Part shown: one piece after another, positions 1-64,000 of the stretch
Position numbering within the stretch: position 1 is the first letter of the stretch
Layout of the letters: each line of letters starts with the position of its first letter
Source of the DNA: Eledone cirrhosa
Taxonomy: Eukaryota
DNA: 64,000 bases
NCBI GenBank assembly: GCA_964016885.1
Contig: OZ024740.1
Span: forward strand, 258,602,001 to 258,666,000
Reading direction: 5' to 3'
The notes under the pieces: model-generated
Seen by the model: only the letters and a program-made list of their open reading frames with translations
The model's database searches: none
Told to the model about the DNA's origin: nothing
Program-made: the position numbers and the translations under genes

Positions 1-41
1 AGCAACTTTCCCATACATACATACATGCGTACATACATACA

Positions 42-2450
42 TCTAAAACCACGCAATCAAGATACAAACAAAAAGCCTGAACCAGCGTGGATGCGAAATT
101 TAAAAAGCAAAATTTTATCCCTGAGACGAAGTATCTCACACATCGCAGTCATTATGAAATGCAACATAGAGAGAAATTTCACACGACACCAGGAAGACCT
201 AAAAAAAAAGTTAGAGAGACGATTTGGAGATACAAAATTTAAAACTTTAAACTCCAAATTACACCAGTTGAAACAACAACTCACAGCTACAACAGAAAGA
301 CTGAAATATAAGTCCACGGCACATAAAGGACAAGTGCTAAATAGATTGTTTGCCAGAGATCCTAAATCAGTTTAACACAGCTTCGGTGGCAAAAGCTCAA
401 TCTCTGTAAATGACACCCCTTCAAAAGAACAGGTTGAGAGCTACTGGAGATCTGTATAGGAAATGGATGACGGATTCAAAGACAAACTAATTGGCTGAAA
501 GAACTGGAACAGGACTACTGCCAACATGTCCAGACAAAACAATATGACATAGATGGGTCAATACTGGAAACAGCTCTACAGAAAATGTCGAATAGGAAAA
601 CACCAGGCCCAGACCTCATTACAGGATACTGGTTGAAGAATTTCACTTTCTATCGGCAAGATCTCATACGGCTGTTTACAGAAACCATTAAAGGCACACA
701 AGAGCTGCCCAGATGGTTATCAACTGCCACTACTCTCCTCATTCCCCAAAATAGCCAAACCACCCTTGCTAAAAATTACCGCCCAATAGCCTGCCAAAAC
801 ATCATGTATAAATTATATACTGGGTGCCTTAACCTGTTCTTACAGGATCACTGTGCTACCAACAACATCATAACACCTGAGCAAGCTGGTGGAAAGAGGG
901 AGGTGTGGGGTTGCATAGATCACCTACTAACTAATAAAATGATTCAAGAAAAAACAACAAAGAATCGCAGAAACATGACTGTGGTGTGGCTGGACTATCA
1001 AAAAGCATTTGATAGTGTACCTCATGGGTGGATTGTTAAGGCTTTACAGTTAGCCAAAGTCCCACAACCACTGGTAGCTGCTGTTGGACGTCTGACCAAG
1101 AACTGGTACACCAATTTGATCCTTAGAGGTGAGAAGGAGCAAGTTAAGACTGCCAGAAGGGTATCTTTCAGAGTGATAGCTTGCCAGTGCTACTCTTCGT
1201 TCTCTCACTAGATCCACTATCTTACCTACTCAGGAAATAAGGTGGACAAAGAAGTGGGTCCAGAAGTATCTCCCATCTTTTCTTTGTTGATGACCTGAAG
1301 TTGTATGGGCCAAATATCAATGACATCAAGAAACAATTGGACCTCATTACACAATTTTCAACGGACATCAAAATGAAATTTGGTGAGTCCAAGTGTGCAT
1401 ATTTGGCAGTAAAACGTGGAAGAGCTGTCCCCTCCTCTAGGAATCGAGAGATGAACTGACTGACAATACAACCTCTACAATCAGGTGACAACTACAGATA
1501 TCTTGGACAGGATGAGAATGTCAGATATGATGGACCCATAAATAAGGAGAGAACCAGAACTGAATACCTCAGAAGAGTAAAGAAAATATAGTCATCAGAA
1601 CTGTAGCGTACAACAAATACATTGCCCACAATACTTATGCTGTGCTAATTCTAACGCCAACATTTGGCCTGCTGAACTGGTCATTGCAAGAACTAAGTGA
1701 GATGGATGTTAGAACTCGCAAACTTCTCAGTGTTACTAGGAACTTTAACATCAATGGTGATGTGAATAGGCTATACTTCTCACGCAAGGAAGGTGGCTGG
1801 GGTCTAAAATCCATATTAACATCATATGAGACCTGGATAGTAACACTGAAGCAACATCTTCAACAGAGGAAAAAGGTTGGCAACCATCTTGCCCAGGTTT
1901 ATGAGCATGAAAAAAAAATATCATTAGAATAGCCACTGATCTGGAGGAGAGATAAAGAATAAAGCCTGATATAAATCTCTCACCCAGAGAAATCGGAAGA
2001 TCCTATTCAATGTTCAAACAAGATGAACAAATTTACCAATTTACAGAAAAAGTTGTGCATGGATACTTGAGACGTAAAACACAGACCATAGAGGGGATAA
2101 ACCACTCCAAAATCCTGGCATGGAGTTCCGACAAATTTATGACATCACACCTTGAGGGATATCTCTATGCAATACAGGAACAAGAAATCCCTACCAAATA
2201 TCTGCTGCAAAAAAGGGGAGGGCTATCAGCTGACAATAAATGTAGGCTATGTAAAAGAAAGATCGAGGATGTAAGCCACATTGTTGCCAGCTGCGAAAGA
2301 ATGTCATCTCGCTACTACCTCGCCATGAGACACGATGGGATAGCTAGAACCATGTGGAACGCACTTCGGAAAACAAAATTAACAACAAACGAGGAAGAAT
2401 ATATTGAGACAGATGGCACTAAGGAATACACAACTGGACCACGGTATAAC
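42..2450 (+). mobile_element. Degraded R4/Dong-clade non-LTR retrotransposon (RT plus start of restriction-like endonuclease), frameshifted and truncated
   Basis: ORF pieces carry KTPGPDLITGYWLK, NYRPIAC, EQAG, WLDYQKAFDSVPH and SHLFFVDDLKLY (~1268-1303). C-terminal CRLC..HIVASC..RHD motif in 2010-2453. Many stops and frameshifts. Confidence 0.85.
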
Positions 2451-2699
2451 TGATTTTGAATTTGTGGATAAAGAACGTAGCTCCTTAATTAACATATTAT
2501 AAATAGCTGCGATATGTGGAACCTTCAAAATTTGTAAAATATTCTTTTTTTTTTTTTTTTTTTTTTTTTTTTCCTTTATTTTACAATTTTGCTACCGAGA
2601 AAGTAGCCGGTCAGAAATAAACTTGAAATTCAGAGAAAGAAAACATACTCATATTTTTTTTAAATCTTATTAATAACACCAGTAAGAGGGTATCCAACC

Positions 2700-3660
2700 T
2701 CTCTTCTAGCAAATCCATCTTAGACAGGGCACCATTCTACTATAACTCAGCCCCAAGCAACAACAGCTTCCTCGAGACAATCACTTACTCCCCAGAACAC
2801 CGCCCTATAACTAGCAAGAAAAGAAAAACTAGAGCACTATCCGTGCTCAATTTGAAGACCTATGTATGTAGAACATTCTTAGCTCTCCTAGATTTTCATA
2901 AATACCGACCAATATTCAACCGCCTTACAGTGAAAATAGGCTACTCTTGTACCAATAACATAAAATCCCACATCACAAACAAACGTAAAAGTCTTCCACC
3001 TTGCGGAGGTTCGTGCAGAAGGGCAGAGGCATGACACTTGGATCAACAGTGCAACACTCCAGCGGTGATATATGAAGCAAAAGTGACCTCCACCAAACAG
3101 AACTACGAAACTAAAGCCTGGACTTATGCGGGAATGTCTGAGAGCCGGTTCAAAAGCAGTTTCCTGAACCTCGATACAACCTTCAGATCTCCTGACAAAA
3201 CATATCACTCAGCTCGCAAACCATGTATGTAGCCTCAATATTACGACACAGCATTCTCCATTTGTTGGAGGATGCTTCAATCACTGTCTTCATGAAGCAA
3301 AATTTGTTCTGGAAAAATTGCCTAGACTGGATAACTGAATTTATTTTCTTCGACTTTTCAACTTGACCCATGGGATCCTTCTGTAACAAAAGTTGCCTCC
3401 CTTGGTTGTTTATTATTACCTCCATTTTCACTAATATTATTCAAGGGATTTCTCTATTTATAGATCAATTCGGGATTACATACCTTTAGAACTCTCTTAT
3501 ACTTTCTAAAATCTCCATGAGGGGAAGCCATTTTAATTTATATGATAGGCTGAATGAGTTAAGGTGAATAACCCAACGAAACTTAAGTACATGTCAATGT
3601 TGTAACTAATGATACTTAACTCATCCTATGGAGTGACTGTTCTTACCAAATTTGTACTAC
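2700..3660 (+). mobile_element. Penelope-like element 3' remnant (Naiad-type GIY-YIG endonuclease plus 3' UTR)
   Basis: IFNRLTVKIGYSCTNNIKSHI, then Cys motif, VIYEAKV..TYAGMSESRFK. HHR-like CTGAATGAG..CGAAAC at ~3550-3590. Ends at (TA)n. Homologous to 51000-51858. Confidence 0.75.
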
Positions 3661-3967
3661 TCTCTCTATATATATATATATATTATATTCTAGCTGAGCC
3701 GGCTTGACAGCTCTATATGCAAATGAGACTAATCAGCCCATCTACATAGGCGAAAGAACTATATATTTCCGCCTGTTTCAAATTCCATCAGAGAGCAGTG
3801 CAGGTGGTGGCGAAGCACTGTCCCGATGGCGGACAGAGCCAGAATCACGTTGGCAGTTGGCTCCGCTACTTCTGCTGGAATCTGCTTGACGGCGCTAACC
3901 CTCAGCTTCTCAATATTCATAGCTAAAAGGCTTTCCAAATGTTTATCATTAGTATACAAAATTCACA

Positions 3968-4007
<40 letters not shown>

Positions 4008-4111
4008 GCTGGACGGACGAAAATGTATTAACTTTGTGCACCATTGAGTGCTTAGTGACTACCTCAAACAATTCGATTGGTATCTGCGGCTACAACTTCG
4101 ATTTATACCTA

Positions 4112-4872
4112 TTATTATTTTTATCATTGTATTTACTTTTCCTTCCTTAAGTACGGTTTCCGTTATATGCCGAGTGTCTTCCTGACACCTACGGCAAATA
4201 AACTCACTGTATACATTGGTAAGCCAGTTAGCACACCAGATCGATTATAATTTTCAGAGAGATAGTGTTTTTCTTAGTAAGTGTGCAGTACCAGATAAAG
4301 CAATGTTTTGCACCTCTTGCAGAGAGGGTAAACCAGAGATCATTCTCAAACAGACCTTGTGATGTTGGTCTTTTACAATGATATCTGGTCTATTAGTTTT
4401 ATGGTGCTTGAAAACTCTTTGAGATAGTACCTAGTGCTGCTATGACAATCAGGATGACCTTGAAATCATGACTGTCCCAAAGCCTTTTTGATTCCTAATT
4501 TATATCCTGGTGGCGGTTAATTTTCTCCTTCTCCTTATCTTGCACTCTTTTGACAAAGGTGCAGGCTACATCTACAATCAAGCACGATCTTTTTTCCTTG
4601 TCAAAAACCACCAGGTCAGGCCTATTGTGTTCTAATTTCTTGTCCGTCTGTGTCCTGAAATTCCATAACACCTTCACTTGATCGTTTTCTATCACCGACT
4701 CTGGCTATGCTCATACCACTTCTCAGAATGTGGTAATTATTTAGTTTGCATAAATGCCAGTGAATCACCTTTTCTATAATATCATACCTCCAGGCTTTAT
4801 AGTAAGTCTGGGCCAGATGTTTACACTCGGATACGATGTGAGCCACAATTTCCTTTCTCTCTCCACAGATCC
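4112..4872 (-). mobile_element. R4/Dong-clade LINE 3' fragment (RLE endonuclease, 3' UTR, degenerate (TAA)n tail)
   Basis: HIVSECKHLAQTYYKAWRYD and LWNFRTQTDKKLEHNRPDLVVFDK..IVDVAC..EKINRH (PD-D-K motif) on the minus strand. Confidence 0.85.
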
Positions 4873-4875
4873 TAT

Positions 4876-5035
4876 ATTATTATTATTATTATTTTTATTT
4901 TCTTTATTATTGTTTCTGAGGTATATGCCGAGTGTGTTCCTGACACCTAGGGCAAATAAATGCACAGTGTGCATTGGTAAGCCAGTTAATACAGCACATT
5001 GATTATAATTTAAAAAAAGACAGTATACATATATA
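4876..5035 (-). mobile_element. Second R4/Dong 3' UTR fragment with (TAA)n tail
   Basis: 4920-5020 repeats 4160-4260 (tatatgccgagtgt.ttcctgacaccta.ggcaaataaa...cattggtaagccagtta) and abuts (TTA)n at 4876-4895. Confidence 0.7.
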
Positions 5036-5055
5036 CACATGTTATTATTATTATT

Positions 5056-8000
5056 GTGTCAGCACAGAAAGCTGCACCAACAACATCAAAAACAACACAA
5101 ACAAAGAAATGGGTAACACCACCAACATCAAAAACAGCCGGACCACCACCAACACTGAAACCAATCCAAGGGGAAAACGAGGAAAGCTCTCCCACTCTCC
5201 CTAGCCCTCCAATTATACACATAGACAAAACAATAAACGCACACACAGACACAGACCCTTTGTCTTCCAGCAGCGAAGATGAAGGAAAACCCAAAAGTGC
5301 CAAAAAACAGAGAAAACTCACCAAAAAAAGCCCCACCAAAACACAAAAAATACAGACACCACTAACGCAAAAACTTCCCCAATAACATCAGCACCAACAT
5401 CAACATCAACACCACCCCCACAATCCCCGAAACGCAAACAACCTAAACAAACACAAGAACAAATAAACACACAAATATCTGAAATTGCAGACACCACACC
5501 TACAACAAACACAGACATACCCGAAACAACACCACCAAAACCATCACCACCACAGTCACCAAAACGAAAACAAATAAAACCACACCAACAAAATATTAAA
5601 AACTTCGTGCTTGTCAGAAGGGGCAACGATGGACTGATGGCTCTCTTAGCACGAAGCAAGGACATTCAAACAGAGGGTGAGATCGTTGAAATGAGCACAT
5701 TTTGCGTGCCAGAAGATTTGCTTCTGGTCCGAATGTCGCTATATTCCTTCAAAGATTATTTGGGAGAGCTTTCCTCAAGACGTGGGAACCCCGAATGTGA
5801 AACCCACATCGAGACTTTTAAAGGGGTTCCCAAAAGAAACCCAACCAACTATGGAGGTCAAACCACCCGACCTTCACAAGACTCCGGGAGGTAACTAAAC
5901 CTACCCTCTCTCTTTTAGCTTGCCAACATGGCCATATTTAAAAGTAGGAAGTTTAAATGTTCGCGGCCTGGGGTCACCCTGGAAGCAGGGTCGCCTGCTC
6001 AACGACCTCAGGTCTCTGGAAATGGATGTGATTGCCGTCAGCGAGACCAGAATTTCCGACACGTGTGCACTAGCCCCTATTTTCGACGATATCAGATCTT
6101 CGCATCTGTTAGCAGACCGGGAATGGGAGGTGGGGTGACAGTGCTGTTTAGGATAGGAATGGATCTCGAGGTAAGGTCGATATTCCGGGACCCAGACGGT
6201 AAGTTGGTGGCCTTGGATGTGAGCACTAGCGAAGGTGGTGCCTTTAGACTGTTGGCCATCTACGCCCCTACTAGGGCCGGACGACCGCACTTCTTCAGGT
6301 GCCTGTAGACCTTTCTGGGCTGGGTAGGTCTCGCACTTTACTATTAGCGGGGGACTGGAACGGCATCTTAGACGCACGCTGGGATTGTGTGGGAATAGCT
6401 GATAGGAGCGGGGGGGGGGGGGGGGTTCAAAAGCCTCAAGCACCTAATCAGCCAGTTCCAACTGTCTGTCAGGTATCGACTAGATTTCCCCAATGGGCCA
6501 GTGTGGACATGGACCAACCGCATGGGGTCATCTAGATCGTATATAGACAAGATCTTCATTAGGAAAATAGATAGAAATAGTGTAGGGTGCTAACTTTTTA
6601 AAACGGTCGCCTATTCAGATCACAAATTTGTGATCTGTATGGTCGACCTAGATAAAACGCGTAGGTTGGGACCGGCTTACTGGAAGCTGAACATGTCATT
6701 TCCGGCACGTAAGGCTTACTGGGACCGGTCAACAATTTAGTTAAGCAAAAGTTGACAGAGGGGATCATCAAGAACAGATGGTGGGGGGCTCTCAAAAGAC
6801 AGATTAGAGTAACTTCGATAGAGTTCAGCAAAGAACTAGCGTTAGAAAAAAATAGAAAGGAGGGGGGAGCTGGTAGATAAGTTAGAGGAGGCTATTTGTA
6901 GTGGCATTGCAGCTGACGTGCTAGCGGCGAGAATGGCATTAGAGCATTTCTTCAATGCGAAACACAGAGGTTGTATTGTCAGAGCTAAGGCGCATGCGCT
7001 GAGAAACAACAGAACCAAGCTGTTCGATGGGCCCGCGTGGCGGAAGCGCAGCGTGGTAATAAAACCACACTTCGGTCTTTGGCGGACCGAGACGGACACG
7101 AGATAAGCGATTCCAAGCGGATGTGTGAGGCCTTTCGCCAGCACTTTGCTCGGTTGTTCGGGGAGAGTGGCGAGTCAGAGAGAGTAGCGGATTTCAGTCC
7201 CTACATTGACGGCTTGCCGCGCATCTCGAAGGTTGACGCTGAGCGCTGCGAAACGCCGATTACTTCAGCCGAAATTCAGGACGCCCTTGTCGGCTGAATG
7301 AGGCGCAAGTCACCCGGTTTGGATGGCCTGCCCTACGAGCTTTACGTAAATATGCCAGACTTGTTCTCCGATCTCCTCGAAGCTCTCTACTGCAACTGGC
7401 AGCAGAATGGGAGTATTCCCAGTTCTGTGAGTAGGGGAGTGGTGACGCTGATAAGGAAAGACGAGAACAAGAGGGATACATTAGACAACTTCAGGCCCAT
7501 AACTCTGCTCAACACAGAGTTTAAGATTTTAGCCAAGCTGTTAGCAAACAGATTGGCGCTTGTCGTCGAGGATTTGGTTGGGGAGGCGCAAACTTGCGGA
7601 ATCCCAGCCAGGTCCATACACGACAATGGCCACCTCTCGCAACCATTTCGGCTCTCCCGATCGGTTCGTCAAGGGTGCCCTCTCTCTTCCCTTCTATACG
7701 TATTGACTCTCGAGCCTTTACTGCGGAAACTGGAGCTGTTGCAGGGCATTCCGCTCGAACTGGGACGTGGAAAGGCGGCACCTTATTGAAGGAATATGAA
7801 AGGTTGACAGGAGCTAAACTTAACCCGGAAAAGTCGGTGGGCTTGCAGCTCACAACCTGGAGAGGCAAGTCTATGCCATCCAACAGCGCCGTGGGGCGCT
7901 GGACGGACGGACCGGTAAAGTTGCTCGGGGTTTGGTTCGGACCAGACCTCCAGGTGGAAAAGAATTGGGACGAGGTAACGAGCAGAGTAGCCAGTCTCAC

Positions 8001-9361
8001 CCAAAAATGGGCTGGGAGGAAGCTATCACTGAAAGGTCGCGTGGAGGTGGCGAATGCGTACATCGCGTCTGTCATCTACTACCACCTGACTGTCGTGCCT
8101 TGCCCCCGTCCGCGCCTCGTCAAGTTGGAACGGCTCCTCTTCAAATTCTTGTGGAAAGGACAAGTTCCATTGGTGAGGCGGTCCATCTGCTGCCAGCACC
8201 CTTTACGAGGAGGGCTGGGCATGCCGTGGCTAATGATGCGCAGACATGCGCTGAGGCTGCGACATCTCCAGATATTCTTCCTAAACGGTGAACCGGTGTG
8301 GTCGCCGTTTATCAGACGTGCCTTTCCGCAGCTCGTTATTTTGACTAAGCTGCAGTCCTGGGTCAAGACTGAGTGACTGGCACCTGGAATGTTGCCAGGC
8401 ACTCACTGCCCTTTACCAAGTGAACAATGCGATCAGTGGAACTTCCACTCTCGAGTTCTATAGAGGATTAGTGGTGGGCAAGTGCGATGACGCACTCGGA
8501 GAAGCTTTGGGCCTCGACGAAATCGAACTGACCAGTCTGTACCGGAGGACTTTCGAGCCGGGGACGATGGACAATTTCCAGAAATCCCTCGCTTGGCAGT
8601 GCTACCGGGGGGCACTGCCGGTTCGGGATAAACTCTACAGGCACGGAAGTGCTGTCAGACGGACCTGCCCAAGATGCGCACAGAGCGACAAAACCGTTCT
8701 GCACGCACTTGTCCAATGTCCGTGCATTACTGACTTGTGGAGTTATGTCGAACAGCTACTGTCGCGTGTGGAACGGATCCGGGTATCGGCCGAGTCCATA
8801 GTGAAGATCGACCCGCCATCTTCCTTAGGTCAGGAAGAGCAGGCAATTTTCCTCTGTCTGGTGGCAGTTGCGAAAGAGGTGATATGGTGGACCAGATTAA
8901 AAGGACTGAAGACAGATACTTTTCTCTTCGGCCAATCCCTCATCAACTTCTTCAAGTTTCACCTGGAAAGGAAGGTGAGGGTGGAGAGAGAAGTGATGCC
9001 CCGCAGTACATTTGCTAAAAGGTGGATGAATGTGGCGAGAATGGCCCGTGTGAATGGGCCTACTCTGACCATGCGCCTATAGGCTAGCTAACTTGAGGGG
9101 AGGGGTGCTCTTCCTGGGTGCCCTAGAAGCGCAGGGTGGTTCAGGATTGGTGGGGTACCTGAGTCATCCCTGGGTCGTCCACCCCTATAGGGGAATTTAT
9201 TTTCTTATATTTATGCATAGATTATTTTATATTTTTTATATCTTCATTGTTAAATTAGTCTTGCCATTGTGCACTTTTACTCGACCTTATTGTAAACCCC
9301 CACTGTCCCTGTCTTTGTATTGTCCCCTACATGTCGGCCCTTGTGGCTAATAAATGAAATC
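5056..9361 (+). mobile_element. Tx1-clade (L1 group) LINE copy A, 5'-truncated inside ORF1, degraded
   Basis: APE motifs (VGSLNVRGL, AVSETRI, AGDWN, YSDHK), RT motifs (KSPGLDGLPYELY, FRPITLLNTEFKILAK, RQGCPLS), C-terminal CPRC..H..C, 3' UTR with AATAAA. (TTA)n on both flanks. Confidence 0.9.
5928..9082 (+). pseudogene. Tx1 copy A ORF2 (APE endonuclease-RT), disrupted
   Basis: CAACATG start at 5928, stop at 9082. Frameshifts, stops and two internal deletions, one removing the YADD motif. Confidence 0.85.
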
Positions 9362-9375
9362 ATTATTATTATAAA

Positions 9376-9408
<33 letters not shown>

Positions 9409-9622
9409 GGCGACCTACGGAGGAAATCGTATTATCGTGAGCTCCGCAAAGGTTTGTTGTTTTCAGTTGTTTCAAATTGCCATTTATAGAAAATTTTTGT
9501 TGTTAAGTGTTTATAAGTTCACATATATTGCTTTCGGAAAAGGACACTCAAAAAGATTGGGGCCTTGTGCCCAAAATTTAAACTTTTACATTTATCAAAC
9601 AAAAAATTTCTTTGAAAAAATC

Positions 9623-11582
9623 ATGGACGACTCACAGCCACACCAGGCTGACAGCCTTCCTCACAAACTAACACCTCACACCAACACCACCATTGTAAAT
9701 ATTACTACGTTTGCCAACACTAAAAATATAAACAGTAGCAATAATTTAAATTCGTCCCATGCAGACATTCATTTCCCGCCATTACCAAATACTGCAGGTG
9801 TTAAAGCCGCCACACCCACCACCACCACAGCGACAACAGAAACAAAATACAAAAATAAATTATTATCTCGTGACATCGAAATGGATTCACCCGGAATCGA
9901 CTCTTCCACACCGAACACCATCGACGCCACCACCACCACAACTGAAACTAAAAATGACAATAACAAAAATAACAATAACAATAACAGCAACAAGAACAAT
10001 GAGAAAAACAACAAAAACATCAACACCACCGCAAATGTGTCGTTTGCCAAAGCAGCCAAGAAATGCGAAACAATCGAGGTAACTCAGGAGGAAATAAATG
10101 AAGCCAAGAGAATGGTAAAGAAAGATGGGTACAGAGTCAGCCTCACCCCCCACCCCTCACCCCCACCTAATAAAATGGAGCATCGGCGCCTATGTACCGT
10201 GTCTTATCGGACGATTAACACAAATCGCGCCGAGTAGAACGGGCATCCGAGTCCCAAATCCAAAAAGCTTTGGGACATGTGTGGGCGAAAAAAACCCACA
10301 TCAGACGTGGGCAGAAATATGGAACCGTGGACGTGTTCTTTTGAACACCACAGGAGGCCAGAGAGCACTCCATGGCCCCATTAAGAAGCGACGACTTCAC
10401 ACTCGTCCCAAGCTATTGTGGTCAGAGATTCGTGAAGATCATGGTGACCCACGTTCCACCGGCCATCGAAATTCCCTGGCTAATGGCTGCCGTCCTCGCC
10501 GGCATCGAGGCCAACACCAAAATAATTGAAATATCAAAAGAAAAGCAGGAGAACTGGTCCGGATCTGGGATGGAGCTCCTGATCCAAGCGGACCAAAAAG
10601 GCATTGAGGAAATTCCAGAAGTAATAGACCTCACTGACGGCAGCCACCTCACCGTAATCGTCGAGGGCAGAAGGCCTAGGTGTGTCGTTTGTGGTGAAGG
10701 AACCCACCTAAAGGCTTTCTGCCCTCAGGCTAAAAAGTTGAGGCCACCTCTCTTACCCACCCAAGTGACTCAACCAGCAGCAGAAATGGCAGCAACAAGT
10801 GTAGCAGCAACAACAGGAGCAACTGTAGCAGCAACAACCCCAGCAACAGAAGAAGAACCAACACCACCACCACCCACCGCGCCAGAACTAGCACCAGCGC
10901 CTCCACCATCCACCACGCCACAACCAAAACCAACGCCTGCGGAGGATTTTCCACTCCCCGACTTATGGCAACTGGAGACAGATTGTGACGATGAGGAGTG
11001 GGAAACTGTATCAGGAAAAAAGAAAAAAAGAAAAAGAAGCCAAAAAAGAAAAAATCATCTCCCTTCCCCCTCCAAAAACAAAATACAGAGGGAAACAAAT
11101 AAACTATCAAACGAAAAAGTTAGGACAGCTATGTCACCATCCACACCAGCATCACCAACTTCATCACCACAAACACCAACACCATAACCATCATTAACCC
11201 CAACACCACCATCACCAACACCACAAAAGTCACCAACAAGCGAAACAGAAACAAACCCACAACAAACGCAAACAAAACAAAACGATACACACTACACAGC
11301 ATTAAATTTGAACAACAACCAATTATTACACTACATCCAACACAACACAAGCATCACAGAAAAAGACTACACAACACCCCAAAAGTTCACACTACTTCCA
11401 CACATACAAATCACTCGCATCACACAGAAAACGTACACGTCACTGAAACAAAAATTCCCCAAAACATCCGAGACTTCCGACAAGCCCTCTCCATGAGGAT
11501 TTATAAGGACATCCTTCCGGAGGAAGCCACAAGCAGTGAAAAGGATGGAGAAACCATCCTTCCTCTACGAGAAGTAAGGTAA
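9623..11582 (+). pseudogene. Tx1 copy B ORF1 (Asn/Thr-rich N-terminus, CCHC zinc knuckle, Pro/Thr-rich tail), frameshifted
   Basis: MDDSQP start, SFAKAA motif, VIVEGRRPRCVVCGEGTHLKAFCP, WETVSGKKKKRKR. Confidence 0.75.
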
Positions 11583-11616
11583 GTGGTCTTTCCCATCTTT
11601 TCCACTCCATTTCAAC

Positions 11617-14600
11617 ATGACCTCACTCAGAATAGGCAGCATAAATGCGCGTGGCTTGGGGTCGTCATGGAAGCAGGGCCACCTGTTCAACGACCTCAGG
11701 TCACTAAACATAGATGTAGTGGCCATCAGCGAGACCAGAATCTCCGAAGCACGGGCCTTCGCACCGATCTTCGGCGGCTGCGATGTATACGCATCTCCCA
11801 GCCGTCCTGGATCGGGGGGAGGAGTTTCTGTGCTTTTTTGGAGAGGTTTGGATCTCGCCATACGAGCCATCTTCCTGGGCCCAGAAGGTAAGTTGGTGGG
11901 GCTGGACGTGACCAGCAGAGACGGGCAAGCTTACAGGCTAGTGGCCGTCTATGCCCCGACAGGAGCAGGGTGGCCTGATTTCTTACGGCGTCTGGAGACC
12001 TTTCTAGGAACGTCCCGCTCTTTAGTGTTAGTGGGCGACTGGAACGGGATCTTAGATGCACGCTGGGACTGTGTGGGATTACGGATAGGGGAGGAGGGTG
12101 CAAGAGCCTCACCAACCTGCTCAGGCGTTTTGAACTATCTGACAGGTACCGATTGGATTTCCCGAATGTGCCAATGTGGACATGGACAAACCGCATCGGG
12201 TCATTCAGATTATATCTAGATAGAGTATTTTGTAGGGAAATAGATAGGTCTAGCATAGGCTGTCCACATTTCAAAATAGTCGACTACACGGACCACAAAT
12301 TCGTGATCTGTGAGGTTGACTTAGATAGGCTTCAAAGACAGGGACCCGGCTACTGTAAGCTAAATGCCTCCTTGCCAGCGCGCAAGGCCTACAGAGACCG
12401 GATTAGAGAACTACTTAAGCGAGCGTTGACGGGGGCCATCGTCAACAAGGAGTGGTGGTTTGCTCTGAAAAGAACGATTAGAATAGAGTCCATTAGGTTT
12501 AGTAAGTCTTTAGCTATAGAGAAAAATAGAGCAAAGGGAGAACTAGTTAGAAAATTAGACGAGGCGCTTAGCAAAGGCATCACGACCGACGTACTTGCGG
12601 CAAAATTGGCCCTTGAGCAATTCTTCAATGCAAAGCACGTTGTCAGACCTAGGGTGCGTGCTCTCAGACACGAGGGGACGAAAGCCGTTCAATGGGCCCG
12701 AGTGGCGGAGGCGCGTCGTGGCAACAAAGCCACGATCCGGTCTTTGGTGGACCACGACGGGCGCATGCTACTCGATCCCGGGCAAATGTGTGAAGCTTTT
12801 CAGCGACATTTCGCTCAGCTGTTCGGGGGCAGCGGCGGGCAAGATAGAGAGATGAACTTTAGTGTCTACCTCGACGGACTCCCGCGGTTCTCGGCCACTA
12901 AGGCGGAGTGTTGCGAAAAGCCGATAACAGCCACTGAAGTGCGGGAGGCAATGACTGGCTGCACAAGGGGTAAATCGCCTGGTTTGGATGGTCTGCCCTA
13001 TGAACTTTACGTACAGATGCCAGACTTGTTCGGAGGCCTCTTGGCGGACTGAGAAAGGGGGATAATGTAGATACTTTCAGGCCCATAACTCTGCCAAACA
13101 CAGAGTTAAACATTTTGGCCAAGGTGCTAGCAAAGAAGTTGGTGCTTGTCGTTGGTGGTCTGGTGGGAGAGGCGCAGACATGCGCCATTCCCGACAGTTC
13201 CATCCACGACCACCTCCACCTCATGCGATACATCCTAGAGAGGGTAGCTAGGGTACCTGGCACTGGTAGGTCCTTGATCAATTTAGATCAGTCGAAAGCT
13301 TTCGATAGGGTCGACCATCGTTACCTAGCGGCTGTCCTGTAGGCGGCTGGTTTTGGGTCCTTCTTCAAAGGCTGGATCGCTGCCCTGCACAGCGACATCT
13401 GTTCTGTGGTGAGAGTGGACGGTCACCTTTCGGAACCGTTCAATATCATGCGCTCGGTCCGCCAAGGATGTCCCCTCTCGTCCCTCTTGTACGTATTGAC
13501 TCTCGAGCCATTACTGCACAAACTGGAGACGTTGAGGTGGGTCCCGTGCGAACTAGGATGTTGAAGATCCGTCTCACCCAAAAATGGGCTGGGAGGAAGC
13601 TATCCCTGAAAGGTCGAGCGGAGGTGGCTGACGCGTACATCGCGTCCGTCATCTACTACCGCCTGACGGTCGTACCTTGTCCTAAGCCCCGCCTGACTGC
13701 GCTGGAGCGTTTGCTCTTTCGCTTTTTGTGGAAAGGATGCGCTCCGATGGTCAGGCGGTCAATCTGCTGTCAACACCCGCTACGTGGAGGGCTGGGCAGG
13801 TCGTGGCTGATGATGCACAGACACGCGCTCAAGCTACGACATCTCCACCTCTTCCTCGACGGTGATCAGATGTGGTCGCCGTTTGCTAGACGCGTCTTTC
13901 CCCAGCTCGTCTCCTTGACGGAGCTGCAGTCCTGGGTCAAGCAAAGACCGGGAGGGAGCGCTTGGAGACTGGAATGTCTTCAGGCGCTCACAGCCCTCGA
14001 CCAATCGGGCAATGTGATCGGTGGAAACTACACCTAGGCGTTCTATAGAGGATTAGTGGAGGGGAAGAGCGACGACGTACTTGAGGAAACTCTAGGCGTC
14101 GACGAAAATCAACTAGCCAATCTCTTCGGAAGATTTTAGGGCCGGGGCCTATGGACAACTTCCAGAAATCCCTGGCGTGGCAGTACTACCGAGGAGCTTT
14201 GCCAGTTCGGGATAAACTCTACAGGAATGGAGGTGCCGTCAGCCGGGCATGTCTGAGATGCCCGCAGGGCGACGAAACCGTCCTACACGCACTCGTCCAA
14301 TGTCCCAGCATTGCTGACTTGTGGGTTTATGTCGAACCCCTGCTGTCGCGTGTAGGACGGATCCGGCTATCAGCTGAGTCCATCGTGAGGATTGCCCAAC
14401 CCTCTTCCTTTAGCCGGGAAGGGCAGGCAATGTTTATCTGTCTGGTGGCCATGGTGAAAGGGATAGTATGGTGGACACGTTTGAAAAGGCTGAAGACGAG
14501 CACTTACCTCTTCGGTGATGCCCTGATTAACTTTTTCAAATTTCATTTGAAAAGGAAAATCAGGGTAGAAAGGAAGTGCTCTCTTCCCAGCATTTTGTTG

Positions 14601-14665
14601 AAAGATGGGTGAGAGAAGCAAGTATGGCCCGTGGGAATGGGTCTACTCTGAGTATGTGTCTGTAA
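11617..14665 (+). pseudogene. Tx1 copy B ORF2 (APE-RT), disrupted
   Basis: MTSLRIGSINARGL start, RT motifs, deletions near 13050 and 13560 (YADD lost), C-terminal CLRC..H..C. Confidence 0.85.
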
Positions 14666-14898
14666 ATTAAAGGTGGAAAACTGGGAGAGGGCACTTGCCC
14701 GGGTGGTCAGGGTCACTGTGGCCTTTTAATGGGCTTTCTCCAAAAATGTCCCTCGGAAGTTTCCCCCCTATTGGGGAATTTTTTTTTAGATCCTCTTTTT
14801 TTGTTTTTTACACGCAGAAATGCCCATTTGTACCGTCCTGTATTGTCCTGTACTGTCCTTTATGTAAACCCTTGTGGTTAATAAAGAAAACATTATTA

Positions 14899-14925
14899 CT
14901 GGCCTTGTGCCAAAAGTAGAAACAA
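14899..14925 (+). mobile_element. Isolated SINE 3' tail inside the (ATT)n spacer
   Basis: ctggccttgtgccaaaagtagaaacaa matches the 3' end of the full SINE at 23037-23220. Confidence 0.75.
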
Positions 14926-15152
14926 TTATTATTATTATTATTATTGGTGAAGCCACGCTTCTTATCGCCTCCAGTTGTTTTCAACGTTTTACCACGTTTT
15001 CAACCGTTCTAAACCTTTTATTCAAGTTTTAAATTTGATAAAAGTTTAGAAGAAGTGACCCACCTAATACAGGGGTTCACTCGTAAATAATACGGCACCA
15101 CTTTACGGGGTGTCGTATTGTGTAAAAATATTTTTTGAAAAAAAATGTCAAC

Positions 15153-17234
15153 ATGGATAACACAAGAAATAGAGACAGCGCTGTCAGACAACACAAAGAG
15201 AGGGAGACTTTATCAGCATGTCAACAAGACAGCGTTCCAGCGGAGGTAAATATAAACGAAAATATTACAAAGGAAAAGAGGATTGTTACAGATTTAAAAT
15301 TACCAAATATTTCTAACACAAACAACACCAACAATAACACCACCAACAACACCAACAACAACAACACCATCAATAACAACAGCAACAACAAAAGTAACAG
15401 CGGTAAGGTCGAGAACGACAATAACAAAAATAACAGCGGTAAGGTCGAGAACGACAATAACAATGACAATAACAACAGCCACAACAACAATAATAATAGG
15501 AACAGTATCAACAAAAACAACAATAATAACAACAGCCACAATAACAGTAACAACAGCAACAGTATCAACGAAAACAACACCAACAACTGTAACAGCGAAA
15601 AGAACAACAATGACACCGATACCTGTAACAGCGATCCCAGCACCACCAGCAAGACCAGTAGCGGCAGCAATAGTGGTGCTGCTGAAAAAGGGACCACTTC
15701 TTTTGCAGGTGTCGCCCGAAATATCAAGACAGTGTTAGTCACAGAGGAAGAGATGGCAGTCGCAAGGGCCATGGTGACAAGAACCGCCAATAGAGTCTCC
15801 CTGAAACCTCCACCCGATTTTTTCAAGGACCAGCAGCTACGGACGGTACGCACCGTAAGCAAAATCTCGCAAAATCTCACGTGGAGAGAGCCACGAAGGC
15901 TCAAATCCAAAAGGCCTTGGGGTGCGTCTGGGCACGCAAAACCCACATCACCCGAGGCAGAAAGTACGCCACAGTAGACGTACTTTTCGCCACCCCCAAG
16001 AAGCAAAGTCTCACACTTTGGAAACCCTAAAGAGTGAGGAGTTAGTCTTGGTGCTCTCCTACTGCGGGCCGAAAATTGTGAGGGTCAAAGTGACCCAGGT
16101 CCCACCCGAGGTGCCCGTACCTTGGCTGGCCGCGTCTGTCCATGCTGGAATCGAGGACAGGACAACCATGCTGCAAGTAGAGAAAATAGGGAGAGAGAAC
16201 TGGTCAGGTATAGGCATGCAAATGCTTATACAAACAGACCGGGAATGTTTCGACGCTATCCCGATATCATAGACATCGAGGAAGGACTCCAACTCCCTAT
16301 AAGCGTAGAAGGAAAACGGCCAAAATGTTATCCTTGTGGATCGAAGGGTCACCGCAGGGCCTTTTGCCCGCAGAAGACAGCGAAGAAGAAGGCCCCCTCT
16401 CCTTCCAATACCTGGTCCGCTGATACCAAGAGCAGGGCAGGCAACAAACGCAGAAGCCCCTTCTACGGTGAGTAGGAGGGCAACGTCCGTGGCACCGTCA
16501 ACTAAAGCAGCAGCATCAGTGGCGGCAACACCAATAGCTACATTTGAAGTAGCTACACCAGCAACAAAATTGCCGAAGAGGGCTCCACTACCACCTCCAA
16601 CAGCCGTGGAGCACATACCCCTCCCAGACGCCAAGGAATCCGACATAGAGTTTGAGGCGGGAGTGAAGTGGCAAACGGTCTGACACAAAAAACAAAAAAC
16701 GAAAAAAACCTTAGATTCACCCTCCAAAAGCGAAGGCACACAAAGAGGGGTAAAGGCAGCAAGAAAACTTGCAGCAACACCACCACCATCACCATCACAC
16801 CACAAACACCACCGCCAACAACAACCAGACCACCACCATCATCACCAAAAACACCAACAACGAAAACAAAACAAAACACACACACCAAACAGCAACAAGA
16901 AGAAAACAGCAACAAAATCACCCCTCCCCCCGAAAAGTACACAGCCATAAATATGGCAAAAAAAGAACTCATACAATATATAAAACAGCACACAGACATC
17001 ACAGAAAAAAACTACTAGACCCCACCAACACCAAGAACTCTCCCGACAAACATAAGCATCATTGAAATCTCAATAGAACAGTACAAACCTTTAAAACAAA
17101 AATTCCCCAACGCAGTTGGAGACTTCAGAGGGTCGGTTACCAAGAGGATATATTCTGACATCCTCTTGGAATCACCCATGACCAGCCAAAGGGATGGTTC
17201 TACTGTCCCTTCACCACACGATCAAGGTAAGTGA
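15153..17234 (+). pseudogene. Tx1 copy C ORF1, frameshifted
   Basis: Asn-rich N-terminus, SFAGVA, SYCGPKIVRVKVTQVPPEVPVPWL (homologous to copy B), CCHC knuckle. Confidence 0.75.
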
Positions 17235-17266
17235 CCCTTTCTCACTTGGCCCGTTTCTCTTCCAAC

Positions 17267-20265
17267 ATGGCCGCACTCAGAATAGGCAGTATAAATGCAC
17301 GTGGCCTGGGTCATCTTGGAAGCAGGGTCACTAAACATAGATGTGGTGGCCATCAGTGAGACCAGAATCTCTGAAGTACAAGCCTTCGCACCGATCTTTG
17401 GCGGCTACGATGTATACGCATCTCCCAGCCTTCCAGGAACAGGAGGAGGGGTTGCCGTCCTTTTTCGGAGATGCTTGGATCTCGCCATACGGGCCATCTT
17501 CCTAGACCCAGAAGGTAAGTCGGTGGTGCTGGACGTGACCGGCAGCGAAGGCAATGCTTTCAGTCTAGTAGCTGTCTACGCCCCAACAGGGGCAGGACGG
17601 CCAGATTTCTTTAGACGTCTAGAGACCTTTCTTGGAACGTCCCGCTCTTTAGTGTTAGTGGGCGACTGGAACGGTATCTTGGAGGCACGCTGGGATTGTG
17701 TGGGGCTAGTGGATAGGGGTGAGGGTGCCAGAGCCTCACCAACCTGCTCAGACGTTTTGAACTGTCTGACAGGTATCGACTGGACCACCCGAATGTGCCA
17801 ATGTGGACATGAACAAACCGCATCGGGTCATCCAGATCGTATCTCGATAGGGTATTCTGCAGAGAACTAGATAAGGCTAGTATAAGTTGTCCACAATTTA
17901 AAATAGTCGACTACACAGACCACAAATTTGTGATCTGTGGGATCGACATAGACAGACTTCATAGACAAGGGCCCGGTTACTGGAAGTTGAACACGTCTTT
18001 CCCGGCGCGCAAAGCCTACAGAGACCGAATTACCGTATTAGTTAAGCAGGCGTTGAGGGGAGCGGTCGTCAACTACAGGTGGTGGTTCGCCCTGAAAAGG
18101 CAATTAAAATAGAGGCGATTAGGTTTAGCAAAGGTCTAGTCATAGAGGAAAATAGAGTAGAGGGAGAGCTAGTCAGAAAGCTAGAAGAGGCGTTTAGGAC
18201 AGGCATCGCAACCGACGTGCTTGCGGCGAGATTGGCACTCGACCAATTCTTCAACGCAAAACACGAAGGCGGCGTTGTCAGAGCTAGAGCGCGTGCTCTG
18301 AAACACGAGGGGACAAAACCCGTCCAATGGGCCCGGGTGGCATAGACGCGACGTGGCAATAAAGCCACAATTCGGTCTTTGTCTGACCAAAACAGGTGCG
18401 TGTTGCTCGAACCCGAGCAGATGTGTGAAGCTTTCCAGCATCACTTTGCTGAACTGTTCGGGGGCAGCGGCGGCCCGGATCGGGGCATGGACTTCAGTGC
18501 ATACCTCGACGGACTGCCTCGGCTCTCGACGACCACAGCACACTGTTGCGAAAAGCCAATAACAGCCGGTGAAATACGGGAAGCGATGGCTAACTGCACG
18601 AGGGGTAAATCGCCAGGTTTGGATGGTCTGCTCTACGAGCTTTATGCATTTATGCCAGACTTGTTCGGTGACCTCTTGGCAGTCTACTGCAACTGGCAGC
18701 AGAACGGGAGCATTCCCAGTTTTGTGAGCCGGGGAGCCGTGGCGCTGTGAGAGTGACCGGTCACCTGTCGCAGTCGTTTAGCATCATGCGCTCAGTCCGC
18801 CAGAGTTGTCCCCTCTCGTCCCTCTTGTACGTATTGGCTCTCGAGCCGTTACTGCACAAACTGGGGGCGATTAGGGGCGTCCCACGCGAACTGGGATGCG
18901 GGAAGTCCGAGTCGGCTTACGCCGACGACGTCAGCGTGGTGGTATCGAGCACCAGACACGTCCAGATGCTCGGCACCGTTCTCAAGGAATACGAAGCGGT
19001 GACAGGAGCAAAGATAAACCAGGAAAAGTCGGTGGGCTTGCAGCTCGGCACCTGGAGAGGCAAGTCCATGCCGTCCGACAGCGTCGTGGGGCGTTGGACT
19101 GACGGACCGGTTAAATTGCTCGGGGTCTGGTTCGGACCGGACCTCCAGATGGAGAAAAACTGGAACGAGGTGACGAACAAGGTGGCCTCCCTCACTCAGA
19201 AATGGGCCGAGAGGAAGCTGTCCCTGAAAGGCCGGGCGGAGGTGGCGAATGCGTACATCGCATCCGTCATCTGCTACCGCCTCACCGTCGTCCCTTGCCC
19301 CGGCTCAACTCTCACCAAAATGGAGCGCCTCCTCTTCCGCTTTTTGTGGAAGGGACGCGCTCCCATGGTCAGACGATCCATCTGCCGTCAACACCCATTG
19401 CGTGGAGGACTGGGCATGCCATGTCTGATGATGCGCAAACAAGCGCTGAGGCTGCGACATCTCTGGTGCTTTCTTGACGGTGAACAAGTGTGGTCGCCGT
19501 TCGCCAGGCACGTTTTCCCACAGCTCGTCCCCTTGGCGGAGCTGCAGTCCTGGGTCAGAACAAGACCGAGGGATAGCGCTTGGAAACTGGAATGTCTCCA
19601 GGCGGTCACTGCCCTCTGCCAGCTGGGTACGAGTATCGGTGGAACATCCACCTTGGCGTCCTATAGAGGACTAGTGGAGGGGAAGAGCGACGACGTTCTC
19701 GGAGAGATCCTGGGCGTCCAAGAAGATCAGTTGTTTGCTCTCTTCCGGAGAACTTTCTGCCCAGGGCCTATGGATAACTTCCAAAAATCCCTGGCCTGGC
19801 AGTGGTACCGGGGAGCACTGCCGGTTCGAGATAAGCTCTACAGGCACGGAAGTGCCGTCAGCCGAGCATGTCCGAGATGCGCCGAAACCGTCGTGCACGC
19901 ACTCCTTCAGTGCCCGAGCATTGCTGACTCGTAGAGCTATGTCGAACATTTGCTGTCACGTGTAGGACGGATCAGGTTATCGACTGAGTCCATTGTGCAG
20001 ATGGTCTCACCGTCTTCATTCGAGGGGGAAGAGCAGGCGGTTTTCATCTACCTGGTGGCCATGCGAAAGAGATTGTATGGTGGGGAAGGTTGAAAGGGTT
20101 AAAGACACTTTCCTCTTCGGCGAATCCCCAATTAACTTTTTCAAGTTTCACTTGAAGAGGAAAATCAGGGTGGAGAGGCAAGTGCTGCCTTCCAGCAAGT
20201 TTGTTGAAAGGTGGGTGAATGTAGCGAGAATGGTCCGAGTGAACGGGACCGCGTCTGTAGTTTGA
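17267..20265 (+). pseudogene. Tx1 copy C ORF2 (APE-RT), disrupted
   Basis: CAACATG start, APE motifs, deletion near 18747 removing the N-terminal RT subdomains, YADD retained. Confidence 0.85.
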
Positions 20266-20787
20266 AAAAGGGAAAAATTGAGAGAGGGCGCTTGCCCTGG
20301 TGGTCAGAGTGACCGTGGTCTTTTTTGTGGTTTTCGCCACATGTAACCCTCGGAGGTTTCCCCCCTATTGGGGAATTTTTCATTGTTTCAATTTTCATTT
20401 TTATTGTTTATAGATATATGTTTCTATGTCTTTTTTTCTTTTCTATATATAAATAATAAAAATATTTACACGCACAAAACCTACATTGTACCGTCCTGTA
20501 CCGTCCTGTGCCGTCTGTAATGTTTTTCTTCATGTCAGCCCTTATTGCCAATAAAGAAATCATTATTATTATTAATATTATAGTTTAATCATTTACCTAT
20601 AATAACTACCTTCAGTTCCGGTATACTGAATTAATAAAAGATATTATAACATTCTACTTTCATATGTATATTTCTATACTGACTAAACATTCTCATATAT
20701 AAATCATCTGAATCAGCAAAAACTAATTGTTTAATTATCTTTCGTTTTATATTTATTTATTGATATCTTATTGTATTCTATAATAAT

Positions 20788-20965
20788 AGTTTCTACTTTT
20801 GGCACAAGGCCAGCAATTACATTACGGGTACTTTATTTTATCGACCCCGTAAGGATGAACGACAAAGTTAACCTCGGCTGGATTTGAACTCAGATCGTAA
20901 AGGGACATAATTTTGCTGGAAAGTATGGCGTCCGACTCTCTACCTATACTGCCAATGCACCGCCC
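20788..20965 (-). mobile_element. tRNA-type SINE, full length, with TSD
   Basis: B-box-like gagttcaaatcc and core catccttacggggtcgataaaataaagtacc on the minus strand. TSD ttg(t/c)attctataataat at 20771-20787 and 20966-20982. Confidence 0.85.
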
Positions 20966-20982
20966 TTGCATTCTATAATAAT

Positions 20983-21115
20983 GGTTTCTTATATAGGCAC
21001 AAGGCCAGCAATTTTGGGGGAGGGGAAAGTCGATTAAATCGACCCCAGTGAGTGACTGGTACTTTATTTTATCGACCCCGTAAGGATGAAAGGCAAAGTT
21101 AACCTCGACGGGTTT
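20983..21115 (-). mobile_element. Related SINE, 5'-truncated
   Basis: Same central core and ggccttgtgcc tail, with a longer 3' segment. Confidence 0.8.
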
Positions 21116-21532
21116 AGAGATTTTTTTGTGTACCGTTGGAAATGTTCTTACCAAGAATTCATTTTAAACTTGAATTCTTACTCTAATTATCAATCTTCTT
21201 TTCCATTTTTTTTGTTTGTATATTTCTATTATACTCCTAACGAACGCATAATTAACTAACTACTCTCCTTTTTCTTGTCAATATGCAGACTAAAAATAAT
21301 CTCATTTAATATTAACCCCATGTTATTTAATGTACGGATGCAATATATTAATTGATATGGTATGAACCTCATCTATGGTATGAAGTTTTCTATGAAACTT
21401 ATAACAGTAGATAAATTCGTGAATAATATGTAGAGTGATGGACAGATACCTCGTGTATATCGTGGTATGGCCCGAAAAGTATGTAGATTTAAAATTTTCT
21501 TTTAAATATAACTTGGTTATTCTCTCTCCATT

Positions 21533-21554
21533 TATATATATATATATACATATT

Positions 21555-21647
<93 letters not shown>

Positions 21648-21657
21648 CTGTGTGTGT

Positions 21658-21692
<35 letters not shown>
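21533..21692. repeat. (TA)n then (TG)n microsatellite
   Basis: Seen directly. Similar tracts at ~33370-33690, 33860-33970, 41500-41850, 46485-46608, 50780-50996, 52500-52740, 56440-56503, 57220-57370 and 58380-58620. Confidence 0.95.
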
Positions 21693-21695
<3 letters not shown>

Positions 21696-23036
21696 TACCA
21701 GTAGTACTAATATACCGTGGTCCTGATATGTGTGTATGTGAAGCCATATGCTGTACGTTTATGTACAATAAACACAAAAAGTCTTATTATGAATATTTCA
21801 AGTTGTGACGATGTCACAGATATCTCATTTATCGTGTGCACGAATGACAACCACATGTTTTGGGAGTTTTAGCCGAGATCCGTGATAGCTATGACATGAT
21901 TACTACTTAGAATATTCTAGCGAGACTCTTGTGTATTTTTTATACATAGGCATTGCACATATTCCTCTGTATATGCGTCTGTACGTGTCTACGTGTTTCC
22001 TTTCATATGTGTGTTTGTGTTTGTTTGTGTTCATGTCTGTTTCTTTGTATGTGTCATGTGTGTTTATGTGTGAGTTTGTGTGTGTGTGTGTGTGTATGTG
22101 TGTGTGTGTGCGTTTCTTAAGCAAGTAATCATCCAACACATCTTACACCATTAACATGAAGGAATTTACCTTCCTTCTTCCTTAATTAATCAAACAATTA
22201 ATTAATTTCAATGATTTGTAATTAGTCAGTTTATGGGTGCATTTTTAACGAGATGAGTTTTTAGATGAGATTTGACACGACGAGAACTGACTTTTAGGTC
22301 GGCGTACTTGACAAACACGGATGCCTGTAACGACACCTACAACAGCAACTGGAATAACAAGAACAACAGTAACAACAGCAATAACAGTAACAAGAACAAT
22401 AACGACTACAAAGCAACCCCAAGACGACGATGGCCATCACCACCACCATCATCGCAACAACAACAACAAAAACAGTAACAACAGTAACATCAATAACAGC
22501 AATAACAGTAACAAGAATAATAAAGACTACAAAACAACCCCAACGACGATGATGGCCACCACCACCACTACAACAACAACGTCAATAACATCAAGAGCAA
22601 TGTAACACAAACCGATGAGATAGATTCTTGCTAGTGAGACGATCTGCTAGATATAGCACCAAATTTTCCTCAAGTCACTCCTGGTACGCTTAAACAATAT
22701 AAGGCACATTAGTTAATGTAGTCATAGATTGCTGTCAAAGGATAGGAAAGTCATGGCTGGGATGTTTTTTCCATAATAGTTTTGCTCACTTAATTTTACC
22801 CCGATACAAAACAACATCGACAATTTAACAACTAAATTGTTAAAACATGATATTTAATGTGGGTAAGAAGTTTCTTTCGTAAACAAGCACTGTCCGGTTT
22901 CTATCTCACAGTACGTCACCTTTCCTTTGGTTCATCAGATCTCTCTTAATTAAATAAGGTAGGTAAAGGAACAGAAATTATGCGGAAGAACAACTGTAAA
23001 TAATAGCTTTATTAACTTCATTATATATAAACTACG

Positions 23037-23220
23037 ATGGGTTGGCAGTATCGGTAGAGGGTCTAACGCCATGCTTTGCAGCAAAGAGTTACGGCCCTTT
23101 ATGGTCTGAGTTCAAATCCCGTCGAGGTTAACTTTGCCTTCCATCCTTACGGGGTCGATAAAATAAAGCATCAGTAATACACTGGAATAATTGCTGGCCT
23201 TGTGCCAAAAGTAGAAACAA
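23037..23220 (+). mobile_element. tRNA-type SINE, full length, with TSD
   Basis: A-box-like tggcagtatcgg, B-box-like gagttcaaatcc, conserved core and tail. TSD attatatataaactacg at 23020-23036 and 23220-23236. Confidence 0.9.
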
Positions 23221-24509
23221 TTATATATAAACTACGTAATATGACAACTGAGACTAGATAATGTCTGTCTTCCCCATTTGGTGGCTATTGCGGTCCTGTT
23301 CGGTTTGCCGAGTTTGTGAAGGTGGGAGGTCCGCATTTGGTTTGCTGAATTCGGAGAGTCGGTCACTGGTTAGTTTACCAGGAGTCTTGAGTGCTGGTTG
23401 CCGTTCGGCTTAGGGTGGTTGCTAAGTGTTTTGTGGGTTGATTGTAGCAATAAAGTTCATATTTACGTGCTATTTTAATTTTTCTCTCAGCCCTTTCATT
23501 GCACTCGCTTTTTTTTTTTTTTAAAGTCTGATCTATATAAGAGGGTGTTGTAGTGTACTTGAAGCATAGTGTGAAGTGTAGAAAATAGTGTTTTAGTAGA
23601 AGGTTACAGTAATGTAAATGGCATATAACTGTTAAAAATAATGATATAAATCTGATTATTCATCGTGTAGTTATATATTTTTCTTCATTACTTGTAACTC
23701 TTGTTCGTTCCTTAACTGATGTCTTTGTTTTTCACACAGGTACGCTTTTTATTTCATTCTCGTTTAAACGTTTTACCTAGGCAGCGTTAAACCAGTGCTT
23801 AAGCATGTTGAACGCCATCGGGTTCCTATTCTCCTTCTGGCGTATGAGTTGCTCTCAATGATGGGATATTTCTGTTGTACTGGGTTTTGTTTTACTGTCT
23901 TTGTGCATTTTCCCTTAATATATTTAGAAGAAGAAGAAGAAGAAGAAGAAGAAGAAGAAGAAGAAGAAGAAGATAATTATATCTCACAACAACAATAGCA
24001 GCAACAACAACAGTACAAAAACAACCAAAGCAATATTAACAACAGCGCAAATAACAACACCAATCACAGTAACAACACCAGTACAATAGAATTAATTGAG
24101 ATATAAGGGGTGTTGGAGAAATATGGAGAGAGAAAAAGAGAAAGTGAGAGAGGCAGGGAGAGAGATTTGGAGAAAGAGTGAGAAAATGTAACGAGGATAT
24201 AGAAAGAAATGTATATAGAGAAGGAGAAGAAAACAAAATTATCGAGATTGATAATGAGAAAGAGTGGGAGGGAAAGAGCGAGGATCAATTGGAAGAAAGG
24301 TGCTGAAATCATGGAAGACTGTTAATTACAAGTATATCTCTAATTAAATCGCAAAATTCAGTTTTAATCAGATCGGCCTCCACCGCCGCCATCACAGCAT
24401 AAACACCATCACCATTGCCACTATTACCACAACCACAACCATCACCACTAGCTGCAGCATTGCTATCGTCACCATCGGCCACACCACCGCTAACACAAAC
24501 ACCCTCCTC

Positions 24510-27500
24510 AACGTCATCACCACTACCGCCAACACCATCACCACTACCACCAATACCATCACCACTACCACCAACACCATCACCACTACCACCAACACCA
24601 TCACCACTACCGCCAACACCATCACCACTACCACCAATACCATCACCACTACCACCAATACCATCACCACTACCACCAACACCATCACCACTACCACCAA
24701 TACCATCACCACTACCACCAATACCATCACCACTACCACCAACACCATCACCACTACCACCAACACCATCACCACTACCGCCAACACCATCACCACTACC
24801 ACCAATACCATCACCACTACCACCAATACCATCACCACTACCACCAACACCATCACCACTACCACCAATACCATCACCACTACCACCAAAACCATCACCA
24901 CTACCACCAACACCATCACCACTACCACCAACACCATCACCACTACCACCAACGCCATCACCACTACCACCAACGCCATCACCACTACCACTACCACCAA
25001 TACCATCACCACTACCACCAACACCATCACCACTACCACTACCACCAATACCATCACCACTACCACCAACACCATCACCACTACCAACAATACCATCACC
25101 ACTACCACCAATACCATCACCACTACCACCAACACCATCACCACTACCACCAACACCATCACCACTACCGCCAACACCATCACCACTACCACCAATACCA
25201 TCACCACTACCACCAATACCATCACCACTACCACCAACACCATCACCACTACCACCAATACCATCACCACTACCACCAATACCATCACCACTACCACCAA
25301 CACCATCACCACTACCACCAACACCATCACCACTACCACCAACGCCATCACCACTACCACCAACGCCATCACCACTACCACTACCACCAATACCATCACC
25401 ACTACCACCAACACCATCACCACTACCACTACCACCAATACCATCACCACTACCACCAACACCATCACCACTACCACCAACGCCATCACCACTACCACTA
25501 CCACCAACGCCATCACCACTACCACCAATACCATCACCACTACCACCAATACCATCACCACTACCACCAACACCATCACCACTACCACCAACACTATCAC
25601 CACTACCATCGACACCATCACCACTACCACCAACGCCATCACCACCAATACCATCACCACTACCACCAATACCATCAGCACTACCACCAACACCATCACC
25701 ACTACCACCAACACCATCACCACTACCACCAACATCATCACCACTACCACCAACACCATCACCACTACCACCAACACCATCACCACTACCACCAACACTA
25801 TCACCACTACCACCAACACCATCACCACTACCACCAACACCATCACCACTACCACCAATACCATCAGCACTACCACCAACACCATCACCACTACCACCAA
25901 CACCATCACCACTACCACCAATACCATCAGCACTACCACCAACACCATCACCACTACCACCAACACCATCACCACTACCACCAACGCCATCACCACTACC
26001 ATCGACACTATCACCACTACCACCAACACCATCACCACTACCACCAATACCATCACCACTACCACCAACACCATCACCACTACCACCAACACTATCACCA
26101 CTACCATCGACACCATCACCACTACCACCAACACCATCACCACTACCACCAACACCATCACCACTACCACCAACACCATCACCACTACCACCAACGCCAT
26201 CACCACTACCATCGACACCATCACCACTACCACCAACACCATCACCACTACCACCAACACCATCACCACTACCACCAACACCATCACCACTACCACCGAC
26301 ACTATCACCACTACCATCAAGGCCATCACCACTACCACCAACACCATCACCACTACCGCCAACACCATCACCACTAACACCGACACCATCACCACTACCA
26401 CCAACACTATCACCACTACCATCAACACCATCACCACTACCACCAACACCATCACCACTACCACCAATACCATCAGCACTACCACCAATACCATCACCAC
26501 TACCACCAACACCATCACCACTACCACCAATACCATCAGCACTACCACCAACACCATCACCACTACCACCAACACCATCACCACTACCACCAACGCCATC
26601 ACCACTACCATCGACACTATCACCACTACCACCAACACCATCACCACTACCACCAACACCATCACCACTACCACCAACACTATCACCACTACCATCGACA
26701 CCATCACCACTACCACCAACACCATCACCACTACCACCAACACCATCACCACTACCACCAACGCCATCACCACTACCATCGACACCATCACCACTACCAC
26801 CAACACCATCACCACTACCACCAACACCATCACCACTACCACCAACACCATCACCACTACCACCGACACTATCACCACTACCATCAACGCCATCACCACT
26901 ACCACCAACAACATCACCACTACCGCCAACACCATCACCACTAACACCGACACCAGCACCACTACCACCAACACTATCACCACTACCATCAACGCCATCA
27001 CCAATACCACCAACACCATCACCACTACCACCAATACCATCACCACTACCACCAACACCATCACCACTACCACCAACGCCATCACCACTACCATCGACAC
27101 CATCACCACTACCACCAACACCATCACCACTACCACCAACACCATCACCACTACCACCAACACCATCACCACTACCACCGACACTATCACCACTACCATC
27201 AACGCCATCACCACTACCACCAACACCATCACCACTACCGCCAACACCATCACCACTAACACCGACACCATCACCACTACCACCAACACTATCACCACTA
27301 CCATCAACGCCATCACCACTAACACCGACACCATCACCACTACCACCAACACTATCACCACTACCATCTACGCCATCACCACTACCACCAACACCATCAC
27401 CACTACCGCCAACACCATCACCACTAACACCGACACCATCACCACTACCACCAACACTATCACCACTACCATCAACGCCATCACCACTAACACCGACACC

Positions 27501-30500
27501 ATCACCACTACCACCAACACTATCACCACTACCATCTACGCCATCACCACTACCACCAACACCATCACCACTACCGCCAACACCATCACCACTAACACCG
27601 ACACCATCACCACTACCACCAACACCATCACCACTACCACCAACACCATCACCACTACCACCAACGCCATCACCACTACCACTACCACCAACGCCATCAC
27701 CACTACCACCAATACCATCACCACTACCACCAATACCATCACCACTACCACCAACGCCATCACCACCAATACCATCACCACTACCACCAATACCATCAGC
27801 ACTACCACCAACACCATCACCACTACCACCAACACCATCACCACTACCACCAACATCATCACCACTACCACCAACACCATCACCACTACCACCAACAATA
27901 TCACCACTACCACCAACACCATCACCACTACCACCAACACCATCACCACTACCACCAATACCATCAGCAATACCACCAACACCATCACCACTACCACCAA
28001 CACCATCACCACTACCACCAATACCATCAGCACTACCACCAACACCATCACCACTACCACCAACACCATCACCACTACCACCAACGCCATCACCACTACC
28101 ATCGACACTAACACCACTACCACCAACACCATCACCACTACCACCAATACCATCACCACTACCACCAACACCATCACCACTACCACCAACACTATCACCA
28201 CTACCATCGACACCATCACCACTACCACCAACACCATCACCACTACCACCAACACCATCACCACTACCACCAACACCATCACCACTACCACCAACGCCAT
28301 CACCACTACCATCGACACCATCACCACTACCACCAACACCATCACCACTACCACCAACACCATCACCACTACCACCAACACCATCACCACTACCACCGAC
28401 ACTATCACCACTACCATCAACGCCATCACCACTACCACCAACACCATCACCACTACCGCCAACACCATCACCACTAACACCGACACCAGCACCACTACCA
28501 CCAACACTATCACCACTACCATCTACGCCATCACCAATACCACCAACACCATCACCACTACCGCCAACACCATCACCACTAACACCGACACCATCACCAC
28601 TATCACCAACACCATCACCACTACCACCAACACCATCACCACTACCACCAACGCCATCACCACTACCACTACCACCAACGCCATCACCACTACCACCAAT
28701 ACCATCACCACTACCACCAATACCATCACCACTACCACCAATACCATCACCACTACCACCAATACCATCACCACTACCACCAAGACCATCACCACTACCA
28801 CTAACACCATCACCACTACCACCAACGCCATCACCACTACCACCAACGCCATCACCACTACCACTACCACCAATACCATCACCACTACCACCAACACCAT
28901 CACCACTACCACTACCAACAATACCATCACCACTACCACCAACACCATCACCACTACCACCAATACCATCACCACTACCACCAATACCATCACCACTACC
29001 ACCAACCCCATCACCACTACCACCAACACCATCACCACTACCACCAACGCCATCACCACTACCACCAACGCCATCACCACTACCACTACCACCAATACCA
29101 TCACCACTACCACCAACACCATCACCACTACCACTACCACCAATACCATCACCACTACCACCAACACCATCACCACTACCACCAACGCCATCACCACTAC
29201 CACTACCACCAACGCCATCACCACTACCACCAATACCATCACCACTACCACCAATACCATCACCACTACCACCAACACCATCACCACTACCACCAACACT
29301 ATCACCACTACCATCGACACCATCACCACTACCACCAACGCCATCACCACTACCATCAATACCATCACCACTACCACCAATACCATCAGCACTACCACCA
29401 ACACCATCACCACTACCACCAACACCATCACCACTACCACCAACATCATCACCACTACCACCAACACCATCACCACTACCACCAACACCATCACCACTAC
29501 CACCAACACTATCACCACTACCACCAACACCATCACCACTACCACCAACACCATCACCACTACCACCAATACCATCAGCACAACCACCAACACCATCACC
29601 ACTACCACCCACACCATCACCACTACCACCAACACCATCACCACTACCACCAACACCATCACCAGTACCACCAACGCCATCACCACTACCATCGACACCA
29701 TCACCACTACCACCAACACCATCACCACTACCACCAACACCATCACCACTACCACCAACACCATCACCACTACCACCGACACTATCACCACTACCATCAA
29801 CGCCATCACCACTACCACCAACACCATCACCACTACCGCCAACACCATCACCACTAACACCGACACCATCACCACTACCACCAACACTATCACCACTACC
29901 ATCAACGCCATCACCACTACCACCAACACCATCACCACTACCGCCAACACCATCACCACTAACACCGACACCATCACCACTACCACCAACACCATCACCA
30001 CTACCACCAACACCATCACCACTACCACCAACGCCATCACCACTACCACTACCACCAACGCCATCACCACTACCACCAACGCCATCACCACTACCACCAA
30101 CGCCATCACCACTACCACCAACGCCATCACCACTACCACCAATACCATCACCACTACCACCAACACCATCACCACTACCACCAACTGCATCACCACTACC
30201 ACCAACACCATCACCACTACCACCGACACCATCACCACTACCACCAACGCCATCACCACTACCACCAACACCATCACCACTACCACCAACACCATCACCA
30301 CTACCACCAATATCATCACCACTACCACCAACACCATCACCACTACCACCAACGCCATCACCACTACCACCAACACCATCACCACTACCACCAACGCCAT
30401 CACCACTACCACCAACACCATCACCACTACCACCAACACCATCACCACTACCACCAACGCCATCACCACTACCACCAACACCATCACCACTACCACCAAT

Positions 30501-31660
30501 ACCATCACCACTAACACCGACACCATCACCACTACCACCAACACCATCACCACTACCACCAACGCCATCACCACTACCACCAACACCATCACCACTACCA
30601 CCAACACCTTCACCACTACTACCAACACCATCGACACTACCTCCAATACCATCACCACTACCACCAACACCATCACCACTACCACCAACACCATCACCAC
30701 TACCACCAATACCATCACCACTACCACCAACACCATCACCACTACCACCAACACCATCACCACTACTACCAACACCATCGACACTACCTCCAATACCATC
30801 ACCACTACCACCAACACCATCACTACTACCACCAACGCCATCACCACTACCACCAACACCATCACCAGTACCACCAACACCATCACCACTGCCACCAACA
30901 CCATCACCACTAACACCGACACCATCACCACTACCACCAACACTATTACCACTACCATCAACGCCATCACCACTACCGCCAACACCATCACCACTACCAC
31001 CAACACCATCACCACTACCACCGACACCATCACCACTACCACCAACACCATCACCAGTACCACCAACACCATCACCACTGCCACCAACACCATCACCACC
31101 AACACCGACACCATCACCACTACCACCAACACTATCACCACTACCATCAACGCCATCACCACTACCACCAACACCATCACCACTGCCACCAACACCATCA
31201 CCACTAACACCGACACCATCACCATTACCATCGACACCATCACCACTACCACCAACACCATCACCACTACCACCAACACCATCACCACTACCACCAACAC
31301 CATCACCACTACCACCAACACCATCACCACTACCACCAACACCATCACCACTACCACCAATACCATCACCACTACCACCTACACCATCACCACTACCACC
31401 AACACCATCACCACTACCACCAACACCATCACCACTACCACCAACACCATCACCACTACCACCAACACCATCACCACTACCACCAACACCATCACCACTA
31501 CCACCAACACCATCACCACTACCACCAACACCATCACCACTACCACCAACACCATCACCACTACCACCAACACCATCACCACTACCACCAACACCATCAC
31601 CACTACCACCAACACCATCACCACTACCACCAACACCATCACCACTACCACCAACACCAT
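24510..31660. repeat. 21-bp minisatellite (ACCATCACCACTACCACCAAC)n, about 340 units
   Basis: Direct periodicity, with variant 15-bp and 27-bp units and recurring blocks of variants. Confidence 0.97.
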
Positions 31661-31914
31661 TCAAATGAAGTAAAGTGAAATTCTCTTTCAATTTTTTGAA
31701 ATTATGAAATTGTTGAGAGTTGGAAATCTGGTGATAGTGGTGGTGGGGATGATGGGGGGCATGGTGGTGGGGATGTGGGGGGAGGGGTGTTCCTGATGGT
31801 GAGAGAACTGAATGTACGTGTGTTCGTAGTGGGGTGGAGTCGGTGACGAAGTGAGCGTGTTCTTGTGATTTGAGGTTGGTTATGGAGTGAGGTTGGTGCT
31901 GAGGTGAAATGCTG

Positions 31915-32346
31915 TTTTGATGGTGGTGGTAATGGTGATGGTGAGGGCAGTGGTGGCGGTGGTGATGGTGGTGGTGTTGGTGGTGGTGTTGGTGGTGGTG
32001 GTGGCTAGGTGGTAGTAGTTGTGCTGGTGCTTGTGGAGGCTAGGTGGTAGTAATGGTGCTGGTGGTAGTGATGGTGGTGGTGGTGATAGTGGTGGTGATA
32101 GTGGTGGTGGTGGTAGTGGTAGTGGTGGTGGGGGCGGGGGTGGTAGTGGTGGTGGTGGTAGTGGTAGTGATAGTGGTGCTGGTGGTAGTAGTTGTGGTGG
32201 TGGTGGTGGTAGTGGTGGTGGTAGTGGTGGTGGTGGTGGTAGTGGTGGTAGTGTTGGTGGTGGTGGTGGTGCTGATAGTGGTGCTGCTGGTAGTGGTAGA
32301 GGTGGTGGTGGTAGTAGTGGTGGTGGTGGTGGTGGTAGTGTTGGTA
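31915..32346. repeat. Degenerate (GGT)n low-complexity tract
   Basis: Seen directly. Confidence 0.9.
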
Positions 32347-32573
32347 GAATTTTCGTAAACGTTCGATGTTAGTATTATTGCGCTTTGATTCAGTGTATAT
32401 GGGGAGGGAGAGAGTTATATCATGAATGTCTCATAATATCCAGTTGTGATTTTATGGGACATGGCACAAAGAAATGTAAAAGACATCATGGTATAATACA
32501 TACATTCATATCCTTTTGTGTGTGTATGAATGTATTTTATTTATAGATGTATGTACGCATGATATATATATAT

Positions 32574-33345
32574 AATTCAAATTTAAACGATATATTTATA
32601 AAGGTAGAAAGAGTCATATATCATTTGAGAAACAGAGTATATTGTACACATATGTAATACAAATAATTGTTTCTACTTTTGACACAAGGCCAGCAATTAT
32701 TCCAGTGTATTACTGGTACTTATTTTATCGACCCCGTAAGGATGAAAGGCAAAGTTAACCTCGACGGGATTTGAGCCCAGACCATAAAGGGCCGTAACTC
32801 TTTGCTGCAAAGCATGGCGTCTGACCCTCTACCGATACTGCCAATCCACCGCCCAATGTAATACAAATAATATTCAGGAAATAGATAAATACTTAAGGGG
32901 GAAAAAGCTAGATTTCCTGACAGTAACGTTTCGTAGTACAAGAGACGCCGGCTAATTAAAAATCGATCTAAGCAATCGATTATCGATTTAAAGACAATTC
33001 CTCTGATGAGTAGGTCCTTGCCTTCCTTTGCTTTTACCGGAATTGATAGAAGGTTATTGATAATTTATTGCTGAGATTGATTTTCATTTTACTGGCATCT
33101 CTTAGACAGCCAAATAGTGCTGTCAGGAAATCTAGCTGTTTCCACCTTAAGTGTGTATTTTTGTATTTTTTTCCTGAATATCATTTGTATTATATATGTT
33201 CTCAAATGATATATGACTCTTTCTACCTTTATAAATATATCTTTTAAATTTGAATTATTGATGCTCTGAACTAAGGTCCATTAAGCTTATTTAGAAAGGA
33301 ACATCGTTATCATACATTGTATGTTCCTTTCTAAATAAGCTTTTT
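32574..33345 (+). mobile_element. Fold-back PLE pLTR-like fragment with degenerate HHR, interrupted by a SINE
   Basis: 32574-32930 (minus the SINE) is an inverted copy of ~33115-33257. CTGATGAGTAG at ~33003, and CTACGAAACgttactGTCaggaa on the minus strand of the left arm. (TA)n flanks. Confidence 0.7.
32668..32855 (-). mobile_element. tRNA-type SINE, full length, with TSD
   Basis: Near-identical to 23037-23220. TSD atgtaatacaaataat at 32652-32667 and 32856-32871. Confidence 0.9.
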
Positions 33346-33369
33346 GCTACAATATTTTCTATACCTTTC

Positions 33370-33444
<75 letters not shown>

Positions 33445-33445
<1 letters not shown>

Positions 33446-33536
33446 ATTGTTTCTGTTTTAGGCACAAGGCCAGCAATTACTCAGTACATTACTGGTACTT
33501 TATTTTATCGACCCCGTAAGGATGAAAGGCAAAGTT
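33445..33536 (-). mobile_element. 5'-truncated SINE in (TA)n
   Basis: Core and tail of the same family. Further partial copies at ~47698-47800 (-), 54964-55051 (-) and 63148-63218 (+). Confidence 0.8.
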
Positions 33537-33541
33537 ATATA

Positions 33542-33693
<152 letters not shown>

Positions 33694-33861
33694 TGGCAAC
33701 ATAACCCTCCCAAAGTATAACAATATATATATATATATATATATATTGTTATACTTTGGGAGGGTTATGTTGGCAATATATATATAGCAAAATTGCACAC
33801 GAAATATCGAAATACGAGGGGAAAATGAACAGAAGCATCATACACACACAGATATATAACT

Positions 33862-33938
<77 letters not shown>

Positions 33939-34101
33939 TGTGTGCGTGTGTGTATATATATATATATATATAGCAGTTGAAACGGCAAGACTCTTGCCGT
34001 CAGGTCCGGACTCATTATCAAATATCCATACTCTACTACCCCAAGTATTGAGTACTCTGTTGAGTAATGGTCTAATCAATTTCAAACTGAATTCATCCTG
34101 A

Positions 34102-34170
<69 letters not shown>

Positions 34171-34293
34171 GTTATTCCGGGTTGAATCGGAGGTAACCAC
34201 AGTAAGTAAGGTACTCAATACATAGCAGAGTATAACAGTTTTAATATAGAAGAGATTCTACAGGACTAGAACTGTTTCATTCATTAGAAATGT

Positions 34294-34342
34294 GATTCCT
34301 GATGATTTCTAATGAATGAAACAGTTCTAGTCCTGTAGAATC
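34294..34342 (+). ncRNA. Minimal type I hammerhead ribozyme inside a ~55-bp-arm hairpin
   Basis: gattc-CTGATGA-t-ttc taat gaa-t-GAA-ACAG ttctagtc CTGT-A-gaatc: stems I, II and III present, GUA cleavage triplet. Confidence 0.75.
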
Positions 34343-34355
34343 TCTTCTATATTAA

Positions 34356-34401
<46 letters not shown>

Positions 34402-35639
34402 ATATATATATTTATATATATATATATGTGTGTGTGTGTGTATACCGATATATATATGTATGTGTGTGTGTATTGTAGTGTATATATTCTTGCTCCAATC
34501 TGAGAGGAGGTGTGTATCAGTGTTTGATTAATTGGGGTGTTGTGTGGGCTGTATTGTCAATGTGTTACCCGGAGTGAGGCGGCGAGAGAGTGGGGCGGGA
34601 ATACACAAGTGTTAAGCATGGGGGTATGTTTTTTCAAATTAGCCATATTACCGTTTAGGTGAGACAATGTTATTAACGACTGTGATTTTATGACGACGCT
34701 CCTATAATGACTCTCACCAATAATCAACTTACATAGAGTCAGTGACACCAAGTGACAATCCATAAAGGTGACCAGAATGACGCCACCGACGATGCTGCTG
34801 CTGCTGCTGCTGCTGCTGGTGATGATGATGGTGATGATGATGATTTTGGTGCTGTTGTTGTTCTTCGTCTTAATGTTGGTGGTTGTAGTGACGGTGGTAA
34901 TGGTGGAGGTGGTTGTGGTTCTGGTGGTAGTGTTTGTAGTAGTGTAGGTCGACGAAGGGGTGGTGTTGGGGGTGGTGGTGGTGGTGGTGGTGGTGGCGGG
35001 GGTGACGGTGCCATGCTGATAATAATGAGGTGATAATAATAGTGATGATGATGGCGATGTTTACGAGGGTGAGAATGATAATCATCATCATAATTAAAGC
35101 AATAATGATGATGATGGCGATGATGATGATGATAGTGATGTTCCCGATAATGACAATGACGATGGTGATAATAATTGTCATCAGCATCACTATCATCATC
35201 AACTCTACTAATATTATCAGCAATATCTTCCTCACAACAACCACCACCACTACTAACATGGTCACATGGTCAACATCATCATCGTCATCACCAGCATCAT
35301 GTATATGGTACAAAACATCGCACTTGCACGCGCAATATACACACGGACACACATTTGCACACATATATGCATACGAACAGAGAAAAACACACATATTTAC
35401 GCATACATACACACATATTAATATGTGCATGTGTTTACTCTTGTGTGTGTAAACACACGTGTACATATAGGCGATCACATACACTCAGGTATATATAGAG
35501 AGATAAGTTTGGGAGATACCAGTTTAAACAAGGACAACTATTGTTTAACTTAATAAAAATGTAGATAGTAAGTAATGAGAAACTGTTCGCTGTAGCTCAT
35601 ACATGTATGTCTATATATATATATATATATATATATTTA

Positions 35640-37065
35640 TTCAGGTTTGAGGTTCACCACTGTATAGAGCTGGTCTATTCCGTATGGTCAATCGTAATGC
35701 AATAATATAGAGAGTACTCAACGTAAGGCAGTTCAACCGTCTTTGTTTTTGTAGTTGGTGGTGCTATTACGGAGTTAAATATTATAATGAAATGACAGGA
35801 GGCTGGATTTGTGTAAATCCTTGAAAGGTTTATTATACTATGATCATTTCAATGACGGGGTTCCGTATGACGGAACCCGGTTTTGTGTATGATTTGTTTT
35901 TTAGAAAAGTAGATGATGGCGCGCGTCTACCTGAAATGGAAAAAAAAACGTTTTGTAAAAAGAGCATTGCGCACGTGCGTAAGCATGAGTGTGTGTATGT
36001 GTGTGTGTGTGTGTGTGGGGTGTGTGTGTGTGTGGGGGGGGGGTTATTATAGGTCCGTACGAAGCTAAGAAGAGATATGTGTGTATATGTGCGTAAAAGA
36101 GTGTGTGTGCATGTAAGTACGAAGTTATGAGCAAAGAGAAAGCGATAGGAATCTAGGGGTGTGATAATGGACGGGGTATTAGAGAAATTAGGGAGGTGAG
36201 TTGAGTCCAAGAGGGGAATAGGACCCAAGACGATGAATCAGACTTTGTTCAGTCCTGGTGCGCGAGGCCTGTGTTCCATGATGTAAAAGGACACCCAGGA
36301 CTGAAACATGTAGGGAAGAATGACCTGGAGAACAGAAATGACGGGCGACAGGCGTATCCAAACCGAGTCGTATGTCCCTCAAATGTTCGGCAAAGCGGTC
36401 CCCCATACGGCGTCCCGTTTGTCCGATATAAAAGGGAACATCGGAGGGCATAGACAACATGGGTGGATATGCAGGTGAAGGAATGGCGGATACGGAAAGA
36501 CCCGTTAGGGCCTGTAAGAGTGGTGAGGGTGGAAATAAATGGACAAGTGTTGCAGCAGGAACGGGAACAAGGATGAGAGCCGGGTGGAGTCTTGGGAAAG
36601 GACGAAAAAGAACTACGAACTAGGAGGACGCGGAGGTTTCGGGCGCGCTTAAAAGCAGTTATGGGTGAGTTTGGAAAAAAGCGAGAAGTGACGGGGCCAG
36701 AAGAGAGGATACGGAAGGAACGGTGCTTATGTCACCGGAGTGGTAGGATGTTGGGGTGGTAGGTGAGAGGGAAAGGAACACGGGTGTTGGGAGGGCGAGG
36801 GTGAGGTGAGAGGGCTGTGGTGCGGTCTGTTTCACGGGCCCGGGTGAGAGTAGCTTGGATCAAGTTGAGGGGGGGGGGGGTATCCACGCTGGATGAAGCA
36901 TGAAGCCATGCGAAGGGAATGGGTTTCGAAATCGTCGTCCTGGCTACAGAGTCGACGAAGACGGAGGAATTGGGAGTAGACTATGGAGTGTTTGGTGTGG
37001 CTTGGATGGGAGGAGGTGGAGTCGAGATAAGATTGGGAGTCTGTTGGTTTAATGTAGAGACGGTG
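35640..37065 (-). mobile_element. Penelope-like element 3' part (Neptune-type: thumb, Cys linker, GIY-YIG), degraded
   Basis: HSIVYSQFLRLRRLCSQDDDF..FIQRGY, PCSRSCCNTCPF, YIGQTGRRMGDRFAEHLRDI..PVARHF..EQSLIHRLGSYSPLGLN (36188-36460). Confidence 0.85.
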
Positions 37066-37898
37066 TGGTGAGAGTGATTAATATAGTGGTAGAACACTGG
37101 AAGGTAATATCCGTAGTGGTAGAGCACTCAGTCCATGGGACGGGTTAGGTAGAAGTGGTTACACAACAATTGTTCTCGGTATGGTGAACTAACTGTTGTG
37201 TAACCACTTATATATATATATATATATATATATAGGAGTACTGTGATCCTTGCGATTTCGAGATATACAACCACTGACACTGTTACGAAGACCAGAAAAC
37301 CATACTCCATAATATTGAACCAAGTGATTGATTTGTGCGACCAAAATAACACCACACACATATTGAACTAGGAATATTGGATCCTCCGTCAATGTCTGGG
37401 TGAGCAAAAATAGATTTCTATCTGCATTGGAATTTACGAACTTGTGCATCTGCTGTGGTGTCAAAAACAAACGCACATGACCGCACAGATAAACAATGGA
37501 CTATGCCACGTGGATTGAATCCGTAAGTGAATTGAAGGTTCTGTAACTCTGATATACAGATTATTTATTATTAAGATGTATAAACTTGACATAACTATTA
37601 TCATCTTATATTCTCTCAACTAATCACATTTGATCATATTTCTCTATCCCGTTTTCTCCCCTCATAATTATAAAATCAATTAAATTAAAAATGTACATCC
37701 ACATATGTATACTGAAATACTAGTATGCATATGAATACACACACGTGTACATATGTAGATGTACCGAGTTTTTCACTGGACACTTTACTGTGAGTGTCCA
37801 GCTATTCTGTATGTAAACACACAGACAAACCGGTTTTTAGAGTCATACTGGTTTTCGAGGAAACACCTTTCCTCTATTCTCCAGAAAGCCAGACAAGG

Positions 37899-37943
37899 AA
37901 TATTGGACTAGTTTCGATGTTGTTACATCTCATCAGCAATATT
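37899..37943 (-). ncRNA. Type I hammerhead ribozyme (array unit 1)
   Basis: Reverse complement reads aatattg-CTGATGA-gatgt aaca acatc-GAA-AC ta GT-C-caatatt. Confidence 0.88.
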
Positions 37944-38364
37944 TACCTATCTTCCGGCCTTTCTAGAGAATCGTAAAAGCACATATCGTTATATGCTTTT
38001 TCTATGAAAATTAGTAGTGGGCAGACTAATTTGCATAGAGCGTGAGTACGTACCGGTTCAGCGGAGACGATAAAAACAAATAACGAAACGAAATTAAATT
38101 TCGTTTCGTTTGTAACTCACTTTTGTATGACTGACGCTTAAACAATTAAATTAAAAATGTACATCCACATATGTATACTGAAATACTAGTATGCATATGA
38201 ATACACACACGTGTACATATGTAGATGTACCGAGTTTTTCACTGGACACTTTACTGTGAGTGTCCAGCTATTCTGTATGTAAACACACAGACAAACCGGT
38301 TTTTAGAGTCATACTGGTTTTCGAGGAAACACCTTTCCTCTATTCTCCAGAAAGCCAGACAAGG

Positions 38365-38409
38365 AATATTGGACTAGTTTCGATGTTGTTACATCTCATC
38401 AGCAATATT
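38365..38409 (-). ncRNA. Type I hammerhead ribozyme (array unit 2)
   Basis: Same sequence as unit 1, +466. Confidence 0.88.
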
Positions 38410-38830
38410 TACCTATCTTCCGGCCTTTCTAGAGAATCGTAAAAGCACATATCGTTATATGCTTTTTCTATGAAAATTAGTAGTGGGCAGACTAATTTGC
38501 ATAGAGCGTGAGTACGTACCGGTTCAGCGGAGACGATAAAAACAAATAACGAAACGAAATTAAATTTCGTTTCGTTTGTAACTCACTTTTGTATGACTGA
38601 CGCTTAAACAATTAAATTAAAAATGTACATCCACATATGTATACTGAAATACTAGTATGCATATGAATACACACACGTGTACATATGTAGATGTACCGAG
38701 TTTTTCACTGGACACTTTACTGTGAGTGTCCAGCTATTCTGTATGTAAACACACAGACAAACCGGTTTTTAGAGTCATACTGGTTTTCGAGGAAACACCT
38801 TTCCTCTATTCTCCAGAAAGCCAGACAAGG

Positions 38831-38875
38831 AATATTGGACTAGTTTCGATGTTGTTACATCTCATCAGCAATATT
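38831..38875 (-). ncRNA. Type I hammerhead ribozyme (array unit 3)
   Basis: Same sequence, +932. Confidence 0.88.
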
Positions 38876-39296
38876 TACCTATCTTCCGGCCTTTCTAGAG
38901 AATCGTAAAAGCACATATCGTTATATGCTTTTTCTATGAAAATTAGTAGTGGGCAGACTAATTTGCATAGAGCGTGAGTACGTACCGGTTCAGCGGAGAC
39001 GATAAAAACAAATAACGAAACGAAATTAAATTTCGTTTCGTTTGTAACTCACTTTTGTATGACTGACGCTTAAACAATTAAATTAAAAATGTACATCCAC
39101 ATATGTATACTGAAATACTAGTATGCATATGAATACACACACGTGTACATATGTAGATGTACCGAGTTTTTCACTGGACACTTTACTGTGAGTGTCCAGC
39201 TATTCTGTATGTAAACACACAGACAAACCGGTTTTTAGAGTCATACTGGTTTTCGAGGAAACACCTTTCCTCTATTCTCCAGAAAGCCAGACAAGG

Positions 39297-39341
39297 AATA
39301 TTGGACTAGTTTCGATGTTGTTACATCTCATCAGCAATATT
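39297..39341 (-). ncRNA. Type I hammerhead ribozyme (array unit 4)
   Basis: Same sequence, +1398. Confidence 0.88.
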
Positions 39342-39873
39342 TACCTATCTTCCGGCCTTTCTAGAGAATCGTAAAAGCACATATCGTTATATGCTTTTTC
39401 TATGAAAATTAGTAGTGGGCAGACTAATTTGCATAGAGCGTGAGTACGTACCGGTTCAGCGGAGACGATAAAAACAAATAACGAAACGAAATTAAATTTC
39501 GTTTCGTTTGTAACTCACTTTTGTATGACTGACGCTTAAACAATTAAATTAAAAATGTACATCCACATATGTATACTGAAATACTAGTATGCATATGAAT
39601 ACACACACGTGTACATATGTAGATGTACCGAGTTTTTCACTGGACACTTTACTGTGAGTGTCCAGCTATTCTGTATGTAAACACACAGACAAACCGACAA
39701 ACACACAGACAAACGAAATTTAATTTCGTTTCGTTATTTGTTTTTATCGTCTCCGCTGAACCGGTACGTACTCACGCTCTATGCAAATTAGTCTGCCCAC
39801 TACTAATTTTCATAGAAAAAGCATATAACGATATGTGCTTTTACGATTCTCTAGAAAGGCCGGAAGATAGGTA

Positions 39874-39918
39874 AATATTGCTGATGAGATGTAACAACAT
39901 CGAAACTAGTCCAATATT
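39874..39918 (+). ncRNA. Type I hammerhead ribozyme (inverted arm, unit 5)
   Basis: aatattgCTGATGAgatgtaacaacatcGAAACtaGTCcaatatt, predicted cleavage after 39911. Confidence 0.9.
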
Positions 39919-40339
39919 CCTTGTCTGGCTTTCTGGAGAATAGAGGAAAGGTGTTTCCTCGAAAACCAGTATGACTCTAAAAACCGGTTTGTCTGTGTGT
40001 TTACATACAGAATAGCTGGACACTCACAGTAAAGTGTCCAGTGAAAAACTCGGTACATCTACATATGTACACGTGTGTGTATTCATATGCATACTAGTAT
40101 TTCAGTATACATATGTGGATGTACATTTTTAATTTAATTGTTTAAGCGTCAGTCATACAAAAGTGAGTTACAAACGAAACGAAATTTAATTTCGTTTCGT
40201 TATTTGTTTTTATCGTCTCCGCTGAACCGGTACGTACTCACGCTCTATGCAAATTAGTCTGCCCACTACTAATTTTCATAGAAAAAGCATATAACGATAT
40301 GTGCTTTTACGATTCTCTAGAAAGGCCGGAAGATAGGTA

Positions 40340-40384
40340 AATATTGCTGATGAGATGTAACAACATCGAAACTAGTCCAATATT
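40340..40384 (+). ncRNA. Type I hammerhead ribozyme (inverted arm, unit 6)
   Basis: Same sequence as unit 5, +466. Confidence 0.9.
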
Positions 40385-41235
40385 CCTTGTCTGGCTTTCT
40401 GGAGAATAGAGGAAAGGTGTTTCCTCGAAAACCAGTATGACTCTAAAAACCGGTTTGTCTGTGTGTTTACATACAGAATAGCTGGACACTCACAGTAAAG
40501 TGTCCAGTGAAAAACTCGGTACATCTACATATGTACACGTGTGTGTATTCATATGCATACTAGTATTTCAGTATACATATGTGGATGTACATTTTTAATT
40601 TAATTGTTTAAGCGTCAGTCATACAAAAGTGAGTTACAAACGAAACGAAATTTAATTTCGTTTCGTTATTTGTTTTTAATTATAAAATCTTTATTTGAAA
40701 AAATCGGTTTTTTTACATTGTGTTTTCCCCTTCAAATACTTGCTTATATTTCTTTATATATTCTCTATATATTTTTTTATATATATATTTTTTATCTTTA
40801 TTCTTATTTTCACTTTTATCCTCCTTTATATTTTACCTTATTCTTACTTTTATACCTTATTATAGTGAAATCTTCCCCATGCCTTATTATACATTATTAA
40901 TTATAGATTATTATTATTACTCTTTTTCCATTTCTAATTACCTCATGTACTTTCTCCTCCGTTATATATATATATATAGTGTATGCCCTTTGTGTTTGTG
41001 TAGCCTCTGCACACCCTCTGCACCCTACTATCGACGCCACCCCATCTATGGTTCAGCTAACCACTCGACTCCCGGGAATGAATATGACCGCAGCTAGTAA
41101 ACAAGGACCCACACCCCACTCTCCCGCACCAAAATTAGACTTATCGTCCCCTACTTTTGCTCTTTACTCTCTTTACTCTTTGTTCTTGAATGTTTGGTTG
41201 GTAGAGTCCATAACACCAATCAAACCCCTTTTATA

Positions 41236-41280
41236 GCTCTGACGAATCCTACGGTTACGTAAGGAAGAAACATTGTAAGC
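41236..41280 (+). ncRNA. Minimal hammerhead ribozyme (probable PLE pLTR)
   Basis: gct-CTGACGA-a-tcctacg gtta cgtaagga-a-GAAAC att GTA-agc. Confidence 0.65.
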
Positions 41281-41499
41281 CAATACAAATCTTTTGATGT
41301 TGTAGACGCTCTTGTGTTCTTTATCATATATATATATACATATATAAATATATATATATGTGTATATATATATATATGTATATAGGAACCAGTTATTCCT
41401 ATTACCAACTCAACTACCCTAAGTATTGAGTACTTTGGTGCGTTATGGTCCACCTGGTTCCTTACCACATTTCCTTCCACATTTCCTTCGTTAAATATG

Positions 41500-41530
<31 letters not shown>

Positions 41531-41553
41531 GTGTGTACATATATATATATGTG

Positions 41554-41674
<121 letters not shown>

Positions 41675-41713
41675 TATATATATATATATATATATATACA
41701 GTATATATATGTA

Positions 41714-41746
<33 letters not shown>

Positions 41747-41761
41747 GTATATATATGTATA

Positions 41762-41850
<89 letters not shown>

Positions 41851-41885
41851 CAAATAGAGAAAAAGTATTTAAAAATATATTAAAA

Positions 41886-41932
<47 letters not shown>

Positions 41933-42165
41933 GGACCTATAATAACACACACACACACACAGATGTGAGCAAAACCACAGACCCTCCATCTCAACTCTAC
42001 TTTTGAAAAGCAGAAGAACTGCGAAACCGGTAAAGGAACCAAATAAATATATATATTTTTTTAAATAAGACTCCAGTTGCATTTTCGATTTCACCTTTTT
42101 TTCTTTATACTTTCACTAGTGTAGGACACCTCGGTTATTTTTCATTTTGTAAAAAAAACCTTCAC

Positions 42166-42219
<54 letters not shown>

Positions 42220-42420
42220 TTAGTTATACTATTTATGGTTATGTAAACACAAAACCTTAAGCAGTTGTAAGTATTTTACACACACCCTAAATAGTGGTAG
42301 GCAGTAATGTATTACTACCTTATTACCAGTAAGTTAAGTAGCTCAATGTAAAAACATCAGATGATTTACAGAGCAGTTATATGAAATATAAGAATCAAAG
42401 AACTGTTCAAAACATTATTG

Positions 42421-42467
42421 TGCTTACAGCTGTTTCCTCCAAACCGAGGTTTGGATTCTTCGGAGCA
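42421..42467 (-). ncRNA. Degenerate hammerhead ribozyme
   Basis: tgct-CCGAAGA-a-tccaaac ctcg gtttgga-g-GAAAC agct GTA-agca; one core substitution (CCGA for CUGA). Confidence 0.55.
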
Positions 42468-43911
42468 ATTTATTAATGCATGGACAGTTATATGACCTCC
42501 TTTTCAGCCGAGAGACATACCAACACATATTCAAACATTGATACATATTCAAACATTGTGAGTCAACATTCATTACAGAATTTAGATTGGCAGTACACAC
42601 TTTGAGATTACATTTATATTAATAGGTACAATCAAAAATCAAAGATATAGGTTAAAGTACAACATGAAGATAAGTGGTTATATAGTGCAAATGTTATATG
42701 TGTGGCACGCATGTGCGTCTTGTTTATATAGTGTGGCAGAGAGATATGTGTGGTAGAGGCACTTAGGTAGGTAAATAAGAGTGTTAGGTTGGTAGATCTG
42801 GTGGCAAAGTCTTTATATGATTGATATAGTCTGTGTGTGGAGAAATATTATAAGCATTAAAGATAGTGCAAGCATTAAAAGTGTTATAAGTATTGGAGAT
42901 GCACAGCGCAGGGATGTCAAGTAATTCATGTACTTCGGCATTTTCATGGTCAAGGGAGTGTATATTTCGATTATATGCCTTTCACATAATCCACGACAAT
43001 CCAGTTAGAGATCGTAGTCTGGTGTTCTTTAGTTCGATACAGGAGGTTGTTACGTTTCGAGAAACGCCATTGAATACCGGAAGTGTGTGTGTGGCTAAGG
43101 GGAGTTAATGCATGCGGGGAGGTAACTCTGGGGTTTCTATATCTAGCCATTAAAATGTGTCCCAATATAGACCCTAAATTCTATGGTGAGGTGCACCTTC
43201 CAAGAGAGACTTTTAAAGCATAAAGTGTACTAACTATAGAGTAGTTTAACTAAATTATGCTGAAGGTGATCATATTATTATTAAGGTGGATTAACCCATC
43301 TTAAGGTGCTACAAATGGAAATTATAGATGATGAGCGAGGATTCTAAATTAATGATCTCTGTGGTTGTAGTCTGCTCATATGACTAGGCGCGGTGACTGC
43401 AGGATTGCTTCAGGACCCAATGATCTCTGGTAAGATCTGGGTCATCGCTTGCTTACATTGGATGTCGAAAGATAATCATCCCCAGGCAGGCCAAAGGTCA
43501 ATCCGCAGTCCTCGCGACCCCTCTCTGACCGTCAGATCATCCATATACGTACAACCCGCACGGCAGTTGCATTGCATTCACTCACTGCGCTCAGCAGCCC
43601 GGTCCTACTGGTCAACAGCGCTACTCGATTAAATCATTTTACATCTGTCTAAGGAAGGTGTTTCCTCTGCCCAACACCATCCAACCGATCAATTCATGCT
43701 CAAATTACCCTTAGAGCGGTGTAGTGCCGTCCAAGTGGGTGGATGTTGTCACACCTGCCGTAGAGGTATAAATGGGTATTTTCCCTGCGAAGGGTTCCAG
43801 AGGGATGTCGTTGTTTGTGTTATAATGGATCAGCTAGTGTTGGGTATGTAGTATAGGGTGTGTCTCTGGTGTTTGATGCTAGATGTGGTGTTAGGTTCCA
43901 GTCCGACATTG

Positions 43912-44690
43912 CTATATATAGGGCTTAAAGTTTTGGAAGGAATGTCTGAGGCGGTGCTGGCAAGTTGCAAACACCTCAGATTTTTTGTTAAGTAGGTTAC
44001 GGTTGGAGAAGATAATATTGTGTGTCTCTAGTATACAGAGGTTACAGAATTTATTAGGTGGTTTGTACGAGGTCGCGCTGCCTATCACTTCCCATTTGAG
44101 TGTGTATGGTTTATTTTTAGATTTTAGATAGTGTATGTAGCTAGAAAGTGAGGTGGAGTTGGCTAGGCTGTGCTTTTTGAACGAGTGGATGTGCGAGTTA
44201 TATCTGATTTTGAAGCAGTTAGAAGTGGAGCCTACATAGGTTTCTGAAGAGTTATTAGTCGTGACTGTGCATGAGTATATGACATCCTTGGTTAGGCATT
44301 TTTTATCTAAAGGGCAGGTTCTATTAGCTCTACAGTTACAATTATTCTGTGCGTTAGTCCGCTGGTTATAATGCAATGCGGAAGTCTGTGTGGTGGATAT
44401 AGGATTTTGGGTGTTCGGGTTGACAACCCTGGTGTTATTACTTATACTAGTGTTATTTCTATTGTTACTGCCGTTGCTATTGTTGCTTGCTACAGTGGTA
44501 TTTAGAGGGTTTGCATCCCGTTGTGATTTTGTTTGTTGGAAGTAAGAACTAATTTTACTATTATTGCTGCTAGCTATGTGGTATGCTAAGTTAGGCGTCG
44601 TAGAGTATGAGATTTTAATGGTGTTTTTGTTTAAGAGGTTGTGGTACTTGTGTCCTAGAGGGAAGTTTTTATCTAGTAGTGAGAAGAAAG

Positions 44691-44691
<1 letters not shown>
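43912..44691 (-). mobile_element. Naiad-type Penelope-like element, 5'-truncated, open thumb-linker-GIY-YIG frame
   Basis: FFSLLDKNFP..LLNKNTIKISYS, CNCRANRTCPLDKKC (CxCx5C), VIYSC..YVGSTSNCFKIRYNSH, CNLCILE, LLNKKSEVFATCQH. 5' end abuts (TA)n. Confidence 0.9.
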
Positions 44692-44725
<34 letters not shown>

Positions 44726-45874
44726 CATTCAATGGAGCGAGAAGTTAATATATTTTCGTCCAGATAAGCATAGAAGCTACAAACGTGCGACGCCATGAAA
44801 AACGACCAAAGGCAGTGGCCATACTTATACCACAACAACGATAAATACAAATAGGTTGAAGCCTAACCTGGACCTTCTCAAGTTGATTGGAATCGATAAA
44901 AATTGATAAAAATGTTCTAGATGTTTCTGGGACCTCTGGAAGCTACACCACAATTTGCATAAAGCATAAATAGTAATTCTGCCTATATATATATATATAC
45001 AAATAAATTATCGGGAATCGGAATCTCGGCCCACGAAATAACGAAACACAATCTTCGAAATCCGTGGCAAAGGGCTCAATAGTTTGGATAAACCAGAGCT
45101 ATAACTAACGTTTAAATAACAACACACAGAGACAATGCTTAAAATCATTCGCACAGCCGAAAAAACGACCAAGAAAATTCGGGTCAGACAAATAATAATA
45201 TAAATGAATGAAAAATCTTTACCCGGACCCGCTAGAAAGATGGTAAATTCCAGCATTTTGGTTTCTGCGGCTCCTAAATCAGTTACCGTCAGCCTACATA
45301 AAAATATATCCGCTTCTGGTAGAATGATGAACGAGGAAACCACTTTCTCAACAGGCATTTCGTTCAAAAATACAAAGGTACCCGTTACTAAATCCACGTG
45401 GGGTCTAGCAAGGGAGAGAACCCCTATATTAGGCGAATGAATTCAGTAGTGTATATTATTGTAAAAATACAAAATATCACATATGGAATTAGAGTTCTCA
45501 ACAGACGGGTTAAAATTAACATGAGCTAGTAATCAGTCAATAAGATCAACTAAAAAATCAATAAAATTAACTGGCCAATAGCTAAAGACTGGAGATAAAT
45601 ACAAATAAATTATCGAGAATCGGAAACATATATATATATATATATTTGTCATATTTTCCTGAGTCAGTTTTCTCGTTGCTTTGGTCACTGCGGCTGGCAT
45701 ATCGGTCGCTGTCTTCATTTTGAAAAGCTGTCTAAACGTAATGTTATTACTCTAAGGTAAAATACCTTATTGAGTGCTTAGTTGTACATTCCGATTGCAT
45801 TCGTTAGCTTAGCTGCAGCCAGAGCTTCGATTATGCTGTACTTCCATTTCTATATATATATATATATATAGACA

Positions 45875-46400
45875 TTGCAATTCTTCTGTGCCCATGGGTG
45901 ACCGACCTGTGGAATTGTGTCGAACAGTTACTGTCACGTGTGGGACGCATCCAGTTGTCAGCCGAGTCCATCGTGAAGATCACCCCGCCGCCTTTATTTA
46001 AGAATGAAGGAGAGGCGGTTTTCCTCTGTCTGGTGGCTATGGCGAAACAAGTCATATGGTGGATGAGGTTGAAAGGACTAAGGGCAAACACCTTTCTCTC
46101 CGGACAACAACTCATCCTCTTCTTTATGTACGACTTCAGAAGGAAGGTGAGAGGGGAGAGAGAGGTACTACACCCCAGTAAATTCACTGAAAGGTGGGTG
46201 AGTGTGGCGAAAACAGCCCGAGTAAATGGGCCTTCTCTGTATATAAACCTGTAGGTTGAGGAAGATAAATGGGGATTCAAATTGTTTTATTTTATATTTA
46301 GTTTATTGTTATTCATCATTTTTTTTAATTTTATGTAAAACCCTCGCTGTCACGTCTTCTAATGTTCCATTTTTGTGCGCCCCTGTGGCAAATAAAGAGA
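45875..46400 (+). mobile_element. Tx1-clade LINE 3' fragment ending in (TATC)n
   Basis: TDLWNCVEQLLSRVGRIQLSAESIVKI.. matches the ORF2 C-terminus of copies A-C. ccctgtggcaaataaaga then (TATC)n. Confidence 0.88.
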
Positions 46401-46481
46401 GATATCTATTTCTATCTATTTTTCTATCTCTATCTATCTATCTATCTATCTATCTATATCTAACTATCTATCTATCTCTCT

Positions 46482-47039
<558 letters not shown>

Positions 47040-47063
47040 GTGTGTGTGTGTGTGTATATATAT

Positions 47064-49020
47064 AATATTAATAAATGGAAGCTATCTTTATAAAACCATA
47101 TTTATTTTATTATATATATTTTAAGGGTACAAAAATGTTGGCACGCTCTCAACAGATAAAATACAAAAATTGGTTTATAGATAGTGACATATTCAGACAA
47201 GAACTTAATGTTGTGAGTTCTATTTGAATAGTGAACCCCCAAAAAATCTCAACATCACTTTCACATTTAATTTGGTCCTTAAAAGACAATAATATTGACT
47301 ATTCGATCTCTTGGAGAACGATTTCGAAAGCGCCCGCATACCAGAATATGTCTCTCTCAAGAATTTGTCATCTCTCTATTGAAGACATTTTTCACATAAT
47401 TACCAAACCTAAGAATTCTCTAAACAAAAAAAAAGAATTATTTAATTCTTGTTTGCATCGACAGTCCAAGACTTTTAAAAGTATCTATAATCTATAGAAA
47501 ATATTATATATAGCCTCTATATCTTACCTAGTTACAATTTATATGTCTTCGCTGTTTTTTCGTGAAAAATTATATTTAATTATATTTTTAAAGGTAATTT
47601 TGATGATTGCTAAACATTTTTCTAATAACATTTATAGGTCTTTTAAATGCATACATACAAATACTTAATATCATCAAATTTATACATAGGTATAAGTAAT
47701 TGTTTCTACTTTTGGCGCAAGGCCAGCAATTAACCAGTGTATTACTGGTACTTTATTTTATCGACCCCGTAAGGATGAAAGGCAAAGTTAACCTCGGCGA
47801 AATATATACATAACATTTTTATCCTGGAACTTATGTAATATATGATGCTTTAAATCTTATATAAAATAATTTTTCCATATACTACAATTAGAATATAATT
47901 TGAAAGTAAATGTGAGACTAAACGATAAATATAACTATAACTTAACTCTGTAAACTAATAAAAATTAGAGTTATCTTTTCCTTTGAAAAGAAACATGTTT
48001 ACATCTAAAATTTACGTAACATTTAGACTTTACATAAATATTAAAATTTCGTAGATTTATTTCTATCTTGATACAATTAGAATATAAAAAAATAATATAC
48101 ATCTTCTATACTAAAATAGAATTGCTTCCACATTCTTAAGCCATATATTGAAAATATAAATATATCTTCGCCTAACATATCATAACTTTTCTTATATAAA
48201 GCTAACCATAATTATTTATCTACTAAATACATAATATATATACTCACCAAAATTATTTATATATATACAAACTAACCTCTTATAATATAATAAAATATAC
48301 TTATAACTGCAATCTTCATAATATTAAAACACACCAATAGAATAGACCCAATCGAATATATAAATACAGGATACCTCTCATATTTTAAATTAATATTCTC
48401 TCACTTTAACACATTTATTTATAATTCACATGTTATATTGTATATACTTCCAAAATATATAATTAAATTATTAAATAAATAAAAATAAATATAATTATTT
48501 CATTCTCTTTACACCCTTGCAAATACGTTCCGGACAATTATACACATACATTCCTATAAATATTCTGTTAGTAGCTTAAATATTTTTTTCTTAAAATCTT
48601 TCCTTAAATTTTCTTCCACCCTAATAATAACCCCTATTTTCTATTCTTATTAAGAAATAATCCTAATTATTTAAATTTACCTAGCGTCTAAACATAACGA
48701 TCTTTTTTCAGTTTTAACGTTATCCTGATTAGCATCTTGTGATTTGAAGTTTTGTTGACTATTCAAATAGAACTCACAACATTAAGTTCTTGTCTGAATA
48801 TGTCACTATCTATAAACCATTTTTTGTATTTTATCTGATGAGGGCGTACCAAAATTTTGGTACCCTTGAAATTTATATAATAAAATAAATATTGTTTTAT
48901 AAGATAGCTTCGATTTATTAATATTATTGATCTTATACTCCAGAAGAAAACTGTTGAGTGCTTCTAATCTGTTATAAATTAAATTTGTTGAATAATAAAC
49001 AAATTAAATAACTCATTGCT
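47064..49020 (+). mobile_element. 5'-truncated Naiad-type PLE with inverted 5' pLTR piece, long AT-rich 3' UTR and HHR
   Basis: STSLSHLIWSLKDNNIDYSISW..CHLSIED..LNKKKELFNSCLH (47231-47497). 47064-47235 is an inverted copy of ~48755-48926. HHR at 48827-48887. Confidence 0.82.
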
Positions 49021-50001
49021 TATATATATATATATATATATGAATGTAATCTGAGTTTTTCGAATATTAATAACATTCGATTTGTTTGCAATTATGCAAA
49101 CAAGCCTCAATTTTAAGCCATGTCATTCTTGCTCTTGTGTTGGCATGCGGATAGAACTGCAGACACTAATGCTTCTGGGTATCACCCTTCATCAGTACAA
49201 CTCACTGTTCACCTACCAAATTCTCAGGGCTAGTGAAAATATATGCTATTTTCAAAAATACGCAGTGATGATCGGACTGACTTGCCTATTAGCAGCCTGG
49301 CTGATCAGTCGGGCTATTAGAAATACTGGGTAAATATTCTGTGGCTGTTGATCGCGGATAAGAGAGCTATCGTTTATTTATCTATTGTTTCTTCAGAGCT
49401 GCTTTTTAGACTTATAGCCTTGTTTAATTGATTTTTTGTGTGGTTGATTATGCTGATTGGGAGAGGAAATACTGTATATATTTTATCAAATGATTCTATG
49501 GAGGTACTTTCTTGTATATCTATCTATATATATCTATATATATATATCTGCTACTACCTCTCCTATTTCCTCCCGTTTGACCTGTGCGTAATTCTTTTCT
49601 CGCGCACGCTTGACCAGGCTGGTTGTTCCTTTTTTCTCTCTTGTCTACGATTTCACAGAACTCATGTTCACCGAATTCAGGGACTAGACTCCTTCTTCCT
49701 CTGGTTTGACCTGTGCGGAATTCCTTCCTTGCTCACATTTCGACTAGGTTTGATGGTCTTTATTCTCTCTCGTTCACGATTTCACCGAACTTATATTCAT
49801 GGAAATCTGGGACATGACTCTTTCTTCCTCACTTTTCGTTGCATTACCATCTTTGTTTGTTTACAGTCTCGCTCGTTCCCCTTATTTACGTGTCCCAACA
49901 ACTTTCTTTAGTCGTTGCTCGCACCAACCGGAGGTATATGGTCTTTAAAGCGATAAAATACCATTGAAGGTTGGAAGATCACTGATGAAGGACTAACTTT
50001 A

Positions 50002-50062
<61 letters not shown>

Positions 50063-50111
50063 AAGTAATTAAATCAAATATTTAAGATTTGGTTTCGTTT
50101 ATTAAAGATGT

Positions 50112-50166
50112 ACTGCTATATATATTTCGGTGACAGCCATCATTGTCTGTGACCTCTTCAGGCAGT
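50112..50166 (-). ncRNA. Hammerhead ribozyme in fold-back element ~50056-50450
   Basis: actgc-CTGAAGA-ggt..gaca..tgtc-acc-GAAAT atat ATA-gcagt. 50059-50120 is an inverted copy of ~50288-50349. Confidence 0.7.
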
Positions 50167-50775
50167 TCGAATTGGTGTGGTAGAGACAGGTACACATGTT
50201 GTTAAAGTGTTTTGCTCCGTCAATACGCCGATATGTCCAGCTCCTGGTTGGGTTGTTATTTCTCTGAGGAACTGGAATCATATGATATGTAGCAGTACAT
50301 CTTTAATAAACGAAACTAAATCTTAAATATTTGACTTAATTACTTTATTCTACATTACTCCGGAGTAACCAAACCAACGTGCATACTTCGTCGAGTGCTC
50401 CAATCTGCATACTGAGGTGTCGGTAAACAACCAACATATACTCAACATTTTTATATATATATATATAAGGACCATTTGTTATATCTTCATTCCGTTTATT
50501 GAGCAGTATCTGCATCGATCTGGCCCGACTCTGGAATCAAAAGCACAGGTCCGAAGAGCTTTTGATTCCAGAGTTGGGCTAGATCGATACAGATCGAACC
50601 TTGAGCTGATCAATAGCGTAACGTGCGACACTACTCAATAAACGAAATGAAGACATAACAAATCGTCCATACATTATTATAATTACACTCTGTGTTACAC
50701 CTTTTTACAGACTGGAAACTATGCATCGAGTACTCATTCAGGTGAACCTACAGCAACTGCAGGTTACATTCCCTG

Positions 50776-50857
<82 letters not shown>

Positions 50858-50887
50858 TGTGTGTGCGCGTGTGCGCGCGCGCGCGCG

Positions 50888-50976
<89 letters not shown>

Positions 50977-50999
50977 GTGTGTGCGTGTGTGTGTGTAAC

Positions 51000-51853
51000 T
51001 ATCCTAAAACTAATACCAAATATAGAGAATTAATGCTAGGTTAGTAATTCAGAGAAATCAAACCGTAAAAGCCCTCCACCGTACGGATGCTTATTCAGAA
51101 GACCAAAGACATGACTAGTAAACCAACAGTGCAGCACTCCAGCGGTGATATATCAAGCAGATGTGACCTCCACCAACTAGAACCATGAGACTGAAATCTG
51201 GACTTCTCAGAATGTCCGAGAGTCGGTTCAAAAGCCGATACCTGAACTATGAAACAAACTTCAGCATCCTGACAAATAACATGTTCGCAAACCATGTATG
51301 GAGTCTTGAAAATAACGGCCCACCGTTTTCCGTTAAATATGAGAAAAATCTACCCCCTATAATAATGGGGAGAAGTTTTGCCGGCTATATAACTCAGAAA
51401 AGTGGCATATACACTTACTAATTGCTTCAGTGAAATACTAGTTACAAACATGCCTTGACTGCTTCAGTCGCTGTCCGGGCGAAGCGAAATTCATTCTGAG
51501 AAAATGGTATAGATCAGACTAACTAATTTCAATATCAAGGAATACATTTTCTTTGAATTACTAACAAATTAGAATTTCAATGAATTCGATTTCTTTGAAT
51601 TACTAATTTAGCATAATTTCCTTACATTCGGTATTAGTTTTAGGATCAGTATCCACCTTTAACCCATCTAATAATTTTGTTTATTTATAGCTAATTTCGA
51701 AATTACCAACCCTTGAAGTGCTCTCATGTATTTTTTCAAAAAGATATTACATTCAACCGTTGTAGTGGCCATCTTTCTTTATATAACAAGCTGAATTAGT
51801 TAGAGTGTATAACCTAACGATACTTAAGTACCTCTATATATAACTGCTGAAAC

Positions 51854-51858
<5 letters not shown>
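51000..51858 (+). mobile_element. Naiad-type PLE remnant with inverted 5' piece, same family as 2700-3660
   Basis: NRKSPPPYGCLFRRPKT*LVNQQCSTPAVIYQADV, MSESRFKSRYLNY. 51001-51060 is an inverted copy of ~51588-51646. Confidence 0.78.
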
Positions 51859-51910
<52 letters not shown>

Positions 51911-52520
51911 TTACACACACACAAATATACGCACACGCGTTCGCATACATACATATATGTGTGTGTGTAAACGGTAAACAGAAATAACAACACAATCGGT
52001 AGAGTATATGGGTGGAAGGGATATATTAGGTTAACGCTTGATATAGCAGGAAGAAGGTCCTAACGTTTCGGACGCTAGTCCTTCACAGAATAAAGAATGA
52101 GAAATAAGATAGATTGCGGAGACGGGCGGGATGGAATTGGAAAAAATGTATTTAGATAAAAAATAACAGGTCCATTCATGTTGACGCACTCACAGATGCA
52201 CGCACACATAGTTATGTTTTCTATATATCATTTTAGTGGTAATAAGAGAAACACGTTAGTCATGGTTGAAAGCTATCTATCAGAATCTGATATGAGAAGT
52301 ATACGTGTATCCTACATAACTATAATAGTAATGGTAATAATAATAACAATGTTTCACATAGGCACACAATTAGTAATTTGGTGGAAGAAGCCAAGTCAAT
52401 AAAAGACCCCTGTACTTTTATGGCGCCTTATTTTATATACCCTGGAAGCATGGTAGTTTATCAGCGGGATTTGAACTCAGAACGAAAAAAGTCAGAATTA
52501 CAATATATATATATATACAT

Positions 52521-52591
<71 letters not shown>

Positions 52592-52672
52592 TATATATAT
52601 AATTCATATATACATATATGTATGTATGTTGGTGAGGTAGACACGAATAAATAGGATACGTGCATGTATATG

Positions 52673-52741
<69 letters not shown>

Positions 52742-53430
52742 ATATATATATATATGTATGTATGTATGTATAATGGTACACGTGTAAAAACCTGTATTCG
52801 TTTATTCTTTTAATATGTATTTTATATATCTATATATTTATTTATCGATTTCTTTCTTTTTTGTGTTATCTATGAAGGGGTGCACCACAAAAGAATAAAG
52901 ATCTTTGAATCTCAGTCACGACATGGAGTAGGAAATTTGAATAAAACACGTAACAAAATATCCCACAAATCACCTAAGCTCCCCACCCACCTACAACTAC
53001 ACTATAGACACCACAACCCACCACAACAATCCTCTGGATGCCAACTCGATTTTTGAGTTAATTTATTTATTTTCCTTTTTTTTGTGAGGGGGTTAAAGAA
53101 AAAATGCTCAATAAAGTAAACAACTATAAATAAATATTTAAGAAAATAGGTTCCGAAATGACTGTTTGGTTAAGATCTTCACTTTGCAACTATGTTGTCC
53201 TGGGTTCAGTCCCGCTTTACGTCATTCTGAGCAAGTATCCTCTTCTATAACATCTGGTTTATCAATATATACAGCAGTGTATTAGTCGCTGAGGAGGTAA
53301 ATAAACAGCCTCCCGTTTATTAAACTAACTGAAAATTTATAATAAATTGAGGTGAAAACCGACAGGGGCGTGAGTTTTTGTTGGCAGCGTGACCCTCCTA
53401 AAGTATAACAATATATCTTTCAACACGCGT

Positions 53431-53468
<38 letters not shown>

Positions 53469-54487
53469 AAAAATAAATCAATGAACGCCTACATACTTAT
53501 ACAATTTTTATTCGCTAACAATGTTTCATCCATACCGTGAGGCAGATAACCTCAGAGCGTAATTAATAAAAAATATAGTGCTGAATATATAGTGCTCTAC
53601 CAAGCTTAGTCACCAGAACAGTAGAGAAACTGTACAGGATAGCATGAGGGAGATTGGATAGGAGAAGGGTGGAGAGAAGGCGTACTGGGTTTAATAGTCA
53701 ACATTGTAACAAACCATGAGACTGGAGCATTTTCCCACAAGAGACTGGAGCATGTGAAGGCAAACAAAAGCAATCTTAAGCACATAAAGATAATTAAAAA
53801 AATATATATAAAAAAAGAGAATTTTAAGAGAAATAATTAAAAAATAATACTTAAAAGTAATTAAAAATAATTGGAAGTAATTAAAAATAATTAAAAAATA
53901 ATTAAAAAACTTTTAAAATATTTTAAAGCAATTGAAACATTTAAAAATTACAAAAATATAAGTAAAAATATTTTAAAATATTTAAAAGAAAATTTAAAAA
54001 TATTTTAAAACCTAAAAATTAAAAATTAAAGATTAAAAATTAAAATTTTTTTTTTAATTAAAAATTAAAGGATTAAAAGGTAATAACTAAAAAACACATA
54101 ATAGTAATTAAACAAATAGAGAAAGGAAAAAAATAAATTGAGGCATATGAAGGATCAACATATATATATATATATATATAACTGCGATGAATTATATATA
54201 AACAGGCTAAATAAATATGGCGTAGACATACAATGTAACGGGAGGAAACAATAGCACCACTGACAATGTTGCAGATGTGCAACGAAAGAACTTTGATAAA
54301 CTATATATATGTGTTTGTGTCTATACTGTATCTGTATTATTTTTTACCGTTGGTCAGTCAATGGCAACATTGAGGACCGAATAAATTAGATTACCGATAT
54401 AAAAGACACAGAAGCGAAAAGCGAAAACCAACCAAACAGTGTCATTAATTCTGGCAATATTACACAAATATGACCCTCCCCAAGTAT

Positions 54488-54569
<82 letters not shown>

Positions 54570-55186
54570 ATATAAATGATCTTTATAAGATGTATAAAAA
54601 AATTGTTGTTGGCAAAGATTTCTTTCTCCGTTTTGGATCTTCAAAACATTTTTCATTAGTTTTAACGGAAAAACAATTTGTTATTAAGATAAATTGTTTG
54701 AAAAGCCGGTTTTCTCCGTTTTGGATATTAAAAATCCAAAACGGAGAAAACTGACTTTACAAACATCAATGTTTATACATGTTATAGAGATCCTTTGTTT
54801 ATACGTATACCAGGTCCTCTTATCAAATCCTTTTTTTAAATCATTTTCATATGTATTATAAAAACTTAGTGGCTAAGTAAGTATGAAGTATAATACTTAT
54901 TGTGTCTGAGTTTTGCCTGATTTATTGATTTCTGCAAAATATTAGCTATATGATTTCCTAAAATAATTGTTTCTACTTTTGGCACAAGGCCAGCAATTAA
55001 TCAGTGTATTACTGGTATTTTATTTTATCGACTCCGTAAGGATGAAAGGCAATTCCTAAAATAATGGCAGTGTGCAAGCCCTCTTATGTTTCGGGTATTT
55101 AGCTTCAATTCCCTCATTGGCGATCACAGAGCCACATGATTGTTATATATTATATATCGATTTCATTTGTCACACACACACATATA

Positions 55187-55221
<35 letters not shown>

Positions 55222-55255
55222 AGATTTGAATGGATACAGTTTAGTTGAAAGGAAT

Positions 55256-55372
55256 TTATTGACACGTGTTTCTATAACAGTTACATAACCTAAAACAGCT
55301 ATCTACAAACTTTTAGTTATGCAGACATTCAATATTTCAATGTTATTATTTACTGTCATTTCATCAGAATAA
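55256..55372 (-). ncRNA. Hammerhead ribozyme with enlarged stem II
   Basis: ttatt-CTGATGA-a-atgacag..ctgttat-a-GAAAC acgt GTC-aataa. Confidence 0.6.
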
Positions 55373-55609
55373 TATTACTGAGGACCTATTTAGTTTTTAT
55401 AGAGAATATTAGGAGGGAGGGGTGAAGTTGTTAGAAGAATAGTTGAAGGAGTGGTTTTTCGATAGCAGTGAGAATTCTTGGTGGCAGTGAGTAATTAGAT
55501 TCCCATCTGTTGTTTTGACATTTTTTATGGAATATATTATTGGTTATTTTTCTAAATCTATAGAAGGATTAGAGATAGTAATGGCATAATTTTATTGTGG
55601 TGTTTATTA

Positions 55610-55657
<48 letters not shown>

Positions 55658-56184
55658 TAATAAACACCACAATAAAATTATGCCATTACCCAAGGTTTCA
55701 CGAAGCCAGACGATACTAGCAGAAGCGTCTGAATCCGTTCATCAGACGTTTCTTTTAGCATCGTCAGACTTCGTGAAACCTTCGGTAATGGAATAATCAT
55801 ATTGTGTTGTTTATTACATAACTAAAAACTCTGTACTATATATATATAGTACAGAGTTATTTAGTTATGTAATAAACAATACAATATGATTATATATTTA
55901 GTTATGTAATAAACAACACAATATGATTATTGGGTTCGCTTGTTTCAATTTAAGAAAAAATTAAGTAAATAAATACAAGCTGGAATTGTGGTAACTACCA
56001 ATCACCCAGACAACTTGTTGTTTCGCAAAGTTAATTGTGAATAAATTTGTTGAGCTATTTCAAATGTCGAGTAAACCTGGCTGCTGTTTTTAGTGGTGTG
56101 GGTTTGTGAGACTCGCTAGGATGCCATTTGCGGTGTGTTATATTTTATATAGAGCATACATAGAAGTGTCTAGGATACTAATTC

Positions 56185-56259
56185 ATCACCCACTGATGAG
56201 CTTGGATTAGTATATCTATTCACAATTAACTTTGCGAAACAACAAGTTGTCCAGGTGAT
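56185..56259 (+). ncRNA. Hammerhead ribozyme in fold-back element ~55930-56330
   Basis: atcaccca-CTGATGAGC..GCGAA-ACAAC aa GTTGT-C-caggtgat. The inverted arm (55930-56043) reads GTC-tgggtgat, which restores a perfect stem I. Confidence 0.72.
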
Positions 56260-56432
56260 TGGTAGTTACCACAATTCTAGTTTGTATTTATTTTCTTAAT
56301 TTTTTCTTAAATTGAGACAAGCGAACCCAATTGTCTATAGTTAGCATTCTTTTCACCTCAGTGAATCTGGTCCCTTACGATTAGAACACATATATCTATA
56401 TATCTGTGTTTGTTTTTTCTTTTATATTCTAT

Positions 56433-56512
<80 letters not shown>

Positions 56513-56762
56513 GGGAAGTAAGGATTCTATACAAAACAGTGGATATAGAGAAAAGATGAAGTTGGAAATAGCACGGGAGATTTAAGGATCTGTTTTTCTT
56601 TTTTGATTCGTCAAAGTGGCATTATTGAAAAGATAATATTATTAAAATATGAGAGGGACAATTCTTTTTATTTTTATTTTTTATGAAGTATATAAAGTAT
56701 ATATATATATATATATATTAATTCAAAATATTAACAAAAATAGACATTCGTGTGATGAAGTA

Positions 56763-56829
56763 TATTTTATTATACATATTTCAGAGGTACAGAGTTATCT
56801 TCAACAGTACGTCCTCATCAGATAAAATA
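56763..56829 (-). ncRNA. Hammerhead ribozyme, same family as 46806 and 48827
   Basis: tattttat-CTGATGA-ggacgtac..gtacctct-GAAAT atgt ATA-ataaaata. Confidence 0.7.
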
Positions 56830-56947
56830 AGATGCGGCATGACATACCCTAACATAGTAGATGGAAAACCGAAACTCGTTGAGTGCTTCCAATCTATTGT
56901 AAAACTCATTCTTTGATTTATTCATTGAACCTTGTTTAACCTTTAAA

Positions 56948-56990
<43 letters not shown>

Positions 56991-56996
<6 letters not shown>

Positions 56997-57165
56997 GTGA
57001 GGTTTTTTTACAAAATGAAAAATAACCGAGGTGTCCTACACGAGTGAAAGTATAAAGAAAAAAAGATGAAATCGAAAATGCAACTGGAGTCTTATTTTAA
57101 AAAATATATATATATTTATTTGGTTCCTTTACTGGTTTCGCAGTTCTTCTGTTTTTCAAAAGTAG
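56991..57165 (+). repeat. Dispersed ~175-bp repeat in (TA)n, inverted copy at ~41997-42170
   Basis: tagaaagtga.ggttttttt..aaccgaggtgtcctacac..gaaatcgaaaatgcaactggagtcttattt shared between the two sites. Confidence 0.8.
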
Positions 57166-57216
57166 ATATATATATATATTTTAAAATAAGACTCCAGTTG
57201 CATTTTCAATTTCATC

Positions 57217-57348
<132 letters not shown>

Positions 57349-58378
57349 CATACATACATATATATATATATTTGTGTGCGTGCGTTTATTTATGTTTGTG
57401 TCTGCAATTTTGCTCGTATACTGTAACTTAAAGGTTCGACAAAAACATCGATAAAAGACGTAGCACACATTTTAAATAAGTACTGGGGTTGATAGGAGAA
57501 TAGTAAACCTTTTCAATACGGTCCCTCAGCATGGCTGCTGTCTAATGACTAAAGCCAATAAAAGAATAAAAGAATAATGAAATAAATGAAGACGAAATGA
57601 CGGCTGAAAAAAACGGACGTCAAGAAGTAAACAAACACACATACAGAATATATCGGGAATATCTTAATAAAAATAACGATAGAAAAACAAAGTGAGACAA
57701 AATAATAAACAGAAATAATAGGACTGTGAGTCTAACAGACATATTATGATTGGCTAAACAAAAGATAAAAGATATTTCAGAAGTATGTATGTTATAATTA
57801 TGGCAGTTATTTGGGAAAGCAAAATGGCGTTGGTAAGGGCTGGAGAGAGAGATGAGGGATTATTGAAGAAGGTTCGTTGTAAGTATGGTTTAAGATATTG
57901 ATCAGTGCGTGATGTTATGCCGTGTCCCAGTTCTTTTCTTCTCTCCTTCTTTCTCCTGTTCCTATACTCTCTTGTTATCCCCCTCTCTCTCTCTCACTCT
58001 ACCCCAAACAGTTTTTCTATTTTTATTTTGTCATTAACGAAAGGGTTTTAGTTCTCTCTTACGTCCCTCATAACATGGTCGCCGATTGGCGTCACTTGGT
58101 TAAATGAATGAGAAACTTATTAGTCTAGTCTAGGTAAGTAATATAGGCAGCCAGCCAGTCACCAAAGCCAGTCAATCAATCAGTCAGTCGGACTGTCGGT
58201 CTGTCGGTCTGCCAATACTAAAGTACTTTTGTTATTTTTTTCTTTACTGCTTAGTCAGAGAGCAAATAACTGTGTCCATGTCCCATATTCAGGGTCTCTG
58301 GTGGGATTGAGGAAGAATGATATCCTATAAACTGGAAACCTAACAGGAAATCTTGGACCGTGCTAAAAGTCATCTTCC

Positions 58379-58521
<143 letters not shown>

Positions 58522-58644
58522 TGATAGTGTGTGTGCGCGTGCGTGCGTAATAGTGTGTGTGTAAGTGTGTGTGTGTGCGCGCGCGCGACCGTGTGTGATA
58601 GTGTGTGTGTGTGCGTACGAGCGTGATATCACAGGACATCACCT

Positions 58645-58770
58645 TGTTGTTAAAGAATTCCCGTTGCAACCACGTGATTCCAGTTTCCTTTTTATTGCAT
58701 GGCACCTTGGGCAAGCTTCTTCACTACAGCCCTGGGCCAATCAATGTCTTGTGAGTGAAAATTCGTAGAG
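58645..58770 (+). mobile_element. Old SINE of a second family (tggcaccttgggcaag core)
   Basis: Degenerate head, core and gtgagtg motif. Weaker relatives near 22858-22990 and 53160-53260. Confidence 0.5.
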
Positions 58771-59119
58771 TTAAAAAGCAAAAGTCCACCTTATACATAA
58801 GTGGGTGTAGAAGTCCATTTCTGTGTCTCCGTTTATGCCCCGTTATCTAGCAGTTGGACGGGATTGATAAAATAACTAACACACCTGAAAAATATGTACT
58901 GCGGTCGATATGTAGTGCGGTGGTCCCTCGTGGCCACAATCGACTGAAACCAGTAAAAAACACCAGAGTGTGTCCTTGCATGGCTCAGTGTACAATTGAG
59001 ATATACATGTGGGAAGATATTTATTTAAGAAATTTCAAATAAAGAGTCTTTATGGTACCGCTATTCCATCGGATTTTGAGGATGTGTTATAGTTTGATTT
59101 GTTTTGTCTTTGCAAAGAC

Positions 59120-59188
<69 letters not shown>

Positions 59189-59339
59189 TGATAGTAATAG
59201 TGTTGACAGTGGTAGTTATCTTTTTACTATATCTCATAACCTAGAAAGCAGGAGGAATACTAAAAAGTAAAATACTTTTAAGAATACCAAAATACCAAAA
59301 TCTCAAATATAATACAGTAGCAAATTAGCAACGTCGTCG

Positions 59340-59492
59340 GCGAGTTAGCCGAGAGTCGTTAGAGAGTCGGATAGAGTGTTTTGCGGTATTCACTTCGGCT
59401 CTCTTCTCTGTCAGTTCAAATCCGGCCGAGGTCAACTTTTTCTTTTATCCTTTTGAGGTCGATAAAAAAGCACCAGTCTAGTACTTGAGTCG
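59340..59492 (+). mobile_element. Diverged SINE with the atcctttnggggtcgataaa core
   Basis: gttcaaatccggccgaggtcaact..tttatccttttgaggtcgataaa. Confidence 0.7.
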
Positions 59493-59839
59493 GTTCCTCC
59501 TTTATATCTCTTTGTCATTTCCATTCTCTTTCTCACTTTATATCCTTATTTGAAAGGAATCTGTTCTATTCAGTCCTGAAAGGAGATATGGTCCGCCAGG
59601 CTTAAAATGTCCCAGAAACGGTGAAGACTCCATCGGGTGTTACGGATCCATACGTAGCAATGGCCTTATATTGCTAATGTTTTTACAGCATAGTTAGAGT
59701 GTCGCACAAAATCCAGTTGAGCAAAAATGTTCATTCTATTTGTTCGGGTTTAGTGATTATTGCCTCAAGGAAAATCAAAACTTGCGTCAAAGCTTTTCTC
59801 CATCTTTACAGCAGAAATACGAAAATACGAGAAGTTTAC

Positions 59840-59917
<78 letters not shown>

Positions 59918-60087
59918 GTGTGCTTCCATGCACATTTCTCACAGCTACGGTTAAATAAATCCCATACCGTTTTTGTACAGATATACATATATGATAAAAT
60001 TAAGAACCACTCATGTACTGTGGTATATTCGATCGGCTGTATATATAGATCGATAGATACATTTATAGAGAGTTCGTATTATATATG

Positions 60088-60124
<37 letters not shown>

Positions 60125-60844
60125 TAGATCGATCGATAGATAGATATATGATAGCTTCAACCCGATTTCAAGTAATGCCATCGTTTGATACTTAAAGATG
60201 AGCATTATGGACGTGGCTTTTTAGTCCTGCTAGGGACTAGCCTATTGCCAGCAATACCATGCGTCGTAAAAATATCACATATCAAGCGATGCCTGTGCTT
60301 CAAGCTTTTTTAAGTGAGGAAAGGCTTTGCATGGGGCCTATCCTACTCTCTGAATATCGAATGCATTTGCCCCAAAAGAAGAATTGGTCACGATCATTGG
60401 ATGCAAACGAAGTCGAAGATTTTATATCAGAGTGACCTTCTAGAGAGATGTCTTAATGAATACTAGGTGACTCCCACCCAACCACAAAAAAAATATATAT
60501 TGGATGGCCGTTGACTCTCCTGAGTTCCACCGCCCTTTGGCGGCCTTTGTTTTTCCTCCTGCAGAGTGTCTAAAGACACCCTCCTCACCAACGAAGTGGC
60601 GTTGCCGGTTTAGTCGCAGACATGCATGTGTACATAGTTTATGTTGTGTAAATTCCAATGAGAGAGTCTTGTATCTATGTTAGAAACCGTCTCTCTCTCT
60701 CTATTAGCAAAAATTTGTGAAATTATAAAACCAGAAGAACATACATACATATACACATACATACATACATAATACATGCATACATGCATACATAAAAACA
60801 TAGATAGATACGTAGGTAGATAATAGATAGAGAGAGGGGTAGAA

Positions 60845-60920
<76 letters not shown>

Positions 60921-60925
60921 GATAT

Positions 60926-61159
60926 GTTTCTTTACTAGCCACTGGGGCACAAAATAAGGGGACAAATACAAAGGGGGAAGTTTACATACAATAAAAACGT
61001 GTAAATTACTATCACAAATGCAATTTAAAAATTAATCGATTTTGCCCAATAGGGGAGACATTTCATATGGGTAACACATACCCCCGAAAAAATATGCAAC
61101 CCTCATCTCCAGGAGTCCTCTTTTTCCTCAACCTACAGGCTGATATAGAGAGAAGGTCC
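60926..61159 (-). mobile_element. Tx1 extreme 3' fragment between (GATA)n tracts
   Basis: Last ORF2 codons (GPSLYISL*) and a 3' UTR similar to 61187-61445. Confidence 0.82.
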
Positions 61160-61186
61160 ATAGATAGATAGATAGATAGATAGATA

Positions 61187-62970
61187 CATTTCTTTATTAG
61201 CCACAAGGGCACAAAAGAAGGGGACAAATACAAATGGGGAGTTTACATACAGGTGTATGAAAATAAAACTATTAATAAAATAACAAATAACAATTAATAT
61301 CCCCAATAGGGGGGAGGTGTTACACAGGGGTTGTACACACCCCGAAAAAATGTACAACCCTCATCTCCAGGAGCACCAAGAGTGAGTACACCCTTCCTCT
61401 CTTCCTCTTTTTCTTCAACCTACAGGCTTATATAGATAGAAGGCCCAACCACTCGGGCCATCTTTGCCACATTCACCCACCTTTTATAAAATTTTCTGGG
61501 GTACAGCACCTCTCTCTCCATCCTGATTCTTCTTCCAAAATGATATTTGAAAAAACGAATCAGTTGCTCGCCGGAGAGAAAGGTGTCTGACCTCAGCCCT
61601 TTTAACATCGTCCACCATATAACCTCTTTCACCATAGCCATAACACATAGGAAAACCGCTTCTCCCTCGTTTTTGAAGGAGGGTGGTGGTTTGATCGTGA
61701 CAATGGACTCGGTGGTCAACTGGATTGGTCCCACCCGCTACAATAGTCGTTCCACATAGCCCCACAGGTCTGTAACGCCCGGGCAGTGCACAAATGCGTG
61801 CGCGACGGTTTCCTCGTCGCACACGCATCTCGGACAGATCTTTTTCGAAGGGTCCCTACCCGGGCGCCCGTGTCTGTAGAGCTTGTCTCGAACTGGTAGA
61901 GCTCCTCGGTAGCACTGCCAGGCCAGGGACTTTTGGAAGTTGTCCATTGGTCCCGGGCGGAAGGTCCTACCAAACAGACTGGCCAGTTCGTCCTCCGCTA
62001 CGCCTAGAGTTTCTCAGAGCACGTCGTCGCACTTGCTGCGGACCAACCCTCTATAGAATGTCGAAGTGGAGTCTCCACTGATCGCCGGGTCCGTTTGCCA
62101 GAGGACTGTGAGCGCCTGAGCACATTCGATGTGCCAGTCGCCCATTTTCCTCGGTATTTGCTTGACCCAGGACTGCGGCTCGGTCAGCGAGACGAGTTGT
62201 GGGAAGGCTCGCCTCACGAATGGGGCCCACACCTTTTGTCTGGTGAGGAATACGTGGAGGTGCCGCAGCCTGAGCGCGTGTTTGCGCATCGTCAGCCAGG
62301 GGATCCTCAGCCCTCCGTTTGAAGGGTGTTGGCAGGAGATGGATCTTTTCACCAAAGGAGCCCGTTTCTTCCAAAGGAATTGGAAGAGCGCGCGCTCCAT
62401 TTTGGTGAGCGTTTTGGCTGGACAAGGCACGTCGGTCAAGCGGTAGCAGATGATGGACGCTATAAAAGTGTTCGCCACCTCCGCTCGAACTTTCAAGGAT
62501 AATTTGCACTTTGCCCACTTCTGGGTGAGCGCAAACGCCTTGGCCGTCACCTCGTTCCAGTTCTTCTCCACCTCGAGGTCAGGACCAAACCAGACCCCGA
62601 GCAGCTTTACCGGTCCTTTCGTCCAGCGTCCGACGACGCCATCGGAAGGCATCGGTTTGCCTCTCCACGTTCCGAGTTGCAAACCGACGGATTTGTCCCG
62701 GTTCAGCTTCGCTCCTGTGAACCTTTCGAATTCCACCAGTAAGGTGCCGATCTCCCCGATTTGCGAGGTGCTCGACACCATTACTATAATGTCGTTGGTG
62801 TAGGCCGACGCCGCTTTTCGCAGTCCCGATTCCAGAGGTATGCCCTGCAATAGCTCCAACTTCCGCAGTAGTGGCTCGAGAGTCAGTACGTACAGAAGGG
62901 GGGAGAGAGGGCATCCCTGTCGAATGGATCGCGTGATATGGAACGGCTCCGAGAGGTAGGCGTTCACCTT
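61187..62970 (-). mobile_element. Tx1-clade LINE, 5'-truncated in RT, (GATA)n on both flanks
   Basis: RSIRQGCPLSPLLYVL, SAYTNDII (degenerate YADD), MDNFQKSLAWQCYRGALPVRDKL, CPRC..H..C. Confidence 0.9.
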
Positions 62971-62989
62971 GATAGATAGATAGATAGAT

Positions 62990-63062
<73 letters not shown>

Positions 63063-63516
63063 CATACATAGATAGATAGATACATAGATGGTCATCATTT
63101 TGTTATCACCAAATTCATCATCATTATAATCTTCAAATCCCTCCTAGGCTAACTTTGCCTATCATCCTTACGGGGTTGATAAAATAAAGTACCAGTAATG
63201 CACTGGATTAACTGCTGGTCTTCAACAACATCTTTAACAAAATCATCACTATCATCCTCATCACCATCATCATCACTATAATCATCACTATCATCACATT
63301 CATCGTCATCACTATCTGCATCATTCTCATCACTACCATCATCGCTACCATCATCACATCAAACGCCAACACCATCACCACTATCACCAGCAACACCACT
63401 ACCATCACCACCAACACCACCAACACCACCACCATTACCAGCAACAATATCAAACCACCACAAACGCCAACACTAACACCGCCGCCACTAAACCCCCACC
63501 ATCATCAACCGTATCA

Positions 63517-63795
63517 TCATCACCAACAACACCACCTATGCCACCCCTAATAGCGCCGCCACCAACACCACCAACACCTCCAACATCCACACCACCGACA
63601 GCAATACCACCAGCATCACGACCATTACCACCGCCATCATAAACAGCATCACCATCACCAACAACACCACCTATGCCACCCCTAACAGCGCCGACACCAA
63701 CACCACCAACACCTCTAACATCCACACCACCGACAGCAATACCACCAGCATCACGACCATTACCACCGCCATCATAAACAGCATCACCATCACCA
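63517..63795. repeat. Two-copy 135-bp tandem duplication in a CCA-rich low-complexity tract
   Basis: acaacaccacctatgccacccctaa at 63526 and 63661. Confidence 0.8.
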
Positions 63796-64000
63796 AGAAA
63801 ACAATACTCTACAGCAAGAATATAAGCCAGTATGTCTTAGCCTGAGAACTATATTCTCCCACACTGTTAGAAACAGAGTTTTCTCTGTCTTACCAGTTTC
63901 CTATTCACAACACACCCCCGCCATTATGTCCTACATACGCCACCACCAGCCCTCTACATATACTACTACCACCCTTCCAGCTGCTTGGCTCAACCCCGAC

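Follow-up and report, generated by a model that had tools for sequence, protein, structure and literature searches.

A very abundant hammerhead retrozyme of Eledone cirrhosa with two fixed priming sites, probably mobilised by a Penelope-like element

A non-coding hammerhead non-LTR retrozyme has inserted in the window analysed here, a 64,000-nt stretch of the Eledone cirrhosa genome. The copy is young, and its family is very abundant, with identical copies at many loci and 7,819 ribozyme cores genome-wide. A Penelope-like element (PLE) of the Neptune type very probably mobilises this family in trans, and, with a probability that we put at about 0.6, the usual template is a monomer circle. The class of element and the PLE tail are already known, and the retrozyme is a further family of a known class. 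Until now, the mobilisation of animal retrozymes by PLE enzymes and the use of circles as template have stood in print as hypotheses, and the origin of the inverted arm and one-sided tail of PLEs has been called undefined (PMC8557442, PMC11167929). This family provides thousands of recent insertions whose mechanism is readable from fixed starts, the pairing of two sites (S and T, see following), and the length of the target site duplication (TSD), and unit-level markers within its arrays trace the template.

The insertion is made of identical 466-nt units, 4.33 antisense and 2.08 sense, with six type I hammerheads and one 13-bp TSD. TRF finds two period-466 arrays with 100% matches, at 37677–39696 (4.3 copies) and 39711–40678 (2.1 copies). 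Exact extension against the monomer (39912–40377, plus strand, from cleavage site to cleavage site, with 39912 as position 1) shows zero differences over both arms: the left one is 2020 nt long and reads in sense on the minus strand, and the right one, of 968 nt, does so on the plus strand. The outer end of the left arm is at monomer position 229 (site S) and its inner end at position 74, while the right arm goes from position 266 (inner) to position 301 (outer, site T). The 73-nt stretch between S and T, which is a PLE-type "tail," lies at 40140–40212 (plus strand). The arms meet back to back at a 14-nt filler (39697–39710) that copies neighbouring left-arm sequence and looks end-joining-like. 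The monomer has 36% GC, no stop-free frame of the multimer exceeds 60 codons, and the window element lacks the ORF with RT and GIY-YIG endonuclease of an autonomous PLE. A preliminary description, drawn from the letters of the window, had recognised a young retrozyme inserted in one event, with inverted arrays of 4.3 and 2.1 identical units, six complete type I hammerheads and no credible ORF; all of this holds.

The left TSD copy, TAATTATAAAATC (37665–37677), and the right one (40677–40689) match exactly, and this 13-mer occurs nowhere else in the window. The insertion hit a dispersed repeat of ~1.1 kb, whose left part lies at 37235–37664 and right part at 40690–41370 (the latter end being approximate). 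The TSD is real, because all seven fetched paralogues of this host repeat (7/7) carry the 13-mer once, with contiguous flanks. The single duplication proposed earlier therefore stands, with its limits relative to the arms corrected: it shares one base with the left arm (37677) and two with the right arm (40677–40678). Contigs of four runs were compared, and joints in those of run X1 skip 3,012 nt across the insertion; they are no proof of an empty allele here, because the flanks are multi-copy and the letters between them match the paralogue form. The host repeat itself has a hammerhead-like motif (~41245–41280), which was discarded because its folding is on a par with that of shuffled sequences (z = −0.94).

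The type I hammerhead cores lie at 37906–37936, 38372–38402, 38838–38868, and 39304–39334 on the minus strand and at 39881–39911 and 40347–40377 on the plus strand. The core at 39881–39911 contains CUGAUGA, a stem II GAUG/CAUC with a UAACAA loop, GAAA, and a palindromic stem III ACUAGU, with cleavage predicted after the GUC at 39911. Stem III consists of one base pair and a palindromic CUAG loop, and the axolotl retrozyme HHR_Amex1 is described as having a similar stem III of one pair and a palindromic tetraloop. The monomer has a folding z-score of −9.1. Rfam gives no match within the window at the gathering score; hence, the hammerhead call rests on sequence, folding, and variation among copies. 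Among the copies there are five compensatory double changes for 1.1 expected, stem II covaries, and none of 95 substitutions falls in the 11 core ribozyme positions, a pattern that points to constraint at the RNA level.

Animal non-LTR retrozymes are characterised (PMC7229834, 10.64898/2026.07.22.740005) by non-coding units, a few hundred nt long and in tandem, with one type I hammerhead each, by GC <50%, no LTR, PBS, or PPT, and a TSD >4 bp, and by their co-occurrence with PLEs. The Eledone family has the same tandem units with a type I hammerhead in each and dispersed insertions with a TSD >4 bp, and its short frame, GC content, and ends at fixed internal sites in place of LTRs fit a non-coding element of this kind. 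Its monomer, initially thought rather long, is not unusual against the 51–972 bp given in 10.64898/2026.07.22.740005 (150–450 bp in PMC7229834). Plant LTR retrozymes have a type III hammerhead in their LTRs and a 4-bp TSD, and the type I core and 12–14-bp TSD found here rule out this identity. Both sources deduce PLE mobilisation from ribozymes in common, co-occurrence, and homology to pLTRs. In their accessible text, back-to-back arms, fixed ends, and a tail are not described for animal retrozymes; the words "inverted" and "orientation" have no match in that of PMC7229834. A literature search that covered few subscription journals found no description of fixed two-site ends in retrozyme arrays. 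Animal retrozymes are reported to self-cleave and to be expressed as linear and circular RNA. Among the sequencing runs on record, none of RNA was listed as containing the Eledone unit, which speaks neither for nor against its expression.

The outer ends of the arms fall at two fixed monomer positions 73 nt apart, S (228–233) and T (301). Among the 55 arms of ≥300 nt from loci chosen by similarity only, 51 have one of these ends (26 S, 25 T), and two of the other four are cut by the end of the fetched stretch or of the contig. One arm ends at S and the other at T in 40 of the 45 fetched back-to-back insertions (21 of the 40 had been picked by their T end); five have one non-native end and none is homotypic. 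A list of back-to-back pairs ≤16 kb apart on C1 up to 143.8 Mb gives 26 S+T out of 28, with one S+S and one T+T. There is a true S+S insertion (L161), and hammerhead positions suggest that the T+T pair (C1:26556349/26562700, not among the fetched loci) corresponds to two separate insertions. Second arms can be as tiny as 7–15 nt (L049, L056, L057, and L100). Genome-wide, the ends that run into TA repeats number 1,948 for T and 482+570 for S, and controls give 0. Both flanks are TA-rich, mostly (TA)n, in 29 of the 40 S+T loci, and among the remaining 11 the TSD is 12–14 nt in 10 and 9 nt in one. The outer ends are the priming sites and both arms point outwards. This replaces the one target-primed event of the preliminary description by two priming sites, one per arm, and the random phases of ends that it had named as a sign of a circular template are not observed at the outer ends when loci are tabulated. 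It had also taken arm ends lying off the cleavage site as favouring a circle or an uncleaved multimer, but these follow from internal initiation, as shown for a PLE in vitro (PMC11167929), and are not informative on circularity. The phases of the inner (non-priming) ends depart somewhat from evenness (KS test, P = 0.026 over 90 ends and 0.007 over the 63 arms of ≥1 unit), which may only be a decay of length from fixed starts. Arm lengths are correlated (rho = 0.60, from locus sets that differ in selection).

Coding PLEs of the same genome (RT and C-terminal GIY-YIG, CX4CX2C linker), which are Neptune-like, have the same layout in 8/8 cases. Two-armed copies are S+T in 3/3 for family A, with sites ~64 nt apart, and in 5/5 for family B, with sites ~60 nt apart. 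This shared layout points to a PLE enzyme as the agent that primes on both strands of a cut staggered by ~13 nt. It is consistent with the PLE protein that cuts and extends both strands in vitro and whose reverse transcription starts at two internal RNA sites bounding the tail (PMC11167929). More generally, EN+ PLEs of the Neptune clade (PMC3846280, PMC8557442, PMC11167929) have back-to-back arms, a one-ended tail, two internal initiation sites with little primer homology, a hammerhead upstream of both, AT-rich or (TA)n targets, and TSDs of ~8–14 bp. The retrozyme likewise has an inverted 5′-truncated arm, a one-ended tail, two fixed initiation sites downstream of its hammerhead, and AT-rich or (TA)n targets such as those of Neptune and Naiad. 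These PLEs differ from it in being coding, whereas the retrozyme has no ORF and many units per arm. Its tail is also longer (73 nt, for 30–40 nt in published PLEs and 60–64 nt in the coding PLEs of the genome), and its S+T pairing is nearly strict in our counts, whereas PMC11167929 finds that the two strands do not differ in start site in vitro. Other non-coding parasites of PLEs with multicopy head-to-tail insertions are the non-autonomous Chlamys PLEs such as MRC1 (PMC8557442), which however come from green algae, mostly lack hammerheads, and resemble their autonomous partners at the 3′ end; similarity of the retrozyme to a partner was not found in three families.

The anatomy of the insertions shows a cut staggered by ~12–14 nt, attributed to a PLE endonuclease, in targets that are AT-rich and mostly (TA)n. 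Synthesis proceeds from each 3′ end, one cDNA starting at T (301) and the other at S (228–233), where primer and template match over 1–4 nt only. Each cDNA then passes intact cleavage sites, over a few nt to 15 or more units, stops at no fixed place, and is joined to the other back to back via 1–4 nt of microhomology or a short filler. We regard PLE involvement, dual priming at a staggered cut, and outward extension of the cDNAs as very likely.

The nature of the template is less certain, and the preliminary description had offered a circle or an uncleaved multimer. The first is still the better reading, on other evidence than that invoked, and a multimeric template was needed at some loci. 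Tandem copies would be transcribed, and the hammerhead would cut efficiently only as a dimer, so that multimers would be processed and the ligated monomer circle would be stable. This circle would be read round and round, dimers or longer multimers being minority templates. The main alternative, less probable yet the one that fares best, is that the PLE primes at S and T on a long linear uncleaved multimer of a source array, the ribozyme being incidental and homogeneity arising in source arrays kept homogeneous by DNA amplification and conversion. Both arms carry one haplotype in 40/40 S+T loci, with up to 33 shared fixed differences. The 41 multi-unit loci have 18 haplotypes, and units differ by a median of 20 between loci against 0–3.7 within them. 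A linear multimer passes on unit variants and is not sufficient to spread a new change to every unit of both inverted arms, whereas all 14 older multi-unit loci have their own haplotype, with one or more private changes fixed throughout the units that cover them. These variants may look private only through the sampling of ~70 of some thousands of loci, and a few depend on indel placement. Homogeneity is found in 17 of the 24 loci with ≥3 units, and one locus (L063) has only two minority changes in 20 units. The untouched ribozyme core and the covariation of stem II also argue against an incidental ribozyme. On the other side, three of these 24 loci (L035, L038, and L041) have unit-to-unit variants common to both arms, which implies a template whose units were not all alike; the two arms of L041 have periods of 2 and 3, and the common marker of L035 lies three units out of register. 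Some loci thus needed multimeric templates. Arrays also turn over as DNA, with recurrent variants limited to one arm in 4/24 loci and, in an array of 31 units, variants that are shuffled; hence, their length and homogeneity need not come wholly from the RNA step. Because locus-private haplotypes are homogeneous across arms and read-through is scar-free, the usual template is probably one monomer circle.

Homogeneous arrays would likewise result if linear self-cleaved monomers were joined by end-to-end template jumping during reverse transcription, and two arms do begin exactly at the cleavage site (L066 and L101), as expected from a linear cleaved RNA, as does one arm of a family B coding PLE. 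This is nevertheless very unlikely, as only one of 334 read-through cleavage junctions has an indel within 4 nt and the cleavage site shows no excess of inner ends (2/90 for 1.0 expected, P = 0.25). An equally improbable reading takes the unit for no more than a pLTR belonging to a coding PLE, or the array for a satellite born as DNA or an artefact of assembly. In Li et al. (10.64898/2026.07.22.740005), 24 of 57 Xenopus retrozyme families are homologous to transposable elements, mostly PLE pLTRs. No such homology, nor any other sequence similarity, was found between the Eledone family and the coding PLE families A, B, and C (42+6 fetched loci), a comparison of three families, with 150 of 10,596 GIY-YIG candidates scored, which leaves some weight to a pLTR. 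PLE coding matches occur in four of 73 sequences, the nearest at least 2.2 kb from an arm, and in none of these sequences does the unit serve as the pLTR of a coding PLE. Two-armed copies are bounded by target DNA on both sides, the TSD is confirmed against empty paralogues, and thousands of dispersed copies have the same ends. The least probable explanation of the inverted arm is twin priming as in L1, or self-priming by fold-back, as PMC3846280 proposes for the inverted repeats of PLEs. Single loci may fit it (in the window, S at 229 is 37 nt from the right-arm start at 266, as twin priming on linear RNA predicts, L041 is readable as consecutive segments, and the L090 junction is palindromic), but it is ruled out as a general rule: outer ends lie near the inner end of the other arm in 15/45 cases, at the chance level of ~32%, inner ends are ≤20 nt apart in 2/45 for 4 expected, poly(A) is absent, and the second site is fixed, not free.

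Tentatively, a single PLE dimer might sit on one circular 466-nt RNA, with one subunit at each start site, each extending one strand of the staggered cut, so that two rolling-circle reactions would meet back to back. If so, the retrozyme would imitate the PLE pLTR in structure without sequence descent from its present partner, and the dual-priming rule would explain the inverted arm and tail of PLEs generally. The family offers a short substrate of 466 nt on which two starts are mapped and, in the same genome, a very young coding PLE, family B, for which 83 of the 150 listed RT matches are at 100%.

The insertion in the window is made up of 466-nt units, all identical, in two arrays separated by a 14-nt filler: the left one (37677–39696, 2,020 nt) has its sense on the minus strand and the right one (39711–40678, 968 nt) on the plus strand. 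It contains six hammerhead cores, and the longest stop-free frame of the array has 60 codons, which agrees with the preliminary description of identical units, six hammerheads, and no credible ORF. The 13-mer TAATTATAAAATC is found in the window only at 37665 and 40677. The target is a dispersed repeat of ~1.1 kb, and because all seven paralogues fetched have contiguous flanks and a single 13-mer, the target site duplication (TSD), previously proposed as a single one of 13 bp, is genuine. This host repeat (37235–37664 and 40690–41370) is non-coding, with 747 candidates, 97–98% identical. It has (TA)n at its limits, some copies (L156, L157, L159) contain inverted segments, and near 41245 there is a weak hammerhead-like motif; it may be another parasite of PLEs (Penelope-like elements).

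A DNA search of the 3.0-Gb genome gave at least 324 matches in the 39 of 335 candidates that were scored, many of them 100% identical. Exact patterns find 7,819 ribozyme cores genome-wide, and a looser one finds 19,093, including a 468-nt sister family, to which most of the other ~11,000 probably belong. Identity among copies ranges from about 87 to 100%. The family agrees with animal non-LTR retrozymes in every sequence criterion, and within this known class we regard it as a new member, large and recently active, with insertions that render two open questions testable. Near-identical pieces occur at low depth in contigs of two other organisms, from which we draw no inference.

Two sets of loci were analyzed: set 1 (32 loci from the best listed DNA matches, together with the window, not chosen for their ends) and set 2 (40 loci out of 124 matches to a pattern for one end). 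On the monomer (window 39912–40377, numbered from 39912), the RNA 3′ end of set-1 arms of at least 300 nt lies at one of two positions 73 nt apart in 51 of 55 cases, 26 at S (228–233) and 25 at T (299–303); of the four exceptions, two are truncated where the stretch or contig ends. Hence, these outer ends do not have the random phases that were first named as a sign of a circular template. Among 45 back-to-back pairs, 40 are S+T, five have one non-native end, and none is homotypic; for 21 of the S+T pairs the T end was the criterion of selection, so that in these only the opposite end is a test. Genome-wide end lists give 100 T and 57 S ends on the sequence C1 up to 143.8 Mb, where back-to-back neighbors at most 16 kb apart comprise 26 S+T (two overlapping with the 40), one S+S, and one T+T pair. 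The S+S pair is a genuine, older copy (92–94%), and the T+T candidate spans 6.3 kb. Four seemingly one-armed loci do have a second arm, of 7–15 nt. No description of such fixed, paired ends in retrozyme arrays was found in the literature searched.

Ends entering TA repeats number 1,948 for T and 1,052 for S, the S patterns missing tiny arms and variants. Flanks are TA-rich on both sides in 29 of the 40 loci, so the window copy is among the few with a readable TSD; in the other 11 loci, the TSD is 12–14 nt (ten) or 9 nt (one). The primer matches the RNA over 1–4 nt at arm starts, and junctions mostly show an overlap of 1–4 nt or a short filler. Because both arms point outward, each would have been copied from a 3′ end of the target cut, and this geometry does not favor the single target-primed event first envisaged. 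Inner ends show no association with the predicted cleavage site (at most 2 nt away in 2/90 cases, 1.0 expected), with the outer end of the other arm (close to it in 15/45, chance about 32%), or with each other (within 20 nt in 2/45, four expected). As general rules, both twin priming of the L1 type and the fold-back model presented in PMC3846280 are therefore rejected.

In every one of the 40 S+T loci, the two arms have a common haplotype; they share as many as 33 fixed differences, and few differences are specific to one arm. The 41 loci with at least two units (L042, L085, and L093, mixed or cut, being excluded) include 18 haplotypes. Fourteen set-2 loci each have their own, with at least one private change in every covering unit, although some of these changes depend on indel placement and L064 is probably two pieces. 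Fixed changes per unit have a median of 20 between loci versus 0–3.7 within, and minority changes are scarce (two among the 20 units of L063, two among the 15 of L081). Such homogeneous, locus-private haplotypes require repeated passage through one unit, for which a monomer circle would be the simplest account; we give it a probability of roughly 0.6–0.65 of being the usual template. Circles had been proposed as PLE templates in PMC4209133. A model with circles as the only template is opposed by the loci that have both an S and a T arm and three or more units: of these 24, 17 are homogeneous, three share unit-level variants between arms, and four have recurrent variants confined to one arm. 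L038 is compatible with a dimer template, L041 has a period of two in one arm and three in the other, and in L035 a marker recurs three units out of register. These variants, and the shuffling of recurrent variants among units in a 31-unit array, indicate that some templates were multimers and that arrays also change as DNA. Thus, the circular template, originally put forward beside an uncleaved multimer, is favored by the haplotypes and does not apply to all loci. The joining of linear cleaved monomers by end-to-end jumping is opposed by the 334 cleavage junctions read through with one indel. The 31-unit arm belongs to a single S+T insertion (L145+L146, G000:C1:5738087–5752751) that is on its way to becoming a satellite.

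A purified PLE protein cuts and extends both strands of AT-rich DNA and starts at two internal RNA sites, the tail boundaries (PMC11167929). S, T, and their 73-nt interval match this signature, so mobilization by a PLE is well supported by insertion anatomy, which names no partner PLE; the retrozyme works like a Neptune-type PLE insertion, yet is no coding PLE itself. A GIY-YIG scan of the genome gave 10,596 candidates, of which 150 were scored. The PLE loci fetched have ORFs with a reverse transcriptase (RT), a C-terminal GIY-YIG, and the CX4CX2C linker, a motif of Neptune and Nematis associated with (TA)n targeting (PMC8557442). By this motif, rather than by a tree, they appear Neptune-like; the nearest named relatives of the protein are in bivalve molluscs. 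In family A the two end sites are about 64 nt apart, and 3/3 two-armed copies are S+T; in family B they are about 60 nt apart, with 5/5 S+T. Family B, whose tandem unit is 4,202 nt long and includes a hammerhead, is very young, since 83 of the 150 RT matches listed are at 100%. Many of its copies keep two overlapping frames (476 and 775 codons; L147+L148, G000:C1:147232000–147245500) in place of a single ORF, and either a frameshift or an intron may be in use; in L151 an arm begins precisely at the site of ribozyme cleavage. In family A, a hammerhead-like motif (L134:5390–5440) lies about 80 nt upstream of the S end; it reads CAGAAGA where CUGANGA is expected, and its stem III is the palindrome ACCGGU. 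No sequence likeness between the retrozyme and either family was found in the fetched loci, nor, in 73 sequences, any PLE coding match closer than 2.2 kb to an arm (four have a distant one). Descent of retrozymes from PLE terminal repeats has been proposed in general (10.64898/2026.07.22.740005); none was found for this family against the PLE families fetched from this genome.

The monomer has a predicted folding energy of −158 kcal/mol (z −9.1). The core of its ribozyme is canonical; stem II has 4 bp, and stem III consists of no more than ACUAGU, a single pair with a palindromic loop. Co-folding of two copies gives a 6-bp stem III with a small gain (−52.6 versus 2 × −25.1 kcal/mol). The axolotl HHR_Amex1, with an identical stem III type, is described as dimer-dependent in PMC7229834. 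None of the 95 substitutions among the 18 haplotypes falls in the 11 core ribozyme positions, compensatory double changes are in excess (5 versus 1.1 expected, P 0.0035), and broken pairs are fewer than in shuffles (0.41 versus 0.59), a control that ignores relatedness. The predicted cleavage site (monomer position 466, window 39911) is GUC in the youngest subfamily and GUU in older ones, and stem II has an A-U flipped to U-A between subfamilies. The 468-nt sister (L093:2011–6402; also L143, L144) is roughly half identical in pairwise alignment and has GUA at this site. It shares the UAACAA loop, the palindromic stem III, and the back-to-back layout in (TA)n, but differs in stems I and II, and its two ends are about 55 nt apart.

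The LINE-type RT fragments of the window (471–1208, 8345–9079, 18672–19931, and 62017–63102; RVT_1, zf-RVT) have no relation to the insertion. A minisatellite at 24515–31660 (337 copies of 21 bp, CATCACCACTACCACCAACAC) has extreme strand skew and more than 2,400 stop-free codons in several frames, and is adjoined by a (TGG)n tract (31921–32345).

Follow-up and report, generated by a model that had tools for sequence, protein, structure and literature searches.

The window, by which we mean the whole 64,000-nt stretch of Eledone cirrhosa DNA analysed here, carries an insertion of 6.4 identical 466-nt units arranged in two outward-pointing arms (4.33 units on the minus and 2.08 on the plus strand), which we read, with a probability of roughly 0.6, as the product of a 466-nt non-LTR retrozyme that was inserted very recently with the help, in trans, of a protein from a Penelope-like element (PLE). 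The parts of this reading differ in firmness: we hold it very probable that the element is a non-LTR retrozyme and probable that it was inserted by PLE-driven double priming, while a circular template is somewhat favoured over a linear one. The stems, the dimer-type hammerhead and the tandem form of the unit are standard for animal retrozymes; the value lies in the footprint of the insertion (Table 1). Within the literature covered, which includes few subscription papers and of which two supplements may show similar insertions, no retrozyme with inverted arms and a tail was found, these structures being unmentioned for metazoan retrozymes in the accessible text of PMC7229834 and of a 2026 preprint (10.64898/2026.07.22.740005); nor, in the same scope, has a cephalopod retrozyme been described.

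Table 1. Coordinates of the insertion, the predicted monomer and its structural elements within the window.
Feature	Position	Strand	Remarks
Left target site duplication (TSD) copy	37665..37677	+	13 bp, AT-rich; longest string common to both insertion ends
Left arm	37677..39696	-	4.33 units, circle 74 to 229; hammerhead sense on minus
Left-arm hammerheads (n=4)	cores start 39334, 38868, 38402, 37936	-	
Junction patch	39697..39710		14 nt; 12/14 letters repeat left-arm end
Right arm	39711..40678	+	2.08 units, circle 266 to 301; two hammerheads
'Tail'	40607..40678	+	about 70 nt, circle 230-301; at right insertion end, absent from left end
Right TSD copy	40677..40689	+	13 bp
Cut-to-cut monomer	39912..40377	+	466 nt; predicted circular RNA
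Type I hammerhead domain	39846..39941	+	extended stem I
Hammerhead core; stem II; stem III	39881-39887; 39888-39901; 39905-39910	+	stem III palindromic
Stem	40053-40069/40108-40124	+	17 bp, one G-U
Hairpin	40173..40201 (circle 262-290)	+	perfect 14-nt inverted repeat; between two putative RT start sites

Both arms show zero differences among their units, all six complete hammerheads (6/6) are intact and identical, and the insertion is very recent. Its empty form appears in three contigs of sequencing run X1, which join left-flank-like letters directly to 40680; compared by eye, 27 of 30 letters agree with the left flank, which is itself repeated, so that these contigs may be paralogs. The patch at the junction of the arms is a templated insertion with microhomology. 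The insertion shows whole-unit tandems instead of an LTR-core-LTR layout, and no ORF was found within it, including the RT plus GIY-YIG ORF between pseudo-LTRs that marks an autonomous PLE. Followed from its target end inward, each arm is antisense to the hammerhead strand, and together they would be the expected product of two first-strand cDNAs primed from two 3' overhangs, a geometry that would fix the polarity of the RNA independently of its folding. Homology between target primer and RNA amounts to 1-2 nt at the two ends, and both arm ends follow largely unpaired stretches of the circle (93rd and 98th percentile, i.e. the top 7% and 2%). They lie about 70 nt apart (circle 229 and 301) with the perfect hairpin between them. 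Among the six loose ends listed for X1, unit copies stop at 40678 (10 contigs), 40684 (2) and 40610 (2), in each case running into (TA)n, the others being 40379 (1), 40596 (1) and the empty form; the listing leaves aside 93 loose ends over the four runs compared. The recurrent ends coincide with those of the insertion on the right (301) and on the left (229), with the qualification that 40678 is also where the comparison reference leaves the unit and that the end at 40610 rests on 2 contigs.

Such a footprint is reminiscent of PLEs. The accessible text of PMC11167929 reports on a PLE protein that cleaves AT-rich DNA on both strands and extends both of them, starting internally, without homology, in an AC-rich stem-loop, and its two start sites yield a 'tail' considered 'unique to PLEs'; PMC8557442, as far as its accessible text goes, describes PLE tandems that include an inverted 5' copy, together with a tail of 30-40 bp, often at one end only, and calls the origin of these structures undefined. 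Like PLEs, exemplified by Poseidon PAc, whose targets are AT-rich or microsatellite DNA, our locus combines an AT-rich target with tandem units and an inverted copy, and its one-sided tail would derive from two internal start sites with little primer homology (PMC11167929, PMC8557442, both in part). The likeness is not complete, as the tail measures about 70 nt versus the 30-40 bp described, the second recurrent end is found on 2 contigs, and in vitro both strands used the same start sites (PMC11167929, as excerpted) whereas here the two ends differ. The unit also departs from PLEs in having no RT/EN ORF, whole-unit tandems and a canonical rather than minimal hammerhead. The unit could be tied to no helper PLE by sequence, and Pfam and a homolog search missed the GIY-YIG fragments of the window. 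For retrozymes, rolling-circle copying of circles by PLEs has been proposed (PMC7229834, PMC7761336), and in the 2026 preprint phylogeny supports a PLE origin while local tandem growth is favoured; in the portions of this literature consulted, the mobilising enzyme and the circular template of animal retrozymes are proposed, not shown.

Taking these observations together, we propose that transcription of tandem copies yields RNA of the hammerhead strand and that adjacent hammerheads, as their architecture and the literature suggest, would exchange the palindromic stem III and excise monomers, which a host ligase would circularise, the weak stem III leaving a lone circle poorly cleavable. A PLE RT/endonuclease would then nick both strands of the AT-rich target 13 nt apart, as reflected in the duplication, and both 3' ends would prime internally at two preferred and largely unpaired sites, circle 229-233 and 299-301, where the arms are seen to end. 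Copying would run for the observed 4.33 and 2.08 unit lengths, in the simplest case round one circle, before the two cDNA ends would join via the microhomology and short templated patch present at the junction. Since crossover cannot expand an arm of less than one unit, both arms must have been born longer than one unit; one circle explains their lengths most simply, with a homogeneous linear multimer as the alternative. More tentatively still, and with odds that we would put somewhat below even, a dimer of a Penelope protein may, in a single event, have started from both cut strands on the same circular retrozyme RNA, rolling round it 4.3 and 2.1 times; the two start sites would then give a retrozyme 'tail', and the perfect A/C-rich hairpin between them would be the PLE recognition site. 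If true, this would bear out the proposed circle-plus-PLE life cycle with direct evidence from a genome and explain in simple terms how tandem and inverted PLE insertions arise. In any case, the target cuts can be read exactly from the mutation-free copy, along with two start sites and a candidate recognition hairpin, the array apparently arrived longer than one unit, as opposed to growing only by local expansion, and the 466-nt unit could be used as a template in the in vitro assay already established for PLEs. An open mechanism becomes testable through this footprint.

The ribozyme of the unit is a canonical type I hammerhead with a loop/bulge motif, and not the 'minimal' hammerhead that the preliminary description had seen in it; a 7-bp stem I, an intact core and a 5-bp stem II are followed by A-CUAG-U-C, with predicted cleavage between 39911 and 39912, and the palindromic stem III (A-CUAG-U) is present just as described. 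The Rfam model HH9 aligns over its full length, covering the stem I bulge and loop 2, at 39863-39934 and 40329-40400 with 38.9 bits (E 3.9e-8), short of the gathering score of 52, and a scan of the whole window at the gathering threshold returned 0 Rfam matches. The antisense circle is devoid of a CUGANGA core, and among the Rfam matches listed no ribozyme family fell on the minus strand. A second ACUAGU in the unit, read by eye, cannot build a stem I. Closing the 1-bp stem III within a monomer is calculated to cost 5.9 kcal/mol (probability about 2e-6 in the linear domain), and the intermolecular 6-bp palindrome to give -4.8 kcal/mol. The unit thus has the helix III of 1-2 bp with palindromic loop found in most metazoan type I hammerheads, which function as dimers (PMC4209133, in part), and the axolotl hammerhead of the same architecture shows 6% cleavage as a monomer and is efficient as a dimer (PMC7229834, in the accessible text); most invertebrate retrozyme hammerheads are described as having a stable helix III and being cut as monomers (PMC7761336, likewise in part). 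On these energy models and parallels, the 'dimer-type' hammerhead claimed earlier would be a sound inference, and an ordinary one among animal retrozymes. Newt satellite 2 and axolotl HHR_Amex1 share with our unit the one-pair helix III, the palindromic tetraloop, the loop 1-loop 2 motif and the tandem context, a likeness of architecture from which the invertebrate, probably octopod, host sets our unit apart.

The same hammerhead motif is common, as scans selecting for its exact form found 2 viral and 81 metagenomic loci, 64 of them with both stems at least 3 bp long and 19 with a same-strand RT-like ORF nearby. None of these 83 motif-selected loci matched the unit in blastn at E 1e-3 (0/83). 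Five (L061, L067, L052, L028 and L050) are tandem units of 491-634 nt with the same motif and weak folding (z -2.5 to +0.3). At others (L079, L080, L016, L046, L055 and similar), the same CUAG-loop hammerhead is placed between RT elements of two ORFs, which have a weak RVT_1 match or none; the repeat period is 3.0 kb at L080 and 3.5 kb at L079. These may be endonuclease-less PLEs.

The preliminary description had bracketed 355 nt (39846..40200) as the monomer; the true unit is 466 nt long, has a GC content of 36% and holds as its longest frame round the circle 57 codons in sense and 60 in antisense. Its sense strand is devoid of Pol III boxes, TATAAA and a poly(A) signal. Matches to miRNAs and snoRNAs lie far below Rfam gathering and were rejected as chance hairpins. 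All of the stems first noted were recovered: the stem I of about 30 bp holds roughly, as a linear fold of 39846-39941 gives 28 bp in four helices (13+5+3+7), the 13-bp helix (39846-39858/39929-39941) including one G-U; the 17-bp stem was found as claimed, and the commonest family allele at the mismatch adjoining it lengthens it further; and the 14-bp perfect hairpin exists as an inverted repeat, but is physically a 13-bp stem with a 3-nt loop and ends 1 nt past the end first given. Folded as a circle, the sense strand reaches an MFE of -154.0 kcal/mol versus -94.6 +- 5.7 in 100 dinucleotide shuffles (z -10.5), with 67% of its letters paired in a branched, not rod-like, fold. This bore out the expected folding advantage over shuffles, but the antisense circle is nearly as unusual (-133.8 kcal/mol, z -8.8). 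'Viroid-like' is apt only loosely, the element being a genomic retrozyme with a single ribozyme polarity and a branched structure.

As to the G-U pairs said to form on the hammerhead-sense strand only, the energies agree, but the counts are not significant. Without G-U pairs both strands are equal (-124.1 kcal/mol sense, -124.5 antisense), so that the 20 kcal gap between them is due to G-U; this gap (-20.2 versus -5.6 +- 5.3 in shuffles) is measured against a weak null, since the shuffles lack helices. The pairs themselves number 8 in sense (the core pair left out) versus 5 in antisense (P 0.29), or 3 versus 2 under a strand-neutral definition (P 0.5). Comparison of four of the 20 runs holding words of the unit (X1, X4, X7 and X15) yielded 30 variant sites in the monomer. 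The covariation expected among copies was seen at one place in stem II, where positions 40355 and 40366 show a clear and common pair of compensatory changes (44% and 32% of X1 depth) that occur together in one X15 record, but it did not extend to the 30 variants as a whole: on the sense fold 10 keep, 11 break and 9 are unpaired, against a null of 8.0, 10.5 and 11.5 (not significant), and the energy test over all variants gave P 0.56 for sense and 0.13 for sense minus antisense. Taken by themselves, the 19 variants that reach at least 5% in X1 disturb the sense fold less than random ones (P 0.05, or 0.02 for the 17 left without the stem II pair), these two subsets having been chosen afterwards among five in all, and the sense minus antisense effect is not significant throughout (P 0.13-0.22). 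The variant set of X15 record 13 leaves the sense fold unchanged, with 0/40 random sets as mild and also 0/40 in antisense; that of X4 costs +0.6 in sense and +9.6 in antisense, and that of X15 record 14 +1.8 and +5.2. One X7 record would add two more compensatory pairs, but only once an indel is shifted by eye, and these carry little weight. Altogether, selection on RNA structure is moderately supported and a strand asymmetry of this selection is only suggested. The identification of the hammerhead strand as the functional RNA is supported and draws more on the geometry of the insertion than on G-U counts.

With 1755 matching contigs in X1, the unit belongs to a high-copy family, which is diverse in this run: 755 of these contigs are at least 99% alike and 1000 fall below 99%. 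All array units share five tested letters, and at site 222 all seven copies carry a letter seen in less than 0.01% of X1 depth, which indicates that the array is clonal, a contrast that is weakened if X1 comes, as it may, from another population. At the cleavage nucleotide (40377, circle 466), 76% of X1 depth has U, not C. A U at this position may slow cutting. In one X15 record it occurs together with the stem II swap, which marks a second subfamily. Tandem joints that go back 466 nt were seen in X1 and X4. Words of the unit occur in 20 runs under 17 organism labels, the matching records reaching a depth of 2-17 in X4, X7 and X15 versus a very high summed depth in X1; the other 16 runs are not counted towards host range. 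No RNA run is listed among those with such words, which speaks neither for nor against expression. X15 also contains part of the genomic flank, a sign of carried-over host DNA, and the matches in other runs likely represent carry-over of a very abundant host repeat. The loose ends in X4 and X15 may resemble plant and ruminant repeats. One 495-nt contig of X4, a run bearing a different organism label and compared on window positions 40213-40678, spans the whole unit closed on itself, has two letters absent from X1 and is compatible with a circle as well as with a DNA tandem; X21, from the same sample, holds next to none of the unit words, which is no proof of absence.

Several other accounts have to be weighed against this reading. 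The same retrozyme and PLE enzyme might have used as template an uncleaved linear multimer of a homogeneous donor array, some units possibly being added later by unequal crossover, an account that we regard as unlikely, though of real weight. In its favour, changes in repeat number can outpace the accumulation of point mutations. Moreover, multimeric RNAs persist in axolotl (PMC7229834), local tandem amplification is proposed in the 2026 preprint, and uncleaved RNA was the main PLE substrate in vitro (PMC11167929), which favours a linear template as far as the accessible parts of these sources go. Yet identical array units with rare letters in common stand against a heterogeneous family in X1, a linear template would have to keep up to six dimer-competent hammerheads uncut, and crossover fails to build an array from an arm below one unit. 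If the unit were instead a pseudo-LTR belonging to an autonomous PLE, and the locus an insertion of that PLE in 5'-truncated, tandem and inverted form, the PLE-type architecture (PMC8557442), the derivation of retrozymes from pseudo-LTRs in the 2026 preprint (both as excerpted) and the RT-like ORFs near 19/83 same-motif loci would find a place; this is nevertheless quite improbable, as the unit neither contains an ORF nor has one attached, minimal hammerheads prevail in PLEs (PMC4209133, in part) and the unit's is canonical, the loose ends listed for X1 show (TA)n and no shared coding flank, and X4 has the unit closed on itself.

It is very improbable that the locus represents a viroid-like RNA that replicates freely, passes between hosts as well and has here become endogenised. 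The very stable circular fold, far above that of the five metagenomic tandem hammerhead units, the unit words in 20 runs under 17 labels and the closed X4 contig with its two private letters would suit such an agent, but the antisense strand has no hammerhead core and no listed ribozyme family, the fold is branched, depth is very high in X1 and low in X4, X7 and X15, with a flank piece in X15, and blastn found no match among the 83 motif-selected viral and metagenomic loci. Twin priming by an L1/Tx1-type LINE leaves arms that point outward in the same way, with a duplication of 7-20 bp and microhomology at the junctions, and here the window is rich in L1/Tx1-like pieces and the right insertion end follows a U5 run; the insertion has no poly(A) tail, however, and recurrent internal ends at two sites with (TA)n targets are PLE features (PMC11167929, PMC8557442, accessible text), which leaves this mechanism extremely improbable. 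An assembly artefact, either a fold-back chimera or a collapsed repeat, would account for the zero differences and the inverted structure, but is hardly credible given that the flanks differ, carry the duplication and join in empty-form contigs, that the arms are unequal, that the junction has a templated patch, and that a 21-bp array of the same window retains variation (90% matches).

Among known systems, the retrozyme to which we assign the unit agrees best with the metazoan non-LTR retrozymes of PMC7229834 and the 2026 preprint (accessible parts), with which it shares non-coding tandems, one type I hammerhead per unit, a GC content below 50%, a self-paired fold, a target duplication of more than 4 bp and PLE remnants in the same genome. 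Its 466 nt exceed the 170-400 nt given in PMC7229834 but fall within the 51-972 bp of the preprint, both as excerpted. Expression as linear and circular RNA and self-cleavage, further retrozyme traits, are predicted for the unit. Avsunviroidae and viroid-like circular RNAs are likewise small, highly paired, hammerhead-bearing and closable. Avocado sunblotch viroid reportedly also uses a double hammerhead. Viroid identity was nonetheless rejected, as the unit has one ribozyme polarity and, unlike Avsunviroidae, a high-copy chromosomal DNA form that is integrated with a target duplication and other insertion marks.

The neighbourhood holds further traces of PLEs. Two broken GIY-YIG-like endonuclease remnants, at 36188-36731 (-) and 43912-44724 (-), rest on Atlas feature matches (score 0.93-0.96, at 36188-36619 and 43912-44724) and motifs, were not picked up by Pfam or the homolog search, and probably belong to two different PLE groups. 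PLE-type minimal hammerheads are found at 46716, 46814, 48835 and 56821, plus one at 50161; the first two (46716 minus, 46814 plus) form an older, outward-pointing inverted pair at 46610-46919. The target of the insertion is a repeated element (37235-37677 and 40677-41325) with a summed depth of 1e4-1e5 in X1, and a weak hammerhead-like motif lies within it near 41233-41283. Elsewhere in the window, 337 copies of a 21-bp repeat (24515-31660) leave more than 2400 codons open on both strands (Thr-rich or Gly/Asp-rich) and may be a minisatellite or a mucin-like exon. Broken L1/Tx1-like LINE copies cluster at 5283-20100 and 61400-63100, and the nearest named eukaryotic match of a LINE in the window is the octopod Argonauta hians (64%).
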